Shown piece by piece: positions 1-63,283 of a stretch of 63,283 nucleotides of DNA (within the stretch, counting starts at the first letter, position 1; each line of letters opens with the position of its first letter). The stretch covers positions 124,001 to 187,283 of the forward strand of contig MEDY01000003.1 of the NCBI GenBank assembly GCA_001724265.1. Reading direction: 5' to 3'. A model generated the notes under the pieces. It worked only from the letters and a program-made list of their open reading frames with translations, was not told where the DNA came from and searched no databases. Source of the DNA: Rhizaria sp. SCN 62-66. Its lineage: Eukaryota. Both the position numbers and the translations under genes were made by a program.

Positions 1-1082
1 TTGCCGTTGTTCTTGAGGAAGTACTGCGAGTTGTAGGCGACGATACGCGCCTGGTCGGGCTGCGCCACGTCGGCGAACACAACGTCGACCATGCCGACGA
101 GCATGCGGTAGTTGAGCGGGAGACGCGCGTCGTCGACAATGGGGATGATGTTGGGGCGGCGCTTGGCCATGGTCACGAGGTCGCGGCCGGGGCGCAGCGA
201 GCGCTCGACGGCGTAGACCATGCCCTCGGGGCCGACAAGGTCGGAGACGTGCGAGACGGTGGTACCGGAGGCGGCGCCGATGTACAGCACCTTGGATCCG
301 GGCTTGATGTAGATGTTCTCGACACCGTTGGCGACGGCGGCAGACAGCTTAGAGCGGAAAGGGTTCCACATGCGGTACTCGATCTTGCCCTCGTCCGTCT
401 CCACGGCCACGCGCTTCTCGCCGTAGACGCCCGTGCCGGGGTCCATGGAGCGGGTCGCGAGACCGTCGTCCTTGCCACCGGAGAGGATGAACACGCCATC
501 CAGACGGTGACGCTGGACAGTGTACTTAGAGCCACCGGCGCGCTTGGGGGCACCGCCGCGACCGCCACGGCCACCGGCACCGCCGCGGCCACCGCGACCG
601 CCAGCACCGCCGCGGCCACCAGCGCCGCCACGGCCGCCGCCGAAACCACCGGCAGCGCCACCACGGCCACCGCCAAAGCCTGCGGAAAGCGGGGGAGTGC
701 GCGCGGAGGGGCAAGAGAGAGGGAAAAAGAGAGGAGAAGCAACAGAGGAGCGAAGGAGTGGGGCAGGAGAAGGTGAGAGTCGGTGGGCGTTTGGTGTCGT
801 TCGAAGCCACCACGGGCAAGTGGGAAGTTTCGAGGGATAATGCATGCGGGATCGCATGGGAGTTGTTTCAGAAGTAGATTAACTCGAATGGTTTTTCATG
901 TAAAGTGTGATATGCGATCAGAACGCGATGAACGGGTCGAAAGAGAGGCACGGCTGTCGCCACGCATAAAAAGTGGGCGAGGACTGAGGGAAAAAGGAAT
1001 GCATGAGATACGTACCACCACGACCGCCACGAGGAGCGGCACCACCACGGAAGCCACCACCACGACCACCACGACTGCTCAT
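1..1082 (-). CDS. FBL: Fibrillarin (rRNA 2'-O-methyltransferase, box C/D snoRNP), 3' end outside window
   Basis: Exons 1082-1016 ([14 protein letters not shown]...) and 679-<1; intron 1015-680 GTACG..CAG, phase 1. RGG-rich N-terminus, then [67 protein letters not shown]. Not represented in the ORF track in this frame. Confidence 0.97.
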
Positions 1083-1471
1083 TTTACTGTCAGTGTGATA
1101 CTATGTTCGAACAAAGAGTTCTAGTCAATATCCGCAAGCTCACCTGCCAGCCCCAGAAGCCCCACTCGGTCGGTCGGGCTCGGTCGGCCGAGTCTGACCG
1201 AGGACTGACAAAGTTAGGCCGGACGGATTTTTTCGACCGCCTGACCGGCGAGCGAGCCGTCCGACTGCAAGCCAAGTGAGATTTGAAAAAGACACCTCTG
1301 CCCTGACATATATAATCTGTCATTCGCACTTCACGCGATTTTGCCGAATAGCATATCTTTTTAAATCTCTGCCTTATTATTCATTTTGCTTACAAACACG
1401 TTTGATCACTGGACTCCGTCGTCTTCGATTGCCCTCTTGTGCTCTATGGCCAACAGCTCTCGCTCGCCCCT

Positions 1472-3585
1472 ATGTCGGGCCCCAGTCCCGACCAATGTCG
1501 CTTCGTCGAAGCGGCCTTTGAGGGTGGTACGTTCCATGTTTATCTTCTACCTTATACCCATGCAGCAACTGTATCCGCTCTCATATTGCCCTTTATAAGC
1601 CTGCTCACTTTACTCTTACTTTCCCCTGCGCTCTGTTGTACAAACAACAGACCTCAAGACGCTGCAGATGCTGATGCCTGTCGTGACGATTAACGGCATC
1701 GACTCCAACTCTGATACCGCACTTATCGCCGCCGCCATTGCGCGTCGCGCCGACATTGTCCGTTACTTGGTCGACAACCGCGCGTCGGTCAACTACCGCA
1801 ACAAGTTCGGCCACACCGCTTTGCTGTGGGCCACGTCGGCACAGGACAAGCCCATCGTGTCGTACCTGCTGCACGTCGGCGCCAACCCCAACGTCTTCGA
1901 CGAGGACAAGATTACGCCGCTGCACCTCGCCGTGCGCGCGGGCGACACGGACCTCGTCAAGGAGCTCCTCGCGGCCGGCGCGAACCCTGACCCGCAGGAC
2001 AGTTACGGGTCCACGCCGCTCGTCACGGCGGCCTCGTCCAAGGCCGTCGGGTGCGCGCGCGCGCTCATCGCCGCCAAGGCCGACCTGGGGCTTGCGAACA
2101 ACGAGGGTGCGGACCCGCTGCTGCTCGCCGTGTGGTTCGGGTCCATCGAGACGGCGAAGCTACTGCTCGAGTCTGGCGCCAACCCCGACAGCCAGAACGC
2201 GCCGCGCAACGACACGCCGCTGCTCGTTGCCGTGTATAAGAACCGGCCCGACCACGCCGAACTGCTCGCGTCCTACGGCGCGCGCGTCGACGTGACCAAC
2301 GCGCGCGGTGTCAATTCCGTTACCGCGGCGTCGCCCGAGTTCCGCGCCGCGATGCAGGCCGGTCATCAGGCGTGGAAGCGTAAGTGCCGTGCCGCCGACG
2401 CCAACCTGCGGCCTGCGGACGGCGACGTCGACCTGGCCGGAGGCAGCAACAGCAGCAGCAACGGCGGCGGTGGCGCGGGAGGCGCCCTGCCGCGGTCGTC
2501 GCCGGAGCCAGAGGGGTCGCCCGTCAGCGGAGTCAGTCCCGGCGGCGCGGGCGGCAAGAAGGGCGATGACGTCGAGGCGTACATGGAGGAGGAGTTCGCC
2601 AAGATCGTCGGCATGGACGGCGTCAAGGACCAGCTGCGCGCCTTCTACAAGAAGGTCAAGCTGGACAAGATCCGCGAGGGCGTGGGCAAGAAGGCCTCAG
2701 GCGAGAAGAATCGGCTGTTCCACATGATCTTCATGGGCCCGCCCGGCACGGGCAAGACCACGATGGCCAACCTCGTCGCGCGCGTCATGCTCAAGCTGGG
2801 GCTGCTCAAGACCGAAAAAGTCGTCGTGGTTAACAACGCGCTCGACCTCGTCGCCGGATACGTCGGCCAGACCCCCGGCAAGGTCGACGCAAAGGTCGAG
2901 GAGGCCAAGGGTACGTTTTATTACCGAGAGATGTATATCTCGTCATGATAGCGTCAAATATCAGTTCAATTCATACTGTCTTGAATGTATTTGTTTCTCA
3001 TTTTTTAATCTTGCACTGTTTATTTTCATGATGAATTGCTAACTCTCCGGTTTTGTAATGTTTGGCTATTCAGGCGGTGTCCTGTTCATCGACGAGGCGT
3101 ACTCGGTGGTCAAGAAGGAGGGCAACAACGATTCGTTTGGCCGTGAAGCCATCGACACGATCATGAAGCACATGGACCCCCCGTCGTGCGTCTTCATCCT
3201 CGCCGGGTACGAGAAGCAGATGAACGAGTTCCTCGACGTCAACGAGGGCCTGTCGCGCCGTATTCCATACCGCTACCACTTCGAAGCCTACTCTGTGGAG
3301 CAGCTCAAGGAGATCCTCGTCGTCTCATGCAAGCACCTGGACGAGGACCTGGAGCCCGGCGCCGCGGACGCGCTGCTGTCGATCCTGGCGACCGAGCTCA
3401 CGGTCACGCAGCGCGAGACCCAGAATGCGGGCCTCATTTCCAACTGGGTGGCGTTCGCGCAGAACGAGCGCGATGACCGGCTCGACATCGAGGTGGCGCG
3501 CAAGAACCCCGACCTGGCGTCGCTGCTCACGCTCGCGGACTTCGTGAAGGCCGTGCCCGCGCTTAAGCAGATGGCCGCCAAGTGA
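1472..3585 (+). CDS. Ankyrin-repeat + AAA+ ATPase of the CbbX/CfxQ/SpoVK-like family
   Basis: Exons 1472-1526, 1651-2910, 3074-3585 (GTACG..AG introns, both phase 1). About 6 ankyrin repeats (AAFEGDLKTLQML, TPLHLAVRAGD, TPLLVAVYKN), Walker A GPPGTGKT, DLVAGYVGQT, Walker B VLFIDEAY, ILAGY, NEGLSRR. Ends TGA. Confidence 0.88.
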
Positions 3586-4217
3586 AAGATGTGAACAGTA
3601 GAGGCAAAAAATGAACAAATTTGAGAGACCTACGGAGTGACAACTTGAGGTCGACTGAGGGCCATGAGATACTTCAAATAAAAAACGATTGATTTAAAGC
3701 TAGGAATGCGACAACAAAACCTATTTCAAGTAAATAGTGTACTGCGTAGAAGTAATATATTGTCTGTATTATCTAATAAAACTAGACCACAGCAGTAGTA
3801 GCAAAGCAGCAGCAGGCGCGCGCAGACAGCAAACAATCAGTATTTGTTACGAAGAGAGAGCGATCGAGATCTCACCTGTTTACGTTTGCTGTCGTGCCGT
3901 CCCACCATGCTTTTATCACCAACATCAGAAGCAGCAGCAACACGCGTCAGTAAGAGTGGACCACGCGAGGTCACTCTCTTGGCGCGTGCTGTTGTTGCTT
4001 CAAACACTCGACACCATGTCATCACCACGCCACAGCCTTTTTCAGCCCATCACACACACACAAGGATCTCTCTAAAAGAATAGAATAGTAACTTCAACGC
4101 AAGGCAACATATACACACACGCTCAATCAAACACAGCAGCGGTATCAACAGAACATCTAAAGGTGTCGTTGTCGTTGCTGCATCAAGAGAGCGTGCGATT
4201 TATGACACGCGGCGCAC

Positions 4218-5190
<973 letters not shown>

Positions 5191-6109
5191 TGCAAAGAGC
5201 TAATGCGGAGACGGGGTAACAAGAGGGAGAAATAAACAGGGCGGCGGTGAGCGAGGCGGGACGGACAAGGGAAATAGTCCAACGGGGCGACCGAGCGACG
5301 ACCGCGAACGATTCGAGGCGAGCATTGATTTCGCTGATTTCGACGGCAGGCGCACCGCTACCGGTGCCGCAAATCAAATGGAAAGCATAAACAACGACAT
5401 TCTATGCACACCTCATTCGGAATGTTATAAAAAGGCGTCTGTCGCGAGTACAAAGCAATGCAAGCAGTTTTCCTGTGTCCAACTCGAGCCAAAACGGCCT
5501 AACTTTTATGGCTCTTCATCGACTCGTCTCACGGTCACCTCGCCCACGGTCACTCGTTCGACAATAACGGGTGGCTGAGAGGGCGACTTGCTCGGAGTGT
5601 TGATTTAACGTTATATCTTTTGTTTTTCGCTAAAACAAGTTGATGTTTACGCTTAAAATGCATATACACACCGTTTGCAAAACTATATCTGCTGATGGCG
5701 TTAGTTGTGTAGTGATATCGTCTCTTTTGCGCTAGGTCTGAGGAATCAATGTGTTGGCGCTTTGAGAATTACCTTAAATGCGATAAATCTATAACAAAGC
5801 ATTGAAGCATGACTACTATTATTGTATATACGCACTGTATGCGTTGGGAAGTATGCAATACCAGCAGTGTTACCCGGATAGCATGCATATGTGCTCATTC
5901 AACGAATGAGTTGTTAAGTAAAGACTTTATTTTGATTGCAATGCGTTTTGAATGACCCGTGTTCTATCCAAAAGTGCAACGACAATTCGCTCAATTCGCA
6001 ATTGTGATTCACTTTGATCTTGACCCTAGACTACAATGACTGGTATGGCTAAGTTCTGTGGCATACCATAACTTAAATCTCATCATGCACAAAGCCAGCC
6101 AGATGTTAT

Positions 6110-7296
6110 TCAAGGCGACTTGCGCTTCGCATCATGCTCAACGACAACCGCGTCCTCCGCCGCCACAGCTGCAGCAGCAGTAGCATCAGCAGCACCATCA
6201 GCAGCAGCCTCAGCAACAGCGGCGGCATCGGCGGTGACTGTGGTGGCGGCAACGGGGTCCTTGTACTCCGGATCGGGGATCAGTGCGAACATGCGGACGG
6301 GAAACAGCACGTCAGGAAAGCCCTTCTGGACCTCCTCTGCGATGAGCTTGAGCCCGGCGCGCTTGAAGATGGCCTTGAACTGGCCCGTGGTCCGCGTGAT
6401 GGACGTGTCGTCCTTGTCCATGATGAAGCCGTCGCGCGCCGTGTTCTCCTTGACGCCGATCACACCGCCCGGCGCGAGACCGGCTACGCAGCGGCGGAAG
6501 AAGGCCACCAGATCGTCGTCGGGCAGGTGCGGCAGCACCCACTGGCACCAGATGAGCGCGTAGTGGCCCTGCGCCGGCGTCCAGCCCTCGAGCCCCAGCT
6601 GGAGGAACTGGCCCATCTTCGGGTGGTCGCCCAGCAGCACTTTGGCCTTGTCGACGAATTTCTCACATGGCTCGATCAGGTCGACGCTCTTGAAGAGCGG
6701 CAGCAGCAGGTCCTTGGAGCAGCGACCGATGCCGCCGCCGCACTCGGCCGCGTTACCATCGGTGAAGTTGATCCGGTTCAGGTTGAACAGAAAGTCCTTG
6801 CTGCCCTTGATGTCGGTGGCGGAGATGTGGCCGAAGCCGCCCAGGACGCCGTCGACCGAGGCGTCGACGCCCATCCAGTAGTTGACGCCCTTCTTGTACC
6901 ACGTGTCCTTCTTCTCGGCGGGCGCGGCGCCGTCGGTCGAGGTCCCGAACTCGGCCTGCCAGAGCTCGGAGATGGAGGCGTAGGCCTTGCCGTCGCTGTC
7001 TGCGCCGGTGGTCACCGAGGACGAACTAAGAGTTGGGGTTAGCGTACCAGTGTGAGTAATTGATAGGGTGTGCATTGGTCAAGAGCAACAGAGAGATGTA
7101 TAGGAGTGGTGTTGGTTGCGGAGTGCGAAGTGACAGGGGAAGGGTTATGAAGTGCAGAGAGGCAGGACGGAAGTGAGTTTGGGTGATACCAATATTATAT
7201 GATATGAAGCAGTCGGGGCAATACATATATACTCGCCATTTTGCTATAACGATAAGTTATGGAGACGTACGTAGCAGCACGACGCTTAACAGGCAT
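6110..7296 (-). CDS. NTMT1: Alpha-N-terminal protein methyltransferase (NTM1/NTMT1/Tae1 family)
   Basis: Exons 7296-7271 (MPVKRRAAT) and 7025-6110, phase-2 intron GTACG..TAG. Motifs YW..VDASVDGVLGGFGHIS..DIKGS, ECGGGIGR, IWCQW..HL.DDDLVAFF, VKEN, DKDDTSITR, LFPVRMFAL. Ends TGA. Confidence 0.92.
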
Positions 7297-7782
7297 GACG
7301 CTGAAGTGACGTTCGGAACGAGGAGAGAACGAGGTGAGACGACCGTCTAGAGGTGTGAGCAATTTGGAGAGAAGAGAACGTGATTTGTTTAAGCGGGTGA
7401 ACATAAGCAACGTCTCGCAGAAGTCGATACCACTGTGCTATCTCGAAAGTCCTTTCGCAGTACGCCGCCCTCCGTCGCGGCCCGTCGGTCGACCGCCTCG
7501 CTTCCCGCCTCGAACCAGACCTGGAAAGTTTGAATATCTCCGTAATTACGTCCGTCAATAGGCATATTTCTCTGGGGTTGGCTTTTGTTTCTGGTGTCAT
7601 GTTCTAATCGCTTTTTATTCCTCTCATCCTGATCATGTTCAACTGATTTCAACCTGATTTTAGAGGGCGAGCTTGAGTGTTGCGAATTCGCAGATCCCCT
7701 CATACTCCCCACACTTGTACCACATTGTAACAAAGCCAGCAAGCGTCACAACTTTACTGCAGTGCCTGTCGCCTTAGAGGCA

Positions 7783-10700
7783 ATGTCTCAGGCCGGCCGC
7801 GCTGCTACCGGCGCCAACCCTGGCGCTGCGGCCGCTCGCAGCGCCAGTGCAAACGGCCGTGCGAATGCTGCTGGCGCTGCTGCTGCGAACAACCAAGCAG
7901 GCGGAGGCATCCCTCGCGTCTTCAACGTCGCCGAGAAGAATTCCGTCGCCCGCGAAATCTCCCGTATTCTCTCCGAAGGCTCTTTCCGCACCGTACGTCT
8001 TCTTTGCTCTTCGCGTCATGCTATTACATAGTTTTATGTTCACTCACTCGCCCACCGCCACACTGTCTTATTTCGTCATCAAACCGCTGCAGATCGACAC
8101 GACGTCAAACACAACCCCTGTTTACGAGTTTCCGTTTACCCTGCAGGGCCAGCGCGTGACGATGGTCTTCACCTCTGTCTCGGGCCACCTCAAGAACATT
8201 GACTTCGCGCAGCACCTGCCGTGGGACTCGACCCCGCCCGACCTGCTGCTACGGCCTGCGCTGTGCCCCGTGCTCAAGCAGCCCTCGCCCGACGCGCGCC
8301 AGCAGGACATTTTGCGCAACCTTAAGACGCACGCCGCGGGGTGCGCGCGCCTCGTGCTCTGGCTCGACTGCGACCGCGAAGGGGAGAACATCGCCTTTGA
8401 GGTAATCGACGTCTGGACCACTGTGAAAACGACATTGCCGGCGCGCACGGCTGTCGCACGGGCGCGCTTCTCCACGCTGGTGCCGGAGGAGATTGCGCGC
8501 GCCGTGCGGGACTTGGCGCGGCCCAACCAGCTGCAGTCGGAGGCCGTCGACGCGCGCCAAGAGGTATGACGGCGATTTATCATTAGAATTGAACATATTA
8601 TGACACATATTTGCGCTGCCACGTTAATCTTTATTCAATCACTGAAATATTCGTTTTCAATATCGTAGTGAGATATTAAGTCAGTAACTGCACATATACC
8701 TTGTTAACGTACATCTGTAAATTTTGTTCCCTGGCTTGCCATTCGTAGGTTGATTTGCGCATCGGCGCTGCCTTCACGCGGTTCCAAACCCTGCTCCTGC
8801 GCGACTCCTTCGACAACAACTCTTCGATTGTCTCCTACGGGCCCTGTCAGTTCCCGACCCTGGGCTTTGTCGCCCGCCGCTTCCAGCAGCGGGAGAAGTT
8901 CGCTTCCACGCCCTTCTGGAGCCTGGATCTGACGTACACGGACCCGGCGACGCTCGCGCGTGCGACCTTCGCGTGGCAGCGCGGTCGCTGCTACGACCGG
9001 CACGTGACGGCCGCGCTGTTGCACTCTGCGCTGTCGGCGCCGCACGCCGTCGTGCTCGACACGGCGATGCGCGGCGCGGTCAAGCGGCGACCGGTCCCAC
9101 TCACCACAGTCGAGATGCAGGTGTTAGCCTCGCGGCACCTCAAGATGCCCGCGCGGCACTCGCTCGAGGTCGCCGAGGCGCTCTACCAGACGGGGTTTAT
9201 CTCATACCCGCGCACGGAGACGAGCGTCTTCTCGCGGGAGTTTGACATCGTGAGCCAAATCGGCCGGCTGGGCTCGGGCCGAGTGCGCGCGATGTCCCCG
9301 CAGGAGTGCGAGGTATATGACCGCGAGCAGCAGGGCGCGAACTCACACAACAACAACAACAACAACAATGCTGACAATGACGCTGCCGCTGCTGCTGTTG
9401 CCGCTGCGGCTGCTGCTGCGGCTGCAGGCCCAGGCCCGCAGGGCCCGGGCCCCGCTCCGGGGGCCCAACGGCAGCAGCAGCAGCAGCGGTGGCGTTTACC
9501 GCAGCAAGCCGTTGCGGCCCACGGGCACCCGCGCCCGCGCCAGTCGCCCGCCGTGATGGAGCCTGACGTCTACGCAGACCTGCTGCTGACGGACCCGGGG
9601 GCGTTCGAGTGGCCGGCCCATGGCGGGCACGACGACGGCGCACACCCCCCGATTCACCCCCTCAAGCCGCCGACGGCGGACATCACGGGCGACCACCGGC
9701 GGCTGTACGACCTGATTGTGCGGCACTTTCTGGCCAGCTGTTCGGGGGACGCGCGCGGCAGCACGACCAAAGTTTCGGTGCAGTGCGGCACGGAGGTCTT
9801 CGCCACGAGCGGGCTCATGGTGAGCGAGTACAACTACCTGCGAGTGTTTAAGTGGGACAAGTGGTCCGAGTCGACCGTGCCACTGCTCTACAACGGGATG
9901 ACCTTTGCGCCCGCCTCGGTGTCCATGCGCGAAGGAGCCACGGTCGCGCCATTGCTGCTGACCGAGGCCGAGCTGCTGGGGCTGATGAACAGCCACGGCA
10001 TCGGCACCGACGCCACGATGGCGGCCCACATCGACACGATCATTACGCGCAAGTACGTGTCGTACCATGAGGGCACGCTCACGCCCACGCCGCTGGGACT
10101 CGCGCTCATTAAGTCCTACGACGCGGTCAAGATCGCGCTCGCCGAGCCCAGCATGCGGGCGCGCATGGAGGCGAGCCTCGCACTCATCAGCGCAGGCAAG
10201 ACCACCAAGGCCACGGTCGTCGCGCAGTGCTGCGCGGAGATGCTCGACGTGCTACAAAAGGTCCAGTCAAAGGGCCAGCTCCTGCTGCCGTTCTTCGAGA
10301 AAGCGCTGGCCAAGGTGCAGCGCCGCACCGAGACGCTCGTGGAGCGGTTTTCGCATTGCGGCCACTGCAAGGAATGCAGCATGGAGCTTGTGCGCGAGAC
10401 TGTGACACGTCAGCAGCAGCCGCAGCCGCCGGGACAGCCGGGGCAGGAAGTTAAGCCGCCCGCCCACGGTCAGTCGGACGGACAGGGGTGTGCGGTGGCG
10501 ACGCATCTGGTGCTGTCATGTCCGTCCTGCGGCGGTTTTGGCCCGGGCGGTTACGCGAAGCACATGCGGGAGCTGAAGCGCGAGAATGGCGCTGAGGGCG
10601 ACGGTGACGGCGGCGGTGGCGGCGGTCAGAAGGGCGAGGGGCGTGGCAAGACGCGGAAGAGCAGCCGCCGCAGCCGCAGTCGCGGGATGAAGCGGCGCCG

Positions 10701-12897
10701 CGCTAGTAGTACGCATGGCAACAGTAACATACATGGCGACGATGCTGCTGCTGATGACGATGGTGATGATGACAACGAAGACAACGATGATGATGATGAC
10801 ACCGATGGTGGCGACGACGATAGCGAGAACGACGATGATGACGACAATGACGACAACGCTGCTCGCAATGCAAGTTCCCTCTCAGTCGTCCCATACGCAC
10901 AGCGTTTGCGGCTGAAGCTGCCCGTGATCAAAGTGCAGCCTATTGTTTCCAACAGCACGTCAACTACTTACATCAGCCCAGGCACTTACACAAACCCCAA
11001 CTCTGCCACTTACAACGCCAGCTCTGGCTCTTACACAGGCAGCCCGAGTAAGGGTGGCAACGGCGGCGGCTTGCCAGGCCCGGTGCTGTGTCCCTACTGC
11101 GACTACCAGGCGCTCATGTTCAAAGACGGCCGCTTCGCGCTGTGCCCCTACTGCAAGCATCACCCCGTGCCTGCGGTCAAGGACGAGGCCGCAAAGGCCA
11201 GGATAGCGGCCGCGCTGGCTGCAGAGGCGGAGGCCAAAGTCAAGGCCGGCGCTGATGCCGCCACAGCCTGCGCTGCCTCTACTGCGAACGCGAGTGCGAG
11301 CGCGAGAGCGAGTGCGAGAGCGGGCCGGATCGTTATCGACGCCGACATCGACGAAGAGGACGACGACGAGGTGCTGGTGAGCACTGACTTGGCGACTCGG
11401 CTGCGCAAGCGACAGCAACGAGAGAAACAACAGCAGCTGCGGGAGCAAGAACGCGCTGCTGCTGCAACAGCAGCTGCTGCAACAGCTGCTACGAATGCCC
11501 CGAATCATGACGCAAGTGCAAGTGAGAGCATTGCTTCTACCAAACCAGCGATGGACGACGGCAGTACCGTCGACATCGAGGACCTCGGCAATGCAAGCAC
11601 CCCCTTACCCTTACCCGTGGACCCCTACCCCTGCTCGCACGGCTCGGCGGCGTCATGCCAGGCGTGCGACTCGCCTCACTGTGCGCTGTCGCTAGGTCAC
11701 CCCGGGCTGCTCATCCCTGTCGCGCCCTGTCCGCGCTGCGCTCCGCCGCTCTTCACGCCACAGCAGCAACAGCAGCAGCAGCAACAGGGGCAGCAGGCGC
11801 AGCATGGGCAGGTCAAGGTAGGACCAGGACAGGCGCAGGCTCAGGCTCAGGCTCAGTCGCAGTCTCAGTCTGTGCCCCCTGCTCCGGTGTCGCCGTGGTC
11901 GACCCTAGCCCCCGCCACCAAGCGCCGCCTGCCGTACCTGACGCTCGAGCGGCGGTATCAGAACGCGTCCGCCGCACAGCCGAACCCGTTCGACTCGCTG
12001 CCGCCCGCACTCGCGGCCGCCGCCGTGCCCGGCCAGCGCGGTTACCAGCCCCCGGCGGACTTCGCCTCGTCCCACGGTCACTCCCACGGTCACTCCTACG
12101 GTCACGGTCACGGTCAAGGGGAGGCGAGTGGGTCGAGCGGGTCGAGTGCGCGGGTGGGCGCGGCGCTGCTACCGGGCCGGTTCTGGGCCCTGGTCTGCAA
12201 CGGCATCGCGCAGGACGGCAAGCCCACCGCGGCCGCCGTCGCCTCCTACAACGCCAGTACAGGCGGCAACGCGGGCGGCGGCGGCGCAGCGGCGGCGGCG
12301 GCGGCTGCGAGCCGCGGCCACGGCGGCGGCGGCTGCGGGGCGCGGCTCACAGTCGCCAACGCGGCGTACGTCACCGTGCTGACCGACACGCCCTGCGCCA
12401 GCTGCGCGGCCAAGGGGCTGGCGGCTAAACTTATATCCGTGCAGTTCAGGCAGCCCGAGTCGCGGTACGACGGCGCCGTGTTGGCGACAGGGTGCGTTGT
12501 GGCCGGGTGCGATGCGCGCATGGCGCGGGGGCTCATGAAGGTGCTGCCGCCGCTCAAGCCCGGCCACGGCCACGGCGGTGGTCACGGTGGTGGCCACGCG
12601 GGCAGCGCCGGCGGCAGGGCTGGTGCAGGCGTGAAGTCGCAACAGGCGGGGGGAGCAGCTCAACGGCAGCAGCCGCAGTCGCAGCAAGGGCAGTTTCAGG
12701 GGCGGCAGTCTCAGCACCAGCAGCAACAGCAGCAGCAACAGTCCGGGTCTAAGGGCCAGAGTCGGTCCGCCTCAGGCAACAATGGTGCAGGCGCCAGCAC
12801 AGCAAACGCGGTCAGTGCTGGTGCCGCTGATGTTAATAATGCCGGTGCTAAGGGGAACAGAGGAGGCAGGAGTGTGACACCGAGTAGCAACCGATGA
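7783..12897 (+). CDS. TOP3A: DNA topoisomerase III (type IA), alpha-like core with long Cys-rich C-terminus
   Basis: Exons 7783-7992, 8093-8563, 8749-12897. Toprim VAEKNSVA, TSVSGHL, LDCDREGENI; DLRIGAAFTRFQT, SYGPCQFPTLGFV, catalytic GFISYPRTET, AHPPIHP, GIGTDAT; multiple CxxC pairs downstream. Ends TGA. Confidence 0.93.
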
Positions 12898-13320
12898 TAT
12901 TATAGGATATTTAGAGTTGGTCTTCCAAATTTACTTTACAACGTATTGCTGCCCTTTTACACAGTAGATATAATTAGTTCATCTTTACATACGTTTTATT
13001 TATCTGACCGCTCAAAGCGGCTTAATATTACATGTAATACATCATAGTAGTACTGTCTTTTTAGAATTGACTGTTGATAATATGTGTTGCTCTGAATTGA
13101 ATTGAGTTCGCACGTCGACACTGAGGTACAAGTTAAACAGTTTGATTTTTGTATCAACAATTTTACAATAAGCTTACAATAATAATAGTTCCCCATTTAT
13201 GCTTCTTTTCCGTGTTATTCAAAGGTGATTGCGGCGTGAGCAACACATCAACACCCCGCATCACTCTTTGAACACCAACAAATCACTCGTTCCATCAACT
13301 CCCCTCACAGTATCGACAGC

Positions 13321-15437
13321 TTAGAGCTTGGAGACCATCTCCTGCGACACCTTGTGCACGGCGTCCGCGAAGGCGGCCACGGCGCGGGGCTCGTGTGTGG
13401 GCAGCATGCCGTGGCCGAGGTTGGCGATGTACCGCGAGGGGCCGAAGGCGCGAACCATCTTCTCGGTGACGGTCGCGATCACGTCGTCCGTGCCGAAGAA
13501 CGCGCCGGGGTCCAGCGAGCCCTGCGACGAAGAAAAAAGAAAAAACAAAACAAAAATGAAAATACGCATCAAAAAAGATATGAGTGCGATGCAATGCAAT
13601 GCCAAACAATACACATCATAGAAATAGACAGATACATCGTTAAACATCGATTGTTGACTAAAGCAGGCGTTATCGAAGCGGTTCACGAGCGAGCCTCTCG
13701 CCGTCGTGTGCGCGCGTACCTGAAGCGTAACAGAGCGCGTGGCCTTGGGATCCACGGCGCCCGTCGCGCGGTCGATGCCGCGCTTGGCGTACTTGACGGC
13801 CATGGGGCAGTCGAGCGCCAGAGAAGGGGAGTCGGCCAGCGCGCGCGCCTGTTGCGGGGTGATAATGTTGTCGATCGCGAACGTGTCGTACTCGGTCGCC
13901 GCAAGCCACGAGAGGGCGTAGCCGGCGCCTGTAAAGCAAGTGGAAACCAGAAGAGCAATAAACACAAGTTGGTTGGGTGAGAACTTGACACGTGCACATT
14001 TTGAGTCACAACAGACTAGAACTTTAGCACCAGCAAGATAACCTTTAAAACACACACACATACGCGTAGAATGAGATAATAATTCCACGACATTCAGATG
14101 CCAAGATGGAGTTCGACGTACGGCGGGGGAAGCAGGTGATGGGGATGTCGTCGTCCTCGACGGCGGGCGCCGCGGCGTCGAGCACGCTGTGAGTGGTGAT
14201 CTGCGACTTGACGCCCGCCTCGCGCAGGGCCGTCTTGACGCGGCTCGCAATCTGCGCCAGGTAGGGCAGCGCGAACTCTGCATGAGTCCGAAAAAGCAAG
14301 ACAAAGAAAGCCAACCATAAGCTGGAGTGAGCATTGATAGGCGTGTTACCCGAAGAATGTTATCATAAATGGAAACGAAGCAAACATGTGACATTACAAC
14401 AAACAGAAACTTCGAGCCCAGATAGCGTAGACAGGAGATGTTATAACCCATTTAAATGCGACATGAGTTCATATGTTGGAAGCAATCCCGTACCCTTAAA
14501 GAGGTCGGGCGTCAGCTCGCCGGCGTGTGACTCGAAGACCTGAAGCATCTGCGCGCCGGCCTTGGCCTGGCCGACGAGGAACTCGACGCACACGTCCGTG
14601 ATGCGCTGCAGCATCTGATGCGACTCCTGCGGGAAGTTGTACAGCCAGGTGAGCGAGTGTTGGTAGGTGCGGGAGCCGCGGCCGTCGGTCATGTAGGAGA
14701 AGAGAGTCCAGGGCGCGCCGACGAAACCGATGAGCGGGACGCGGCCACCGAGCGCGTGGCGGGTCACGCAGATGGCGTCGTAAACGTAGCCCAGCGCGGC
14801 GTCAACGTCAACGTCAGCGCGGATGCGCGCCATGTCGGCGACGGTGCGCACGGGCTCGGGCAGCACGGGGCCCTCGGCCTCGCGCATCTGCACCTCGAGC
14901 CCCAGCGCCTGCAGCACGACCAGGATGTCGGAGAAGATGATCGAGCAGTCGAGCCCCGGGAAGCGATCGATGGGCTGCACCGTCACCTCGCGCGCGAGCG
15001 ACGGGGAGCGGCACACGGCGAAGAAGCCGTGCTGCGCGCGGACGGCACGGAACTCGGGCAGGTAGCGGCCAGCCTGGCGGTGCAGCCACACAGGCACCAT
15101 GTCCACGGGCAGGCCCTTGGCGGCGCGCAGGACGCGCTCGTTCGTCAGCGCGGGGAAGGGCTTCTGTGCGGCGAGGAGAGCGCGCAGTGGTGTGTGGCGT
15201 CATATGCGTTTGTGGTAGCGTGGTTTATGGTTAGGAGAGATAGTGCAGAGGAGCGGTGATGAGAGAGGGCAAGAGGGATACGGTGCGATTTGAAGGCATA
15301 GACGATGCACGAGCATAATATAACACCGAGGTTGGGAATATAATAAGTCAATATATTGTAGAGCCGCGTTGACGTACGGCCTTGCACTCGGCGACGAGCT
15401 TCTCGTCGTCCTCGGAATAGACAACCTTGTCAGACAT
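13321..15437 (-). CDS. UROD: Uroporphyrinogen decarboxylase
   Basis: Exons 15437-15378, 15163-14494, 14277-14122, 13928-13720, 13521-13321 with consistent phases. Motifs PVWLHRQAGRYLPEF, IIFSDIL, IGFVGAPWTL, QVFESHAG, YIANLGHGM. Ends TAA. Confidence 0.95.
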
Positions 15438-15783
15438 TAGCAGGTGTGGTCTGCAAAGAGCGAAAATAGGCGTAGAGACAGGAATACAACGTGTAAGGAA
15501 GTGTAATATTGATATAATTCATGTTGTTTCGTATAAAATATCAACGGAGTGAATTTGGCGGCGTTGTCGGAAAGAATGCGTATATCGTAAACCATTCCGA
15601 AGTCCCGACACGACCCCCCCAGTCACGCCACTAACGTGCAACACTTCCTCTTAGGATCTTATTGGGACATAAACAAGGTTTTACGAACTTTTTAAGGCAG
15701 TCCAGGCAACTGAACAGAGTTAGTTAGCGTTTTTGTGCTATTTATCTGTGCAGGGTGTTATATCTGCTACGTGTACACGCCCG

Positions 15784-18135
15784 ATGGCAGGTCATGCTGT
15801 GTCAGCTGGTGGCATCAAGCCGACCAACAGCAGCAACAAGACCAACGCTGTTGTTCTGACGCTGGGTGTTCTCGTCATCCTCGTCAGTATCCTCGTCGGC
15901 GCACAACGCCAGATTCTTGCCAAGCTTACCGCGCTTGCCCCTGAGCCTTACATGGTCCGTACCCATCCTCTTTGCAATGCTCCCCGCTCAGATATCACAT
16001 ATGGTCGCAATCCGATACAAGTCGGAATCCCTCGATATACACAACTCATGGCTTCGTGATACTGCATGTGTATGCTTTTATAGGACGAAATCTTCCACAT
16101 TCCGCAGACGCAGGCCTATTGTGCGGGTCTCTGGCGCCACTGGGACTCCAAGATCACCACCCTGCCCGGCCTGTACCTGTTCGCGGTCGCCTTCTCCAAG
16201 CTCGCCACGGCGGTGCACAGCCTCGCGCCCGCGCTCGCAGCGCCGCTGCTCGCACCGGGGGAGGCTGCGCCCGTGGCCGGGTTTTGCTCGGTGTTCGTGC
16301 TGCGGTCCGTCAACACGCTCTTCGCCGCGGCGACGGCCGTGATCGTCTTCCTCCTCCTCAGGAAGCTACACTACTCCCCCAGCGGCAGCGGCGGCGACCG
16401 AGCGTCCGAGGGCGCCGCCGCCGTGCGTGCCGAGGGCGGGACGGCGTTTGGCGCGGTGATGCTGCTGCTGCGGGCCGCACACGTGCTGCTGTTGCCGACG
16501 CACGCGTTCTTCTATTCGCTGTTTTACACCGACGCGGGTGCCGTGTTCTTCGTGCTGCTGACGTACTACCTCAGCGTGCTCGCCACCGACAAGCACATCG
16601 AGCTCTGCCGCGTCGGACAGGCACTGCGGTTACATAACATGTCGAGCCAGGGTCAGAGTCAGGATCAAAACAAGAAAGCTGATGCAACAGTCACTGTTAC
16701 TTTCACTTCTCGGCTTTGCTATGTTTTTTTGGCCGTGTCGTGCGGTGTCGCAGGCGCTGTTTCCGTGTTATTCCGCCAAACTAACGTCGTGTGGGCTGGG
16801 TTCATTCTTGCCCTCTCACTCATTCGCACTCTCACCGCCACCACGAGCGACAATACGTCAGTTGAGTCGAATTCAAGCTCTAGTTCTCTCTCGGACTCGA
16901 ACTCCAACTCGAACTCACGCGTCAGCTCACAGGCCCAGTCCCCATCGACTCTGCTGACCGAGATGCCCCTGTGGCAGCAGCCCTTCTTGCTCCTGCGCGC
17001 CCTCCTGTCCCGTCCCGCGCTGCTGCTGCTGCATCAGCTGCCCCTGCTTGCGGTCGTCGCAGCCTTCGGCGTCTTCGTCCAGGTCAACGGCGGCATCACG
17101 GTCGGCGACAAGGAGAACCACGTCGCCGGGCTCCACCTCATGCAGCCTTGGTATCTTGCGCTTTTCACGCTCTCGGCTGTGTCGCCCGCCGCCGTGCTCA
17201 CGGTCTTTGTGAACGTCATCAACACGGTCATGACGTTGCCGGGCCCACAAGTCGACGCACAGCAGGTGAACAATGCCGAAAACAAAGGCAACAATACCAA
17301 GAATGCAATTGAAGCGAGGAGTCTCAAGTCCGTGCTGTTTATTATCGCTTTTATAGTTGTTCTGACAGTTGTTGCAGTGATTTGCGCGCGCTACGGGACC
17401 GTTGTTCACGTCTTCATCCTCGCTGACAACAGGCACCTGCCGTTTTACCTCTACCGCCGCCTCTGGGGCCTCTGGTGGTGGGTCAAGTATGCGCTTGCTC
17501 CCATGTACGCCGTGTGCGCAGTGCTTATCGACCGCACACTTAACGCCACCCACGCCATTAACACGGATATTTCAAACGGCGGAGCCAAGAACGGCGAGAA
17601 TAAGAATGCTGCGACGGTCACCGAACACTCCCACGTGGCTGTGGCGACTTCGCCGCTGGTGCGCGTGCTGTTTTACCTGGCATGCGCGGCGGCACTGGTG
17701 CCTTCTCCGCTGGTCGAGTTCCGCTACTTCACGCTGCCATGGTTCTGGGTCGCGCTGCACCAGCCGCTGCTCATGTGCTCGCAGCTGCTGCCGTGCGCGC
17801 AGCCGCAGTCGTGCGCTGCGCAATCATCGTCGCAACCACGGGCTTGTAGCGTGCAGTCGCAGTTGCCGTCCGTTCGCGGTGCACAGTCAGCCGGAGACGA
17901 GAGGAAGAGTGCCGATGCGTCTGAGTCTGCAGCGAACAAGAACATGAACAGTAGCAACGCCGTCGCCGCCGCTGCTTGCGCTAGCCCGAATACCAACGGT
18001 CTCGCGCTCGTCCAGCTCGTCATCTCGGTGCTCTGGCTGTTCCTGTTCGTGGTCGTCAACGCGGCGGCGTGGTATGTGTTCCTCTACAAGCCCTTCACCT
18101 GGCCCGACGGCTCCGTGGCGCGCTTCATGTGGTGA
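15784..18135 (+). CDS. ALG10: Dol-P-Glc alpha-1,2-glucosyltransferase (ALG10/DIE2)
   Basis: Exons 15784-15954 and 16084-18135 join as PEPYM|DEIFHIPQTQAYC. Motifs WDSKITTLPGLY, FYTD, FRQTNVVW, NGGITVGDKENH, FILADNRH, PSPLVEFRYF, terminal RFMW; many hydrophobic segments. Ends TGA. Confidence 0.94.
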
Positions 18136-18376
18136 GTCAAGTCACTGCCAGTCAAGCTTGGGTTACCTAGAGTGTGAGAGTGTGTTACTGTGTAACTGTT
18201 GTCAGGAGTTTGGGTCATGTTCGGAAAATATTGAGTTTATTAAAGTGTAATAAAATCGTTACTATTTAGCAATTGGTTATTTCACCAAGAATATCACATA
18301 TTCTCACTGATATCACAACTTATTAAAGTGTGTACAAAGTATTCATCGTCGCCATCGTTAAAAGTAAAGGTTGTGC

Positions 18377-21300
18377 TTACTGCAAGGGCACTGCAGTCTC
18401 TTGGAACATGTGAACGGACTTAAGCGCAGACGCACACACAAACGCAGCCGCGCCGCCGTTCTGTGCAAGATTACTGTTTGCACGGTGGCTACTGAGGGGG
18501 CGGATGCACGTCCACTTCTCCCCACCCACACTGGCGCTACCCAGTCCGGCCGGGGTACTTAGACTGGGCGGGTCGGTCCAGTCGTACAGCACGTCGCCCG
18601 AGGCGGGGGAGAGACTCGCGATCTGGCCAGTGAAGGCCGCCGCAAGCACCGCAGTCCTGTCACTTGCACTCGCACTGTTGAGCCGAGAGCTAGAGTTCGC
18701 GTTGGCCTTGCTGCTGTAGTTGTTGTAGAGCGAGTGCGTGAGGGCAGAGAGCTTAAGCAGCTGCAGAGACCTGACGTCGACGCCGCCAAAGCTGTTGCGC
18801 CAGATCAGGCCCGTCGGAGTGTCGCCGACAACAGGGGCGCTGACAGCAGAACCCCCCTTCGATGCGGCGGTGTGCATGGGCGTGGTGCTGTAGCGCGGGC
18901 TGGTGTAAGTGCCCCAGCCCCTTAGATCCCAGCACTGCACGCTGCCATCGGCGTGTCCAGTATACAAGCACAGCGCAGCGCCGCCGTCACCGCCGCCGTT
19001 GGAGTCATTTGTGGTGAGAACGATCGACGAGAGCGGGTCGCACTGAGGAGTCGACCATACCGGCGACGTGCCTGCGCAGAAACGATCAAAGAATTGAACA
19101 TACAATCATATATGTAATAGTTCTAGTGAGATTAAGCAATACCACACAATACCGATTGATACACGTGACAATTAAGCTTGTAACTATTTTAAGTTTATAT
19201 TCGCAAATTAGTTCGAGATTGATAACGTACCGGCCCTGCAGTCCCAGAGTAGCCCGCGCCCGTCTGCACCGGCCGTGGCCACGACTGCTGGCGCCGCGCC
19301 GCAAACGGCGACGTCGAACACGGCCCCCGCGTGACCGCGGAAGACTGCGACGCCGGCGCGCTCGAAGGCGGTCAGCGAGGCCGGGAGCCCAGAGGCGGCG
19401 GCGGCGTCGACCGCGGCCGGGGAGGCGAAGCGCGCGCGCGAACAGTCCCACAGGCGCAGTTCGTTGTCGCCCGCGCCCGCCGTGTAGAGCAGGCCGGCCG
19501 AGCGCGGCTGGAAGGCCACGGCGCGCACCGTGGCTAAACAAGTCAATACGCAGCAAATACAAGAAAGCAAGTGGGAGGATGAGTGTTAAGCAAACATAAA
19601 CTAAAGGAAATATGGTGTTGCGAACATAATCAAATTGTTGCTCATGTTCAATGTTACGATGTTACGTACCGGTGTGTGCGTGCAAGTTAGCTTGCTCCGC
19701 GAAATACGGCTCCAGCTCCCGCAGCACGTCATCGCTCTCATCCTCCTCATTCTCAGCCACGTCACCATCAGCAGCATTCACACTCTTACCCTTGGCCTTG
19801 TTAGTCGGCGTCTTAGGTTTGCCGCCCTTCGTGCCAGCCTTGACCGCAGCAGTAGTGCCTGCGCTGGCGGAGTTGGTGGTGCTATTGACTGGAGCCCCGG
19901 CGCGGACCACGGTCACCTTGACCACGGGGTGATTCGACGAGCAGGCCATGAGCCCCAACGCCGACGCGTCGCTGTACAACGCGCGCGACGGGCCCGTGCC
20001 AGGCGCGCTCACAGTCCCACTCGCACTCGCAACATTGACGGCGCTGCTCGACTTGGAAGTCTTCGTGTTGTTGTTGGGGGTGGTGACGACGTCAGGGGGA
20101 ATGTAGCCCGCAGCGGCAAAAACGACGCTGTTGGCGTTGGCTCGCGCGCCCTTAGACGGGGTAGACTTGTTAGCCGGGGTACTTACACTGGTGGCACTTA
20201 CACCAGCGATGGGCCGTTGGAGCGCGAGTGAGTAGATTGAGCCGTGGTGGAAGTCAACGTACTTACGCACCACAGAGGCACTTACACCAGTACTTACATT
20301 AGAGCTACTCGAGGAAGGGCTGAGACGGCAGATACTCACTTCCTTGTTGTTATTGCCAACAAACAGCCATTGCTTCAGGTTGACGTCACTCTTGCCGCCC
20401 TTGCTCTTCGCAACTGCGCCCTTCGCCGTGTTGGGGCTGGAGCTGGGGTTGGGGTTGGCCTCTGCGTCCGAGTCTGAATCCGACTCGGGGAACAGAGCGA
20501 GCGCGCGCACGGGGGCCTTGAGACCGCTCATGAGCTTGCTGTGCTTGCTCACAGTCACCGTGTTCACCGTCGCTGTGCTCTAGCTCACGGCCACTGCGTC
20601 ATCGTTGCTCACGGTCGCTGTGTCAGTCGTGGCCCCAGCGGCTTTGTCATCTCTGCTCACAGTCAGCTTGCTCTCAGAACTCTTGAAGGCGCCGATATTA
20701 GCAAATGAAGTGTTGTTGTCGTTCAGAGGCGTCGCCAGCGTGTGCCTATGCGCGCTGCGTCTGCTGTCGTCGCCGTAATCATCGCCGCTGTCATCACCCT
20801 CGTCAGCCTCGCTCGTGTTGAGCGAACTCAGCGGCGGCCGCGACAGCGACGCAAAGCCGCCGCCTCTCGCAGCTCTCCCGTCTCTGCCGCCGCCGCCGGT
20901 CCCGCTCGCTGCTGCAGCGGTCGCGGCGGCGGCGGGGGATGTGACCGAGGCAGAGGCGGATGCAGCGGCAACCGCGGGGACGGTGACGGCTGCCTTCGTC
21001 GACACAAAAGTCGCAGAAGCAGGGTTTCTAGTGTTTGTGTTTGCAGCAGCGCTGTTGTTCGCGTTGTTCTGGCTAGGAATCGCGTCACAATCGCTTTCAC
21101 TGTCGCTCGCACCGGGCTGCTTCCTCCCGGTCTCGATCGCAGCAGACTGACCGTGAGCAGTGTCCGAGTGCCCGTGCGCCGCGTCCGAATGACCGTGGGC
21201 CGTGGAGATCGGTGTCCGGCGGCCCGCAATAACTGGGTCCAGTGCATGCGGGTAGCTGCTGAAGCTGCCGCTGACGCTCATGGCCGCACCCCCACTCGCA

Positions 21301-24300
21301 CTCGTCGTGCTACTCCCGGGGTCGCCGTTCGCGTTGCTGTTGTCACCGGTCGTCTTCGCATTGCTGTTGTTGGTGTTGTCTTTAGCAAAGCGGCTGCGAC
21401 GAGGCAGCGCGCCCGGAGCGGGACTCTGACCAGGAGCCGCCGTGGCAGTCGCACTTGCACCAACAGGCGCAGCGGTGGCAGCAGGAGCAGCAGATGCATT
21501 CGCACTTGCTGTTGCGCTAGAGCCGGTGCTGGGACTGCTGCTGCTCGCGCTACCACGAGTGCTGCTGCCGCTACCACTGTTGCTGTTGCTGCCGTTGAGC
21601 AAGGCGGCCGGGCCCAAGTCCAGTCCCAGCTCCTGTCCGATGTCGCGCTTGGACCGGGCCACGACCACGGCGCCCAGCGAGCCCGCGGGCGCCGGCGCCA
21701 GGGCCACGAGCGGCGACGGAAGCGCGCGCGCCGTGTCGCGGGCAGAAGGCTGGGCCGAAGGGGGGACTGTGTCGCGGTCACGTGCCGAGGGCTGGGCAGA
21801 GAGGGGGATGGAGCTGCTGCTCGAGCGGCGCTGCTGCTGCGGGCCCCGGTTGCTGCTGCTATTGGAACTACTGCTGCTGTTAGAGCTGCTGCTGGTGCTG
21901 TTGTTGTTGTTCTGTCGCTGAATAGCATCGTTGGCGGCGTGCCCGTTGGAGCCTGCGTCGTCGTCCTCGTCACGGTTGAGGCTGTGGCTCAGACTGGCGA
22001 TGTTCGCGACGCCGCTGTCGTCGCTGATGACGATCTTGTGCAGAGTGGCCGTGTGACGTTCGCTGTGACTCGCGCTGCCGTGGACAGTAAAGTTGTGCAG
22101 CGAGGCCCCGTGGTGGGCCGCAGCAGCGGCCCCCAAGGCACTGAGGCCGGCCGGCTCGATGGCACTTACACTGGGGTGCACGGGGGGCGTCACCGTCTCG
22201 GCGACGATCGTGCCCACATAAGTCCCCGTGCTCGGGCTAGGGCTGGGGCTGGAGAGGAGTAATCCTTTCATGGAGCTCCCGGTGCCAGCGGGAGGCGTGG
22301 CTGGACTCGGGCTGGAGAGGAGGGCCTTGAGGCCGGCGTCGTCGGCGCCAGCGGCCTCTGCCGCCATGACCAGGGCGCCGTTGGGGAGACTGTGGATGTG
22401 AGCGATGCTGCTTTGGCTGTGGTCAATGTCGTCGTTGTTGTCGCTGCCGGAGTGGTGATCGTTGGCACGGGGGAGATCAGTGGCAAGCAAAGACTTGAGG
22501 CCGCCGGCGCCCCACCGGCCAGTGTCGTTGAAGCCTGGCGCGGCTGCACTCGCACTCTCTGCCTCAGGGGCAGAGTCCAGAGTCGTATCGTCGTCGTCGC
22601 CGTTGTCGCCGTCATTGTTGTTAGGATTCGCGTTGTTGGTTCGAGAGTCGTCGTCAGAGATGTGGTCCTGGGGGGTGTAAGTGCCATTTGCAGTGTAACT
22701 ACCCTTCGCATCATCGTCGCCGTCGTCAATGTAGCCGTTGTTCTGCGTGTTGGCGCTGTTATAAGGCGTATGCGGCTAGCCCTTAGACTTGCAAGAAACG
22801 GATCGATTCACATCCTTCTCCGCCTTCACGTCTAAGGGGGTGTCAAAGCTGACAACTCCACGACTCCGCTGTTCGTTGCTGTTGTTGTTGTTACTGTTAG
22901 CTACATCGTCATTCGAGTCGTCCAAGTACCCCGACACGTTGTTCGCATCACCAGTGGCGTTAGAGTCAGCATTGTCATCATCATCAAAGTACTTGTTGTG
23001 CTCGCCAATGTAAGCGTTCGCATCAGAACCAGAGGCAGCAGCACCAGTAGCAGGAGCTGAGGCAATGCTGACGTCGCCGGCGTTCGAGACATCGACATCG
23101 CTGCAGTCTTTGTCATCATCGCGATCGTCATCGTCGTCATCGTTGCCGTAACCGTTGACAAAGGCATTGCCGTCGCCGTCCTAGTCCTCGTCGTCGTCAT
23201 ACTCGTCGTCATTGTTGTTGTTATTGTTGTTGTTGTTACTGTAGGAGCCGTTGACCTTGCGTCCCTTGCCCCTTAGACTCACCTCGAGCACGCCGCCACA
23301 ATACACGCCACTTAGATCCCCGCCGACACCCGCCGCGGAACCCTTAGATGGCTCCTGACCATCCTGTTCCTGGGAGTGCTGATGTGACTGAGTGTCCAGC
23401 TTCTGCTGCTGTTTCGCCAGCGCCCGGGCCCGCGCGGCGGCCACCTTGGCCTCCGCCACCGTCTCCGCCGACTGCAACACGTCAGCCAGCGCAATCAGCA
23501 CGCTCTCAGCGGCGCCTAGTCGGCCCCCAGGCACCGACCAGCCCGCGTAGGCGCCCGCGTACCCGCAGTCGCCGGCTAAGAGGGTACTTAGATCCGCGGG
23601 GTGAGTGCCCGGCGCGCGCACGGCGGCGGGCAGGCAAGCGCAGAGGGCCTCAAAGGCGGCGGGGGTCGGGGCGAGGCGCTTAAGGTCCTTGAGGCAGGCG
23701 ATGACGGCGGCGGTGAAGTCAGACAGCGACCAGAGCCCCGCCGCCGCGCTAGTCGCAGCACTCGAGCTCGACGCAGCAGAAGCAGAAGCGGAGGCTGGGG
23801 AAGCAAGAGAGAAGAGAGAGACGGGGACCGAGAAGGGCGGGGCAAAGCCGTGCGAGTCAACGAACGCGTTGTGGCGGGCCGAAATCGCTGTCACCGCCGC
23901 CGCGGCAGTCGCCTCTGCGTCAGGAGTGATGCTGGGGTTGGTGGCGGCTGCAGTGGCCTGGCTGATCGCAGCGAAGAGCAGCTCTGGCGTCAGATTGTTG
24001 TTGTTGTTGTCAGTGCTCTGTGACTGGCCGCTTAGCCCCCCCGAATGTAAGTACACCCTTACACAGTGCTCGGTGGCGACGTGCAGCATCTCGAGCAGCT
24101 GCTGCTCGCGCAAAGGGTAGAATACGCGCTCCCAGGCACGCGCCACGCCCTCGATGATCGGGAACCGCTTGCCCGCGTTGCTGTAGTTATGGTTATACTG
24201 GAAGCCCTGGCCATGTGTACTTCCCGGGTACCCGTGAGCGCCCCCACCAGTCGGACCCATGATACCGCTCATGTTGGCGCCGGCGCCGTCGCCGCTGGCG

Positions 24301-24926
24301 GTGGCATTGATGTGTCCGGCGGAAGTGGCGAGGAACGCCGTCTCGGAGGGATCGCGGAGCTCGCCAGACGCGGCCGTCAGCGCCACGCGCAAGCTGGCGT
24401 CGGCCTCGCGCCAGCGGCCGGAGAGAACGAGTGACCGCAGATGCGCCAGCTCGGGCCGCAGCACCGGCGCACCGGGCCCCGCCGCTGCACCAGCTGCGCC
24501 AGGAGTGGATTCGGTCTGGGCGCTCTCGTGGCCGCCCGAGGGCACAAGGAGGCTGGGCGGCAGCGCGGCGACGTCGACGACGCCAGACTCGCGCTCGAGC
24601 GCGGCGTGGGCCGCGAAGTGGCGGTGCGTGCGAAGCCACTTGAGCACGGCGCGAGTTTGCGTCGCGACAGAGGCGGACACCGCGGCACTGCCGCGCGCGC
24701 CAGGGCCGGAGCTGGGGGCCGAGCCAGAGCCGGAGCTAGAGTTCGAGCTGGAGCTGGAGCTGGAGCTGGAGCTGGAGGTCGCAGTGGCGGGGGCTGCGGC
24801 GGCGCGGGGGGGCGGGGCAGGGCCGTGGCTGTTGGGGCCGGGGCTCGTACCGCCCGATGTGTTGACACCGTCGGGAGTGTTGTTTACGGCGCCAGGCCCG
24901 CCGTAAACGGCAGGATAAGGCGGCAT
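18377..24926 (-). CDS. WDR47: WDR47/nemitin-like LisH-CTLH-WD40 protein (~2084 aa) with three in-frame TAG codons
   Basis: Exons 24926-19670, 19533-19231, 19071-18377. N-terminal LisH/CTLH-like (VLKWLRTHRHFAAHAALERESGV; ELAHLRSLVLSGRWREA); C-terminal WD40s (FHHGSIYSL, HTATVRAVAF, FRGHAGAV, TGHADGSVQCWD). Exon 1 stays in one frame through TAG at 23183-23181, 22778-22776 and 20582-20580. Ends TAA. Confidence 0.78.
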
Positions 24927-25466
24927 GGGATTGTGCTAGAGTGTGGGAGTGTGTTGGGTGGGTTGAGTCTGGGCGTGGGGTGTTTGAAATGAGAGACCGT
25001 GTTGTGAGTCGGTATCGTCCAAAGAGTGTGCCAATTGAAATGTAAAAAGAGGAAAAGATACAAGTTTATATAAAATTATTGTATGTATCAAATTGAACGC
25101 TGTTGACGATCGGGATGAGTCGAGTGTGGTCGTTTTTACTGGGCACTAAGCCTCCCACTCCCTGCTGGCTACCAACAAACCCGACTGGCTTCGCAGACTG
25201 CCGACTTGTTCGTTTCAGATAAGACGCCAAATGACCGTCACTGCGCATATTTCCCTTAAGTCATTAAATATTAGTGTTGTTGTGCAATGATCACACAATT
25301 ATGTTGTATGAAATGACCTTTGTGATGTACATCTCGCAGTCTCCGCACGCACCCACTCCAGATGCTCTTCGCTCTCAGTCTCTCACTTATCTACACTGCA
25401 ACCGAACCTTCACTCACCTCACATCTCTTTCTCGCCGCGATGTGTTGCTATCTTTAGACCGGCGCT

Positions 25467-27881
25467 ATGTCCAACCTGGCCCGCGTCGTGCGCGCCTCGT
25501 CCAAGGCCGCCGCGCGCAGCAACTCCGCCGCCTCCTCCGCCCTGTCACACTCGCAATCGCACTCAGCCTCCACAAGCTCGGGCTCGAGCACCGCCGGCTC
25601 CAGCGCTGCTACAGGCGGCGCAGTGCACATTCCGGTCAAGTTCCTCTCGTTCGCGCCCCAGTCGGGCCACATCGATGGCGTGGGCCGCTCGCTTAACGCC
25701 GCCGCCGTCGGCACCATGCTCGGCGCCACCAAGGCCGCCGCCGCGTCGCGCAACGCCGCCAACGGCAGCGCGGCGCAGTTCTCCACTTCCGCGGCCGACG
25801 GCACTGCCGTTACTGCGCAGCCTGCAGCGGTGGACCCGGAGACGCGCTTCCAGAAAATCAACGCGCACTTCCGCACTCGACACACCGGTACGTCCTGCGT
25901 GTGATCGCACACTTGACTTGGAACAAAACATTAAATCATGGATTGAAAAGTGTCGCACATCAGAATTATATAACTATGGAACTTCGTCGAACAGTGTAAA
26001 TTGTGTTTCTCTACATCTTTATTATCGTTTCTTACTCACAATTACTATCCATTGTCAAAACGCCATGTTTCGCTCTGCATCTGCGCGGCTGCCACAGCCA
26101 AGGACCACATCATCCACGGGCAGCACTACGACGTGCGCGTGGCCGCGGTGCGCAACACCGACACGCTGCGCGACGCCGCCGCGCGCCACGGGCTCATGTC
26201 CGAGGAAGCGTCCTACTGGGGGCCCATGGCCGCGGGCGCTTCGCTGTACGCGTCCTTCCTGCGCGGCGACGAGCGCGTTAAGGTCGAGATCGCTATGCAG
26301 GGCGCCGACACGTTCAGCAACGGCAGCAGCGACGACGGTGACGGCGACGGCGGTGGGGAGATCAACACGGTGTATATCGAGGGTTTCGCGGTTGGCGAGG
26401 TGCGCGGCTACGCCAAGTTCGAGCAGTTGCGCGTTGAGAAGGCCCTTGCGGGGCTCGCTAACATGCGCCTGCAGCAGCAAAAGGAGGCGCTCGCGGAGCA
26501 GCAGCAGCGCGCTCTCAGTCCGGAGGAGACCGAGGCCGCCGCCGCCGCCGCCGATCTGAACGAGGCCGAGGCCGAGGCTGAGGCCGCCACTCAACAGCTG
26601 AGCGCCGGTAACCGTGAGCGTGCGCGCCTCTCCGGCGCCGTGCCCGCAGCAGCCAGCGTGGGCGGCATCATGCAGGTGTCCAAGGTTCTTTACGGCATGC
26701 ACACGCCCTACGTCTCCAAGACCCCAGCTACGGGCCACCCGGCCGAGGACTGGAACACGTTCTTCTCGCAGTCGGAGCAGATCGCGTCCTTCATGCACTG
26801 CGCCGTAGACATCACCACCGCGGGATCGGGCACACCTGTCAGTACCTCTGAGTCCGTCGCTGGTTTGCGTGAGGGTACGCATGAGTCCGGCGCCGTGCTG
26901 GGCGGCGGAGTGACTGTAAGCACCGCCGCCGAGGCCGCCGAGGCCACGGGCGGCCATGGTCTGCAGCCGGGCCAGAGCGCCGTGTCGCTCGCGCCCATCG
27001 CGGAGAGCGACGTCAAGTTCTGCGGCGGTGTGTTGGTGCAGGTGCTGGCAGGGAGCCCCGATCCAGTGCTGGCCGCAGACATCCTCAGCGCGCGCCCCCG
27101 CCCTGCCAATTGCAATGACACCCCCACGAGTACCGGAACTTCTGCTGACACGAGCAACACTGCGAGTGGTGCGGAGATTGGCGGCCAGGGCCACGTGGAG
27201 GAGACCGACGACGCGTACGTGAAGCGTGTGCAGCTGGAGCGTCTGCGCGCGCGCGTGTTGTCCCTCGACATGGCCGCACTGGTGGCCTCCCACGGCGTCG
27301 CGGGGTACGTGGCCGCCGTGCTGGGCCGCGATCCCGCCCTGCTCACAGTCACCCCGCCCACGGTCACCGAGACGCTCGGCTTCAACGCGGCCGGCGAGCG
27401 CGATTTCGAGGCGCTGGAGCGGCGCTGCGTCGACTCGAGTTACACCACGCAGCAGGCCGCCAAGGCGCCCGGTGTTGCGGAGGCCTACGGCGCGCGGCTG
27501 GGGTGGGCGTACCGGCCCGTGGCTTTCTTCTGCCGCTGCTCGCAGGCCAAGCCGGAGCAAAAGGTACGCGAACAGTCAACATATCGAATTGATATACGTC
27601 TTGCTTTAATTGAAAATATTAAATTTGCTAATTATATATGAGATTCCTATATGATTTGAAACTATATCTTGATCTAAGTGCTCTTATTGCTTACATCGTA
27701 CTGGTTCATGTATTCTTTTGCATAATAGCTCCGTGGCCTGCCTCTGGACCTGCTCGAGGAGCTGGCCGCCGAGGGTGAGGCCGTGTTCACGTGTGACTAC
27801 TGCCGCCACGAAGTCGTCGCCACGGCGCAACAGCTAACAGACGCCGCCAACGAGCTCAAGAACAAGATGGCCGGCAAGTGA
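25467..27881 (+). CDS. hslO: Hsp33 (HslO)-family redox-regulated chaperone with N-terminal extension
   Basis: Exons 25467-25887, 26098-27563, 27729-27881. KDHIIHG..VRVAAVRNTDTLRDAAARHGL, LRGDERVKVEI, GEVRGY, FFSQSEQIAS, GGVLVQVL and redox motif FFCRCS...FTCDYC (CxC-x-CxxC). Ends TGA. Confidence 0.88.
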
Positions 27882-28599
27882 GCTGTAAAGCTGATCATTT
27901 TACAAGGTAACTGGTGTGACTCGTTTTGATCGGGGCCGTGCGTTCCAAGCCGCAGTGCGTGGCTTGTTGTATGTATATTTATTGGTAATTCAACACAATC
28001 ACGCTTTTTAGTGTATATCTCTTGATGTAGACGAAGTACACTGTGTTTTGTAGATAATTGGTGGTCTTGATGGTGTTTACTGTGTCATAAATTCGTCGAT
28101 GTCATGACGCAGAATGGCATCATGAAGCAATATCATACCGCGTGCATAACACTTGCACTATAAAATACATCGAACACAGTGTTGTTATAACCCTGGCCGT
28201 TGTTTAAGAGCAGATACATCAGGAAAGTTGACCTCTTAGGTTCTGGCTGCTTCGAGCCGTCGTGACATCTGCTGGCGTAGTCGCGTTAAGCAATCCCCAT
28301 AGCATTAGAAACGCGGGCATGTAAACTAGACTCGCGCCTTAAATACAGTGTGATTATAACATATGAAGAACCACATGTTACAGCTATACGCACCACCGGT
28401 TTATCACTAAATGAACGTCGGAACGGCTCTCGGGTGAAATGCCACCCCCATAGAGCACCACACACAGCATCAACGCATACGTAATAATGATAAAATGTTT
28501 ATATACGTTAGGGAGTCGTACACGGACGTGTTTTATTGAAGATTGCGAGCGTCTACAGCTGCATACATGATGTTTTGACATCTCTTCGACATGGTAACC

Positions 28600-28659
28600 G
28601 ACTGTGAGCAGTCGGTCGGTCGGAGCGACGCGGCACCTAATCGGAAGGACGACTCGAAG
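28600..28659 (+). promoter_or_regulatory. Three-block upstream motif, copy 1 (GACTGTGAGC..CGGTCGGTCG..CGACTCGAAG)
   Basis: The same three 10-mers occur in the same order at 35303-35253 on the minus strand; lies ~265 bp upstream of ATG 28924. Regulatory role is inferred. Confidence 0.45.
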
Positions 28660-28923
28660 CCCCATGCTTTGTTTTGATCGTTGTATAAATTTTAACAGCA
28701 ATGTCGACGTAGAAACTTCTTTCGGCATTTAGATCCAACTAATTATTTGTTGAAACAATACCATCTGCCTTTCCCACAGTCTCTCTCCTGAAGTCTATTT
28801 CTCAGCTACCTGACTGCTCTGCCTCGCGCCCATGTTTTCTTTCGATCGTCCATCACAATGTCATTCAATCACTATCGGAATCCGCACTCAAACATCTTCC
28901 TACAAACCATATTACATGTGTAG

Positions 28924-29873
28924 ATGAAGCTTTCGCTTGTCGCGATTTGCGCCCTCTTCGCCTCTGCGATGGCGGTCCTCACCTCCGCGTCTGCTGTTCA
29001 GTCTGGGTTTACTTCCACGGCTTCAGCATGCAACTGGAAGGCGACTGACGGTACGCAATGCACTCTCACACACAGTGCGACTGACCTTGACTTATGATCT
29101 GGGCTTTGCCTTTTGATGACACGCATCCCATGTCTTCTTCGCTCACTCTTAACGCGCCTCCTTTCTTTGCAAACCACCGCTCGTCTCGCACTCTTGCCTG
29201 GCAAACAGGCACACTCTACGACTTCTCTGCCCTGACGACGGCTGACTTTACCGCGCCCGTTGAGTTCGGCGGCTCGACCCCTTTCCAGATCGTTGCCCGC
29301 TTCTGCGGCGTGACAGAGAAGGTCAAGTGCAACCCCGAGGGCGCGTTCTGCCTCGCCGACGCCGACGCCATCGACGCCGTCAAGCTGCTCGGCACATGGA
29401 CCAACGCCAAGGGGCCCGACTCCTTCCTCAAGAAGGACGACGGCGTTGTTATCAACTACGACGCCCCCACCGACGGCCTGTCGGTGTACCTCCGCTGCGC
29501 CAAGACGGCCGGCAAGCCCGTCGCGCAGCGCGTCAGCAACGACTTCGTGTTGACCTACGATCACCCCGCCGGCTGCCCCGCGTCCGGCGGCAGCGGCGGC
29601 CTTTCGGGCGGCTGGATCTTCCTCATCATCCTCCTCGTCGTCACTGTACTCTATATTGGCATTGGCTGCGCTGTGTGCATCAAGAAGTACGAGAAGCGCG
29701 GCATCGAGGCGTGCCCGCACAAGGACTTCTGGTGCGCCATCCCCGGCCTCGCCAAGGACGGCTGCGCTTTCACCGTCGGCAAGATCAAGGGTTGCTTCGG
29801 CGGCAACAAGGGCGGCATGTCCGGCTCGGCGGGCGCCGACGCCGGCGGCTACAACAGCTACGACTCCGCGTAA
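28924..29873 (+). CDS. ATG27 / cation-dependent mannose-6-phosphate-receptor-like type I membrane protein
   Basis: Exons 28924-29050 (signal peptide MKLSLVAICALFASAMA) and 29209-29873. Cys-containing MRH-like luminal domain (YDFSAL...HPAGCP), GLSGGWIFLII...LYIGIG transmembrane helix, GIEACPHKDFW..IPGLAKDGCAF tail, terminal Tyr motif. Ends TAA. Confidence 0.8.
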
Positions 29874-30099
29874 AGCAGCACGATGATTATTTGTTTAGTT
29901 CAAGGTTTTGTTTTTATATATGTCGGTACTTGTGTTTGATAAATAGTTCTAATAATTAGAGTAGTAATATTATACATATTATTCGTTGAATCAAATGTCA
30001 GGAGTTGTATTAAACTTAGTGGAGCTAAATATCAGGAGTCTAGGTATCATGATCATGTTCTTGTGATAAACGCAATGGCAGACAGCAGCAGGCGTGCTC

Positions 30100-31425
30100 T
30101 TAGTTCTCAGCGCCGTCCGACTCTGCCTCACAGTCGCTGTCGCCAGTGATGACAGTGGGCTTGAGACTGTTGGCAGTCCGAAAATCGTCACGATCACAGT
30201 CTTCGTCGGCGGCGGCATCGGGAACGTAGAACCCGTTGGCGTCGAAAGTTAGGCCGCTAGCATCAAAGGTCATCTCGTCATCAGTTCCAGTACTGTTGCG
30301 GTCAAAACCACCACGGATGTCGTTGTTCGCTGAACCATTCGCGTCGGGTGTGTTGCTAAGTGACAGCAATGACTTGAACTGCTCTGGAATAACAAGCACA
30401 GACTCGAGGTGCGCAAGGACGGACACAGCAGTGCCACTCAAGCCTGAACTATCAACATCAGCGTTTCCATCAGCACCATTGTCCACAGTCATGTCAGCGT
30501 TATCATCCTCACAGTCGTCGGTGGCGTCGGCGCCGTTCTGCGCTTTACTGCGAAAGTAAGCCGCCTGCTCCGCCTCAAACGCGCCGAGCGCGCGCGCCAC
30601 CGTCATGTAGAGCGTCTTCGTCTCCGCGGTCGTGGGCAAAACGAGGGACAGCGGGGTCAGCGAGACTGAGAGCAGAGAGCGTAGATGTGAGCTTGAGAGC
30701 GCCGCAGTCGCGGTCGCTGTTGCAGCCTCAGCCGAAGTCGCAGCTTCAGAGGCAGAACCGTTGGTTGCCTGGAAAAGCAGAAGTGTTGTGTCGTCGTAGG
30801 TGTCAATGCAGTACGAGAGGCGCGCCTCCGCCTCAACCTCAGCATCTGCGTCGTCATAGTCAGCGGTAGAGTCAGAACCAGCTGCAGCTGCAGCTTTAAC
30901 AGCAGCAGCACTGCTCTCGGTGTTGTTGTTATTGCTGTTGTCGATGTTCACCCCGAGCTTTGTAAGCGCAGTGGGAACACATGGGCCGTTTAGCAGACGG
31001 AAACACACGCAGTTCCCACCGGTACTCGCGGCGCCAGAGCCGGTGCCACTGCTTGTGCTGCTGTGCGAAGTGATTGCGTGTGTCGAGATATCACCGAGAC
31101 TGATGTAGAGGCCGTGGGTGGCACCGCGGGGAAACCAGAAGACGCGCTGAGAGGTCACAATGACGTCGCCAAGGCGACCAGACCACGACAAGAAGGGGGC
31201 AAGCGCCGGCTCAGTCGCAATAGAGGCAGACGCGCTCGTTGTGATATCAGCGTTCGGCTTAGGGGTAGCAGTGCTGACCGAAACAAGGCACGCGTGCAGC
31301 TCGTCGACGGGGAAGTCAATGATAGCGGTACTCTGGCAAAGCACGGTCTCATCATCTGTGAGGCCGTTTATACCGCCGCTTGCGAGGCGGGAAGCGGCGT
31401 AGACCAAAGTCGTGAACCGAGGCAT
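30100..31425 (-). CDS. CLNS1A: pICln / methylosome subunit-like (Voldacs PH-like domain) protein
   Basis: Single-exon ORF; GDVIVTSQRVFWF...GLYISLGDISTHAIT...CVCFRL resembles the pICln core, acidic stretches, and VLAHLESVL resembles the C-terminal helix. Ends TAA. Confidence 0.65.
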   Translation of the reverse strand: MPRFTTLVYAASRLASGGINGLTDDETVLCQSTAIIDFPVDELHACLVSVSTATPKPNADITTSASASIATEPALAPFLSWSGRLGDVIVTSQRVFWFPRGATHGLYISLGDISTHAITSHSSTSSGTGSGAASTGGNCVCFRLLNGPCVPTALTKLGVNIDNSNNNNTESSAAAVKAAAAAGSDSTADYDDADAEVEAEARLSYCIDTYDDTTLLLFQATNGSASEAATSAEAATATATAALSSSHLRSLLSVSLTPLSLVLPTTAETKTLYMTVARALGAFEAEQAAYFRSKAQNGADATDDCEDDNADMTVDNGADGNADVDSSGLSGTAVSVLAHLESVLVIPEQFKSLLSLSNTPDANGSANNDIRGGFDRNSTGTDDEMTFDASGLTFDANGFYVPDAAADEDCDRDDFRTANSLKPTVITGDSDCEAESDGAEN

Positions 31426-31797
31426 TGGTGTCTATGAAGAGTCTGACGAGGATGCATTAGAAGAGGTGAGACTTAATGGAACAAATAAAATGTACAATAA
31501 CGCATTTCAAACACCAGATCAAAAAACTGGCTTGAAAATGAGTGGTCTACCTCAAGATCAGCTTTGTTTAATGTGGAGTTGCGGGCTTGCGGAAGCTTCG
31601 GGTCGAGGCGAGATGTGGTGACGCGGCAAAATCGGCTTTCTTTCAAAGACAATCCTACGTCCCATGTCCGTTGAATGTAAATGCGGTAGTTTTTCAGGTT
31701 ATAATAATAGTGTATTGTTTCTTTTATAAAATCTTACTTCTTGGATCTGCGTTTCCCGTGTACCCAAACTCTTTTCCCGAAACAGTCTCAGCTCGCC

Positions 31798-32765
31798 ATG
31801 AGCACTGCCGCTGCCGCTGCCGCTGCTGCTGCCGCCGCTGCGCCCGCCGCCGCTTCCGCCGCATCCACTATCGTCGCCGACTCCACGTCTGCTCCTGTCG
31901 CGCAGACTGTGCTGCTGAACATCTTCGCCCCCGAGCTCATCCTGCTCGGTTTCGTCCTCGTCCTGCTCAACCACGCTTATAAGACTTACATTGTCCCCAC
32001 GGTGCTCTCCCGCCTCTTCACCAACTCCGAGGACCGCGAGGACTACGACCGCATCAACGCCGAGATCCGCCGCCTTAAGCGCGAGGCCGCACCGCTCACT
32101 GGCCCCAGCAATTTTGCGCAATACTCTCTCCTTAAGCGTAAGATTCTCTCTCTTGAGCGCAACCTTGCGTCCATCGGTACGTTATCCCTCTCAGCGAACA
32201 AAACACCTTGCCCTTTCTCACATTTCCCATATTTATCAATGATCATGCGTGATCGTATTTTCCACTGCTGTTTCGATCTTAATTTTGATTTCATTTTCCC
32301 GGAGCGGTCGCTATGCCTCCGATATCTTCATTTGTCCAACGTTATCACTAACTTCTCGCTTTCCCCCTTGTCCTCGTTTATACCTGCGCGTTCGCTCGCT
32401 CAGCCCCCCGCGTCAAGACCATTGAGACCGCCTCTAACAGCGGCAAGATCCGCTTCATCCGCGACATCCTCCCGGTCCTCATCCTGCTCGTCACGTGCTA
32501 CATGTTCTACAACCGCGATCTTCTAAGCGTCGTCAACACCAACCCCGACCGTCCCTACGGCTGCTGGGTCTCCATCTCAGGCATCTTCGGCCTTTCCGCG
32601 TCGGTCGACGACCGCCTTGCGCTGCTGTCCGAGTCGCTCGTCTTCTGCTCCCCGCTGCGCCTGCTGCTGCGCGGTTCCATCGGTTTGTTCCTCTGGACCA
32701 TGGTCGTCTCTCGCGCCCTCGCGTTCGGCGGCGCCGCCATTGCGCAGCTCAAGGGCTCCAAGTGA
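31798..32765 (+). CDS. GET1: GET1/WRB-like tail-anchored protein insertase subunit
   Basis: Exons 31798-32176 and 32404-32765 (phase 1). N-terminal TM, coiled coil EIRRLKREA..L.GPSNFAQYSLLKRKI..LE resembling the WRB/Get1 loop, two further hydrophobic segments including GSIGLFLW. Ends TGA. Confidence 0.68.
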
Positions 32766-33297
32766 GCGCCTTAACAAGCGTTCACGCAGTCAAGCAACCA
32801 ACTAAGCAGTAACAAAGATACGCAAACGTGGGCCAGTAATGTGACTACAAGTGTTGCTGTTACTGTTGTTCTGTGTGTCTGTGGCTGAATGTGAACGCAT
32901 GTCACGTCTCATGGTAAACATGCGAATGCGATTGGCCAAAAGAATACACAACTCGATGGTTATTAACTGCATCAAACAAAGTAGCGTGATAAACTGACAT
33001 CTTCCTGCAAACGTATACAACGAGGTGTTTGTGTGAAAGCAAGTTATAATTGTATAGAAATCAAGAAACAGCATAGCATGTTGTCAACCGTAAACACCAC
33101 AAGTCGAAAAGACAGTTGAACACACGAGTGTATTTATCGCATCGTCGAAGTCCTTCATCAACGTTAAAAGCGTGACTTTTTGTGAATGTGAGATTCCTTA
33201 CGCCTTTTATTGGCCCCAATAGTGTTATCTTCGTGTTATAACCCGTGCATAGGTCTAAATACTAATTTAGATCAGTAGATCGTTCGTCGCGACTGAC

Positions 33298-35033
33298 TCA
33301 GATAGCGCTCTTCTTGCCCGGGACGCCGGAGCCGATCTTCTGGATGAGCCGCGGCTTCACCACGATATACCCCTCCTCGACCTCCTCGAGACGGCCCTTG
33401 AGCTTGCGGCCAACAACGCCGCCGATCTTGACCTCGGGCTGCGCAGACAGACGGTGCTTGCGCACCTCCTTGATACGGTCGGAGTCGGTCTAAACGAAGC
33501 AAAACAAGCAAAAACAAGCAATAGTCAGTTTGTTCGAGACAAAATAGTGAAAGTGAGGTTAAATATCATCACACGGTTCATAAACGATGAAATTTAGAAA
33601 TAATAGCGTTCGTGCTTTAGTTAAACATAGTGTAGTCAATTTGCTGCATGATGCCCATCATATCGATCTTAGTTAGGAGTTCTGTGATGTTTACGTACGC
33701 GCTTGACCTCGGCCTCGGTGAGGCCGCGCTCCTTGGCGACCTCGGCAGCCAGACTGGCGACTGTGGCGCCTGCGGCAGGCTTCTTGGCGGCCTTGGCCAG
33801 CGCGGCGTCGACGAGAGCAACGCGGCGCGAGAGCGCCTCGGCGGACGCCACGGCGGCCGCCTTGGCGGCGGCCTTCTTGGCGTCGCTCTTGGCCTTGGCG
33901 GCGATGGCGGCGGCGATGGCGGCGCTCGCAGCCTCGTCCTCGTCGTCCTCGTCGGCGTCGTCCTCGCCGTTGTTGTTGCCGTCTTCGTCGTCGTCGCCGG
34001 AGGAGGCGTTGTCGTCGATGTCACCGGCCGCAACGTCGTCGTCGTCGTCATCCTCGTTATCGTCGTCGTCGTCGTCAGCGGCGTCGTTCCTGGCAGATTC
34101 GTCGAAGTTGGTGAAGAGTTGCTCGAACTCCTCCTCCTCGAGCTTGCCGACATCGATCATCGACAGGGCGCGGGTCACGGCCTCCTCCTTGAGCTCCGTA
34201 GACAGCAGGTTCGCGCCCTTGCGAGCCGCAACAACCGCGATGTCAACGGGCGCCGCAGCGCTGCGGGAACGCTTGACAACGGGGCCCGCGGACTCGTCCT
34301 GGTCCTCGGCGTCCTCAGCGTCGTCGTCGCTGTCGTCGTCGTCGTCGTCGTCGGTGTCGGCGGCGCCGAGGGTCTGGAGCTTGGTCATGAGCTTGATACG
34401 CTTCTCGAGCTGGGTCGCCGTGTCCTGCATGATGTTCACCTTGATGTCGCGCGCCATGGCGACGTAATTGTCGCCGTGCTTCTTGATCAGGTGCTGCAGA
34501 CGGTACCTGCGAGTGTGATACCACAATACAGAAGCGAGAAGCAAAAGAGGATACAAATCAGTGAATATAATAAGTTGATAACGCCACACTTGACATCATG
34601 GTGTTTGATAGTGACAAATAACCAATATATCGATCATGTTGATAAAAAAAGATCATACACGTGAGATATACATTGTTATATACAGAAGTTGTGATTTGAC
34701 GTACTGCTCCTGGACCGACATAGACTTGACCTGGTAGGAGGCGCGCTTGGGGGCAGCCTGGGCCTTCTCAAGTCGGGCCGTCATGCTGCCGCTGCCGCCA
34801 ATCTCGGTTGCGCCCGCGGGGCCGCGCTTGCGGACGGTGGGCAGCGCCTCGTTGGCATCGAAGACGATACCGAGGTTGCGGTAGTTCTGGCGCTGCGACA
34901 GACGCTCGTCCCAGCCCTCGATGTTCGTGCGGTGGGCAAGCGCAGCATTGTGCGCGTAGTGCTGCGTGCGCTTGTGCTTGTGGCGCTGTGACTTGGTATG
35001 GGCAAGGCCAGAACGCTTACGGTTAGCCCTCAT
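33298..35033 (-). CDS. NOP16: Nucleolar protein 16 (ribosome biogenesis) with long acidic C-terminal extension
   Basis: Exons 35033-34705, 34506-33699, 33489-33298. Motifs WDERLSQRQNYRNLGI and LIKKHGDNYVAMARDIKVNIMQDTATQLEKRI. Ends TGA. Confidence 0.85.
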
Positions 35034-35252
35034 TTCTGCGACACGAAGCGGAGGTAAGAAAGAAAGTCCAAGGGTGTGTTAAAGCAGACACAAAATAGTA
35101 CTATTGTCACAACTAGGTAGGCTTTTAAAAGAATGGACATATTATCCCGGTCGTATATTATCCGGAAATCGCGGCTATATTATCACTGACGGATTTGCTA
35201 TCAAATTACACATCAAATGCGAACGGCCTACATCCTAGGTCCTGAGGGTCTT

Positions 35253-35303
35253 CTTCGAGTCGCTTGTCTCAGTCACCGACGACCGACCGTTGAGCTCACA
35301 GTC
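35253..35303 (-). promoter_or_regulatory. Three-block upstream motif, copy 2
   Basis: Reverse complement reads GACTGTGAGC-TCAA-CGGTCGGTCG...CGACTCGAAG; ~220 bp upstream of the NOP16 ATG in the same relative orientation as copy 1. Confidence 0.45.
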
Positions 35304-35813
35304 ACCTGGTAGGCTGGTTTTAAGGGGCAGGAGACACTTACCAAGAGCATCTGCTGACTGGGCTATTTCGCAGTCGGGACCGAGCACAGGCGTAAACAAG
35401 CTCAGTCTGCTCTCAGGACAACGTCAGCATGGGTGGTATTTTGATATTAAATTAACCTGAGACGTGGGACGTGCGAAACGCATTAGTTGTCGTCGTGACG
35501 ACGCGTCCTAATTGCGAAATCTGCGTGTCAAATCGGCGCCGTCAAAGGCTATGTCGTGGAGAAGGCGACCGCAAAGCCCCTCTTGCCTCGCCTTAAACTA
35601 CTTTTCAACAGCATCCCCATGTGTTGATATTTATTTAAAAATGTATTATTTGGGTTTTCTCGTCTACATCATAACAAATTATTCTCAACGATGCTTTGTA
35701 TGTTGCAGATATCTTGTTCCCAATCGCTCGCTCGCAATGGTTCCACTCATCGACTCACCATCTCATTCTGCTCTATTGTGCCTTTGCCCTCCTTATTGAA
35801 GTGGTGAATAACC

Positions 35814-38800
35814 ATGTCCTCGTACGCGGAACGTGCAGGAGCTCCCGCCGCCTCGGCCAAGCCCAACAACAACTCGACTAAGCCCGCCGCTGCTTCTGCC
35901 GCTGCCGCTGCTGCCAAGCCCGCCGCTCCCAAGAGCGCCGCCGCTGCCGTTGCCGCTGCCGCTGCTCCTGCTTCTAAGTCTTCTTCTGCTGCTGTTTCTT
36001 CCACCGTTCCGCCTACTAAGTCCGCCTCTAACAAGTCGGGTTCGTCCAAGTCCAACAAGGGCTCTGACAACTTCGACCTGCTTGGCGATTCACCCATCGA
36101 GCCCAAGACCCGCCACCAGGTACGACTCCTGATATCTTCTTCAAATTTCCTCTACTGTGCTTGAGTTACACTACCGTTTTAGATCCTGTGTAGTCAGCAT
36201 TGCTGGTATGTAACTGAACTATAACGATTCTTTTCATTCGCTCACGCCTCATTTTCATGATACTATATTCCCCTCCAACAGGGTGTGGGCATCGTCAAGA
36301 ACGTCCTCTCCGCGACGTCGATCATCGTTTCCGGTGCCGGCAAGGAGAAGCGTCTCGTGCTCTCGGGCATCACCGCCCCCCGCCTGGGCTTCGGCCCCCA
36401 GAGCGTGGACGAGCCCTTCGCCTTCCAGGCCAAGGAGTTCACCCGCGCCCTCCTCCTGGGCAAGAAGGTCTCCTTCGTCCTCGTTAACGGCGCCGCCGAG
36501 AACGAGGGCTCGTCGGAGCAGGCCGAGGTGACGCTCGACGGTGTCAACGTCGCCCACGCCGTCGTCTCCGCTGGCTGGGCCAAGACCTCGATCCCGCCCT
36601 ACCTCACCCGCGGCAACGCCACCACGGCCGCCGACAACGCCGTCCCCGACGCCGTCACCAAGAAGGACAAGAAGGCCGGCGCCGCCGTCGCTGCCCCCGC
36701 GCCCGCGGCTGCCCCGTCGTTCGACGCGTCGCAGCTGCCCGCGGACCGCGCTGCGATCTACAAGCTCCAGCTCGCGGCCGAGAAGAACAAGGTGGGCATG
36801 TTCAAGCCCAACCCCGTGGCCACCGTGCGCAAGATCAACCGTGCGCCCGTGCACCTGTCGTGGCTCAAGGCGCACAAGGGCAAGCCCGTGCACGCGATCG
36901 TGGACCGCGTCATGGACGGCTCGATGCTTCGCCTCGAGATCCCTGACCCCGCCAACCCGGCCTCGCTGCAGCACACGATGCTCACGGTCAACCTCGCCGG
37001 CGCTCGCTGCGCACGTATGCCCATGAGCAGCGACAAGAACGCCGTCGCCCCCGAGGGCGCGGCCGAGGCCGTGGCGTTCGTCGAGCAGCGTCTGCTAAAC
37101 CGCGACGTGGAGCTCGTCCTGCTCGGCCTCGACAAGGCCGGTCAGGCCACCAACTCCCAGGGCGCGCTCTACGGCTCCATCAACCACCCCAAGGGCAACA
37201 TCGCGGTCCGCCTGCTCGAGACCAACCTCGCCAAGTACGTCCCCTGGACTGCCGCGCTGCTGCCCGAGGACGAGCGCGCCCAGCTCCAGGCCGCTGCCAA
37301 CGTCACCGCGTCCTCCACCCCGTCCGGCGGCAAGCCCTTCGAGGCGACTGTCGTGCAGATCGTCTCCGGCGACGTCCTCGTCATCAAGACGGCCGACGGC
37401 AAGGAGCAGCGCGTGTGCCTCGCGTCGGTGTCTGCGCCTCGCTCGTCCCGCGACAAGTCCGAGCCGTTCGCGTTCGAGGCCAAGGAGTTCCTCCGCAAGT
37501 CGCTCATCATGAAGCCCGTGACGGTGATCCCTGAGTACACCCGCGAGGGCAAGGCTGCGTCGCCCGAGGAGAAGGGCGAGATGCGCCAGTACGTCACCGT
37601 CTTCAAGGGCAAGTACAACGTCGCCACCGAGCTCGTCGCCGCCGGCCTCGCCGACGTCACCCCGTACTCCAAGGAGGCTGACCGCCCCGCGAGCTACGTC
37701 GAGCTGTGCGCCGCCGAGGCCGCGGCCATCGCCGGCGAGAAGGGCAAGCACTCGAAGAAGGCCCACCCCGCGCAGGTCCATGACTTTACCCGCGTTAACG
37801 AGCGCCGCCGTGGTGGTGCCGCCGCCGCCGCCGCTGACGAGAGCAAGTCGAGCAAGAACGATGCCGCGCAGACCAACAAGGCTAACGCGGACCGCCTCAA
37901 GATCGTGCTGGACAAGCTCATTGCGCAGCAGAACGTGCACGGCGTTGTCGAGGCCGTGTTCGCGCCCAACCTGCTTAAGGTCTTCGTGCCCATGCTCCAT
38001 GCCTACATCCCCGTCACCTTCGCCGCCATCCAGGGCCCCCGCTCCGCGCGCCGCGCTGCCGACGAGGCCGAGGAGGCTGAGGAGGGCGCCAAGGAGAAGT
38101 CCGCCGCCAAGTACAAGGGCTACTCCGACTCCGCCATGGCTATTCTGAAGCAGTACATGCAGCAGGACATCACGCTCGAGGTCTCTGCGCTGTCCCGCCA
38201 GGACTCGTTCCTCGCCAACGTGCTCGTCACCGCCCCCGGCGCCGCGGCCGGCACCCCCAAGGACAACCTCGCCGTGACCCTCGTCAAGCAGGGCCTGGCG
38301 GCGCTGATCCCGCCCGTTGCCGAGCGCAACGCGTACAAGAAGCAGCTCCAGCAGGCCGAGTCCGAGGCCAAGAAGCGCCACCTCAACATCTGGGTCGACT
38401 ACGACGAGGAGAAGGAGCGCGCCGAGTATGAGAAGGCCCGCACCGAGGCTGCCCAGGCCGTGCTTGGCGCTGGCACCTTCGTCAAGGACGACGTCCAGTA
38501 CCTCCACTGCGTCGTCACCGACGTTGTCGACCCCGTGCACTTCTACATCAACTCGAGCGACGACAAGAACGTCGAGCTTGTCAAGGAGAAGATGGCTGCC
38601 TTCTCCGGCAGCGAGGCCGCGCCCGCCGAGTGGAAGCCCATCCGCAACGACATCGTCGCCGCGCTCTTCGACGAGGACAACTCATGGTACCGCGCCCGCA
38701 TCGACAACGTCAACACCAAGTCGGAGCTCTACTCGATCCAGTTCATCGACTTCGGCAACGTCACCGCTGTGCCCCTCTCGGCCCTGCGCCCCCTGCCCAA

Positions 38801-39200
38801 GGACCTCGCCGCCATCAAGCCCCTGGCGCGCCCCTGCAAGCTCTCGTGCCTCAAGCCCCCGATCGCGGGCTCTGAGTACTTCGAGGCCGCTGCCAACGCC
38901 TTCGCCGACATCACTGCGGGCGTCAAGTTCGCCGCCCGCATCGACGGCGCCGAGCCTGCCCCCAGCCAGCTGCTGTATCTCACCCTGTACCCGGCCGAGG
39001 TCGTCGCCGAGGGCAAGATGAAGGATGCTGCGTCGGCCAATACCGAGCTCATCCGCGCCGGCTGGCTCCGCGTCAACCCGCGCCCCCCGCGCCGTCTCGA
39101 CGCTCTGATCCCTGAGCTCGAGCGCGTCGAGGCCGAGGCCCGCGCCAGCCACGTCAACATCTGGGAGTACGGCTACTACGCCTCCGACATGGACGATTAA
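35814..39200 (+). CDS. SND1: Tudor staphylococcal nuclease (Tudor-SN/p100)
   Basis: Exons 35814-36119 and 36282-39200. Repeated SNase domains (DEPFAFQAKEF, EPFAFEAKEFLRK), Tudor cage ALFDEDNSWYRARI..FIDFGN, terminal EAEARASHVNIWEYG. Ends TAA. Confidence 0.95.
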
Positions 39201-39510
39201 GCAGTTGATCAGCTCCGTGATACGAGACGGACGACGACTGGAAACCTTTAACGTAACTGTGCGGTGTTAAGAATAATATAATTTCAAGAAAGGTGATGAT
39301 CATGGACGCACCTTTCAATCATTCATAATACAATAGTTTTTTAATACGTCCTTTTCAGTAAATGATAATGATTGTTGTATTCATCGTGTTATATTCGTAT
39401 TATATTCGTAAAGAAATTCAAATATAGTTGTTGTTTTTTCACTGGTCTTAAAAGGGTTAGTATAACATCCACCTGCAACATCTCCATCTAAGCCTTGCTT
39501 ACGGCGTCGC

Positions 39511-42500
39511 TTAGTAGTAATAATCAATGTAGTTATCGCTGTTATTGTTGTTATTATTGGAATTAAGTGCCTTCCCGCGCGCCTTAAGCGTCTCAATCAC
39601 TCCCGCAGCGCGCATGTTCGCCAGCGAGGGCCGCAGCGCAGACGTGATAAACGCGGTGGTGCGCTGGACGTCGTCGTCAAACAACACGGTGTGGCGGTAC
39701 GCGTTTTCGTAGCTGTCCACGCGGTTGCTGCGCGAGCAATGGCGCTCGCGGCCGCTTGAGTGGCGTTCACGGTCACTAGAACGCCTCTCGCGTTCGCTGT
39801 CATTGCGGTGGCGTCCGCTCGAGTGGTGATCACTGCGGCTCTTGCTACACTTCCTGCCAACGTTGATGTTATCGCTGTGGCGAGAGTCGCTGTTCTCTTT
39901 ATCACTGCTGCTGTTAATGACGCCACTGGCGCCACTGCGACTGTCAACGCCAGAGCTAGTCTTGCCCTTGTCGCGGTGGCTCATCTTGTCATCACTGTCA
40001 TCGTCGTCGCTTGCACGGCCAGGACTGTGGCCACTAGCACTGTCACCATTGCTTTGGTTGTGGTCGTGAGCACGACTGCGACGGTGACTGTGATGGCGGC
40101 TGGTGCGACGCGGCTTAACTTCCTGTGACGGCAGAGTGAAATCGCCCAGCGTCGAGAACGCACTCGAGAACGGGCCCCGAGAAAGTGTTGCAGTGCTCAG
40201 CGTGGGCAGCGGCACGGGGCGCGGCCGAGGACGCGGGTAAGGTTGAGTGGATTGCGACTGGGGCTGCAGGCGAGATGGCGCATAGCGGTCGATGAAAGTG
40301 AGGGGATCAATGACAGCAGGCGTTGCAATCGTGTTGGCAGCAGCATCAACGGTGGTATCATCTGGTGGATTATGATTAGCCGCGGTAGAAACATCGCCGC
40401 TATTGTTTGAAGCAGCCGCAATCCTGTTTGTGCTTGCGTCACGCGCTTCTTTGTTCGCATCATCGGTCGATCTGCTAATGTTGGCATTCGCAACTGGGGG
40501 TAGTGCCGTGATGACAGGGGCAAACGTGGCCAGATGCGCAAGGCTCGGCAACTTTGACAGCTTCTGGCTCGCTGCAATCGGACCGAAACTGTTGGTGGGG
40601 GCGCTGTTGGTCGTCAGTGTTGCGACTGCAGCAGCGAGACGACTGAGCATGTTGTCACTGGCAAAGTCCTTATCATCCTCAAGGACAGCAGCCTTGTCCA
40701 CAGCTGCGGCAGAAGCGTCGGCATCAGATAAAGGTGTCTCGACACTCTTAATCGCAGTTAAAGTGCTAGAATCAAGTGAGATCGCTGCGGTGGCATCATC
40801 AACACACACAGGAGTGATGGCGGTGGCGGCAGCAGCAGCAGTCGGCACAGTTGAGGTCGCAAGCGGAAACTGCACGGCCTCACGCTGTTGCTCAGAGGCG
40901 AGTACGTCCTTCGTAGGCGCTAAGATGTCGATCAGTGCGATCGTCCCCTCACCGAGTCCTTCCTTGGAGTAGACTTCAGATGTCGCGTCAAATCGATAAA
41001 GCGCATCGCTCTGGCTCACGTCCTCACCGTCGGTTTCGCTGTCCGTGGCGGCGTTAGCAGCTGCAACAGCAGCGGCTAACGCGGCGGCCGCTGCAGCCAC
41101 GGCAGCGCTCTTGTCTTTCATACGCTTGCTGATCTTAGCGCTGGTGCTGCCAAGGTTAGCCTGCGAGAGACCAGCGGCAGCCAGAAGCTCAGACGCAGTT
41201 GCAAGCTCAGGCAGCACCGGCAACAGCAACGCTGGCTGCCAATGATGCTGCTGATGGTCTTGCTGCTTCGTGGTTCTAGAAGCAGCGAGCACATGGCTTG
41301 CGGCTGTGGTTGCAGTGCCCATGATGAAGCCAGTGGGGCCGTTGGTGTTTGTGGCAGTCACAGTGGGCTCACGGCTAACAGTAGGCTCGGGCAGTGACTC
41401 TGAGAAGACGTAGCTGTCACGGAAACTGTCACTTTCGCTGTTGCGCGCGCCGGTCACGACTGCAGCCGGGCTCGGGGCAGGAGCAGTAACGCTGATATGG
41501 CCGTTGTTCGGGCTCGTGTGCATTGAGTCACCGTTTGCGTGGGCGTTGCTATTGGCACAAGTAGTAACTTTAGGCGCAACAGTGACACGGTCTTCGTCAT
41601 CTTCAGCACCGTTTGCATCAACATTAACAGCAGTCTTCGCAGCCACAGCGCCCACACTCGCGTGCGCATTGAGACTAGCATTACCAGCGATCGCGCTTGC
41701 AGCGCCCGGCGCAGGGCAACTGTCGGCGGACTGGCTGTGCGCAATGTGGTTCAGCGTGATGTGCTGGTTGTGGACCGCAGCGGCGCCGGAATAACCGTGG
41801 GCAGCGTGGCTGTGGGCAGCGGACCCCGCAGGACTGTGCGAGCGCGACGAGCTGTGACTGTGGGACGCCGACTGACTGTGAGCAGCAACGGCGACGGCAG
41901 CGGCGGCCGCGTTGCTCGAGCCAGCGTTGGAGCTGGCGCTGGCGAGCAGGCTCGGGCTGAACTGACTGTGGGCGAGCGAGCGACCCGCAGAGACGGGACT
42001 GTTGGCCACACTCACGTGCTGGCCAGGGGCCAAGTAACAGTGAGCCGAGTGACCGTGAGCCAAGCCGGCGACGCCACTGTCATGCGCGGCGGTCACAATC
42101 CCAGCGGCAGCGGCAGCGGCGGCCGTGGCGGCAGCAGCGGCCGTGAAGTGACCGTGGGGACCGTGCTTCGGACTCGCGGCGGGGCTGAATCGGCCGCCCA
42201 GACCGCCGCCGACGCCGCCGCCAGTGAAGCTGCTTGTGCTGCTGATACAGCTCATGCCACCTATGACACCAGCGCCACTGCTACTAGCGCTGGCGCTGGC
42301 GCTGGCGCTGGTGAAGGAGCTGTTGTTGCTGCCCGCGTTGCTGCTGGCGGCGCTGGCGCGGGCGCGCGACGGCGACGACGGCAGCGCGGCGGGCAGCGCT
42401 GGAACAGGAATCGCGCGCGGCGACGACGGCAGCGGCCGCAGCGGCGACAGCGGCCGCAGCAGCGGCGACTGCGAGCCGAGCGGCGTCTGCGCGCGCAGCG

Positions 42501-45120
42501 GTGGCTGCGAGGGATGCGGCGACTGTGCGCCGCGGAGGGGAGACTGTGCGCCGCGGTGCGGCGACTGCGGCGGCGAGGACGTCGCGAGAGGGAGCGCGAG
42601 CGGCTGCGGCGGCGGCAGCGACAGCGACAGAGGCGGCGGCTGCGAATACAAGTTTTGGTCACCCGGCGGGACGTTGGAGAGATCGTTCGATGGGGCGCTG
42701 ATGAACACGCGCAGCGGAGACGGCGGGCGCAGCGACTGCGCGGCGGCGACAGCGCCGGCGTTGTTGGCGCTGGGCGTGCTCGGAACAACGCTCAAGCTGC
42801 TCGCGGATGCACTGGTAACGTCCGCGTTTGTGATAACGCCTACGATTGCAGAGGTGTTGGTCTGAGGCGGCAGCGGGGACGGAAGCGGGGGAGCAGGCAG
42901 GTCCAGATCAGGGAGATGGGCACTGTGGGCCTGCTGAAACAACAGCTGTTGGGTCTGCTGTTGAGACTGATCCTGTTGTTGCTGCGGAAGTTGCTGCTGT
43001 GGAGGCTGCATGACAGGCTAACAAAGCTAAATCTGCTGCTGTTGCTGCTGCACCTACCCCTGTGGCAACGGCAGCGGCACAGGCAGGGCGCGCGGCGGCT
43101 GCCACGCCTGCGGCTGCCACGCCTGCGGCTGCAGCGGCAGCGGCAAAGCGGGGGCGAGGACCGGAGTCCGTGCTGGCGTTTGGTGAGCCGCAGGCTGCGG
43201 TACGGCGCGCGACTATGGCTGTTGCAGATTTTGCGACTGCTGTTCAACAGCAACGCTCGCACTGACCGAGTTCGCATTCCCCGCGACCGGTGCCTCAGTA
43301 GCGGTGACTTGACTGCCGGGAACCACAAACGCGGGCACTGGCGGCAGCGGCAGCGGCAGCACCACGTGTTCTGTACTCGTGGGGGGAGTGAAGTGCAGTG
43401 CGTTCCCGCTGGCGTTGGTGCCGTACGCGGCCAGCAGCCGGATGAGCGCGCCGCGGGCCGCGGTGGCAGCGTCCGCCGCCGCGGTTGACGCGGGGGCCGT
43501 GGCGGCGGCGCCGTAGCCAGCGGCGGAGTCGGTGACCGCGGAGTCGGCGGCGGTCAGGCCGCTGTAGCCGTAGGTGTAGACGGAGGGGTTGTGTGTGGAG
43601 GCGGCCGTCGCGACGGGCGCAGTGACAGGGACGGGGGCCAGAGCAGGAGCAGACGAGCTGGAAACAGAAGCAGCGGTGTTCGATGCGGCGTTGGTGTTTG
43701 TGTAAGCGCTCTGGCCCGCGCTGTGCGGGCCCTGGTCCCGAGTGTGAGCGCCTGCAGGCGAGTTCGTGAAGTCAGAGATGAGCCCGTCGATGCGACTCTT
43801 GAGCTGGTCGAAGGTCGTGCACTCGGGCGCGATGACAGTCACCTGGGGCACCGCAACCGCGGGCACAGTCACGGTGACCGTGGGCGCAGTGACCGTGGGC
43901 GCAGTGACCGTGGGCGCAGTGACCGTGGGCGCAGTGACCGTCGTGGGCGCAGTCGGCTGGGGAACTGCGGGCATCGCAATCGAGGGCACTGAGACTGAAT
44001 GCGTGGGAATATATGACTGACTGCTACTGACATTGACTGTCTGAGGCAGGTTTGCAGCAGCAGCAGCAGCAGCAGCACCATCGTGAGAAACATGGGCGCC
44101 GTCGCGAGAAATGTGGCCGTTCATCGTCGCTTTGGCCTTAGCAGCGGCGATGGCAGCGGCAACAGCCGTCTCGGCCTCGCACAACGCAGCGTTGACGCCG
44201 CCCTTGTCGCCGCAGCTGCTGCTGCCGCTCCTGCTAACCCCAGTGCCCGCGCTCTGAAGCTGCGTCTGCAACTGCTGCAGCTGCTGTAGCTGCAGCTGCA
44301 ACTGCTCTTGCTGTTGCTGCTGTTGTGCATGTTTCTGCTGCTGCAGCTGCTGTTGCTGCAGTTGTTGCTGTTGCAGCTGCCTCTGGCGCTGGAATCTTGC
44401 CGCATCGGCCTCGGCTTCCGCCTCTGCGACTGCAGCCTCGGCCTCGGCCGCTTCCTGTTGCACGCGCTGCTGCTCCGAAGCGAAGCCGCGCGCGCGCTCC
44501 ATAGTAGCGAAGCGGGGGAGCGGGACGCGGCCGTCAGACGCAGGGCCGCCGACGCTGGGAGTGACAGCGCCCGAGCCCCGCGCGCGGGCACGCACTGAGG
44601 TGAGCGCAGGCGGCGCAGCGCTAGCGGTGCCGTTACCGTTGTTGCTGTTGTTGCTGTTGTGGGGGCGGGTGAGGGTGGGGATGGACGGAGGAAACAGCGA
44701 GCGAGTCACGACCACGGGCACTCCACTAGCAGCAGTAACGCCAGTGCTTGCACTGCTGGTAGCGTTGTTGCTGCCCGTGATGGCGCTACCGTTGCTGCTG
44801 TTGTTGCGGTTGCGCTCGAGCGCCTGCTGGATCCGGCTGTCCAGCGCTGCGGCCGCCGCGGGGTCAAGCGGCGATGGCGACGCCAAGGCGCGCAGCGGGC
44901 GAGACACCGCGGGGCGCGTGCTCGCGGCGGCAGTGGAGGCGGCGGAAGCGGCGGTGGCGCGAGCGCCGCGCGAGGGCGACGGGGACGGCGAGGCGCGGCG
45001 GTAGGGAGATGAAGAGCCGGAGCCAAACGCGGGCCTGGTCGAAGTAGATGTTCCTCGTGCGCTGACGCGTGGGGAGTAAGAGGACGCAGAGACGTAGACA
45101 GAAGAAGATGGAGTGGCCAT
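39511..45120 (-). CDS. Hypothetical ~1869-aa low-complexity protein with four in-frame TAG codons
   Basis: ORFs 43213-45120 and 39511-43011 are in one frame, joined by 68 codons containing TAG at 43215-43213, 43056-43054, 43029-43027, 43020-43018 and no TAA/TGA. ATG directly follows a pyrimidine tract + CAG (probable 5'UTR intron 45197-45121). Ends TAA. No domain recognised. Confidence 0.7.
43874..43954. repeat. 15-bp coding tandem repeat (GTGACCGTGGGCGCA)x4 plus a degenerate copy
   Basis: Read directly; encodes (TVTAP)n on the minus strand. Confidence 0.9.
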
Positions 45121-45659
45121 CTGGAACCGGAAAAAAAAAGTTTATCACGGCTGGGAATCAGAAAGTAAGGAAAGGGCGAGCGTGATCCAACGGCTACCTG
45201 TAGTGTAACGGTAATGAGTATAGTGGAGTATATAGTGAGCCAATAGAAATATTATAAAAGGATATACTTAAATAAATGTCATAAAATATACGTATGTTTG
45301 TGAATGTTGGATTAACGGTATATTCACGATGTGGCTACTAAAAACGCGAGTTTGGCAGGGTCGAGCAAGCAAGGAAGAAGCAAGGAGCGACCGGTGGCGG
45401 TTCAGAAAAACCGGATGTAGCAGCAGACCCGTGACAATAAAAAACACTGCCTATGATTCTCAACAAGATGCTATAGAATATCAATGCATTATTTATATAG
45501 AAAATTGTCTGAAATATTCCTATCAGTCATTATTATTCTGATTTTCGAAAGAAAATGCCGGATGTTCGCACACCTCCAAGCGATCTGACGGAACCCGAGT
45601 CCCATAAGCTTCCCCTTACGCGCTCACTCCACTTTTACTTTTTACGTTCAGTTACTCGT

Positions 45660-46550
45660 ATGTTTAGTGACGAACACGACGACTGCAGGGGCCCTCGCTC
45701 GTATCCTCTCAGCGCCGTCCTCGCCGGCGCCGGGTGCGGGGCGCGGGTCGGCTTCGGCCTCAGACTGCTGGGCCACTGACGCGTTCCAGGCCCCGGGGCG
45801 CGACGTGCGTCCCAGGCCCCGGGACTCAACGCTGCGCCGCTGGAGGAGCTCGACGCAGACTTCAAAGAGGCGTTCGTGTGGCTCATCGCCCACCACGCCG
45901 CGCTCGCCGACCTGGCCGCGGGCGACGAAGTGCGGCGTGTGGGGCAAGTCTGCACGCTGGCCGCCGAGTTCAACGCCACAACCGCCGCACTAACGCTGAC
46001 ATTCCCCGCCGGCTGCGACTACGCGAAGCAGCGGGTGCCGATCGGCGAGATAAACGCCAAGCTCGGTGCGATTGAGGCCGAGTCCAAGTGCGCCAAGCAG
46101 GAGACGCTCAGGTTCGACGCGATCAGGAGCGAGACCGACAGGATGTTGGAGAAGCTCCAGAAGCAACACCCAACGTTAAACGTGGTCTCCAGCAGCACGG
46201 TCAGCAACAGCATCAGCGACAGCACCGCAACAGCGTCAGTGACAGTGTCAGCGACGGCGTCAAGTACCGAGTTGAAGCCAGAGTCAGTGAGGCGCAAAGG
46301 CAATGTTTCTGGGAAGACAGCGATTGAAGCAAACAGCACAAATAATGGTCATCTTGTGCCCCTGCAGCAGACGTCAGGCATTGCTGATACAATTTGGGAA
46401 AGTGGGAACAAAGAAGTGGGTGGCCGCACCGCCCATTCACACTGCTGCTTCTCGGTTTGCAACGTGGAGCACACTGTATCTCGGTGGTATTTCCGTCACT
46501 GTGCAAATAAAATCAATACAGATTTCCCCAATACATTTACTGCTGAATAA
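45660..46550 (+). pseudogene. Coding-like fragment or unresolved gene model with an in-frame TGA
   Basis: GC-rich coding-like frame from ATG 45660 is interrupted by TGA 45777-45779, then open to TAA 46550; no family recognised. Confidence 0.3.
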
Positions 46551-47055
46551 AAAGGATATTTTGCCGTTTTAGTCTGCACTAGTAAAGTTATGCCTGAAAC
46601 TGTGAACGGCTATGACGAAGAGTGTCTAAACCAGGGCGAGTTCGAAGTGATCCACCAACGCCTTCAAAATAGTGTTTTAGTGACCAAGTTATGTGTGTAT
46701 GTGCTCAATAGTGTTGTGTTCTAAACATTAATTGTGTTTTTGTGTATTATATCTATTCAACTTAAGGATGAGGGTTGAGTTTTAACACAGAAATCCCGCC
46801 TGCAAATTCGTGACCACGATGGCCTCAAGGTTCCGTTACTCTCACTGTCACACGCTTCCCACACGCCTACAATTAGGCATACTTCGCTTCCGCGCTCACC
46901 AGGTCTGTACCTGAACCGTTTGTAACTCGTGTCTTCTTAACCTCCTTCGTGTGCGGCTCCACGCTCGTCTCCGCGCCCTCCCAGACTTCCACTCCCGCAA
47001 GCGCACGAGCGCGCGTGCATTGAACACTCCCTCGGCACCCACAACGCGGCACGGC

Positions 47056-50000
47056 ATGTCAGCGTCGCCCGGGTCCGGCCGCAGCCTTCCGTTTGGTGCC
47101 CCGCGGCTGGGTCTCACGTCCAGCGATCCTCGGCTCGCAGCCCTGCTCGGTCCCCCCTCCCAACACTCCTCACACACGCACTCACACACGCACTCACACT
47201 CGCACCAGACGCGGCCGCAAACTGTAGGCGCGGGAAGTGACGGTCTGTCCAGGACAGACTACCTCCCGCAAAAATACTCCTTTTCGCACACTTACCGTCA
47301 AAGGGCGCTCGCGACCTCGGCCGCCGCAGCCGGCGCAAACACACTCGCGAACAATGGCGCCGACATCGGCAACACTGCGCCGATGATGACGACGACTGTG
47401 GCGACGGGCGGCGCGGCTTTCGCGGGGCCCGATGCAAGGGGCGGCAAGGGCAGTTTAAGGGGACTCGCCTCGCCAACAGCAACAACGCCGGTCAAGGGCG
47501 CGTACAATATCGCGAACTCTGGCGCGGGCTCTGCTGGCAACGGCAGGAGCGCGCTGGTACTGACCTGCGGCCCCACGCTGCCTCCTGCGATCAACGGCAA
47601 CGGTGACAACAACGCGATTGCGCATACGCTTGCGAGCAGCTTCCCGAGCGCGGGCTCGGGGCAATCCTGCATCTCAAGCTCGAGCTCGAGCTCTAACGCT
47701 GGCGTTGGAGCTGCTGCTGACTACAACAGCGTCAGCAGCGGCAACTGCGTCAAGCAAGGGCAGACTGACTGCGCGGAGAGAGGCAGCAATCATGGCGACA
47801 CGGTGTGTTTGAGCAATTTTGCGGCGATGTCTCCCGTAGCAGGCGCTAACGCGGGGTTGTCACTGATGTTGCCACCGCTAACGCTGCAGCAGCAGCAACA
47901 GCAGATGCAGCTGCAGTCGCAGTTGCAACAGCAGGCGCAACCGCTGGTGTCGTCACGAACGCCTCTAAAGTACAAAGGCAGTGGTTGTAGCGCTAGTACT
48001 ACGAAACCTGCTACGCACAACAGCGGCGATAGTAAGGAACTGTCAACTACGTCGTTTATCCAGATCAACACCCCGACCAAGACTGCCCTCACTCGCCACA
48101 ACACAGGCGTTACCGCTAGCCGCCAAAACATAAACAGCGCAGCGACGACTCAGAGCGTCACTGGCCCGAACAGCCGCTGGGACACCGAGCCCTTGACTGC
48201 TAAAGACGCGATCACGCCGAGGACTGCTGGTCATGACGATAGCCTTACTTCAGCCCATGGCGATCCCTTGTCCGCGGCTCACAGCGTCGGCGGCGCAGCC
48301 GCAGGGCTCGGCTCGCGGGAACGCCTGTTCGCCCTCACAGCAGAGGTGGACGAACGCAAGGTACGCTGAACTCATCAAACTTGTAAAAACATGACTAGCA
48401 TGTCAGCAATGGTTAATTAAAATAACTCTCATTTATTTGACTTTGTCTTATAACTGCCCGCTTTGTATTTGTCATCAAACGACTCTCTCTTTCACAAATT
48501 TTATGTTTGTTTCGCGTTTGTCGCGTTCAGGTCCAGGTTGCCCGCCTCGAGGCCACGATCACCGCCTCCTCGCAGGCGCTGGCTGCCGCTGAGGCCGCCG
48601 TGGCCGGACTGACGCAGTCGCTGGCGGGCACAACGGCGCGCGCCGACGCCGCCGAGAGCGCGCTGGCGCTGGCGCGGGAGCAGGTCGCCGAGCACGCGCG
48701 CGCGCGCGGGGCCGCCGAGGCGGCGCGGGACGCGGCCGTGAGCAAGCGCTGCGGCGCTGAGGCCGACGCAGGCACGGCGTGGCGCGAGGTCGATCGGCTC
48801 AAGGCGGTCGCTGCGGCTGCGATCGAGGCTAAGGAGGTACGTTCCGTTCCTATCATTGTCATAACATCGCGGTTCATCTTCAAATGTTCTTGTTTTAACA
48901 TCATAAGTGTCTCATGATGTCGCATCTGTCTTTTGTAACCGTTTCACGCTTAGGCCGCTGAAACCGCGGCCCACGAGCAGCTGATGGCGCACACCGCGCT
49001 CGTCTCGTCCCTACGCTCCCGCCTCGCCTCGGCCTCGGCCTCCGCAGCGCACGCCCAGGCCGCATCAGACGTCTCCGCGGCGCACCGCGAGGCCGCCGCA
49101 GCGCGTCTCGCGGCGCTGGAGCCCGAGCTGGTGGCAGCGCGCGCGGCGGCGGACAAGGACCGCGAGGAGCTCCTCAAGCGCGAAGTCGAGGCCGAGCGCG
49201 CGCGCGCGCTGCTCAAGGACGAGGCGCAGGCGCGGCAGGGCGACCGCGCGGCGTCGGCAGCGTCGGCCAGCACGGCCGCGAAGCTCGCCAAGGAGCGCGG
49301 CGCGCTCAAGGCCGAGGCCAGCGTGCTGCGTGCGGCTGTGGCGCGCAAGAGCGACGAGCTGGACGCTCTGGCGGTCACGCTCGCTAACGTACGGCGCGAG
49401 GCGCAGCGCCAGGTCGCCGCCGTGGCCAGCGAGCGAGACGCCGCCGCGGCGCGCAGGGACGCGCTCAGGGAGGAAGTGGCCGCGCTGAGCGATGCGCTCA
49501 GAACGGCGCAGGCCACGGCCGTCGCCGCCGGCAAGAGGGAGGCCGAGCTCACGGGAACCATCGCGAGGTACGTCGAAGCAGATATCGTGAAACAACTTGT
49601 GGTATACCAAGACTCTCTACAAGTTGAAATTGTGTACATTTAAACTGATTTGAGCTATCACTCATATATCGTTGCTTTGTTCAATGCTTTGCTGCTGTTC
49701 AATGTTGCTTCTCACAGGGCTGGTCGCGAGATGACTCGTCTCCGCGCGGCTGCTGCCGGCGGCGAGCGGGCCGAGGCCGAAGTGGAGGTCCTCCGCGGAC
49801 AGCTTTCCGCTCTTGAGGACAAGCTCGAGGAGACCAAGCGCGCGCGCGACGCTGCGGAGCGCACGGGTGACGATGCGGGCGAGATGCGGCTTAACTTTGC
49901 GCGCGTTTCTGCCGAACTTGAAGCGCGCACTGCGTCGGGCGAAGCGGCCGAGGCCGAGGCCGCGGCGGCGCGCGCGGAGACCCGGGCCGCGCGGCGTGCG

Positions 50001-50261
50001 GTGACTGAGGCTGAGACCACGACGGCAGAGGGCTTGGAGCGCGAGCGCTTGCTGCAGGAGACAGTCAAAGTCAAGGAAGCAGAGGCCGAGGCTGCTACGG
50101 CGAGGGAGGAAAACGAGCGGCGAAAGCGTGCTGGCGTCGAAGCGACTGTGAAGCGATTAGAAGCTATGGTTGGACTGAAGGAGAACGAGTGCGAGCGGCT
50201 GCGCGGTGTGATTGAATCTATGGCGGCGCTTAAGGCAGCGCATAACGCGAGCAAACGGTGA
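47056..50261 (+). CDS. Hypothetical protein: disordered N-terminus and long Ala/Glu/Arg coiled coil
   Basis: Exons 47056-48360, 48531-48836, 48954-49567, 49718-50261 with GTACG..AG introns in consistent phase; heptad-like composition in exons 2-4. Ends TGA. Confidence 0.75.
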
Positions 50262-50598
50262 TGTAGTGATTGCGGTAGCGACTGTGCGATTGACACTGGT
50301 TTCTAATTGTCAACACTTGTATAACTGCAAAATTATTCAAATGACTATAATTAGAGTAAATTGATTGAAGCTGAATACGTACTGATACATAGATGACTAG
50401 ATTTTGTATTTCTCTCTTTGTTCCTGACGATCAGCTTGCTTTAGTATCGTTGCTGACGGAATGACTGATAAACATATTGCGTGTGAAATATATAATAGAA
50501 TATCGTAGAAATAAAATAGAAGAGTGAATTGACTTTGATTAGTGAAAAACAAAGTGCGTCACCAACAGTCCGAAGTCCGCATGGTCCGCATGGTTAGT

Positions 50599-50618
50599 TT
50601 ACGCCGACGGGCCCGGGG

Positions 50619-50650
<32 letters not shown>

Positions 50651-53600
50651 ATCTGTGCCTGCTGCTGAGCCTGCGCTTGTTGTTGCTGCTGCTGCTGTTG
50701 CTGTTGCTGCGAGCTTGCCGACGAGTACACGATCTGCATGTTGGGCATCGGCGCCTTGACGCTGACGCCGTAGAAGAACGCGTTGCCGGTGCCCGTGAGC
50801 GGCTGCGCAATGACCTGGTAGCCGATGTTCTCCGTGTACACCTGCAGGTAGCCGTAGCCGGCCGGCGGCGCGGGCAGCTTCGACGACGGCGAGAGCGGTG
50901 GCGGCGCGGGGGGCGACGCGGCCGCGGGCGCGGGCGCAGCGGCCGCGGCGGGCGCGGCGGCGGTGGCGCTGGCGGGCGCGGAGCCAGTGGTGTTGTAGCT
51001 GCCGCTGCTGGTGCTGGAGTTGTTCGGGTAGCTCGCGCTCGAGTCCAGCTGTTGCTGCTGCTGCATTTGCGCGAGCTGCTGCGCCTGCGCTTGTGCCTGC
51101 TGCTGCTGCAGCTGAGCCTGAGCCTGGGCCTGGGCTTGCGCCTGCGCCTGCGCCTGCGCCTGAGCAGCAGCCTGGGCCTGCGCCTGAGCCTGCGCCTGCG
51201 CGGCCGCAGCGGCCTGAGCCTGGGCTTGGGCCTGGGCAGCGGCGGCCTGCGCTTGCGCCTGGGCCTGAGCCTGCGCCTGCGCTTGGGCCTGTGCTTGCGC
51301 CTGAGCGGCAGCAGCAGCTTGGGCCTGCGCCTGCGCCTGCGCTTGGGCCTGCGCCTGCGCCTGCGCCGCGGCGGCAGCAGCAGTCGCCGCGGCGGCCGCG
51401 GCGGCCGCACGCTTGTTGATGCTGTCCTGCGCGCGGCGGTGCAGGTGCGCGATCTGCGGCGGCATGTACATCTGCTGCACGTGCTCGGGCGGCAGCCCCA
51501 GCTGCACGCGGTGCGCGTGCGACACGGCAGCCGGCTGCGACGGGTCCAGGTGCGAGAGAATCGCGCGCACGCTGTCGTCCGTCGTCGGCAGTGGGGGCGG
51601 CGGCGCGCCGCTCGCCGTCGCCGCCGCGGCCTGTGCGTGCGCCTGCTGCATCACAGTCGCGAACGGCATCACGCTCGCACGGCCCAACTCGCGCGCGCGC
51701 GCGATATTCTGCGCCGAGCGGTCGACGAGCCCCAGCAGCTGCAGCAGCTGTGGCAGCGGCGCCGAGTCGGGCGGCAGTACAGCCATGCCCGCGCCCGCGG
51801 CCGCGAAGCCCGGGGCGCGTTGCGCCGCGGGGTACGGCACGGTCGGCGGCGCGGGCGGCGCGGGCGGCGAGGGCGTCTGGCCGCCCGACGGGCTCGCGCT
51901 GGGCCCGGTCGCGGAGCCCGAGGCGGGCAGCGGCAGCACCACGTCGGTCTCCTTGGCGTTGGCGCCACTGGCGCCCTCGGACGCGGTCTCGCCCTCAGTG
52001 CGCGAGCGCTTGACGCGGGGGCCGCCCTCCTCGCCCTCCGCGGTCGCGGCGGCGTCGCCGCTGGACGTGGCCGCGGCGGCGTCAGAACTGGAGCTGGCGC
52101 TGGCGCTGGCGCTCGTGGAAAGGGTCCCCTCGGCGGCGGTCGCACTGCTGCTGCTGCTGGAACTGCTGTCGGCATCGGCGCCGCCGAGCTCACGGCGCTT
52201 GCGGTCGCTCGCGGTCGTGGCGTAGCGCTTGCCGCGGCGGTCGTCGAAGCCCTCACCGTCGCCGTCGGCAGCGCCGCCCTTAACGGCCGCGCCGCGCCGG
52301 TCGCCGTTGCTCGCGGCGGCCGCAGCGGCCGCGGCGGACGCGGCCGCGGCCGCGGCGTCGGCGGCGGTGAGCGCGGGCAGGAAGGGGTAGCTGGACGCGA
52401 GACACAGCGGCAGCGAGGGGTAGAAGAGCATCGCCACCTGCTGGTTCGGCGGAGGCGGCACAAGCCCGAGGGGCGCGGGTGGCACTGGCGCACCCGTGAG
52501 CGATGAATTAATCACGGCGTTGGCCATGTCCGTCTTCATCTGCTCGCGCTGCGTGAGCGTGACGTAGCGCAGCAGACACTGGCGCGCCGTCTTGAGCCGG
52601 CCCTTGGCCACCGGCTGCACGGCCAGCGCCTCGGACACCAGCGGGTAGTTGGAGCCAAAGCGCAGCAGCAGTTGCAGCAGCAGCGTGTCTTCGTCCGACC
52701 GCCAGATCGAGTCCGTCTGGAACATGGTGTCGGGCGACATCGCCGGCAGCCCCTCTGGCGCGGCACTGATGCCCGTGGCCTCGAACCCGGGCGTGGGGCG
52801 GATCGTGTTGATCAGCAGTGGCGGATGCGCGGCCTCGCGCGGGATGCCGCGCGACCACTCGTGCGGGTACGGCGCCAGGAACGACTGCGTCAGCGGCTCG
52901 GCGGGCGTCCACAGGCCGCGCACCGAGGGCACGGGGGCCGAGTCGCGCCACGCGGGCGGCAGCGCGGCCAGCGTCGACGCCGGCAGCAGCGCCTGCGCGA
53001 GCGAAGACGACGATGCGAGCACGGAGCGCACCGCCGCGGGCGTCAGCGCGTGGCCCGCGATCTGCGTCGACACATTCGCCAGCGCGGCCGCGGTGCTCGT
53101 GTCGCAGTCGAGAACGTCGCCGTCGCCGTCGCAGTCGCCGTCGTTGCCGTCGGGGTTGGCGCCGCGCTTGTCGCCGCTGCTGTCGGTGTCGTCGTCGTCG
53201 TCGTCAGCGCCAGCAGGACTCGAGCCGGAGCCATCGTCCTCGGGGTTATTACTGTTGCTGCCCTTGCCCTTGTCGCTCAGGAGCTCGCCGTTCTTAGCGA
53301 TGGCGTCCGCCGCGGCCTCAAACGCGCTGGCGCCCTCGGCGGCCTCGGCGTTGGCGTAGAGCTGCTCGAGGGACGCCAGATCCATGCCCGTGGGCGGCGT
53401 CTCGGGCACCACGGGGAGACGCCAGCGCGGGGCCGTGGGCGGCTGGAACAGCAGAGACTGATAGAGCTGCACGCGCATCACCGTCAGCACACGCACGCGC
53501 GACGCGCTCGCCGCGGCGTGCGCACTCGCCGCCGACGCGGAGCACGAGCTCTGTGCGGCAGGGGCGGTGACGGCAGCGAGGACGCGGGTGTCCCGCTTGG

Positions 53601-56600
53601 TCCGAACGCCACCCTTGGCAGAGCTAGCGCTGGAGCCACTGCTGGAGCTCTTGTCCTGAGAAGCGCTCTTCGCCTTGTTGCCCGCCGCCTTGGTGGGCAG
53701 CACGGACTTGGGCGCAGGCACCACGAGCGCATTCGCGCCGGCACCGTTCGCGCCGGTGGACTTGCCCCTGCTCTTGCTGGCGACGGCGGCGAGCACCTCG
53801 CTGGCGGCCGTGGCGGCCGCGGTGGCCGTGTCGCGCACAGTCGCGGCGTTGGTGCGCGCCGTGCGGCCGATCCACGACACCAGCCCCGGGAGCCCGGCGT
53901 TGAGGATGTCGAACGGCAGCGGCGGGATCGAGAAGGGCAGGTGCGCCGACTGCGGCGCGAGCGCGAGGTCGACGAGCAGCTGCGTCGTGGGTGTCACCAT
54001 CGCGGCCGGAGAGACGGCCGCGGAGAGAACAGGCACGGTCGACACCGTGGTGACGGCGCCCGACTGCGCCAGCGCGCTGCCGGCCGTCGTGCTAGCGGGC
54101 GCAGCGGCCACGGCGAGCGTCGCCGTCGGCACCAGCGCCGCGCCGGCCGTGGACACGACCGTGGGCGGCAGCGCGGGCGCCGCGAGCGCGGGCGGCAGCG
54201 CGGCGCGGAGCCCGCCGACGCAGACGACGCCCGCGAGCGCGGGGGCCGCTCCGGCCATGACTGGGCACGAGCACGCGCCCTGCGCGATCGACACCGTCGC
54301 CGAGGCGGGCATCGCGCGCGTGATGGTAGTCAGCGAGTTAGCCGCGACCTCGGACGCCGCCGCGGCCGCCTGCAGCGCGGGCGCGATCGAGATGCCCGCG
54401 CGCGCGAGCGCGGTCGCGATGGCCGCCGTCACGGCGCCGGCGCCGGGCGAGCGCGGGACGTAGCACGACGTGTTGCCCGTCGCGGCCGCCGCGGCCAGCG
54501 CGGAGAAGGCCTCGGCGTTGGCGTAGCTCAGCGGGGACGTGTGCGCGAACAGCGCAGCCGCGCTCATGTTCGAGCCGGCAACGCCGCCGTCATCGCTCAT
54601 CGCGACACCGCTATTGTTATTGCTACCGTTGTTGTTGCTATTGTAATTCTGCACGTGCAACAGCGTGTCGCCCAGCACGGCGGCGTTGTAGCCGTCGCCG
54701 TAGACGTACGCCGGCGGGGCCGCGCTCGAGAACGAGCCGCATGGCTTGCGGCCGAGCAGCGCCGCGGCGGCCGCGCTGGCGCCGTTGCTGTGGCCGACGC
54801 CGAGCCCGCCCGCGCCCGCCCCCGCGCCGGTGCCTGGGAGCGCGACGGCGACGCCCAGGTGCGCCTCGTACACGTCGCGCGCGCGCGGGCGGGTGCGGTC
54901 GGCGAGGCTGCGCGGCCCGCCGATGAGCGGCGGCGTGCGGTGCATGGTCAGGCCGCCGGCCGGGGCGCCGCCAGTGAGCGCGGCGGCGGCCGCGGCGGCC
55001 GTGGAGAGCTCGAGTGCAGCGTGGAGGATGCTGTGCTCGATGAGGTAGTACTGCTGCGCGGTGGCGACGGCGTGCGTGTTCATGCGGTCGAGCACGAGGT
55101 GCACACCGGACCCCGTGCGGCCAGAGTTGGGCAGCTGGATCGCCCAGGACGGGATGCGCAGCGTGAAGCGCTCGGGGTCGCACGTAATCAGCGGCCGCCC
55201 GCAGAGCGACACGCCCGTCGGGGTGCGCGTGGTGGAGCCCGTGGTGATGTGCAGCGCCTGATTGATGCCGGCCGTCGCGGTGGAGCCCCCGGAGGCGGAG
55301 ATGGGCGCCACGGGCGGGCCCGTGAGCATGATCGTCGCCGACTGCGCCTTGAGCAGTCGGTTCGCAGACGAGCTGACGGAGCGTGGCAACATGCGAGCGA
55401 CCGTGAGGGGGGAGGTGAAGAGGCCAAACCCGCAGTCGACGTCGGCGTCGAGCGGCTGCGCGCCATTGCGCCGGTTCGCGCGCTCGCCCACGGCCACGGC
55501 CGAGTAGTTGTTGCTGTTGCGCGGCTCCATGCCTTCGAGCGACACGGGGCCCAGCGGGTTGGGCGTCACTGCACCAGGCTCCTCAGAGCAGAAGACGAAC
55601 TCCTCGTCCAGCGGGGGCAGCAGCGGGGGGCGGTCCACGGTCGGCTCGAACGCGTAGCCGCGCAGCAGCAGGTCGTCGTAAGCTGACCGCAGCCCCGTGA
55701 GGCGCGACGAGTAGACCTGGCCCTGCACGGACTGGAGCGCGCGGAACAGCGGCACGCGCCGCAGATCCTCCGCGCTGTCCCGCGTGACGCCGGAGCCACG
55801 GTGCGCGCCCGCGGGCGTCGCCGGGACAAGCGCGTGGCTGCTGTTGATGCTGCTGTCATCCGCGTAGTTGTGGGCGACAATGCCGGCCAGACGGCGGAGC
55901 TTGCGCTCGGCCTCGGAGCCCGCCGCGGCGGGGACGCGCTTAACGCGGCCGCCGCCCACAGCAACCTTGCTGTCGCGAGAGCTCGCACCGCCACCGGCGC
56001 TGGCACTGGCGCTGGCACTGGCGCTGGCGCTCGCGGTGCTGGCGGAACCACCATTAGACTTGTGGCTGGGACTGACGCTGCTGCTGGGCTTGTTAAGCGA
56101 GATGGGGACCGTGAGCATGCCCGTGGCGCCCTTCGTGGCGGCGGCGGCGGCACCGTCGAGCGGGACACGCACCTCGGTGAGCGCGTTGGGCAGGAGGTAG
56201 AACATGTTGCCCGCGTGCAGCGGGTGGTGCGGCGGCATCTGCGCCAGCGAGTCGCGCGGCGCGGGCACATCGGCGCCAGCGCCGCTCACACTGCTGCTGT
56301 TGCTGTTGCTGCTGACGCCGGCGCTGGCACCTGCACTGGCGTTAACGTCGTAGGGCACGCTGTACGCGAGCTTGCGGAGCCTGCGCTCGCGCTTGACGCG
56401 GCGGCGCAGCTTCGGCGGCAGCGCAGAAAGCTTGAGCGGCTTATACGGCACGGGCACGACGACGCCGGCGCCGCCCCGGGAGGCGAGCAGGCGTGCGCGG
56501 TGCGACACGACGGCCGCGCCCCAGCCGCGGGACAGAGGGACCTTGCCCGCCGCGCGCGCGACAGCCCCCGTGCCCGCGCCCGCGCCAGCACCGGCGCCGG

Positions 56601-59600
56601 AGGTGGAGGCGCCGCGGGCGGAGGCGCGGCCGCGGCCCGCGGCACCCGCGCTGCCGGCGTTGTTGCGGGAGGCTGCGCGGGACGGGGTAGCGGCCCCGGC
56701 CGAGGCGGAGGTGGCGGCGGCGGGATTGGTAGCGGCAGCAGAGGCGCGGCCGCGGCGGCTGGGAGTTGAGGCGGCGGCCGCGGGGGTCGCCGGCGTCACT
56801 CCAGCGCTGCGGCCGCCACGCTTGGTCCCCCCAGACGCGGGCGCGGACGCGGAGGAAGGGGCGGCGCTCTGTGCGGTGCTGTCAGTGGTGGCCGGAGCGA
56901 TCCGCGAGGGGCGAGCACCACTGTTACCGTTTTTTGACGCCCCCTTGGACGCTGAAGAGCCTGCGGATCGGCCCGAGTTGTTCGCTATCGATCGGCCGCT
57001 GCCAGCCGACTTCTTGCTGCTGTTGTTGTTGCTGCTGCCGCCGCCAGAAGAGCGGGAGTTGGCGTTGGAGCGAGAGCGAGAGCTGCGACCGTGGTCGTCC
57101 TCCTCTTCTTCCTCCTCGTCCTCGTCCTCGTCGTCGTCATCGTCGTCGTCGTCGTCAGCGTCGTCATCCTCGCCGTCGTCGTCGCCGTCGTCGTCTTCGT
57201 CCTCGTCCTCATCTTCGTCCTCGTCCTCGTCCTCATCGCCGTAGCCGTTGCCATTGTCGTAGTCATCAGCACCGTCAGCCATCGCCGCACCGGCACCGGC
57301 CTCCTCATCGGCCAGCTGCTGCTGCTGCTGCTCCTGCTCCATCAGCTCGAGCTGCTGTTGCTGCAGCGCCAGCGCGTGCTGATGCGCTAGCAGCGCCGCG
57401 CCGCCCAGCGCCACGTGCTTGCCCTGGTACAGCTCCTCGACGTAGCTAATGGCGAACTTCTGCACGCTGTTGAGCCGCGCGAGAACCTTGCCGAAGTCGC
57501 CGCGCACGCTGCCGCCGCTGCCGTCGCCGCCGTCGCCTCCTGCGAGCGCCGCGTCACCGTCGGCATCAGCGTCGCCGTCAAGCATCGCGCCGTCCGCGCC
57601 GGAACCATCTGCGCCGGCGGCGGCAGCGCCGTTGCTGTTGCTGTCGCCGTCCGCGAAGTCGTGCGTGTCGAGCGCGACCTCGGACTTGAGGTTGCGGGCC
57701 GCCACGCGGTCCTCCTCGTCCTCGATCGACTCCAGCATCGTCTCCAGCTGGCGCGAGCTGTAGCCCGCCTCGGCGCCGCCAACGGCCGAGGCGGAGGCGG
57801 AGGACGGGTTGGGGGTCTCGTTGATGTCCTTAAGGCCAAGCAACTCCCTGTAAATGATTGAAAAAAATAAGGAAAAAAAAAAGCATACAGAATGTGAGCA
57901 CGATGGTTTAGGAAATAAAATGGAGAAGAGCGAATTGATGCTAAAGTGTTGCTTGGAAAGTGAGTATAATCCGTACCTGGGGTCGAGCCTGTCAAGGAAG
58001 TCGGTGGTGAACTGGCCGTCACCGATGACGACGGAGTTCATGTGGCGCTTCTGGTTGCTCTTCTTGAGGATATTCTCCTCGACGCTGTTCTCGGTGACGA
58101 GGCGGTAGATGTTGACCTCGCGCGTCTGTCCGATGCGGTGGCAGCGGTCCTGCGCCTGCGCGTCGATCGACGGGTTCCAGTCTGAGTCGTAAAAGACGAC
58201 CGAGTCGGCGCCGGTGAGGTTCACACCCACGCCGCCTGCGCGCGTCGAGAGGATGAAGCAGAATATCTTAGGGTTGGTGTTGTACAGCTCCATCAGCCGC
58301 GCGCGGTCCTCCACCTTGGTCGCGCCGTCCAAACGCAGGTAGGTGTGTCCGTGCGAGTTAAGGAACGCCTCGAGGATGTCGAGCATCTTACTGAACTGGG
58401 TGAAGATGAGCGCGCGGTGGCCGCCGGCCTTGAGCTGCAGCAGCAGACGCGCGAGCGCCTGGAGCTTGCCGCAGTCCCACTGCAGCAGCCGCTTGTCGGG
58501 GAAGTAGAGCTGCCCGCGGATGCGCCGCTGGTGCAGGATGTCCTCCGCGGCAGACACAGTCGCGGCCACGAGGGCCTCGCGGCGCGCGTTCATCAGCGAC
58601 AGCGAGTTGACCGCGCCCGCAGACACGAGCGCGCCGCCGCCGCTGCCGGAGTCGGCGCCCGCGGCGATGAGAGCGGGCGCCGCGAGCTCGACAGCCGCGG
58701 CGGAGCCCGTGACGCGGGCCGAGAAGGCCGCGCCGGCGAGCCCGCGGCAGGGGCCCGAGGCGTCGATGGCGGGCGGCAGCGCGCGCGCGCGCGGGATGAG
58801 GCATGTGTACTGCACGATGGTCGCCGAGAGGTCCTCGGCGCGCTCGGTGTACGTGCGCAGCATCGCGAGCAGGCTGTCCGGCGTGGTCAGCCACGACGCG
58901 TACGCGTCCTTGGCGCTCGTCACCGCACTGCAACCATTGTTGCTGCCGGTGCTAGTGGGGTGGGCGCATCGGGCGCGGGCAAACTCGAGCCCCTGGAGCG
59001 GGCGGACGGCGGCCGCGCGGACCAGCCCCGCGGGCGCAAGCACCGGCGCGGCCAGGTCCGTGCGCAGCTGGTTCACCAGCGCGTTGCGCGCGCGGACCTC
59101 AGTGAGCGCCGCCGTGCGCGCCGTGTTGACGGCCTGCCAGAAAGACGCCACGGCGGGGTCCGCGGCGAACTCCGGCGAGAGCGCCGGCGCGCGGGTGGCG
59201 AGCGTGTCGCACTCGGCCTCGGCCTTGGCGCCCTGCTCCGCGCTCAACACCACGACGCCGCCGCCGGTGCTGCCGTGGGCGGCGTCGCCGGCGAGGCAGA
59301 GCGCGTGGTAGGGCGGGGGCAGCGCGGCGCGGGGCGGCGTGTGCAGCCCGAAGCGCGCCCACGAGTGCTGCGGCGCCGGGTCCAGCGCGCTGGCGGCCGA
59401 GACCGAGGCCAGCAGCGCAATTCCGGCGTTGGGCAGCAGCGCGGTCGCGTCGTCGGCCCACAGCAGCCCGCAGGACACGGCTGTGAGCGCCGCCTTAAGC
59501 GTGGCGCGCTCGGCCGCGGTCACCTCGACGCCGGCCGCGCTGCCGGCGCCCGCGGCGGCCGCGGCGGTGAGGCAGAGCGCGCCCGCAGGGAGCCCGCTCG

Positions 59601-62600
59601 CGCTCACCACTTCGCTGCCGTTGTTGCTGCTGGAACTTGCGCCGTGCTGTGTGTTGGCGAGGAGTGTCTTAGCGAGCATGCGCGCGCCCGCAGTGGCGCC
59701 CGTGAGGCTCGTCATCGCGAGCACCAGCGGCGCGCCCGCCGCGGCCGCGGCGTGGGCCGCGGCTGCGTACACGGCCGCGGCGGCGCTGTTAACAACGGCC
59801 AGCGGGGCGGGGTCCAGACCGAGCGCGAGCGCGGGCAGCAGGCGCGCGGCCGGCGCGGGCACTTCGAGTGTCAGCTGGCCGGCGTCGAAGGAGCTGACGA
59901 TGGCGCGGGCTGCGAACAGGTCGGGGTGGTTGCACACCTTGCGCAGCTGCAGCAGGATCGACATCATGCCCAGGAAAGACCCGGAGGCAAGCGTCTTGCG
60001 CGTCTCGGACTGGGAGATAAACTCTTCGTACAGCTGGCGCTGGCGCTTGGACAGACGGCACTTGATGACGTGCTCGTACTTGTTCGGCAGCTGCTTGGCG
60101 ACGTCCTTCTTGAGGCGGCGCAGCAGGAAGGGCCGGAGCACGCCGTGGAGGCGCGAGATGAGCGCCTGGTTGACCTGTTCTTTGCCCTCGACCATGCTCG
60201 TGACGGGCGCGCTGAACCAGTCGCGGAACTCGGACTGCGACTGGAACACCGAGGGCATGAGGAAGTGCATCAGCGCCCACAGCTCCATGAGGTTGTTCTG
60301 CAGCGGCGTGCCCGTCAGCAGCAGCCGGTGCGCGGCACGGAACGACAGCATGTTCTGCCAGCGGCGCGACTTGAAGTTCTTGATGTTGTGCGCTTCGTCG
60401 AGGATGAGGCAGTGCCACGGCTTGCGCTTGAACACGCGCGCGTCCTGCAACACGAGCTGGTACGACGTGATGCACACGTGGAAGCTGTTAGGGTCGGACC
60501 AGCCCTTGCGCTTGTCGAAGCGCTGCTTGGCCGTGCCGTGGTAGCAGAGCACCTTGAAACCGGGCGCGAAACGCTTGAACTCCATCTCCCAATTGATCAT
60601 GACACTGGTAGGGACGATGATGAGGTGCTGGCCCCAAATGCCCTTCTCGCAGGCCAGCCAGGCCAGCCACGCGATCGTCTGCAGCGTCTTGCCCAGGCCC
60701 ATTTCGTCGGCCAGGATGCCGTTGAGCTTGTTCTCGGACATGGACACGAGCCAGTCGAGGCCGATGTGTTGATACTCGCGCAGCGACGCGCGCAGCATCG
60801 ACGGGACAGGCGTGCGCACCTTCTGCGTCTCGAACGACGAGCCCACGGGCTGGAAGCCGCTCGCGATGCTCACGGACGATTGCAGCAGCGCCTCATCATT
60901 GCCCTTGCTCGGCGCACCGGCGGCCGAAGCGGAGCTGGAGGAGCCGCTGACGTCCGAATCGGAGTCGGAATCGCCCATATCCACGGTGTTTCCGCCCGCG
61001 GTGGCGCCGGCGCCGGCGCTGCCGCTCGCGCTGGGCGAGTCGTTGTCGGAGTTGTACGCGGCCTCGTCGTCGCTGTCGGCGGTGGGCACGCCGTGCGGCG
61101 CGGGGTCGGTGCCGGCCATGCGCCGCAGCGCGCGCTTGCCGTCCTTGACCACCACCGCGGCCGCCTTGGCCGCAGCAGCGCTGCTCTTGCCCTTGCTCGC
61201 AGTAGCAGCGGCGGCAGCGGCATCGTCAGAGCTTTCCTCGTCTTCGTCCTCGTCTTCGTCCTCGTCCTCATCCTCGTCCTCGTCGTCCGCAGTGGCTTGG
61301 GCGTACAGCTCAGGGTAGTCACGGCGCAACAGCTCCTCGAGCGGCATGTCCATCTCCTGCTCCAGCTGATTCACCTCGAGCTCCTCCTCGGCCTCGAGCT
61401 CAGCCTTGGACTTGCCAAAGTTAAGCCGCTTCTCGTCGGCCTCGAGCGTGCCTTCGTCGTCCTCCTCGTCCTCGTCTTCGTCGCCGCTGAACTCGGACGC
61501 CTCGGCGGCCTCCTTCTCCAGCGCCGCCAGCGCGGCCCCGGTCGGGGCGGCTGAGGTGGACATGGCGCCACTGCCGCGCTTGCCGGTCGGCGCCGCCGCA
61601 GAGGCGCTCGACGCAGAGGCCGTGCTGGCACGGGCACCGCGGCCGCGCTTGGAGCCGGCCTCGGCGGCCGAGCTCGCGGCGCTGGCGCTGGGCGCGGGCA
61701 GCACGACGTCGCGTGCACTCGCGCGAGCCGAACCGCTGCCACCGCTGCCACTGCTGCTGTTGCTGTTGCTGCTGCCGTTGGCGGCCACGACGGCGTCGTC
61801 GATGTCGGAGGCGACGCGCGCGCGCTTGGCGGCGTCGCGCACGGCGGCGCGCTGGGCGCGGCCCTCACGGCGCTCCTCCGTGGCCGCCACGCGCGCGCGC
61901 GCACGCAGCGCCTGCAGGTGCGGCGACGGCGTGAAGCCCTGGCGCTCGAGCGAGGCCAGGATCTCCTCCAGGGGCGTGTCGAGATCGTTGGCAAGCGCGG
62001 CGGCCTCCGCGCGCGCGTCCTCGTCCGTCTGCTCCTTGGCCGCGGCGTCGAAACTGGAGAGGTCGTCGTCGTCGTCGCCGGCGCCGTTGTCGTCCTCGTA
62101 GTCGCCACCGTCGTCCTCGTCGCCCGCGACGCCGTCGCTCGTGCCCACGGCCTTGGAGGCCGGGCGCTTGCGCGACGCGCCGGTGCGGCCAACGCTGCCA
62201 GATCCCGCGCTGGCGCTGGCGCTGGCGCTGGCAGTGCCGGTGCCAGTCGCTGTAGGGGCGACGGGACTGCCGCCGCCGCCGCCGGGGGCCGTGGCGCCGG
62301 CCGCGGAGGCGATCTGCAGCGCCTTGGCGGTGCCCGCGCCCTGCTTGAGGTCGAGCGCGATCGACGCCGAGAGCTGTTCAGTGTGCGAGACGATCTTCTC
62401 GAGCTCGCGGTCAAGCACGGCCTTGCGTTCGGCCTCGGCGCGGAGGTGATGCTTGTACGAGAGCAGCTTGGAGATGTGCAGCCAGAACTGCTTGACCATG
62501 CGCGACACGTGCGCGGCGAGGCGGCGAACGGACAGCTCAGCCTCCTTCTCGGCGCGGACCATCGCCGAGGCCTTGCGCTCGTGGTAGCCCATGACGGCCT

Positions 62601-63283
62601 TGGCGAGCTTGCGCGCGATCTGCATCTTCCACTTGCGCTCGCGGGAGAAGTCGTTACCCAGCCACTCCATTTCCTGCAGCAGAAAGTCCCAGTGCGTCTT
62701 GTTGCGCGGGGGCTCCTGCGCGCGGCGCAGGCGCTTGCCGGCCTCGACCTGTGGAAAAATACATGGCAAACAAAGCAAAGATTATTGTCAAAAAGGGACA
62801 TAGAAATGCCAAACATAGAAAATGGAATCAATGAAAAAACATGAAGAAATTGTTGTTGTTTCAGCGGCGTACCTGAAACTTCTTGATGATTTGCACGAGG
62901 TCCGCCTTGCGGCGCTGCAGCTCCTCAAGCGGGGGCAGCACCTCATCCGGCGACCGTATCGCCCACGCGGCCAGCTCCTGCGGCTTGAGGCCCAGCACGG
63001 TGGAAGCGGACTGGGACAGCGCGCGGCGGAAGAGCTCCTCGACCTGCGGGCTCAGCTGCGCCATGTTATGTTGCGCTTGGCTATGCGCGTGCGCCGCCGC
63101 GTGCAGCTGCGCCGCGACGGCGTCCTGGGCCGCGGCGAGCGTGTTGGTGCTCGCGCCGGGCTGTTCACCGCCCGCGCCCAGCGGCAGCGCGGCCGCGGGC
63201 GCGTACGGGCTGGACGCGTAGAACCCGGCCTCGGCCGACGCGGCGGCGGCCGCGGCCGCGGCGGCGGCAGCAGTGGCCGCGGC
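50599..63283 (-). CDS. SWR1: SWR1/SRCAP/Domino/PIE1-type SNF2 chromatin remodeller (H2A.Z deposition), 5' end outside window
   Basis: Exons >63283-62873, 62748-57977, 57847-50599. HSA domain (KTHWDFLLQEMEWLGNDFSRERKWK), split ATPase (NGILADEMGLGKT, LILDEAHNIKNFKS, LLLTGTPLQNNLMELW, QLRKVCNHPDLF; DCGKLQ, FYDSDWNP, QDRCHRIGQTR), SANT/Myb-like WRSDEDTLL...QCLLRY. Ends TAA. Confidence 0.95.
51080..51366. repeat. Coding hexamer microsatellite encoding (AQ)n
   Basis: Degenerate GCCTGC/GCCTGA/GCCTGG/GCTTGC array at the SWR1 C-terminus. Confidence 0.9.

Follow-up and report, generated by a model that had tools for sequence, protein, structure and literature searches.

The window analysed here, the whole stretch of 63,283 nucleotides, has a GC content of about 0.62, long single-exon genes and AT-rich introns of 136-182 nt, which often have TAG as their final bases. 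On its minus strand, a three-exon gene extends from 24926 to 18377. Exon 1 (19670-24926, minus strand) opens with the ATG at 24926 and continues for 5257 nt in a single frame until it ends at the donor G|GTACGT. Intron 1 (19534-19669, minus strand; 136 nt, GC 0.36, GTACGT...TTTAG) leads to exon 2 (19231-19533, minus strand), which encodes two WD40 repeats (Pfam PF00400, E=4.1e-7; PDB WD40 chains to E=1.1e-13). Intron 2 (19072-19230, minus strand; 159 nt, GC 0.32, GTACGT...GCGCAG) is followed by exon 3 (18377-19071, minus strand), which carries the WD40-like motif GHADGSVQCWDLRG with weak PDB matches only and finishes with a TAA at 18379-18377, beyond which the 3' flank is AT-rich. The three exons join in phase across both AT-rich introns. 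A preliminary description of this DNA had placed WD40 exons downstream of in-frame TAG codons, and the in-phase splicing and the PF00400 match on exon 2 bear this out.

The WD40 gene and its three in-frame TAG codons

Translation of exon 1 on the minus strand gives 1752 positions, among which the only stops are three TAG codons, with no TAA and no TGA. This retranslation agrees, position for position, with the one-frame exon of the preliminary description. TAG1 (23181-23183, minus strand; codon 582, DDED*DGDG) lies in an Asp/Asn-rich low-complexity stretch, TAG2 (22776-22778, minus strand; codon 717) has the context SKG*PHT, and TAG3 (20580-20582, minus strand; codon 1449, AVS*STA) precedes the C-terminal part that bears the WD40 repeats. 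The other five frames of 24926-19670 contain 17 to 90 stops apiece. From the position-specific base composition of the exon 1 frame, 3.2 TAA, 14.5 TAG and 2.7 TGA are expected, compared with 0, 3 and 0 observed, and the frame is therefore held open by selection. GC3 is high in all four segments delimited by the TAGs (0.79, 0.60, 0.74 and 0.73), and the codon periodicity persists past each of them. The segment between TAG1 and TAG2 contains no Met and so cannot be a gene of its own. An origin of the open frame as an antisense artefact was rejected, the plus-strand frames at this locus and at the second TAG-bearing locus described below all being broken by TAA and TGA.

The TAG codons of this exon are genuine. 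TAG2 and TAG3 are present without a single difference in contigs of runs X2 and X3, whose records are identical and possibly represent a single data set (the source sample is perhaps X1), and again in X4, a variant strain from a different study and year. The X4 strain differs from the window at 11 exon sites, 5 synonymous and 6 not, a comparison that does not reach significance, and by one 3-nt deletion, the only indel. TAG1 sits in a repeat, and the 581-aa ORF ending there recurs letter for letter on four contigs. The TAGs are fixed across samples of 2016/2017 and 2025 from separate studies. Because the X2-X4 contigs over TAG2 and TAG3 also span introns, they are DNA-like. In a poly-A metatranscriptome (X8), three small contigs match the gene with 0-1 differences, at 18499-18764, 21921-22094 and 23960-24128; they span no TAG and no intron and may be DNA carry-over.

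The protein had been called WDR47-like, an identity that is partly supported: the WD40 half holds through the exon 2 matches, while the LisH/CTLH half is a lead. No LisH/CTLH domain is detected in the N-terminus by Pfam, even at E<=10, or in PDB, and a phmmer search with the N-terminal ORF against 1.84 billion proteins returns itself as the sole match. Domain and PDB searches with exon 3 and the tail of exon 1 give no significant match. The language-model neighbours of the N-terminus score 0.81-0.87, below the 0.9 bar, with 8 of 10 in the LisH/CTLH group; some members of its closest clusters carry LisH_TPL, LisH_WDR26, TPR1-like_2nd or WDR47_COR. The motifs ALExESGV and AGAGD may resemble WDR47. 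A single-sequence AlphaFold2 model covering residues 85-545 has a pLDDT of 40 and is unusable. The gene has its WD40 C-terminus in common with LisH-CTLH...WD40 proteins of the WDR47, WDR26 and TOPLESS type, and differs from them in the low-complexity linker of about 1100 residues that separates its two ends. If the TAGs are read through, the gene would encode a single chain of about 2080 residues, LisH/CTLH-like at its N-terminus and WD40 at its C-terminus.

A second TAG-bearing locus and codon use across the window

A single-exon low-complexity gene (39511-45120, minus strand; 1869 codons, ending in TAA) is likewise whole only when TAG is read, in this case at four positions: 43215-43213, 43056-43054, 43029-43027 and 43020-43018, all on the minus strand. 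TAA, TGA and frameshifts are absent from it. If the frames were unselected, TAA and TGA together would be predicted 5.9 times in the WD40 gene frame and 7.2 times at the second locus; none is observed in either. The four TAGs fall in a Gln-rich patch, with a mean of 7.75 Gln within 10 residues on either side compared with 1.2 overall (P=0.0005). The locus may consist of two genes, the first stopping at 43215 and the second restarting at the ATG at 43011. The 201-nt spacer that would then lie between them, however, has a GC content of 0.71 and the codon periodicity of the TAG cluster, unlike any intergenic stretch.

Apart from the WD40 gene and this second gene, TAG is missing from the coding sequence of the window: it is confined to two of about 22 genes, with 7 in 3,621 codons there and none in the 10,748 codons of the other genes, which include 402 CAG (Fisher P=6e-5; TAG against CAG, P=4e-5). 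When the TTG/CTG ratio of each gene is used for scaling, a rough sum predicts about 10 TAGs in the other genes. The 16 gene ends of the window, a small sample, comprise 8 TAA, 8 TGA and no TAG. TAG usually accounts for 15-25% of terminators, a share at which 0 of 16 has a probability of about 0.01-0.07. The preliminary description had presented the WD40 gene as a second, independent locus in support of UAG as sense; two TAG-bearing loci do exist, but the TAG-free codons of the other genes speak against a general code.

No homologue or orthologue of either TAG gene was found beyond self-matches. Because all seven TAGs lie in regions without homologues, no conserved column gives their meaning. 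A fibrillarin that is 91% identical lies on a 30.8-kb metagenome contig (P0018); the genome collection yielded no close relative.

Decay, RNA correction and leaky termination as possible alternatives

Under the standard code, both genes could be decaying or truncated, with TAG1 ending a 581-aa product and the sequence beyond it, as well as the far portion of the second locus, being lost. The confinement of TAG to two genes would follow from such decay, and so would the lack of detectable homologues and of significant constraint in the strain comparison. TAG is also the commonest nonsense outcome expected, making up 65-69% of one-step nonsense outcomes under this codon usage; the probability that all seven are TAG at both loci is 0.05-0.08, and the all-TAG pattern by itself is weakly significant. 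Against decay stands the kind of lesion observed. The seven nonsense hits are accompanied by no frameshift, TAA or TGA in 3,621 codons, GC3 periodicity is unbroken after every TAG, and splicing to the WD40 exons stays in phase; the mixed lesions that a pseudogene would show are absent. Nonsense changes make up about 1.9% of substitutions at this codon usage, so that neutral decay with seven of them implies about 350 substitutions and, at an indel-to-substitution ratio that is general background and was not computed here, many frame-breaking indels; none is seen. The sole inter-strain indel is 3 nt long, the TAGs are fixed in samples years apart, and decay leaves the absence of TAG terminators unexplained. 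On balance, decay is an unlikely explanation. Repeat-induced point mutation (RIP) was also considered and rejected. TpA/ApT is 0.83 in the WD40 gene and 0.71 at the second locus, and (CpA+TpG)/(ApC+GpT) is 1.17 and 1.36, all within the range of other genes; RIP is indicated by values above about 0.89 and below about 1.03, respectively.

Correction at the RNA level would likewise confine TAG to a few genes under the standard code, through A-to-I editing that turns UAG into UGG (Trp), U-to-C editing to CAG, or unusual short GC-rich introns ending at TAG. We consider such correction improbable. The intron version draws on the TAG-final introns of the window, and GT..TAG segments of 36 nt at TAG2 and 33 nt at TAG3 can be drawn; the candidate at TAG1, however, is 22 nt long and not a multiple of three, and taken together the short candidates are phase-inconsistent. 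All of them lie far below the checked introns (n=4, 136-182 nt, GC 0.29-0.36). The neighbourhoods of the TAGs have a GC content of 0.52-0.62, exon 1 contains no AT-rich island, and no window of it is as GC-poor as the true introns. Removal of the TAGs by introns, which the preliminary description had listed as a way in which its reading could fail, is thus unlikely by GC composition.

The editing version has a precedent in filamentous ascomycetes, where a few genes have in-frame UAG in a genome otherwise using the standard code: two reports describe restoration of premature UAG in a small gene subset of Fusarium, and restorative A-to-I editing during sexual stages (PMC4817773, PMC10776026). 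The two loci differ from this system in several respects. For 4 of the 7 TAGs the A is predicted to lie in a hairpin loop, compared with 38% of 121 CAG controls, which is no enrichment. Trp is scarce, with 7 TGG in the WD40 gene and 3 at the second locus, and the second locus points to a CAG, Gln-like rather than Trp-like, ancestry. Three to four sites in each of two of about 22 genes are far denser than 71 pseudogenes per whole Fusarium genome, TAG terminators are absent, and there is no sign that the host is such a fungus.

As a third possibility, UAG may be a leaky stop with high basal or context-dependent readthrough by near-cognate tRNAs and no dedicated tRNA. Leakiness fits the avoidance of TAG in most genes and its tolerance in a few. 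The base following the TAG varies, however (G, C, A, T, G, C, C), and none of the seven is in a CARYYA-type context, the known readthrough motif. If three to four leaky stops had to be passed in turn, hardly any full-length product would be made; the 0 of 16 TAG terminators would also go unaccounted for. We give this explanation little weight, similar to that given to RNA correction. Introns, RIP and neutral decay all fit poorly.

A proposed role for UAG as a rare sense codon

The open frames, the restriction of lesions to TAG and the absence of TAG from gene ends suggest that the organism translates TAG rather than stopping at it. Our preferred reading, to which we assign a probability of about 0.55, is that UAG is translated, probably as Gln, and is nevertheless a rare and disfavoured codon. 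The host is an uncultured, GC-rich, intron-poor microbial eukaryote of bioreactor and wastewater metagenomes, in which UAG is most likely an inefficient stop. A tRNA pairing with UAG would allow the ribosome to insert an amino acid, most probably glutamine, the release factor would recognise UAG poorly, and genes would end in UAA and UGA only. UAG may arise by a C-to-T change of CAG and may persist only where weakly biased genes encode linkers that are disordered and of low complexity. The assignment to Gln, already proposed in the preliminary description, is kept as the best guess from the Gln-rich surroundings of the second locus; none of the three TAGs of the WD40 gene has a Gln within 10 residues. 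The 63-kb window contains no tRNA gene and no eRF1 gene.

More tentatively, this may be a non-ciliate protist lineage, GC-rich and so far unsampled, in which UAG capture is at an early or ambiguous stage: UAG would have left the gene ends and be translated (Gln), yet still be costly. Since it would still be costly, UAG would be purged from ordinary genes and would have re-entered only those linkers that are disordered and belong to weakly biased genes. It is a long-standing open question how a stop codon can turn into a sense codon without ruining the proteome. If the early-capture view is true, a codon gone from gene ends and tolerated at unconstrained sites would correspond to the intermediate of the codon-capture and ambiguous-intermediate models. 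The organism would then show stop-to-sense reassignment midway in a living lineage, and the question could be tested with a single genome bin, a single tRNA and a single release factor.

To our knowledge, very few lineages have nuclear code changes limited to UAG. Ciliates have AT-rich genomes and very small introns; the window is unlike these genomes in its GC content, its longer AT-rich introns and its long single-exon genes. UAG-only variants are described by Panek et al. 2017 (PMC5304391): UAG encodes Gln in Iotanema spirale and Leu in the rhizarian exLh. The terminators given there are 56 UAA and 15 UGA for exLh and 104 UAA and 15 UGA for I. spirale, and the window resembles both in having in-frame UAG only and UAA and UGA as sole terminators. 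In that study, UAG is abundant in housekeeping genes, at columns where Leu or Gln is conserved (384 in 71 genes), whereas here TAG occurs only in the low-complexity parts of two genes and is absent from the conserved genes, which comprise about 10,700 codons. A gene-to-gene bias is nonetheless known, the ribosomal protein genes having the fewest UAG in that study (PMC5304391). In ciliates, two further reports describe UAG reassignments in phyllopharyngeans (PMC11687900) and one species with UAA=Lys and UAG=Glu (PMC10553269); in common with these, the meaning of UAG here would shift independently of UAA. No literature on such use of UAG in wastewater eukaryotes was found.

Databases list the 581-aa piece of the WD40 gene as a protein. 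Gene callers cut these genes at TAG, and public collections therefore contain this organism's proteins in truncated form. As a separate observation, TAG as the only stop is also seen in antisense frames of GC3-rich genes; the frame at 37142-39196 on the minus strand, antisense to a Tudor-SN gene, contains nine TAGs and no TAA or TGA.

Frame and architecture of the focal gene

On the minus strand, translation of 24926-19670 gives one frame of 1752 positions with three stops, each a TAG: TAG1 (23183-23181), TAG2 (22778-22776) and TAG3 (20582-20580). The single-frame exon, its TAG contexts and the lack of TAA and TGA in the preliminary description are thereby borne out. The remaining five frames hold 17 to 90 stops apiece. 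The position-specific composition of the focal frame predicts 3.2 TAA, 14.5 TAG and 2.7 TGA, against 0, 3 and 0 observed, and its openness is far beyond chance. GC3 is raised in all four TAG-bounded segments (0.79, 0.60, 0.74 and 0.73). The TAG1-TAG2 segment has no methionine and is therefore not a gene by itself.

The start ATG lies at 24926, with AT-rich sequence and an in-frame stop upstream, and exon 1 ends in a GTACGT donor. Exons 2 (19533-19231) and 3 (19071-18380) are joined in phase across two AT-rich introns (19669-19534, 136 nt, GC 0.36; 19230-19072, 159 nt, GC 0.32), and the gene terminates at a TAA (18379-18377) with an AT-rich flank beyond. Exon 2 matches WD40 (Pfam PF00400, E=4.1e-7; PDB WD40 chains to E=1.1e-13), so the frame past TAG3 runs into a recognisable domain.

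Of the WDR47-like assignment, the WD40 C-terminus of the predicted protein is established by these matches, whereas the LisH/CTLH N-terminus is a lead. The N-terminus matches nothing in Pfam even at E<=10, nothing in PDB, and only itself among 1.84 billion representative proteins; its predicted structure (pLDDT 40) is unusable. Its nearest language-model clusters are of LisH/CTLH/TPR1-like/WDR47_COR types (0.81-0.87, the tool's own bar being 0.9), with 8 of the best 10 in one group. "WDR47-like" is plausible as an architecture, and family membership is putative.

TAG codons in metagenome contigs and at a second locus

The stretch is present in bioreactor and wastewater metagenome runs. Contigs of runs X2 and X3 span 18996-21302 and 21609-22935 with 0 differences, TAG3 and TAG2 included; listed with different years and studies, these runs have identical contig records and depths over 18000-25500 and could be a single data set deposited twice. 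A 2025 run from a separate study (X4) carries a variant strain with 11 substitutions in the focal exon (5 synonymous, 6 not), too few to show constraint, and one 3-nt deletion; its contigs show 0 differences where they span TAG3, and at TAG2 the codon itself is unchanged. TAG1, inside a repeat, was left out of the contig comparison, and the 581-residue ORF ending at it recurs letter-for-letter on four contigs (longest 141,735 bases). This rules out assembly errors as the origin of the TAGs.

The second locus (minus strand, 45120-39511) is a low-complexity single exon of 1869 codons that ends in TAA and fills the exact extent of one GC-rich block. Its only in-frame stops are TAGs at 43215, 43056, 43029 and 43020, three of them packed in 39 nt (43056-43018), with an in-frame ATG three codons past the last. 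The cluster has a GC of 0.71 and codon periodicity. The product has Gln-rich patches and an Arg/Ser-rich tail, and Gln residues within ten positions of the TAGs number 7.75 against an average of 1.2 (P=0.0005), a setting that fits CAG origin and Gln reading. The proposed Gln assignment thus finds support here but not in the focal gene, where no Gln lies near TAG1, TAG2 or TAG3.

Readings of the in-frame TAGs

The organism would translate UAG, probably as Gln, as a rare, disfavoured codon; we put this reading, the most likely one, at about 0.55. The two loci together span 3,621 codons and have seven in-frame TAGs but not one TAA, TGA or frameshift. Since 65-69% of one-step nonsense changes under this codon usage yield TAG, the all-TAG pattern (P=0.05-0.08 for 7/7) is by itself weakly informative. 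Decay of two genes under the standard code, to which the confinement of the TAGs to this pair would point, is unlikely: nonsense changes make up ~1.9% of substitutions, seven hits under neutral decay imply ~350, and at the usual indel-to-substitution ratio these would bring several frame-breaking indels, yet every other lesion is absent and splice phases are kept. No RIP signature was found. TAG terminators are also missing: gene ends in the window comprise 8 TAA, 8 TGA and no TAG (0/16), which has P ~0.01-0.07 at the usual TAG share of 15-25%.

Introns removing the TAGs, a check set by the preliminary description, are unlikely, as exon 1 has no stretch of intron composition (GC 0.52-0.62 near its TAGs; 0.29-0.36 in four checked introns). 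Correction of the message at the RNA level has a real precedent in restorative A-to-I editing of UAG, as reported from Fusarium (PMC4817773, PMC10776026). It is nevertheless a slim prospect: the candidate edited A falls in predicted hairpin loops at 4/7 sites against 38% of 121 controls, without enrichment, Trp is rare in both genes, and site density is far above that in Fusarium. Leaky UAG readthrough without a dedicated tRNA is similarly improbable, as three or four serial stops would leave little full-length product.

The case for UAG as sense gains a second TAG-only locus and the lack of TAG ends, but the remaining window genes have 0 TAG in 10,748 codons (402 CAG; Fisher P=6e-5 against 7/3,621). 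Codon bias is weaker in the TAG-bearing pair (TTG/(TTG+CTG) 0.22 vs 0.11 elsewhere), and rough scaling by this ratio still leaves about ten TAGs expected in the other genes. By contrast, the UAG-only variants already known use UAG commonly in their conserved genes (384 UAG across 71 genes in the rhizarian exLh), and least often in those for ribosomal proteins (PMC5304391). The window does not support a full, ordinary reassignment; on the rare-codon reading, this organism would be a further case among the few nuclear code variants that touch UAG only. Profile and protein searches found no homologues of the sequence around any of the seven TAGs, so no conserved column gives TAG a meaning; tRNA genes and Rfam matches within the window number zero.

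Surrounding genes and antisense frames

The window holds ordinary eukaryotic genes: an ankyrin-AAA protein, an Arf-like GTPase, an N-terminal methyltransferase, topoisomerase, uroporphyrinogen decarboxylase, ALG10, ATG27, an ICln-like protein, Nop16, Tudor-SN, fibrillarin (minus strand, 3-1100, extending beyond the left end) and a Hsp33 homologue, here in a eukaryote (plus strand, 25974-27881; intron 27565-27729; TGA stop). An HSA, SNF2 and helicase-C ATPase (SWR1/EP400-like; minus strand, 50599-62781), a single exon of 4060 codons with GC3 0.89, has 171 CAG yet no in-frame TAG. A 91% identical fibrillarin sits on a 30.8-kb metagenome contig that probably belongs to a close relative of this organism.

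Several TAGs that seem to extend ORFs upstream, as in ALG10 and topoisomerase, were rejected as read-through; they are 3' splice sites (...ttttatag|) directly upstream of exons (16081-16083, 8746-8748, 27726-27728, 33490-33492 and 31432-31434). Introns with ...TAG ends are frequent, and reading TAG through makes ORFs seem longer.

In GC3-rich genes, TAG is nearly the only stop found in the antisense frame that shares the third position. Such open frames, free of TAA and TGA, lie opposite strongly GC3-biased genes at 37142-39196 (minus strand, opposite Tudor-SN; 9 TAG), 58193-60772 (plus; 4 TAG) and 51305-53461 (plus; 6 TAG). This artefact does not apply to the focal gene or the second locus, because every plus-strand frame there is broken by TAA and TGA. 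In GC-rich eukaryotes, antisense frames can through composition pose as genes interrupted by TAG only.

Follow-up and report, generated by a model that had tools for sequence, protein, structure and literature searches.

Nuclear genetic codes in which UAG is split from UAA have been described for a handful of lineages, namely Iotanema, the rhizarian exLh and phyllopharyngean ciliates (PMC5304391, PMC11687900). UAG encodes glutamine, with UAA and UGA kept as stops, in Iotanema spirale (Fornicata; PMC5304391) and in the ciliates Hartmannula sinica and Trochilia petrani (PMC11687900). It encodes leucine in exLh, which belongs to the Sainouroidea (PMC5304391), and in three uncultivated phyllopharyngean ciliates from TARA metagenomes (PMC11687900), making leucine the meaning of UAG in two known UAG-only codes. 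For exLh, 384 in-frame UAGs were reported across 71 genes, their leucine meaning was derived from conserved columns, UAG was rarer in highly expressed genes, and the terminators comprised 56 UAA and 15 UGA but no UAG (PMC5304391). In the literature, supplements aside, we found no reassigned UAG outside Iotanema, exLh and the phyllopharyngean ciliates, and none for any eukaryote from wastewater.

The locus described here lies in a stretch of DNA of 63,283 nt (the window). Its host is a GC-rich eukaryote with introns, known from bioreactor and wastewater metagenomes and encountered repeatedly in wastewater reactors over a decade. Like exLh as described in the report cited above, it is an uncultured protist recognised by in-frame UAG alone, with no UAG terminators (here among 16 gene ends of the window); in-frame UAG is far denser in exLh (384 in 71 genes) than here (7 in 16 genes). 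With the reported codes of Iotanema, Hartmannula and Trochilia it shares that only UAG occurs in frame, that UAA is the favoured terminator (nine of the 16 gene ends here) and that the TAGs of one gene, gene A, lie in a Q-rich context. In those three organisms, however, UAG is described as widespread and aligned with conserved glutamine columns, whereas here it occurs in two of 16 genes and in no conserved column.

The linker of gene A

On the minus strand of the window, one frame runs from ATG 45120 to its first TAA at 39513-39511 and comprises 1869 codons with no earlier TAA or TGA. The sequence-only reading had claimed that four in-frame TAGs, unaccompanied by TAA or TGA, separate a 635-codon from a 1166-codon ORF that are joined without a frameshift. 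The TAGs were found exactly at 43215-43213, 43056-43054, 43029-43027 and 43020-43018, the join holds, and the quoted peptide is exact. The parts of gene A are as follows.

43216..45120, minus strand: upstream ORF, 635 codons from ATG 45120, low-complexity (A/S/T/Q-rich)
43012..43215, minus strand: linker, 68 codons, P/Q-rich, GC 0.70, holding the four TAGs
43018..43033, minus strand: acceptor-like site, T-rich, pyrimidine stretch ending in TTAG, 3' splice-site matrix score 9.9
39511..43011, minus strand: downstream ORF, 1166 codons, start ATG 43011, stop TAA 39513-39511

A chimeric or mis-assembled low-complexity region, or a binning error, could in principle have produced the four TAGs, as the region is repetitive and is matched at 90% likeness by many reads and contigs from other organisms. 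A 2129-nt contig from the DNA run X3 of an independent study, however, is identical to window positions 41775-43903, with no mismatches and no gaps, so that the linker TAGs are not an error of one assembly. Moreover, sampled words of the gene were present at 97-99% in runs X1-X3. An artefact is therefore extremely improbable.

First-order Markov simulation of a 204-nt linker showed that the absence of in-frame TAA and TGA is unremarkable (P 0.54) and that at least four in-frame TAGs are seldom obtained (P 0.0009). The linker contains four TAG trinucleotides in its sense strand, each of them in the frame of gene A and none in the other two sense frames. That both ORFs share one frame has, taken alone, a chance of 1 in 3. 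Three tandem arrays with periods of 3, 15 and 6 were found within the linker; they are among eight arrays in the region 42800-44000, and the period of every one of these is divisible by three. Beyond the TAA of gene A, GC is 0.48 in the first 60 nt and then 0.36 (intergenic, 39201-39510).

Codon scores were calculated with a codon-usage model trained on 11 other genes only, with gene A and the second TAG-containing gene, gene B, left out; training on genes A and B as well had made a scan of the TAG flanks circular and unspecific, and the leave-out model was used instead. The upstream ORF of gene A scored 0.27 in frame, compared to -0.23 to -0.77 for the five remaining frames, and the downstream ORF 0.18 compared to -0.27 to -0.68. 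The description of the linker as GC-rich held (0.70, against 0.32-0.47 in eight introns), and its description as coding-like did so in part: the gene A frame is the best of the six, but its codon score of -0.22 ranks among the lowest 1-8% when compared with true in-frame windows.

The position of the TAGs within gene A would also fit a different gene structure, namely two neighbouring genes, or a single gene that an old nonsense mutation has split. TAG 43215 would then be a real terminator, ATG 43011 a second start, and the 204-nt spacer a once-coding sequence that later gained three more TAGs. The four TAGs are confined to a stretch of 68 codons (of 1869) that begins where the first ORF ends and extends to the next ATG, as would be expected of a dead spacer, and the codon score of the spacer is poor. 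In addition, the acceptor-like site, which includes two of the four TAGs, ends 6 nt 5' of ATG 43011, just as acceptor-like sites occur 5-9 nt before the starts of four other genes (TopoIII, g301, gene B and Hsp33), and a shared frame without in-frame TAA or TGA would arise by chance at about 1/3 x 0.54. On the other hand, TAG 43215 would be the sole TAG terminator of 17 gene ends, and the spacer, with a GC of 0.70 and rich in G, differs from five measured intergenic stretches of 310-1449 nt (GC 0.36-0.57). Real 5' regions are G-poor: the G content is 0.31 in the 70 nt upstream of ATG 43011 and 0.04-0.26 before eight other starts. Since no GT[AC][CT]G donor was found within 400 nt upstream of ATG 43011, the acceptor before it would have no partner, which argues against a second gene. 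Two genes at this locus would also leave gene B unexplained, whose middle segment lacks a Met codon. Overall, we consider a two-gene or split-gene structure unlikely.

Spliced-leader trans-splicing was considered as the origin of the acceptor before ATG 43011 and rejected, as at least one similar acceptor, that of AnkAAA, has an upstream cis donor (141 nt); nothing pointing to a spliced leader was observed. The region upstream of NTMT contains a GTACGT donor at -195.

The introns of the window provided a local standard for the claim that the linker is not intron-like. Eight introns could be delimited; they are 124-185 nt long with a GC of 0.32-0.47, and 10 of 12 donors in the window read GTACG. 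True donors scored 2.8-12.4 (n = 12, leave-one-out) and true 3' splice sites -1.8 to 15.6 (n = 8). The only intron confirmed by a spliced cDNA contig (run X10, on 35804-36116 and 36279-36529) is that of the Tudor-SN gene, which served as reference:

36120..36281, plus strand: Tudor-SN reference intron, 162 nt, GC 0.40, donor GTACGA, end AACAG

Measured against these introns the claim is borne out: the linker is 204 nt long with a GC of 0.70, and the best in-phase donors, at 43266 and 43203, score only -0.0 and 0.1. Thus, it has a pyrimidine-rich YAG acceptor, but neither the donor consensus nor the AT-richness and 124-185 nt length of the local introns.

An atypical GC-rich in-phase intron ('exitron') could nevertheless keep the TAGs of gene A from ever reaching the ribosome. 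The candidate 43266..43018, which runs from GTCAGT to TTGTTAG and comprises 249 nt (83 codons) in phase 0, would take out all four TAGs, and its acceptor at 43018 scores 9.9, inside the range of the eight true sites. Its donor, in contrast, corresponds to the 81.5th percentile of 509 exonic GTs, as opposed to the range of the 12 true donors, and has an A at position 4, which occurs in 0 of 12 true donors. Length and GC (249 nt, 0.70) also fall outside the range of the eight introns. The sole good donor, at 43057 (score 4.6), would create a 40-nt, out-of-phase intron. Furthermore, no joint skipping the linker was present among the 15 joints listed for four sequencing runs, which had 390 further ones, a weak point, and the TAGs of gene B could not be removed by such splicing. 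Taken together, removal of the linker by splicing appears quite improbable.

The four runs were aligned to positions 26000-45999 and comprised X7 (polyA RNA), X4 (kind unknown), X10 (a cDNA library flagged as 'probably DNA') and X3 (DNA); gene B lies outside this 20-kb stretch. A contig from the polyA RNA run X7 covered 43961-44247 within the upstream ORF of gene A with no differences. Among the matches listed for the four runs, no RNA contig spanned the linker and no joint removed it; these matches were dominated by low-complexity cross-matches, and many of the joints with 20-nt sides were CAG/GCC repeats from other organisms.

Searches for relatives of the gene A protein gave no homologues. 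Pfam returned no family, a word-index search no homologue among 7,999 scored candidates, and a HMMER search with residues 470-1669 no match at E ≤ 0.001 among 1.84 billion representatives; neither the word-index nor the HMMER search revealed an orthologue bridging the linker. In a look-up of predicted-protein clusters, both ORFs of gene A were absent under those exact ends.

Gene B, a second gene with in-frame TAGs

Gene B (18377-24926, minus strand) has three dispersed in-frame TAGs and encodes a WD40 C-terminus. Its features are as follows.

19670..24926, minus strand: exon 1, 1752 codons, no TAA or TGA, TAGs at 23183-23181, 22778-22776 and 20582-20580
19534..19669, minus strand: intron 1, 136 nt, GC 0.36, donor GTACGT, end TTTAG
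19231..19533, minus strand: exon 2, WD40 repeats (Pfam WD40, E 4.1e-07)
19072..19230, minus strand: intron 2, 159 nt, GC 0.32, donor GTACGT, end GCGCAG
18377..19071, minus strand: last exon, stop TAA 18379-18377

Exon 2 matched WD40 proteins of the PDB with a best E of 4.3e-15. A LisH/CTLH-like N-terminus, suggested by visual impression, was dropped, as Pfam (E ≤ 1) and PDB searches with the N-terminal ORF were empty.

With the leave-out model, the four TAG-bounded segments of gene B all scored best in one shared frame (0.33-0.60), and the 30-codon windows on either side of each TAG scored 0.25-1.29, reaching or exceeding the 95th percentile for a set of 1491 off-frame windows. Downstream of the three TAGs the frame stays open for 134, 731 and 305 codons, for which the off-frame stop rates of gene B give chances from 0.039 to 1.8e-17. 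The 134-codon segment between the first and the second TAG has the top coding score (0.60) and contains no Met codon and, therefore, cannot be a separate cistron. The residues around the TAGs of gene B are D/E-rich, K/G and S/T, and none of these contexts is Q-rich. Coding signal is thus strong on both sides of the three TAGs of gene B and weak around the four TAGs of gene A.

Parts of gene B are on record as predicted proteins: the 581-aa ORF ending at TAG 23183 from four contigs, and the ORF 3' of TAG 20582 from seven contigs and three further records. The variants on record for the last ORF differ in the called start alone and are otherwise identical. The same ORF ends were seen again in assemblies dated 2015 to 2025.

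Genes A and B together contain seven in-frame TAGs and no in-frame TAA or TGA in 3,621 codons; the two genes are unrelated. Given their codon content, 65-69% of all single-step nonsense changes would create TAG, and the probability that seven of seven do so is 0.05-0.07; the TAG-only pattern is therefore weak evidence by itself. These numbers are also compatible with genes A and B being decaying pseudogenes of an organism with the standard code, their TAGs having arisen as nonsense mutations from CAG, GAG, AAG, TCG, TTG or TAC. In line with decay, the five long ORF segments of the two genes scored 0.18-0.38 compared to a mean of 0.50 for known genes (the two shorter segments of gene B scored 0.60 and 0.47), both genes are of low complexity, and no homologue was found for gene A. 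Seven nonsense changes would be expected to come along with substitutions on the order of a hundred or more, as well as several indels. Against this expectation, neither a frameshift nor any other stop is present across the 3,621 codons, gene B retains intact WD40 exons and two introns whose splice sites match the consensus, and its coding signal does not drop after any TAG. The recurrence of the same ORF ends over ten years of assemblies also argues against decay, which would moreover leave the lack of TAG at all 16 gene ends unexplained. We thus regard pseudogene status of both genes as improbable.

Stop codons of the window and relatives of its host

Sixteen gene ends, a small sample, could be placed in the window, and these were TAA in nine cases, TGA in seven and TAG in none; the GC of the 60 nt following each of these stops was 0.32-0.53. 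Within the window, TAG is not a terminator, and it is the sole in-frame stop in genes A and B. TAG was confined to these two of the 16 genes and did not occur in the approximately 12,000 codons (summed ORF lengths) of the other 14, which include an ORF of 4023 codons. None of the TAGs in window genes fell into a Pfam-matched region or an alignable conserved column. When the window was scanned under TAG read-through for segments of at least 120 codons, no positively scoring segment had a TAG near its 3' end. Comparing read-through of the individual stop codons across the window did not help to discriminate, since under TGA read-through the antisense frames of GC-rich genes become open as well.

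A stop codon is also translated inside genes in the codes and read-through systems described for Condylostoma, Parduczia, karyorelicts and Blastocrithidia. In those codes the same codon also ends genes, whereas TAG ends none of the 16 genes here. With regard to such ambiguous stop/sense codes, the base following the stop differs here between internal TAGs and true terminators: of the 16 true terminators 14 are followed by a purine, compared to only three of the seven in-frame TAGs, three of which are followed by C (Fisher p 0.045). CARYYA is a read-through context downstream of stop codons; it follows none of the seven in-frame TAGs. Within its 63,283 nt, the window contains no tRNA genes, no Rfam matches and no gene for eRF1.

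The closest named matches of window proteins were at most 47% (NTMT) and at most 29% (Tudor-SN) identical and were spread across fungi, oomycetes, diatoms, plants and insects. A scan of metagenomes with Tudor-SN yielded a single relative DNA locus (L001, 3195 nt, 44% identity), whose Tudor-SN ORF contains no TAG. With an alignment of four sequences as query, no DNA of relatives was found in genome contigs and viral contigs. Environmental relatives with roughly 60-80% identity were encountered as proteins only. A GC-rich genome with introns of 124-185 nt is, we presume, a poor fit to ciliates.

Possible meaning of UAG

The data described above suggest that UAG is probably translated as an amino acid in this organism, through reassignment or very efficient suppression, with UAA and UGA staying terminators. 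Support for translation of TAG comes mostly from outside the gene A locus. The locus first reported, gene A, is the weakest part of the evidence for a sense UAG, with its poor codon score, clustered TAGs and acceptor-like site. Of the original proposal that UAG is read as glutamine and UAA as stop, the idea of a sense UAG gained support from the TAGs of gene B, the absence of TAG from all 16 gene ends and the un-intron-like linker. A glutamine meaning was not substantiated, as none of the TAGs is located in a conserved column and the contexts in gene B are D/E-rich, K/G and S/T, and neither was a general use of TAG, given its restriction to two genes. If UAG is a sense codon, glutamine is the leading candidate at somewhat below even odds, leucine is a less probable one, and other residues share the remainder. 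The contexts of the TAGs look natural when read as leucine. Sainouroids are free-living or coprophilic (PMC5304391), a lifestyle that would fit a wastewater habitat.

In the proposed mechanism, ribosomes would insert an amino acid at UAG, which would be decoded by a reassigned-codon tRNA with the anticodon CUA or by very efficient suppression; both this tRNA(CUA) and any change of eRF1 are predicted. Gene A (45120..39511, minus strand) would then be a single gene encoding a disordered protein of 1869 residues, its four TAGs being rare sense codons within an unconstrained P/Q-rich spacer, and gene B (24926..18377) would be translated across its three TAGs up to the WD40 C-terminus.

For this GC-rich wastewater or bioreactor eukaryote, which is probably unlike ciliates in its GC content and intron size and has no close sequenced relative, we tentatively propose an independently evolved code with UAG as sense codon and UAA and UGA as stops. 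Such a code may be at an early or low-usage stage, at which UAG would be tolerated in a few long proteins and there only where the chain is disordered and under weak constraint. Gene calling with the standard code splits genes A and B, and the predicted-protein collection accordingly holds the ORF fragments of gene B as separate proteins. Sparse UAG in disordered regions combined with TAG already gone from gene ends is the expected look of early codon capture, stages of which are rarely observed. If true, this organism would represent a further independent case of a UAG/UAA split and provide a data point on how changes of the genetic code begin.

In-frame TAGs in gene A and the nature of its linker

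On the minus strand, the frame of gene A runs from ATG 45120 to TAA 39513-39511 (1869 codons), and four TAGs (43215, 43056, 43029, and 43020) are the only stops inside it. Under the standard code, gene A is split into a 635-codon ORF and, in the same frame, a 1166-codon ORF starting at ATG 43011. The claim of the sequence-only reading that four in-frame TAGs, without TAA or TGA, join these ORFs was borne out, and the peptide quoted there matched the minus-strand translation exactly. A 2129-nt contig from a DNA run of a separate study matched positions 41775-43903 with 0 differences, and 97-99% of the words sampled from gene A were present in three DNA runs from 2015-2017. The independent identical contig and this recurrence indicate that the TAGs are real letters of a recurring population; an assembly artefact is highly improbable. 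Database searches yielded neither a Pfam family nor a homolog for gene A, and no orthologue bridges the linker or reveals the amino acid. The exact gene A ORFs were absent from the protein collection searched, possibly because standard gene callers chose the wrong strand. Spurious long ORFs, for instance one of 649 codons, occur on the strand opposite GC-rich genes; plus-strand 41539-43488 is among these antisense frames.

The following features bear on the linker between the two ORFs:

43012-43215, minus strand: linker, 204 nt, GC 0.70, with three tandem arrays (periods 3, 15, and 6)
43095-43132, minus strand, in the linker: perfect 15-nt array, 2.5 copies, encoding QAWQP
43874-43941, minus strand, in gene A: perfect 15-nt array, 4.5 copies, encoding a TAPTV repeat

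The three arrays argue for coding, as do the position of all TAG trinucleotides of the linker in the gene A frame (4/4) and the G content of 0.31 in the 70 nt before ATG 43011, compared to 0.04-0.26 before eight other starts. Within 42800-44000, the period is a multiple of three in 8/8 tandem arrays. Against coding stand the crowding of the four TAGs within 68 of the 1869 codons and the codon-usage score, which at -0.22 is the best among the six frames of the linker but, compared with true in-frame windows, falls within their lowest 1-8%. We regard a split gene, with the linker as a dead spacer, as rather unlikely. That the linker is an atypical in-phase intron is very doubtful: its T-rich end scores 9.9 as acceptor, ending 6 nt before ATG 43011, but its size and GC content count against an intron, and the in-phase donor candidates before the first TAG score -0.0 (43266) and 0.1 (43203) with a matrix giving 2.8-12.4 for 12 true donors. 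Furthermore, GT[AC][CT]G was not found in the 400 nt upstream of ATG 43011, and the only decent donor (43057, score 4.6) would create a 40-nt, out-of-phase intron. Among the RNA contigs and joints listed when four sequencing runs were aligned to this region, none spanned the linker and none removed it. The earlier description of the linker as GC-rich, coding-like, and not intron-like thus stands for GC content, only in part for coding, and for donors but not for the acceptor. Neighboring ORFs share a frame without an in-frame TAA or TGA between them with a chance of about 1/3 x 0.54, and for the gene A locus taken alone a chance explanation is not negligible.

Gene B and TAG usage across the window

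Listing of ORFs with TAG read through revealed gene B (18377-24926, minus strand), which supports TAG read-through more strongly than the locus first described:

24926..19670, minus strand: first exon of gene B, 1752 codons, three dispersed in-frame TAGs (23183, 22778, and 20582), 0 TAA/TGA

Gene B continues via two consensus introns to TAA 18379-18377, its last exons encoding WD40 repeats. With a codon model trained on 11 other genes only, all inter-TAG segments scored best in the same frame (0.33-0.60), and windows of 30 codons flanking each TAG on either side scored 0.25-1.29, reaching or exceeding the 95th percentile obtained from 1491 off-frame windows. Based on the gene's own off-frame stop rates, openness for 134, 731, and 305 codons has P-values of 0.039 to 1.8e-17. 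The 134-codon segment between the first and second TAG contains no Met. In our reading, none of the three TAGs is removable by an intron of the local type.

Gene ends were placed for 16 genes by domain completeness, ORF end, and GC drop; TAA was found in 9/16, TGA in 7/16, and TAG in 0/16. A TAG-read-through scan (segments of at least 120 codons) gave no positively scoring segment with a TAG near the 3' end. A purine followed the stop in 14/16 true terminators versus 3/7 in-frame TAGs (Fisher p 0.045). TAG represents 65-69% of the single-step nonsense paths in genes A and B, and 7/7 TAG has a P of 0.05-0.07; simple nonsense mutation would yield a TAG-only pattern fairly often, which weakens the case for UAG as a sense codon. 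In-frame TAGs were confined to genes A and B (2/16); the other 14 genes, about 12,000 codons with the 4023-codon SNF2 ORF included, contained none, and UAG use is not widespread in the window. No TAG touched a conserved column, and no tRNA or other RNA genes were found in the window.

Under the standard code, genes A and B would be two long genes, each with several nonsense codons, which requires that neither has a frameshift, that the introns and the WD40 exons stayed intact, and that none of the 16 genes sampled ends in TAG. Decay of both genes is quite unlikely. UAG as a sense codon would account for the TAG-bearing frames without frameshift, the intact introns and WD40 exons, and the TAG-free gene ends; this reading has to allow for UAG being rare and confined to disordered proteins of weak bias. 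On balance, we consider it probable, with modest confidence, that UAG is translated in this organism and gene A therefore is one gene.

Genome style and the organism

The stretch occurs in bioreactor, wastewater, and activated-sludge metagenomes and is nuclear DNA of a eukaryote, with genes for fibrillarin, an Arf GTPase, an N-terminal methyltransferase (NTMT), topoisomerase III, URO-D, ALG10, ATG27, Nop16, Tudor-SN, and an SNF2 ATPase. The latter (50599-62778, minus strand, plus an upstream exon from 62873) is a single TAG-free ORF of 4059 codons, in which SNF2 and Helicase_C domains and, weakly, YL1 were matched; judged by its sequence, it is a very large chromatin remodeler with long low-complexity tails. 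A eukaryotic gene at 25467-27641 (plus strand) contains an Hsp33 redox-chaperone domain (E 1.7e-18) and what looked like a putative N-terminal targeting peptide; the distribution of Hsp33 among eukaryotes is patchy.

Exons are GC-rich, and introns and spacers AT-rich. Eight delimited introns measure 124-185 nt (GC 0.32-0.47), and the one at 36120-36281 was confirmed by a spliced contig from a cDNA run. An unusually strict consensus marks the 5' splice sites: of 12 donors (e.g., 2911, 19669, 19230, 36120, 49568, and 62872), 10 read GTACG and the remaining two GTATG and GTCCG. A pyrimidine tract with YAG was observed, at 7775, 24938, 25455, 31434, and 45121-45128, 0-9 nt before several start codons. 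For the AnkAAA gene it is explained by a 5' intron with a cis donor 141 nt upstream, and NTMT has a donor 195 nt upstream of its start; no partner donor was found for the remaining starts of this kind.

No close named relative was present in the collections searched. The best identities to named proteins were 47% (NTMT) and 29% (Tudor-SN), with matches spread across fungi, oomycetes, diatoms, plants, and insects, whereas unnamed environmental proteins reached 81 and 60%, respectively. The only related DNA locus found, in a metagenome scan with Tudor-SN as query (JAEAMF010011914.1, 3195 nt), carries an intronless, GC-rich Tudor-SN ORF (44% identity) preceded by AT-rich sequence, has the same genome style as the window, and contains no in-frame stops. 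GC content, intron size, and the strict GTACG donors presumably fit poorly to ciliates, which is our impression. The strict donors and the AT-rich introns within GC-rich exons may help to place the organism.

The amino acid and known UAG-only codes

Gln, the meaning proposed for UAG, is a candidate favored by gene A only: three of its TAGs lie in or adjoin Q runs, and this context together with the single transition from CAG to TAG favors Gln, but the TAGs of gene B lie in D/E-rich, K/G, and S/T contexts. The gene A stretch would also read naturally with UAG as Leu. UAG is described as Leu in the rhizarian exLh (PMC5304391) and in three uncultivated ciliates (PMC11687900), and as Gln in Iotanema (PMC5304391) and in Hartmannula and Trochilia (PMC11687900). 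A milder form of the confinement of UAG to weakly biased, disordered proteins is described for exLh, in which UAG is rarest in ribosomal protein genes (PMC5304391). As in known UAG-only reassignments, UAG would be a sense codon with UAA as the preferred stop, and two defining features, in-frame UAGs beyond which the frame continues and the absence of UAG terminators, were found, whereas the widespread UAG use of those codes was not. In the literature searched, no report of this code change turned up, nor of any UAG reassignment in wastewater eukaryotes or outside the lineages listed here. If UAG is indeed read as sense, the code change was probably an independent event.
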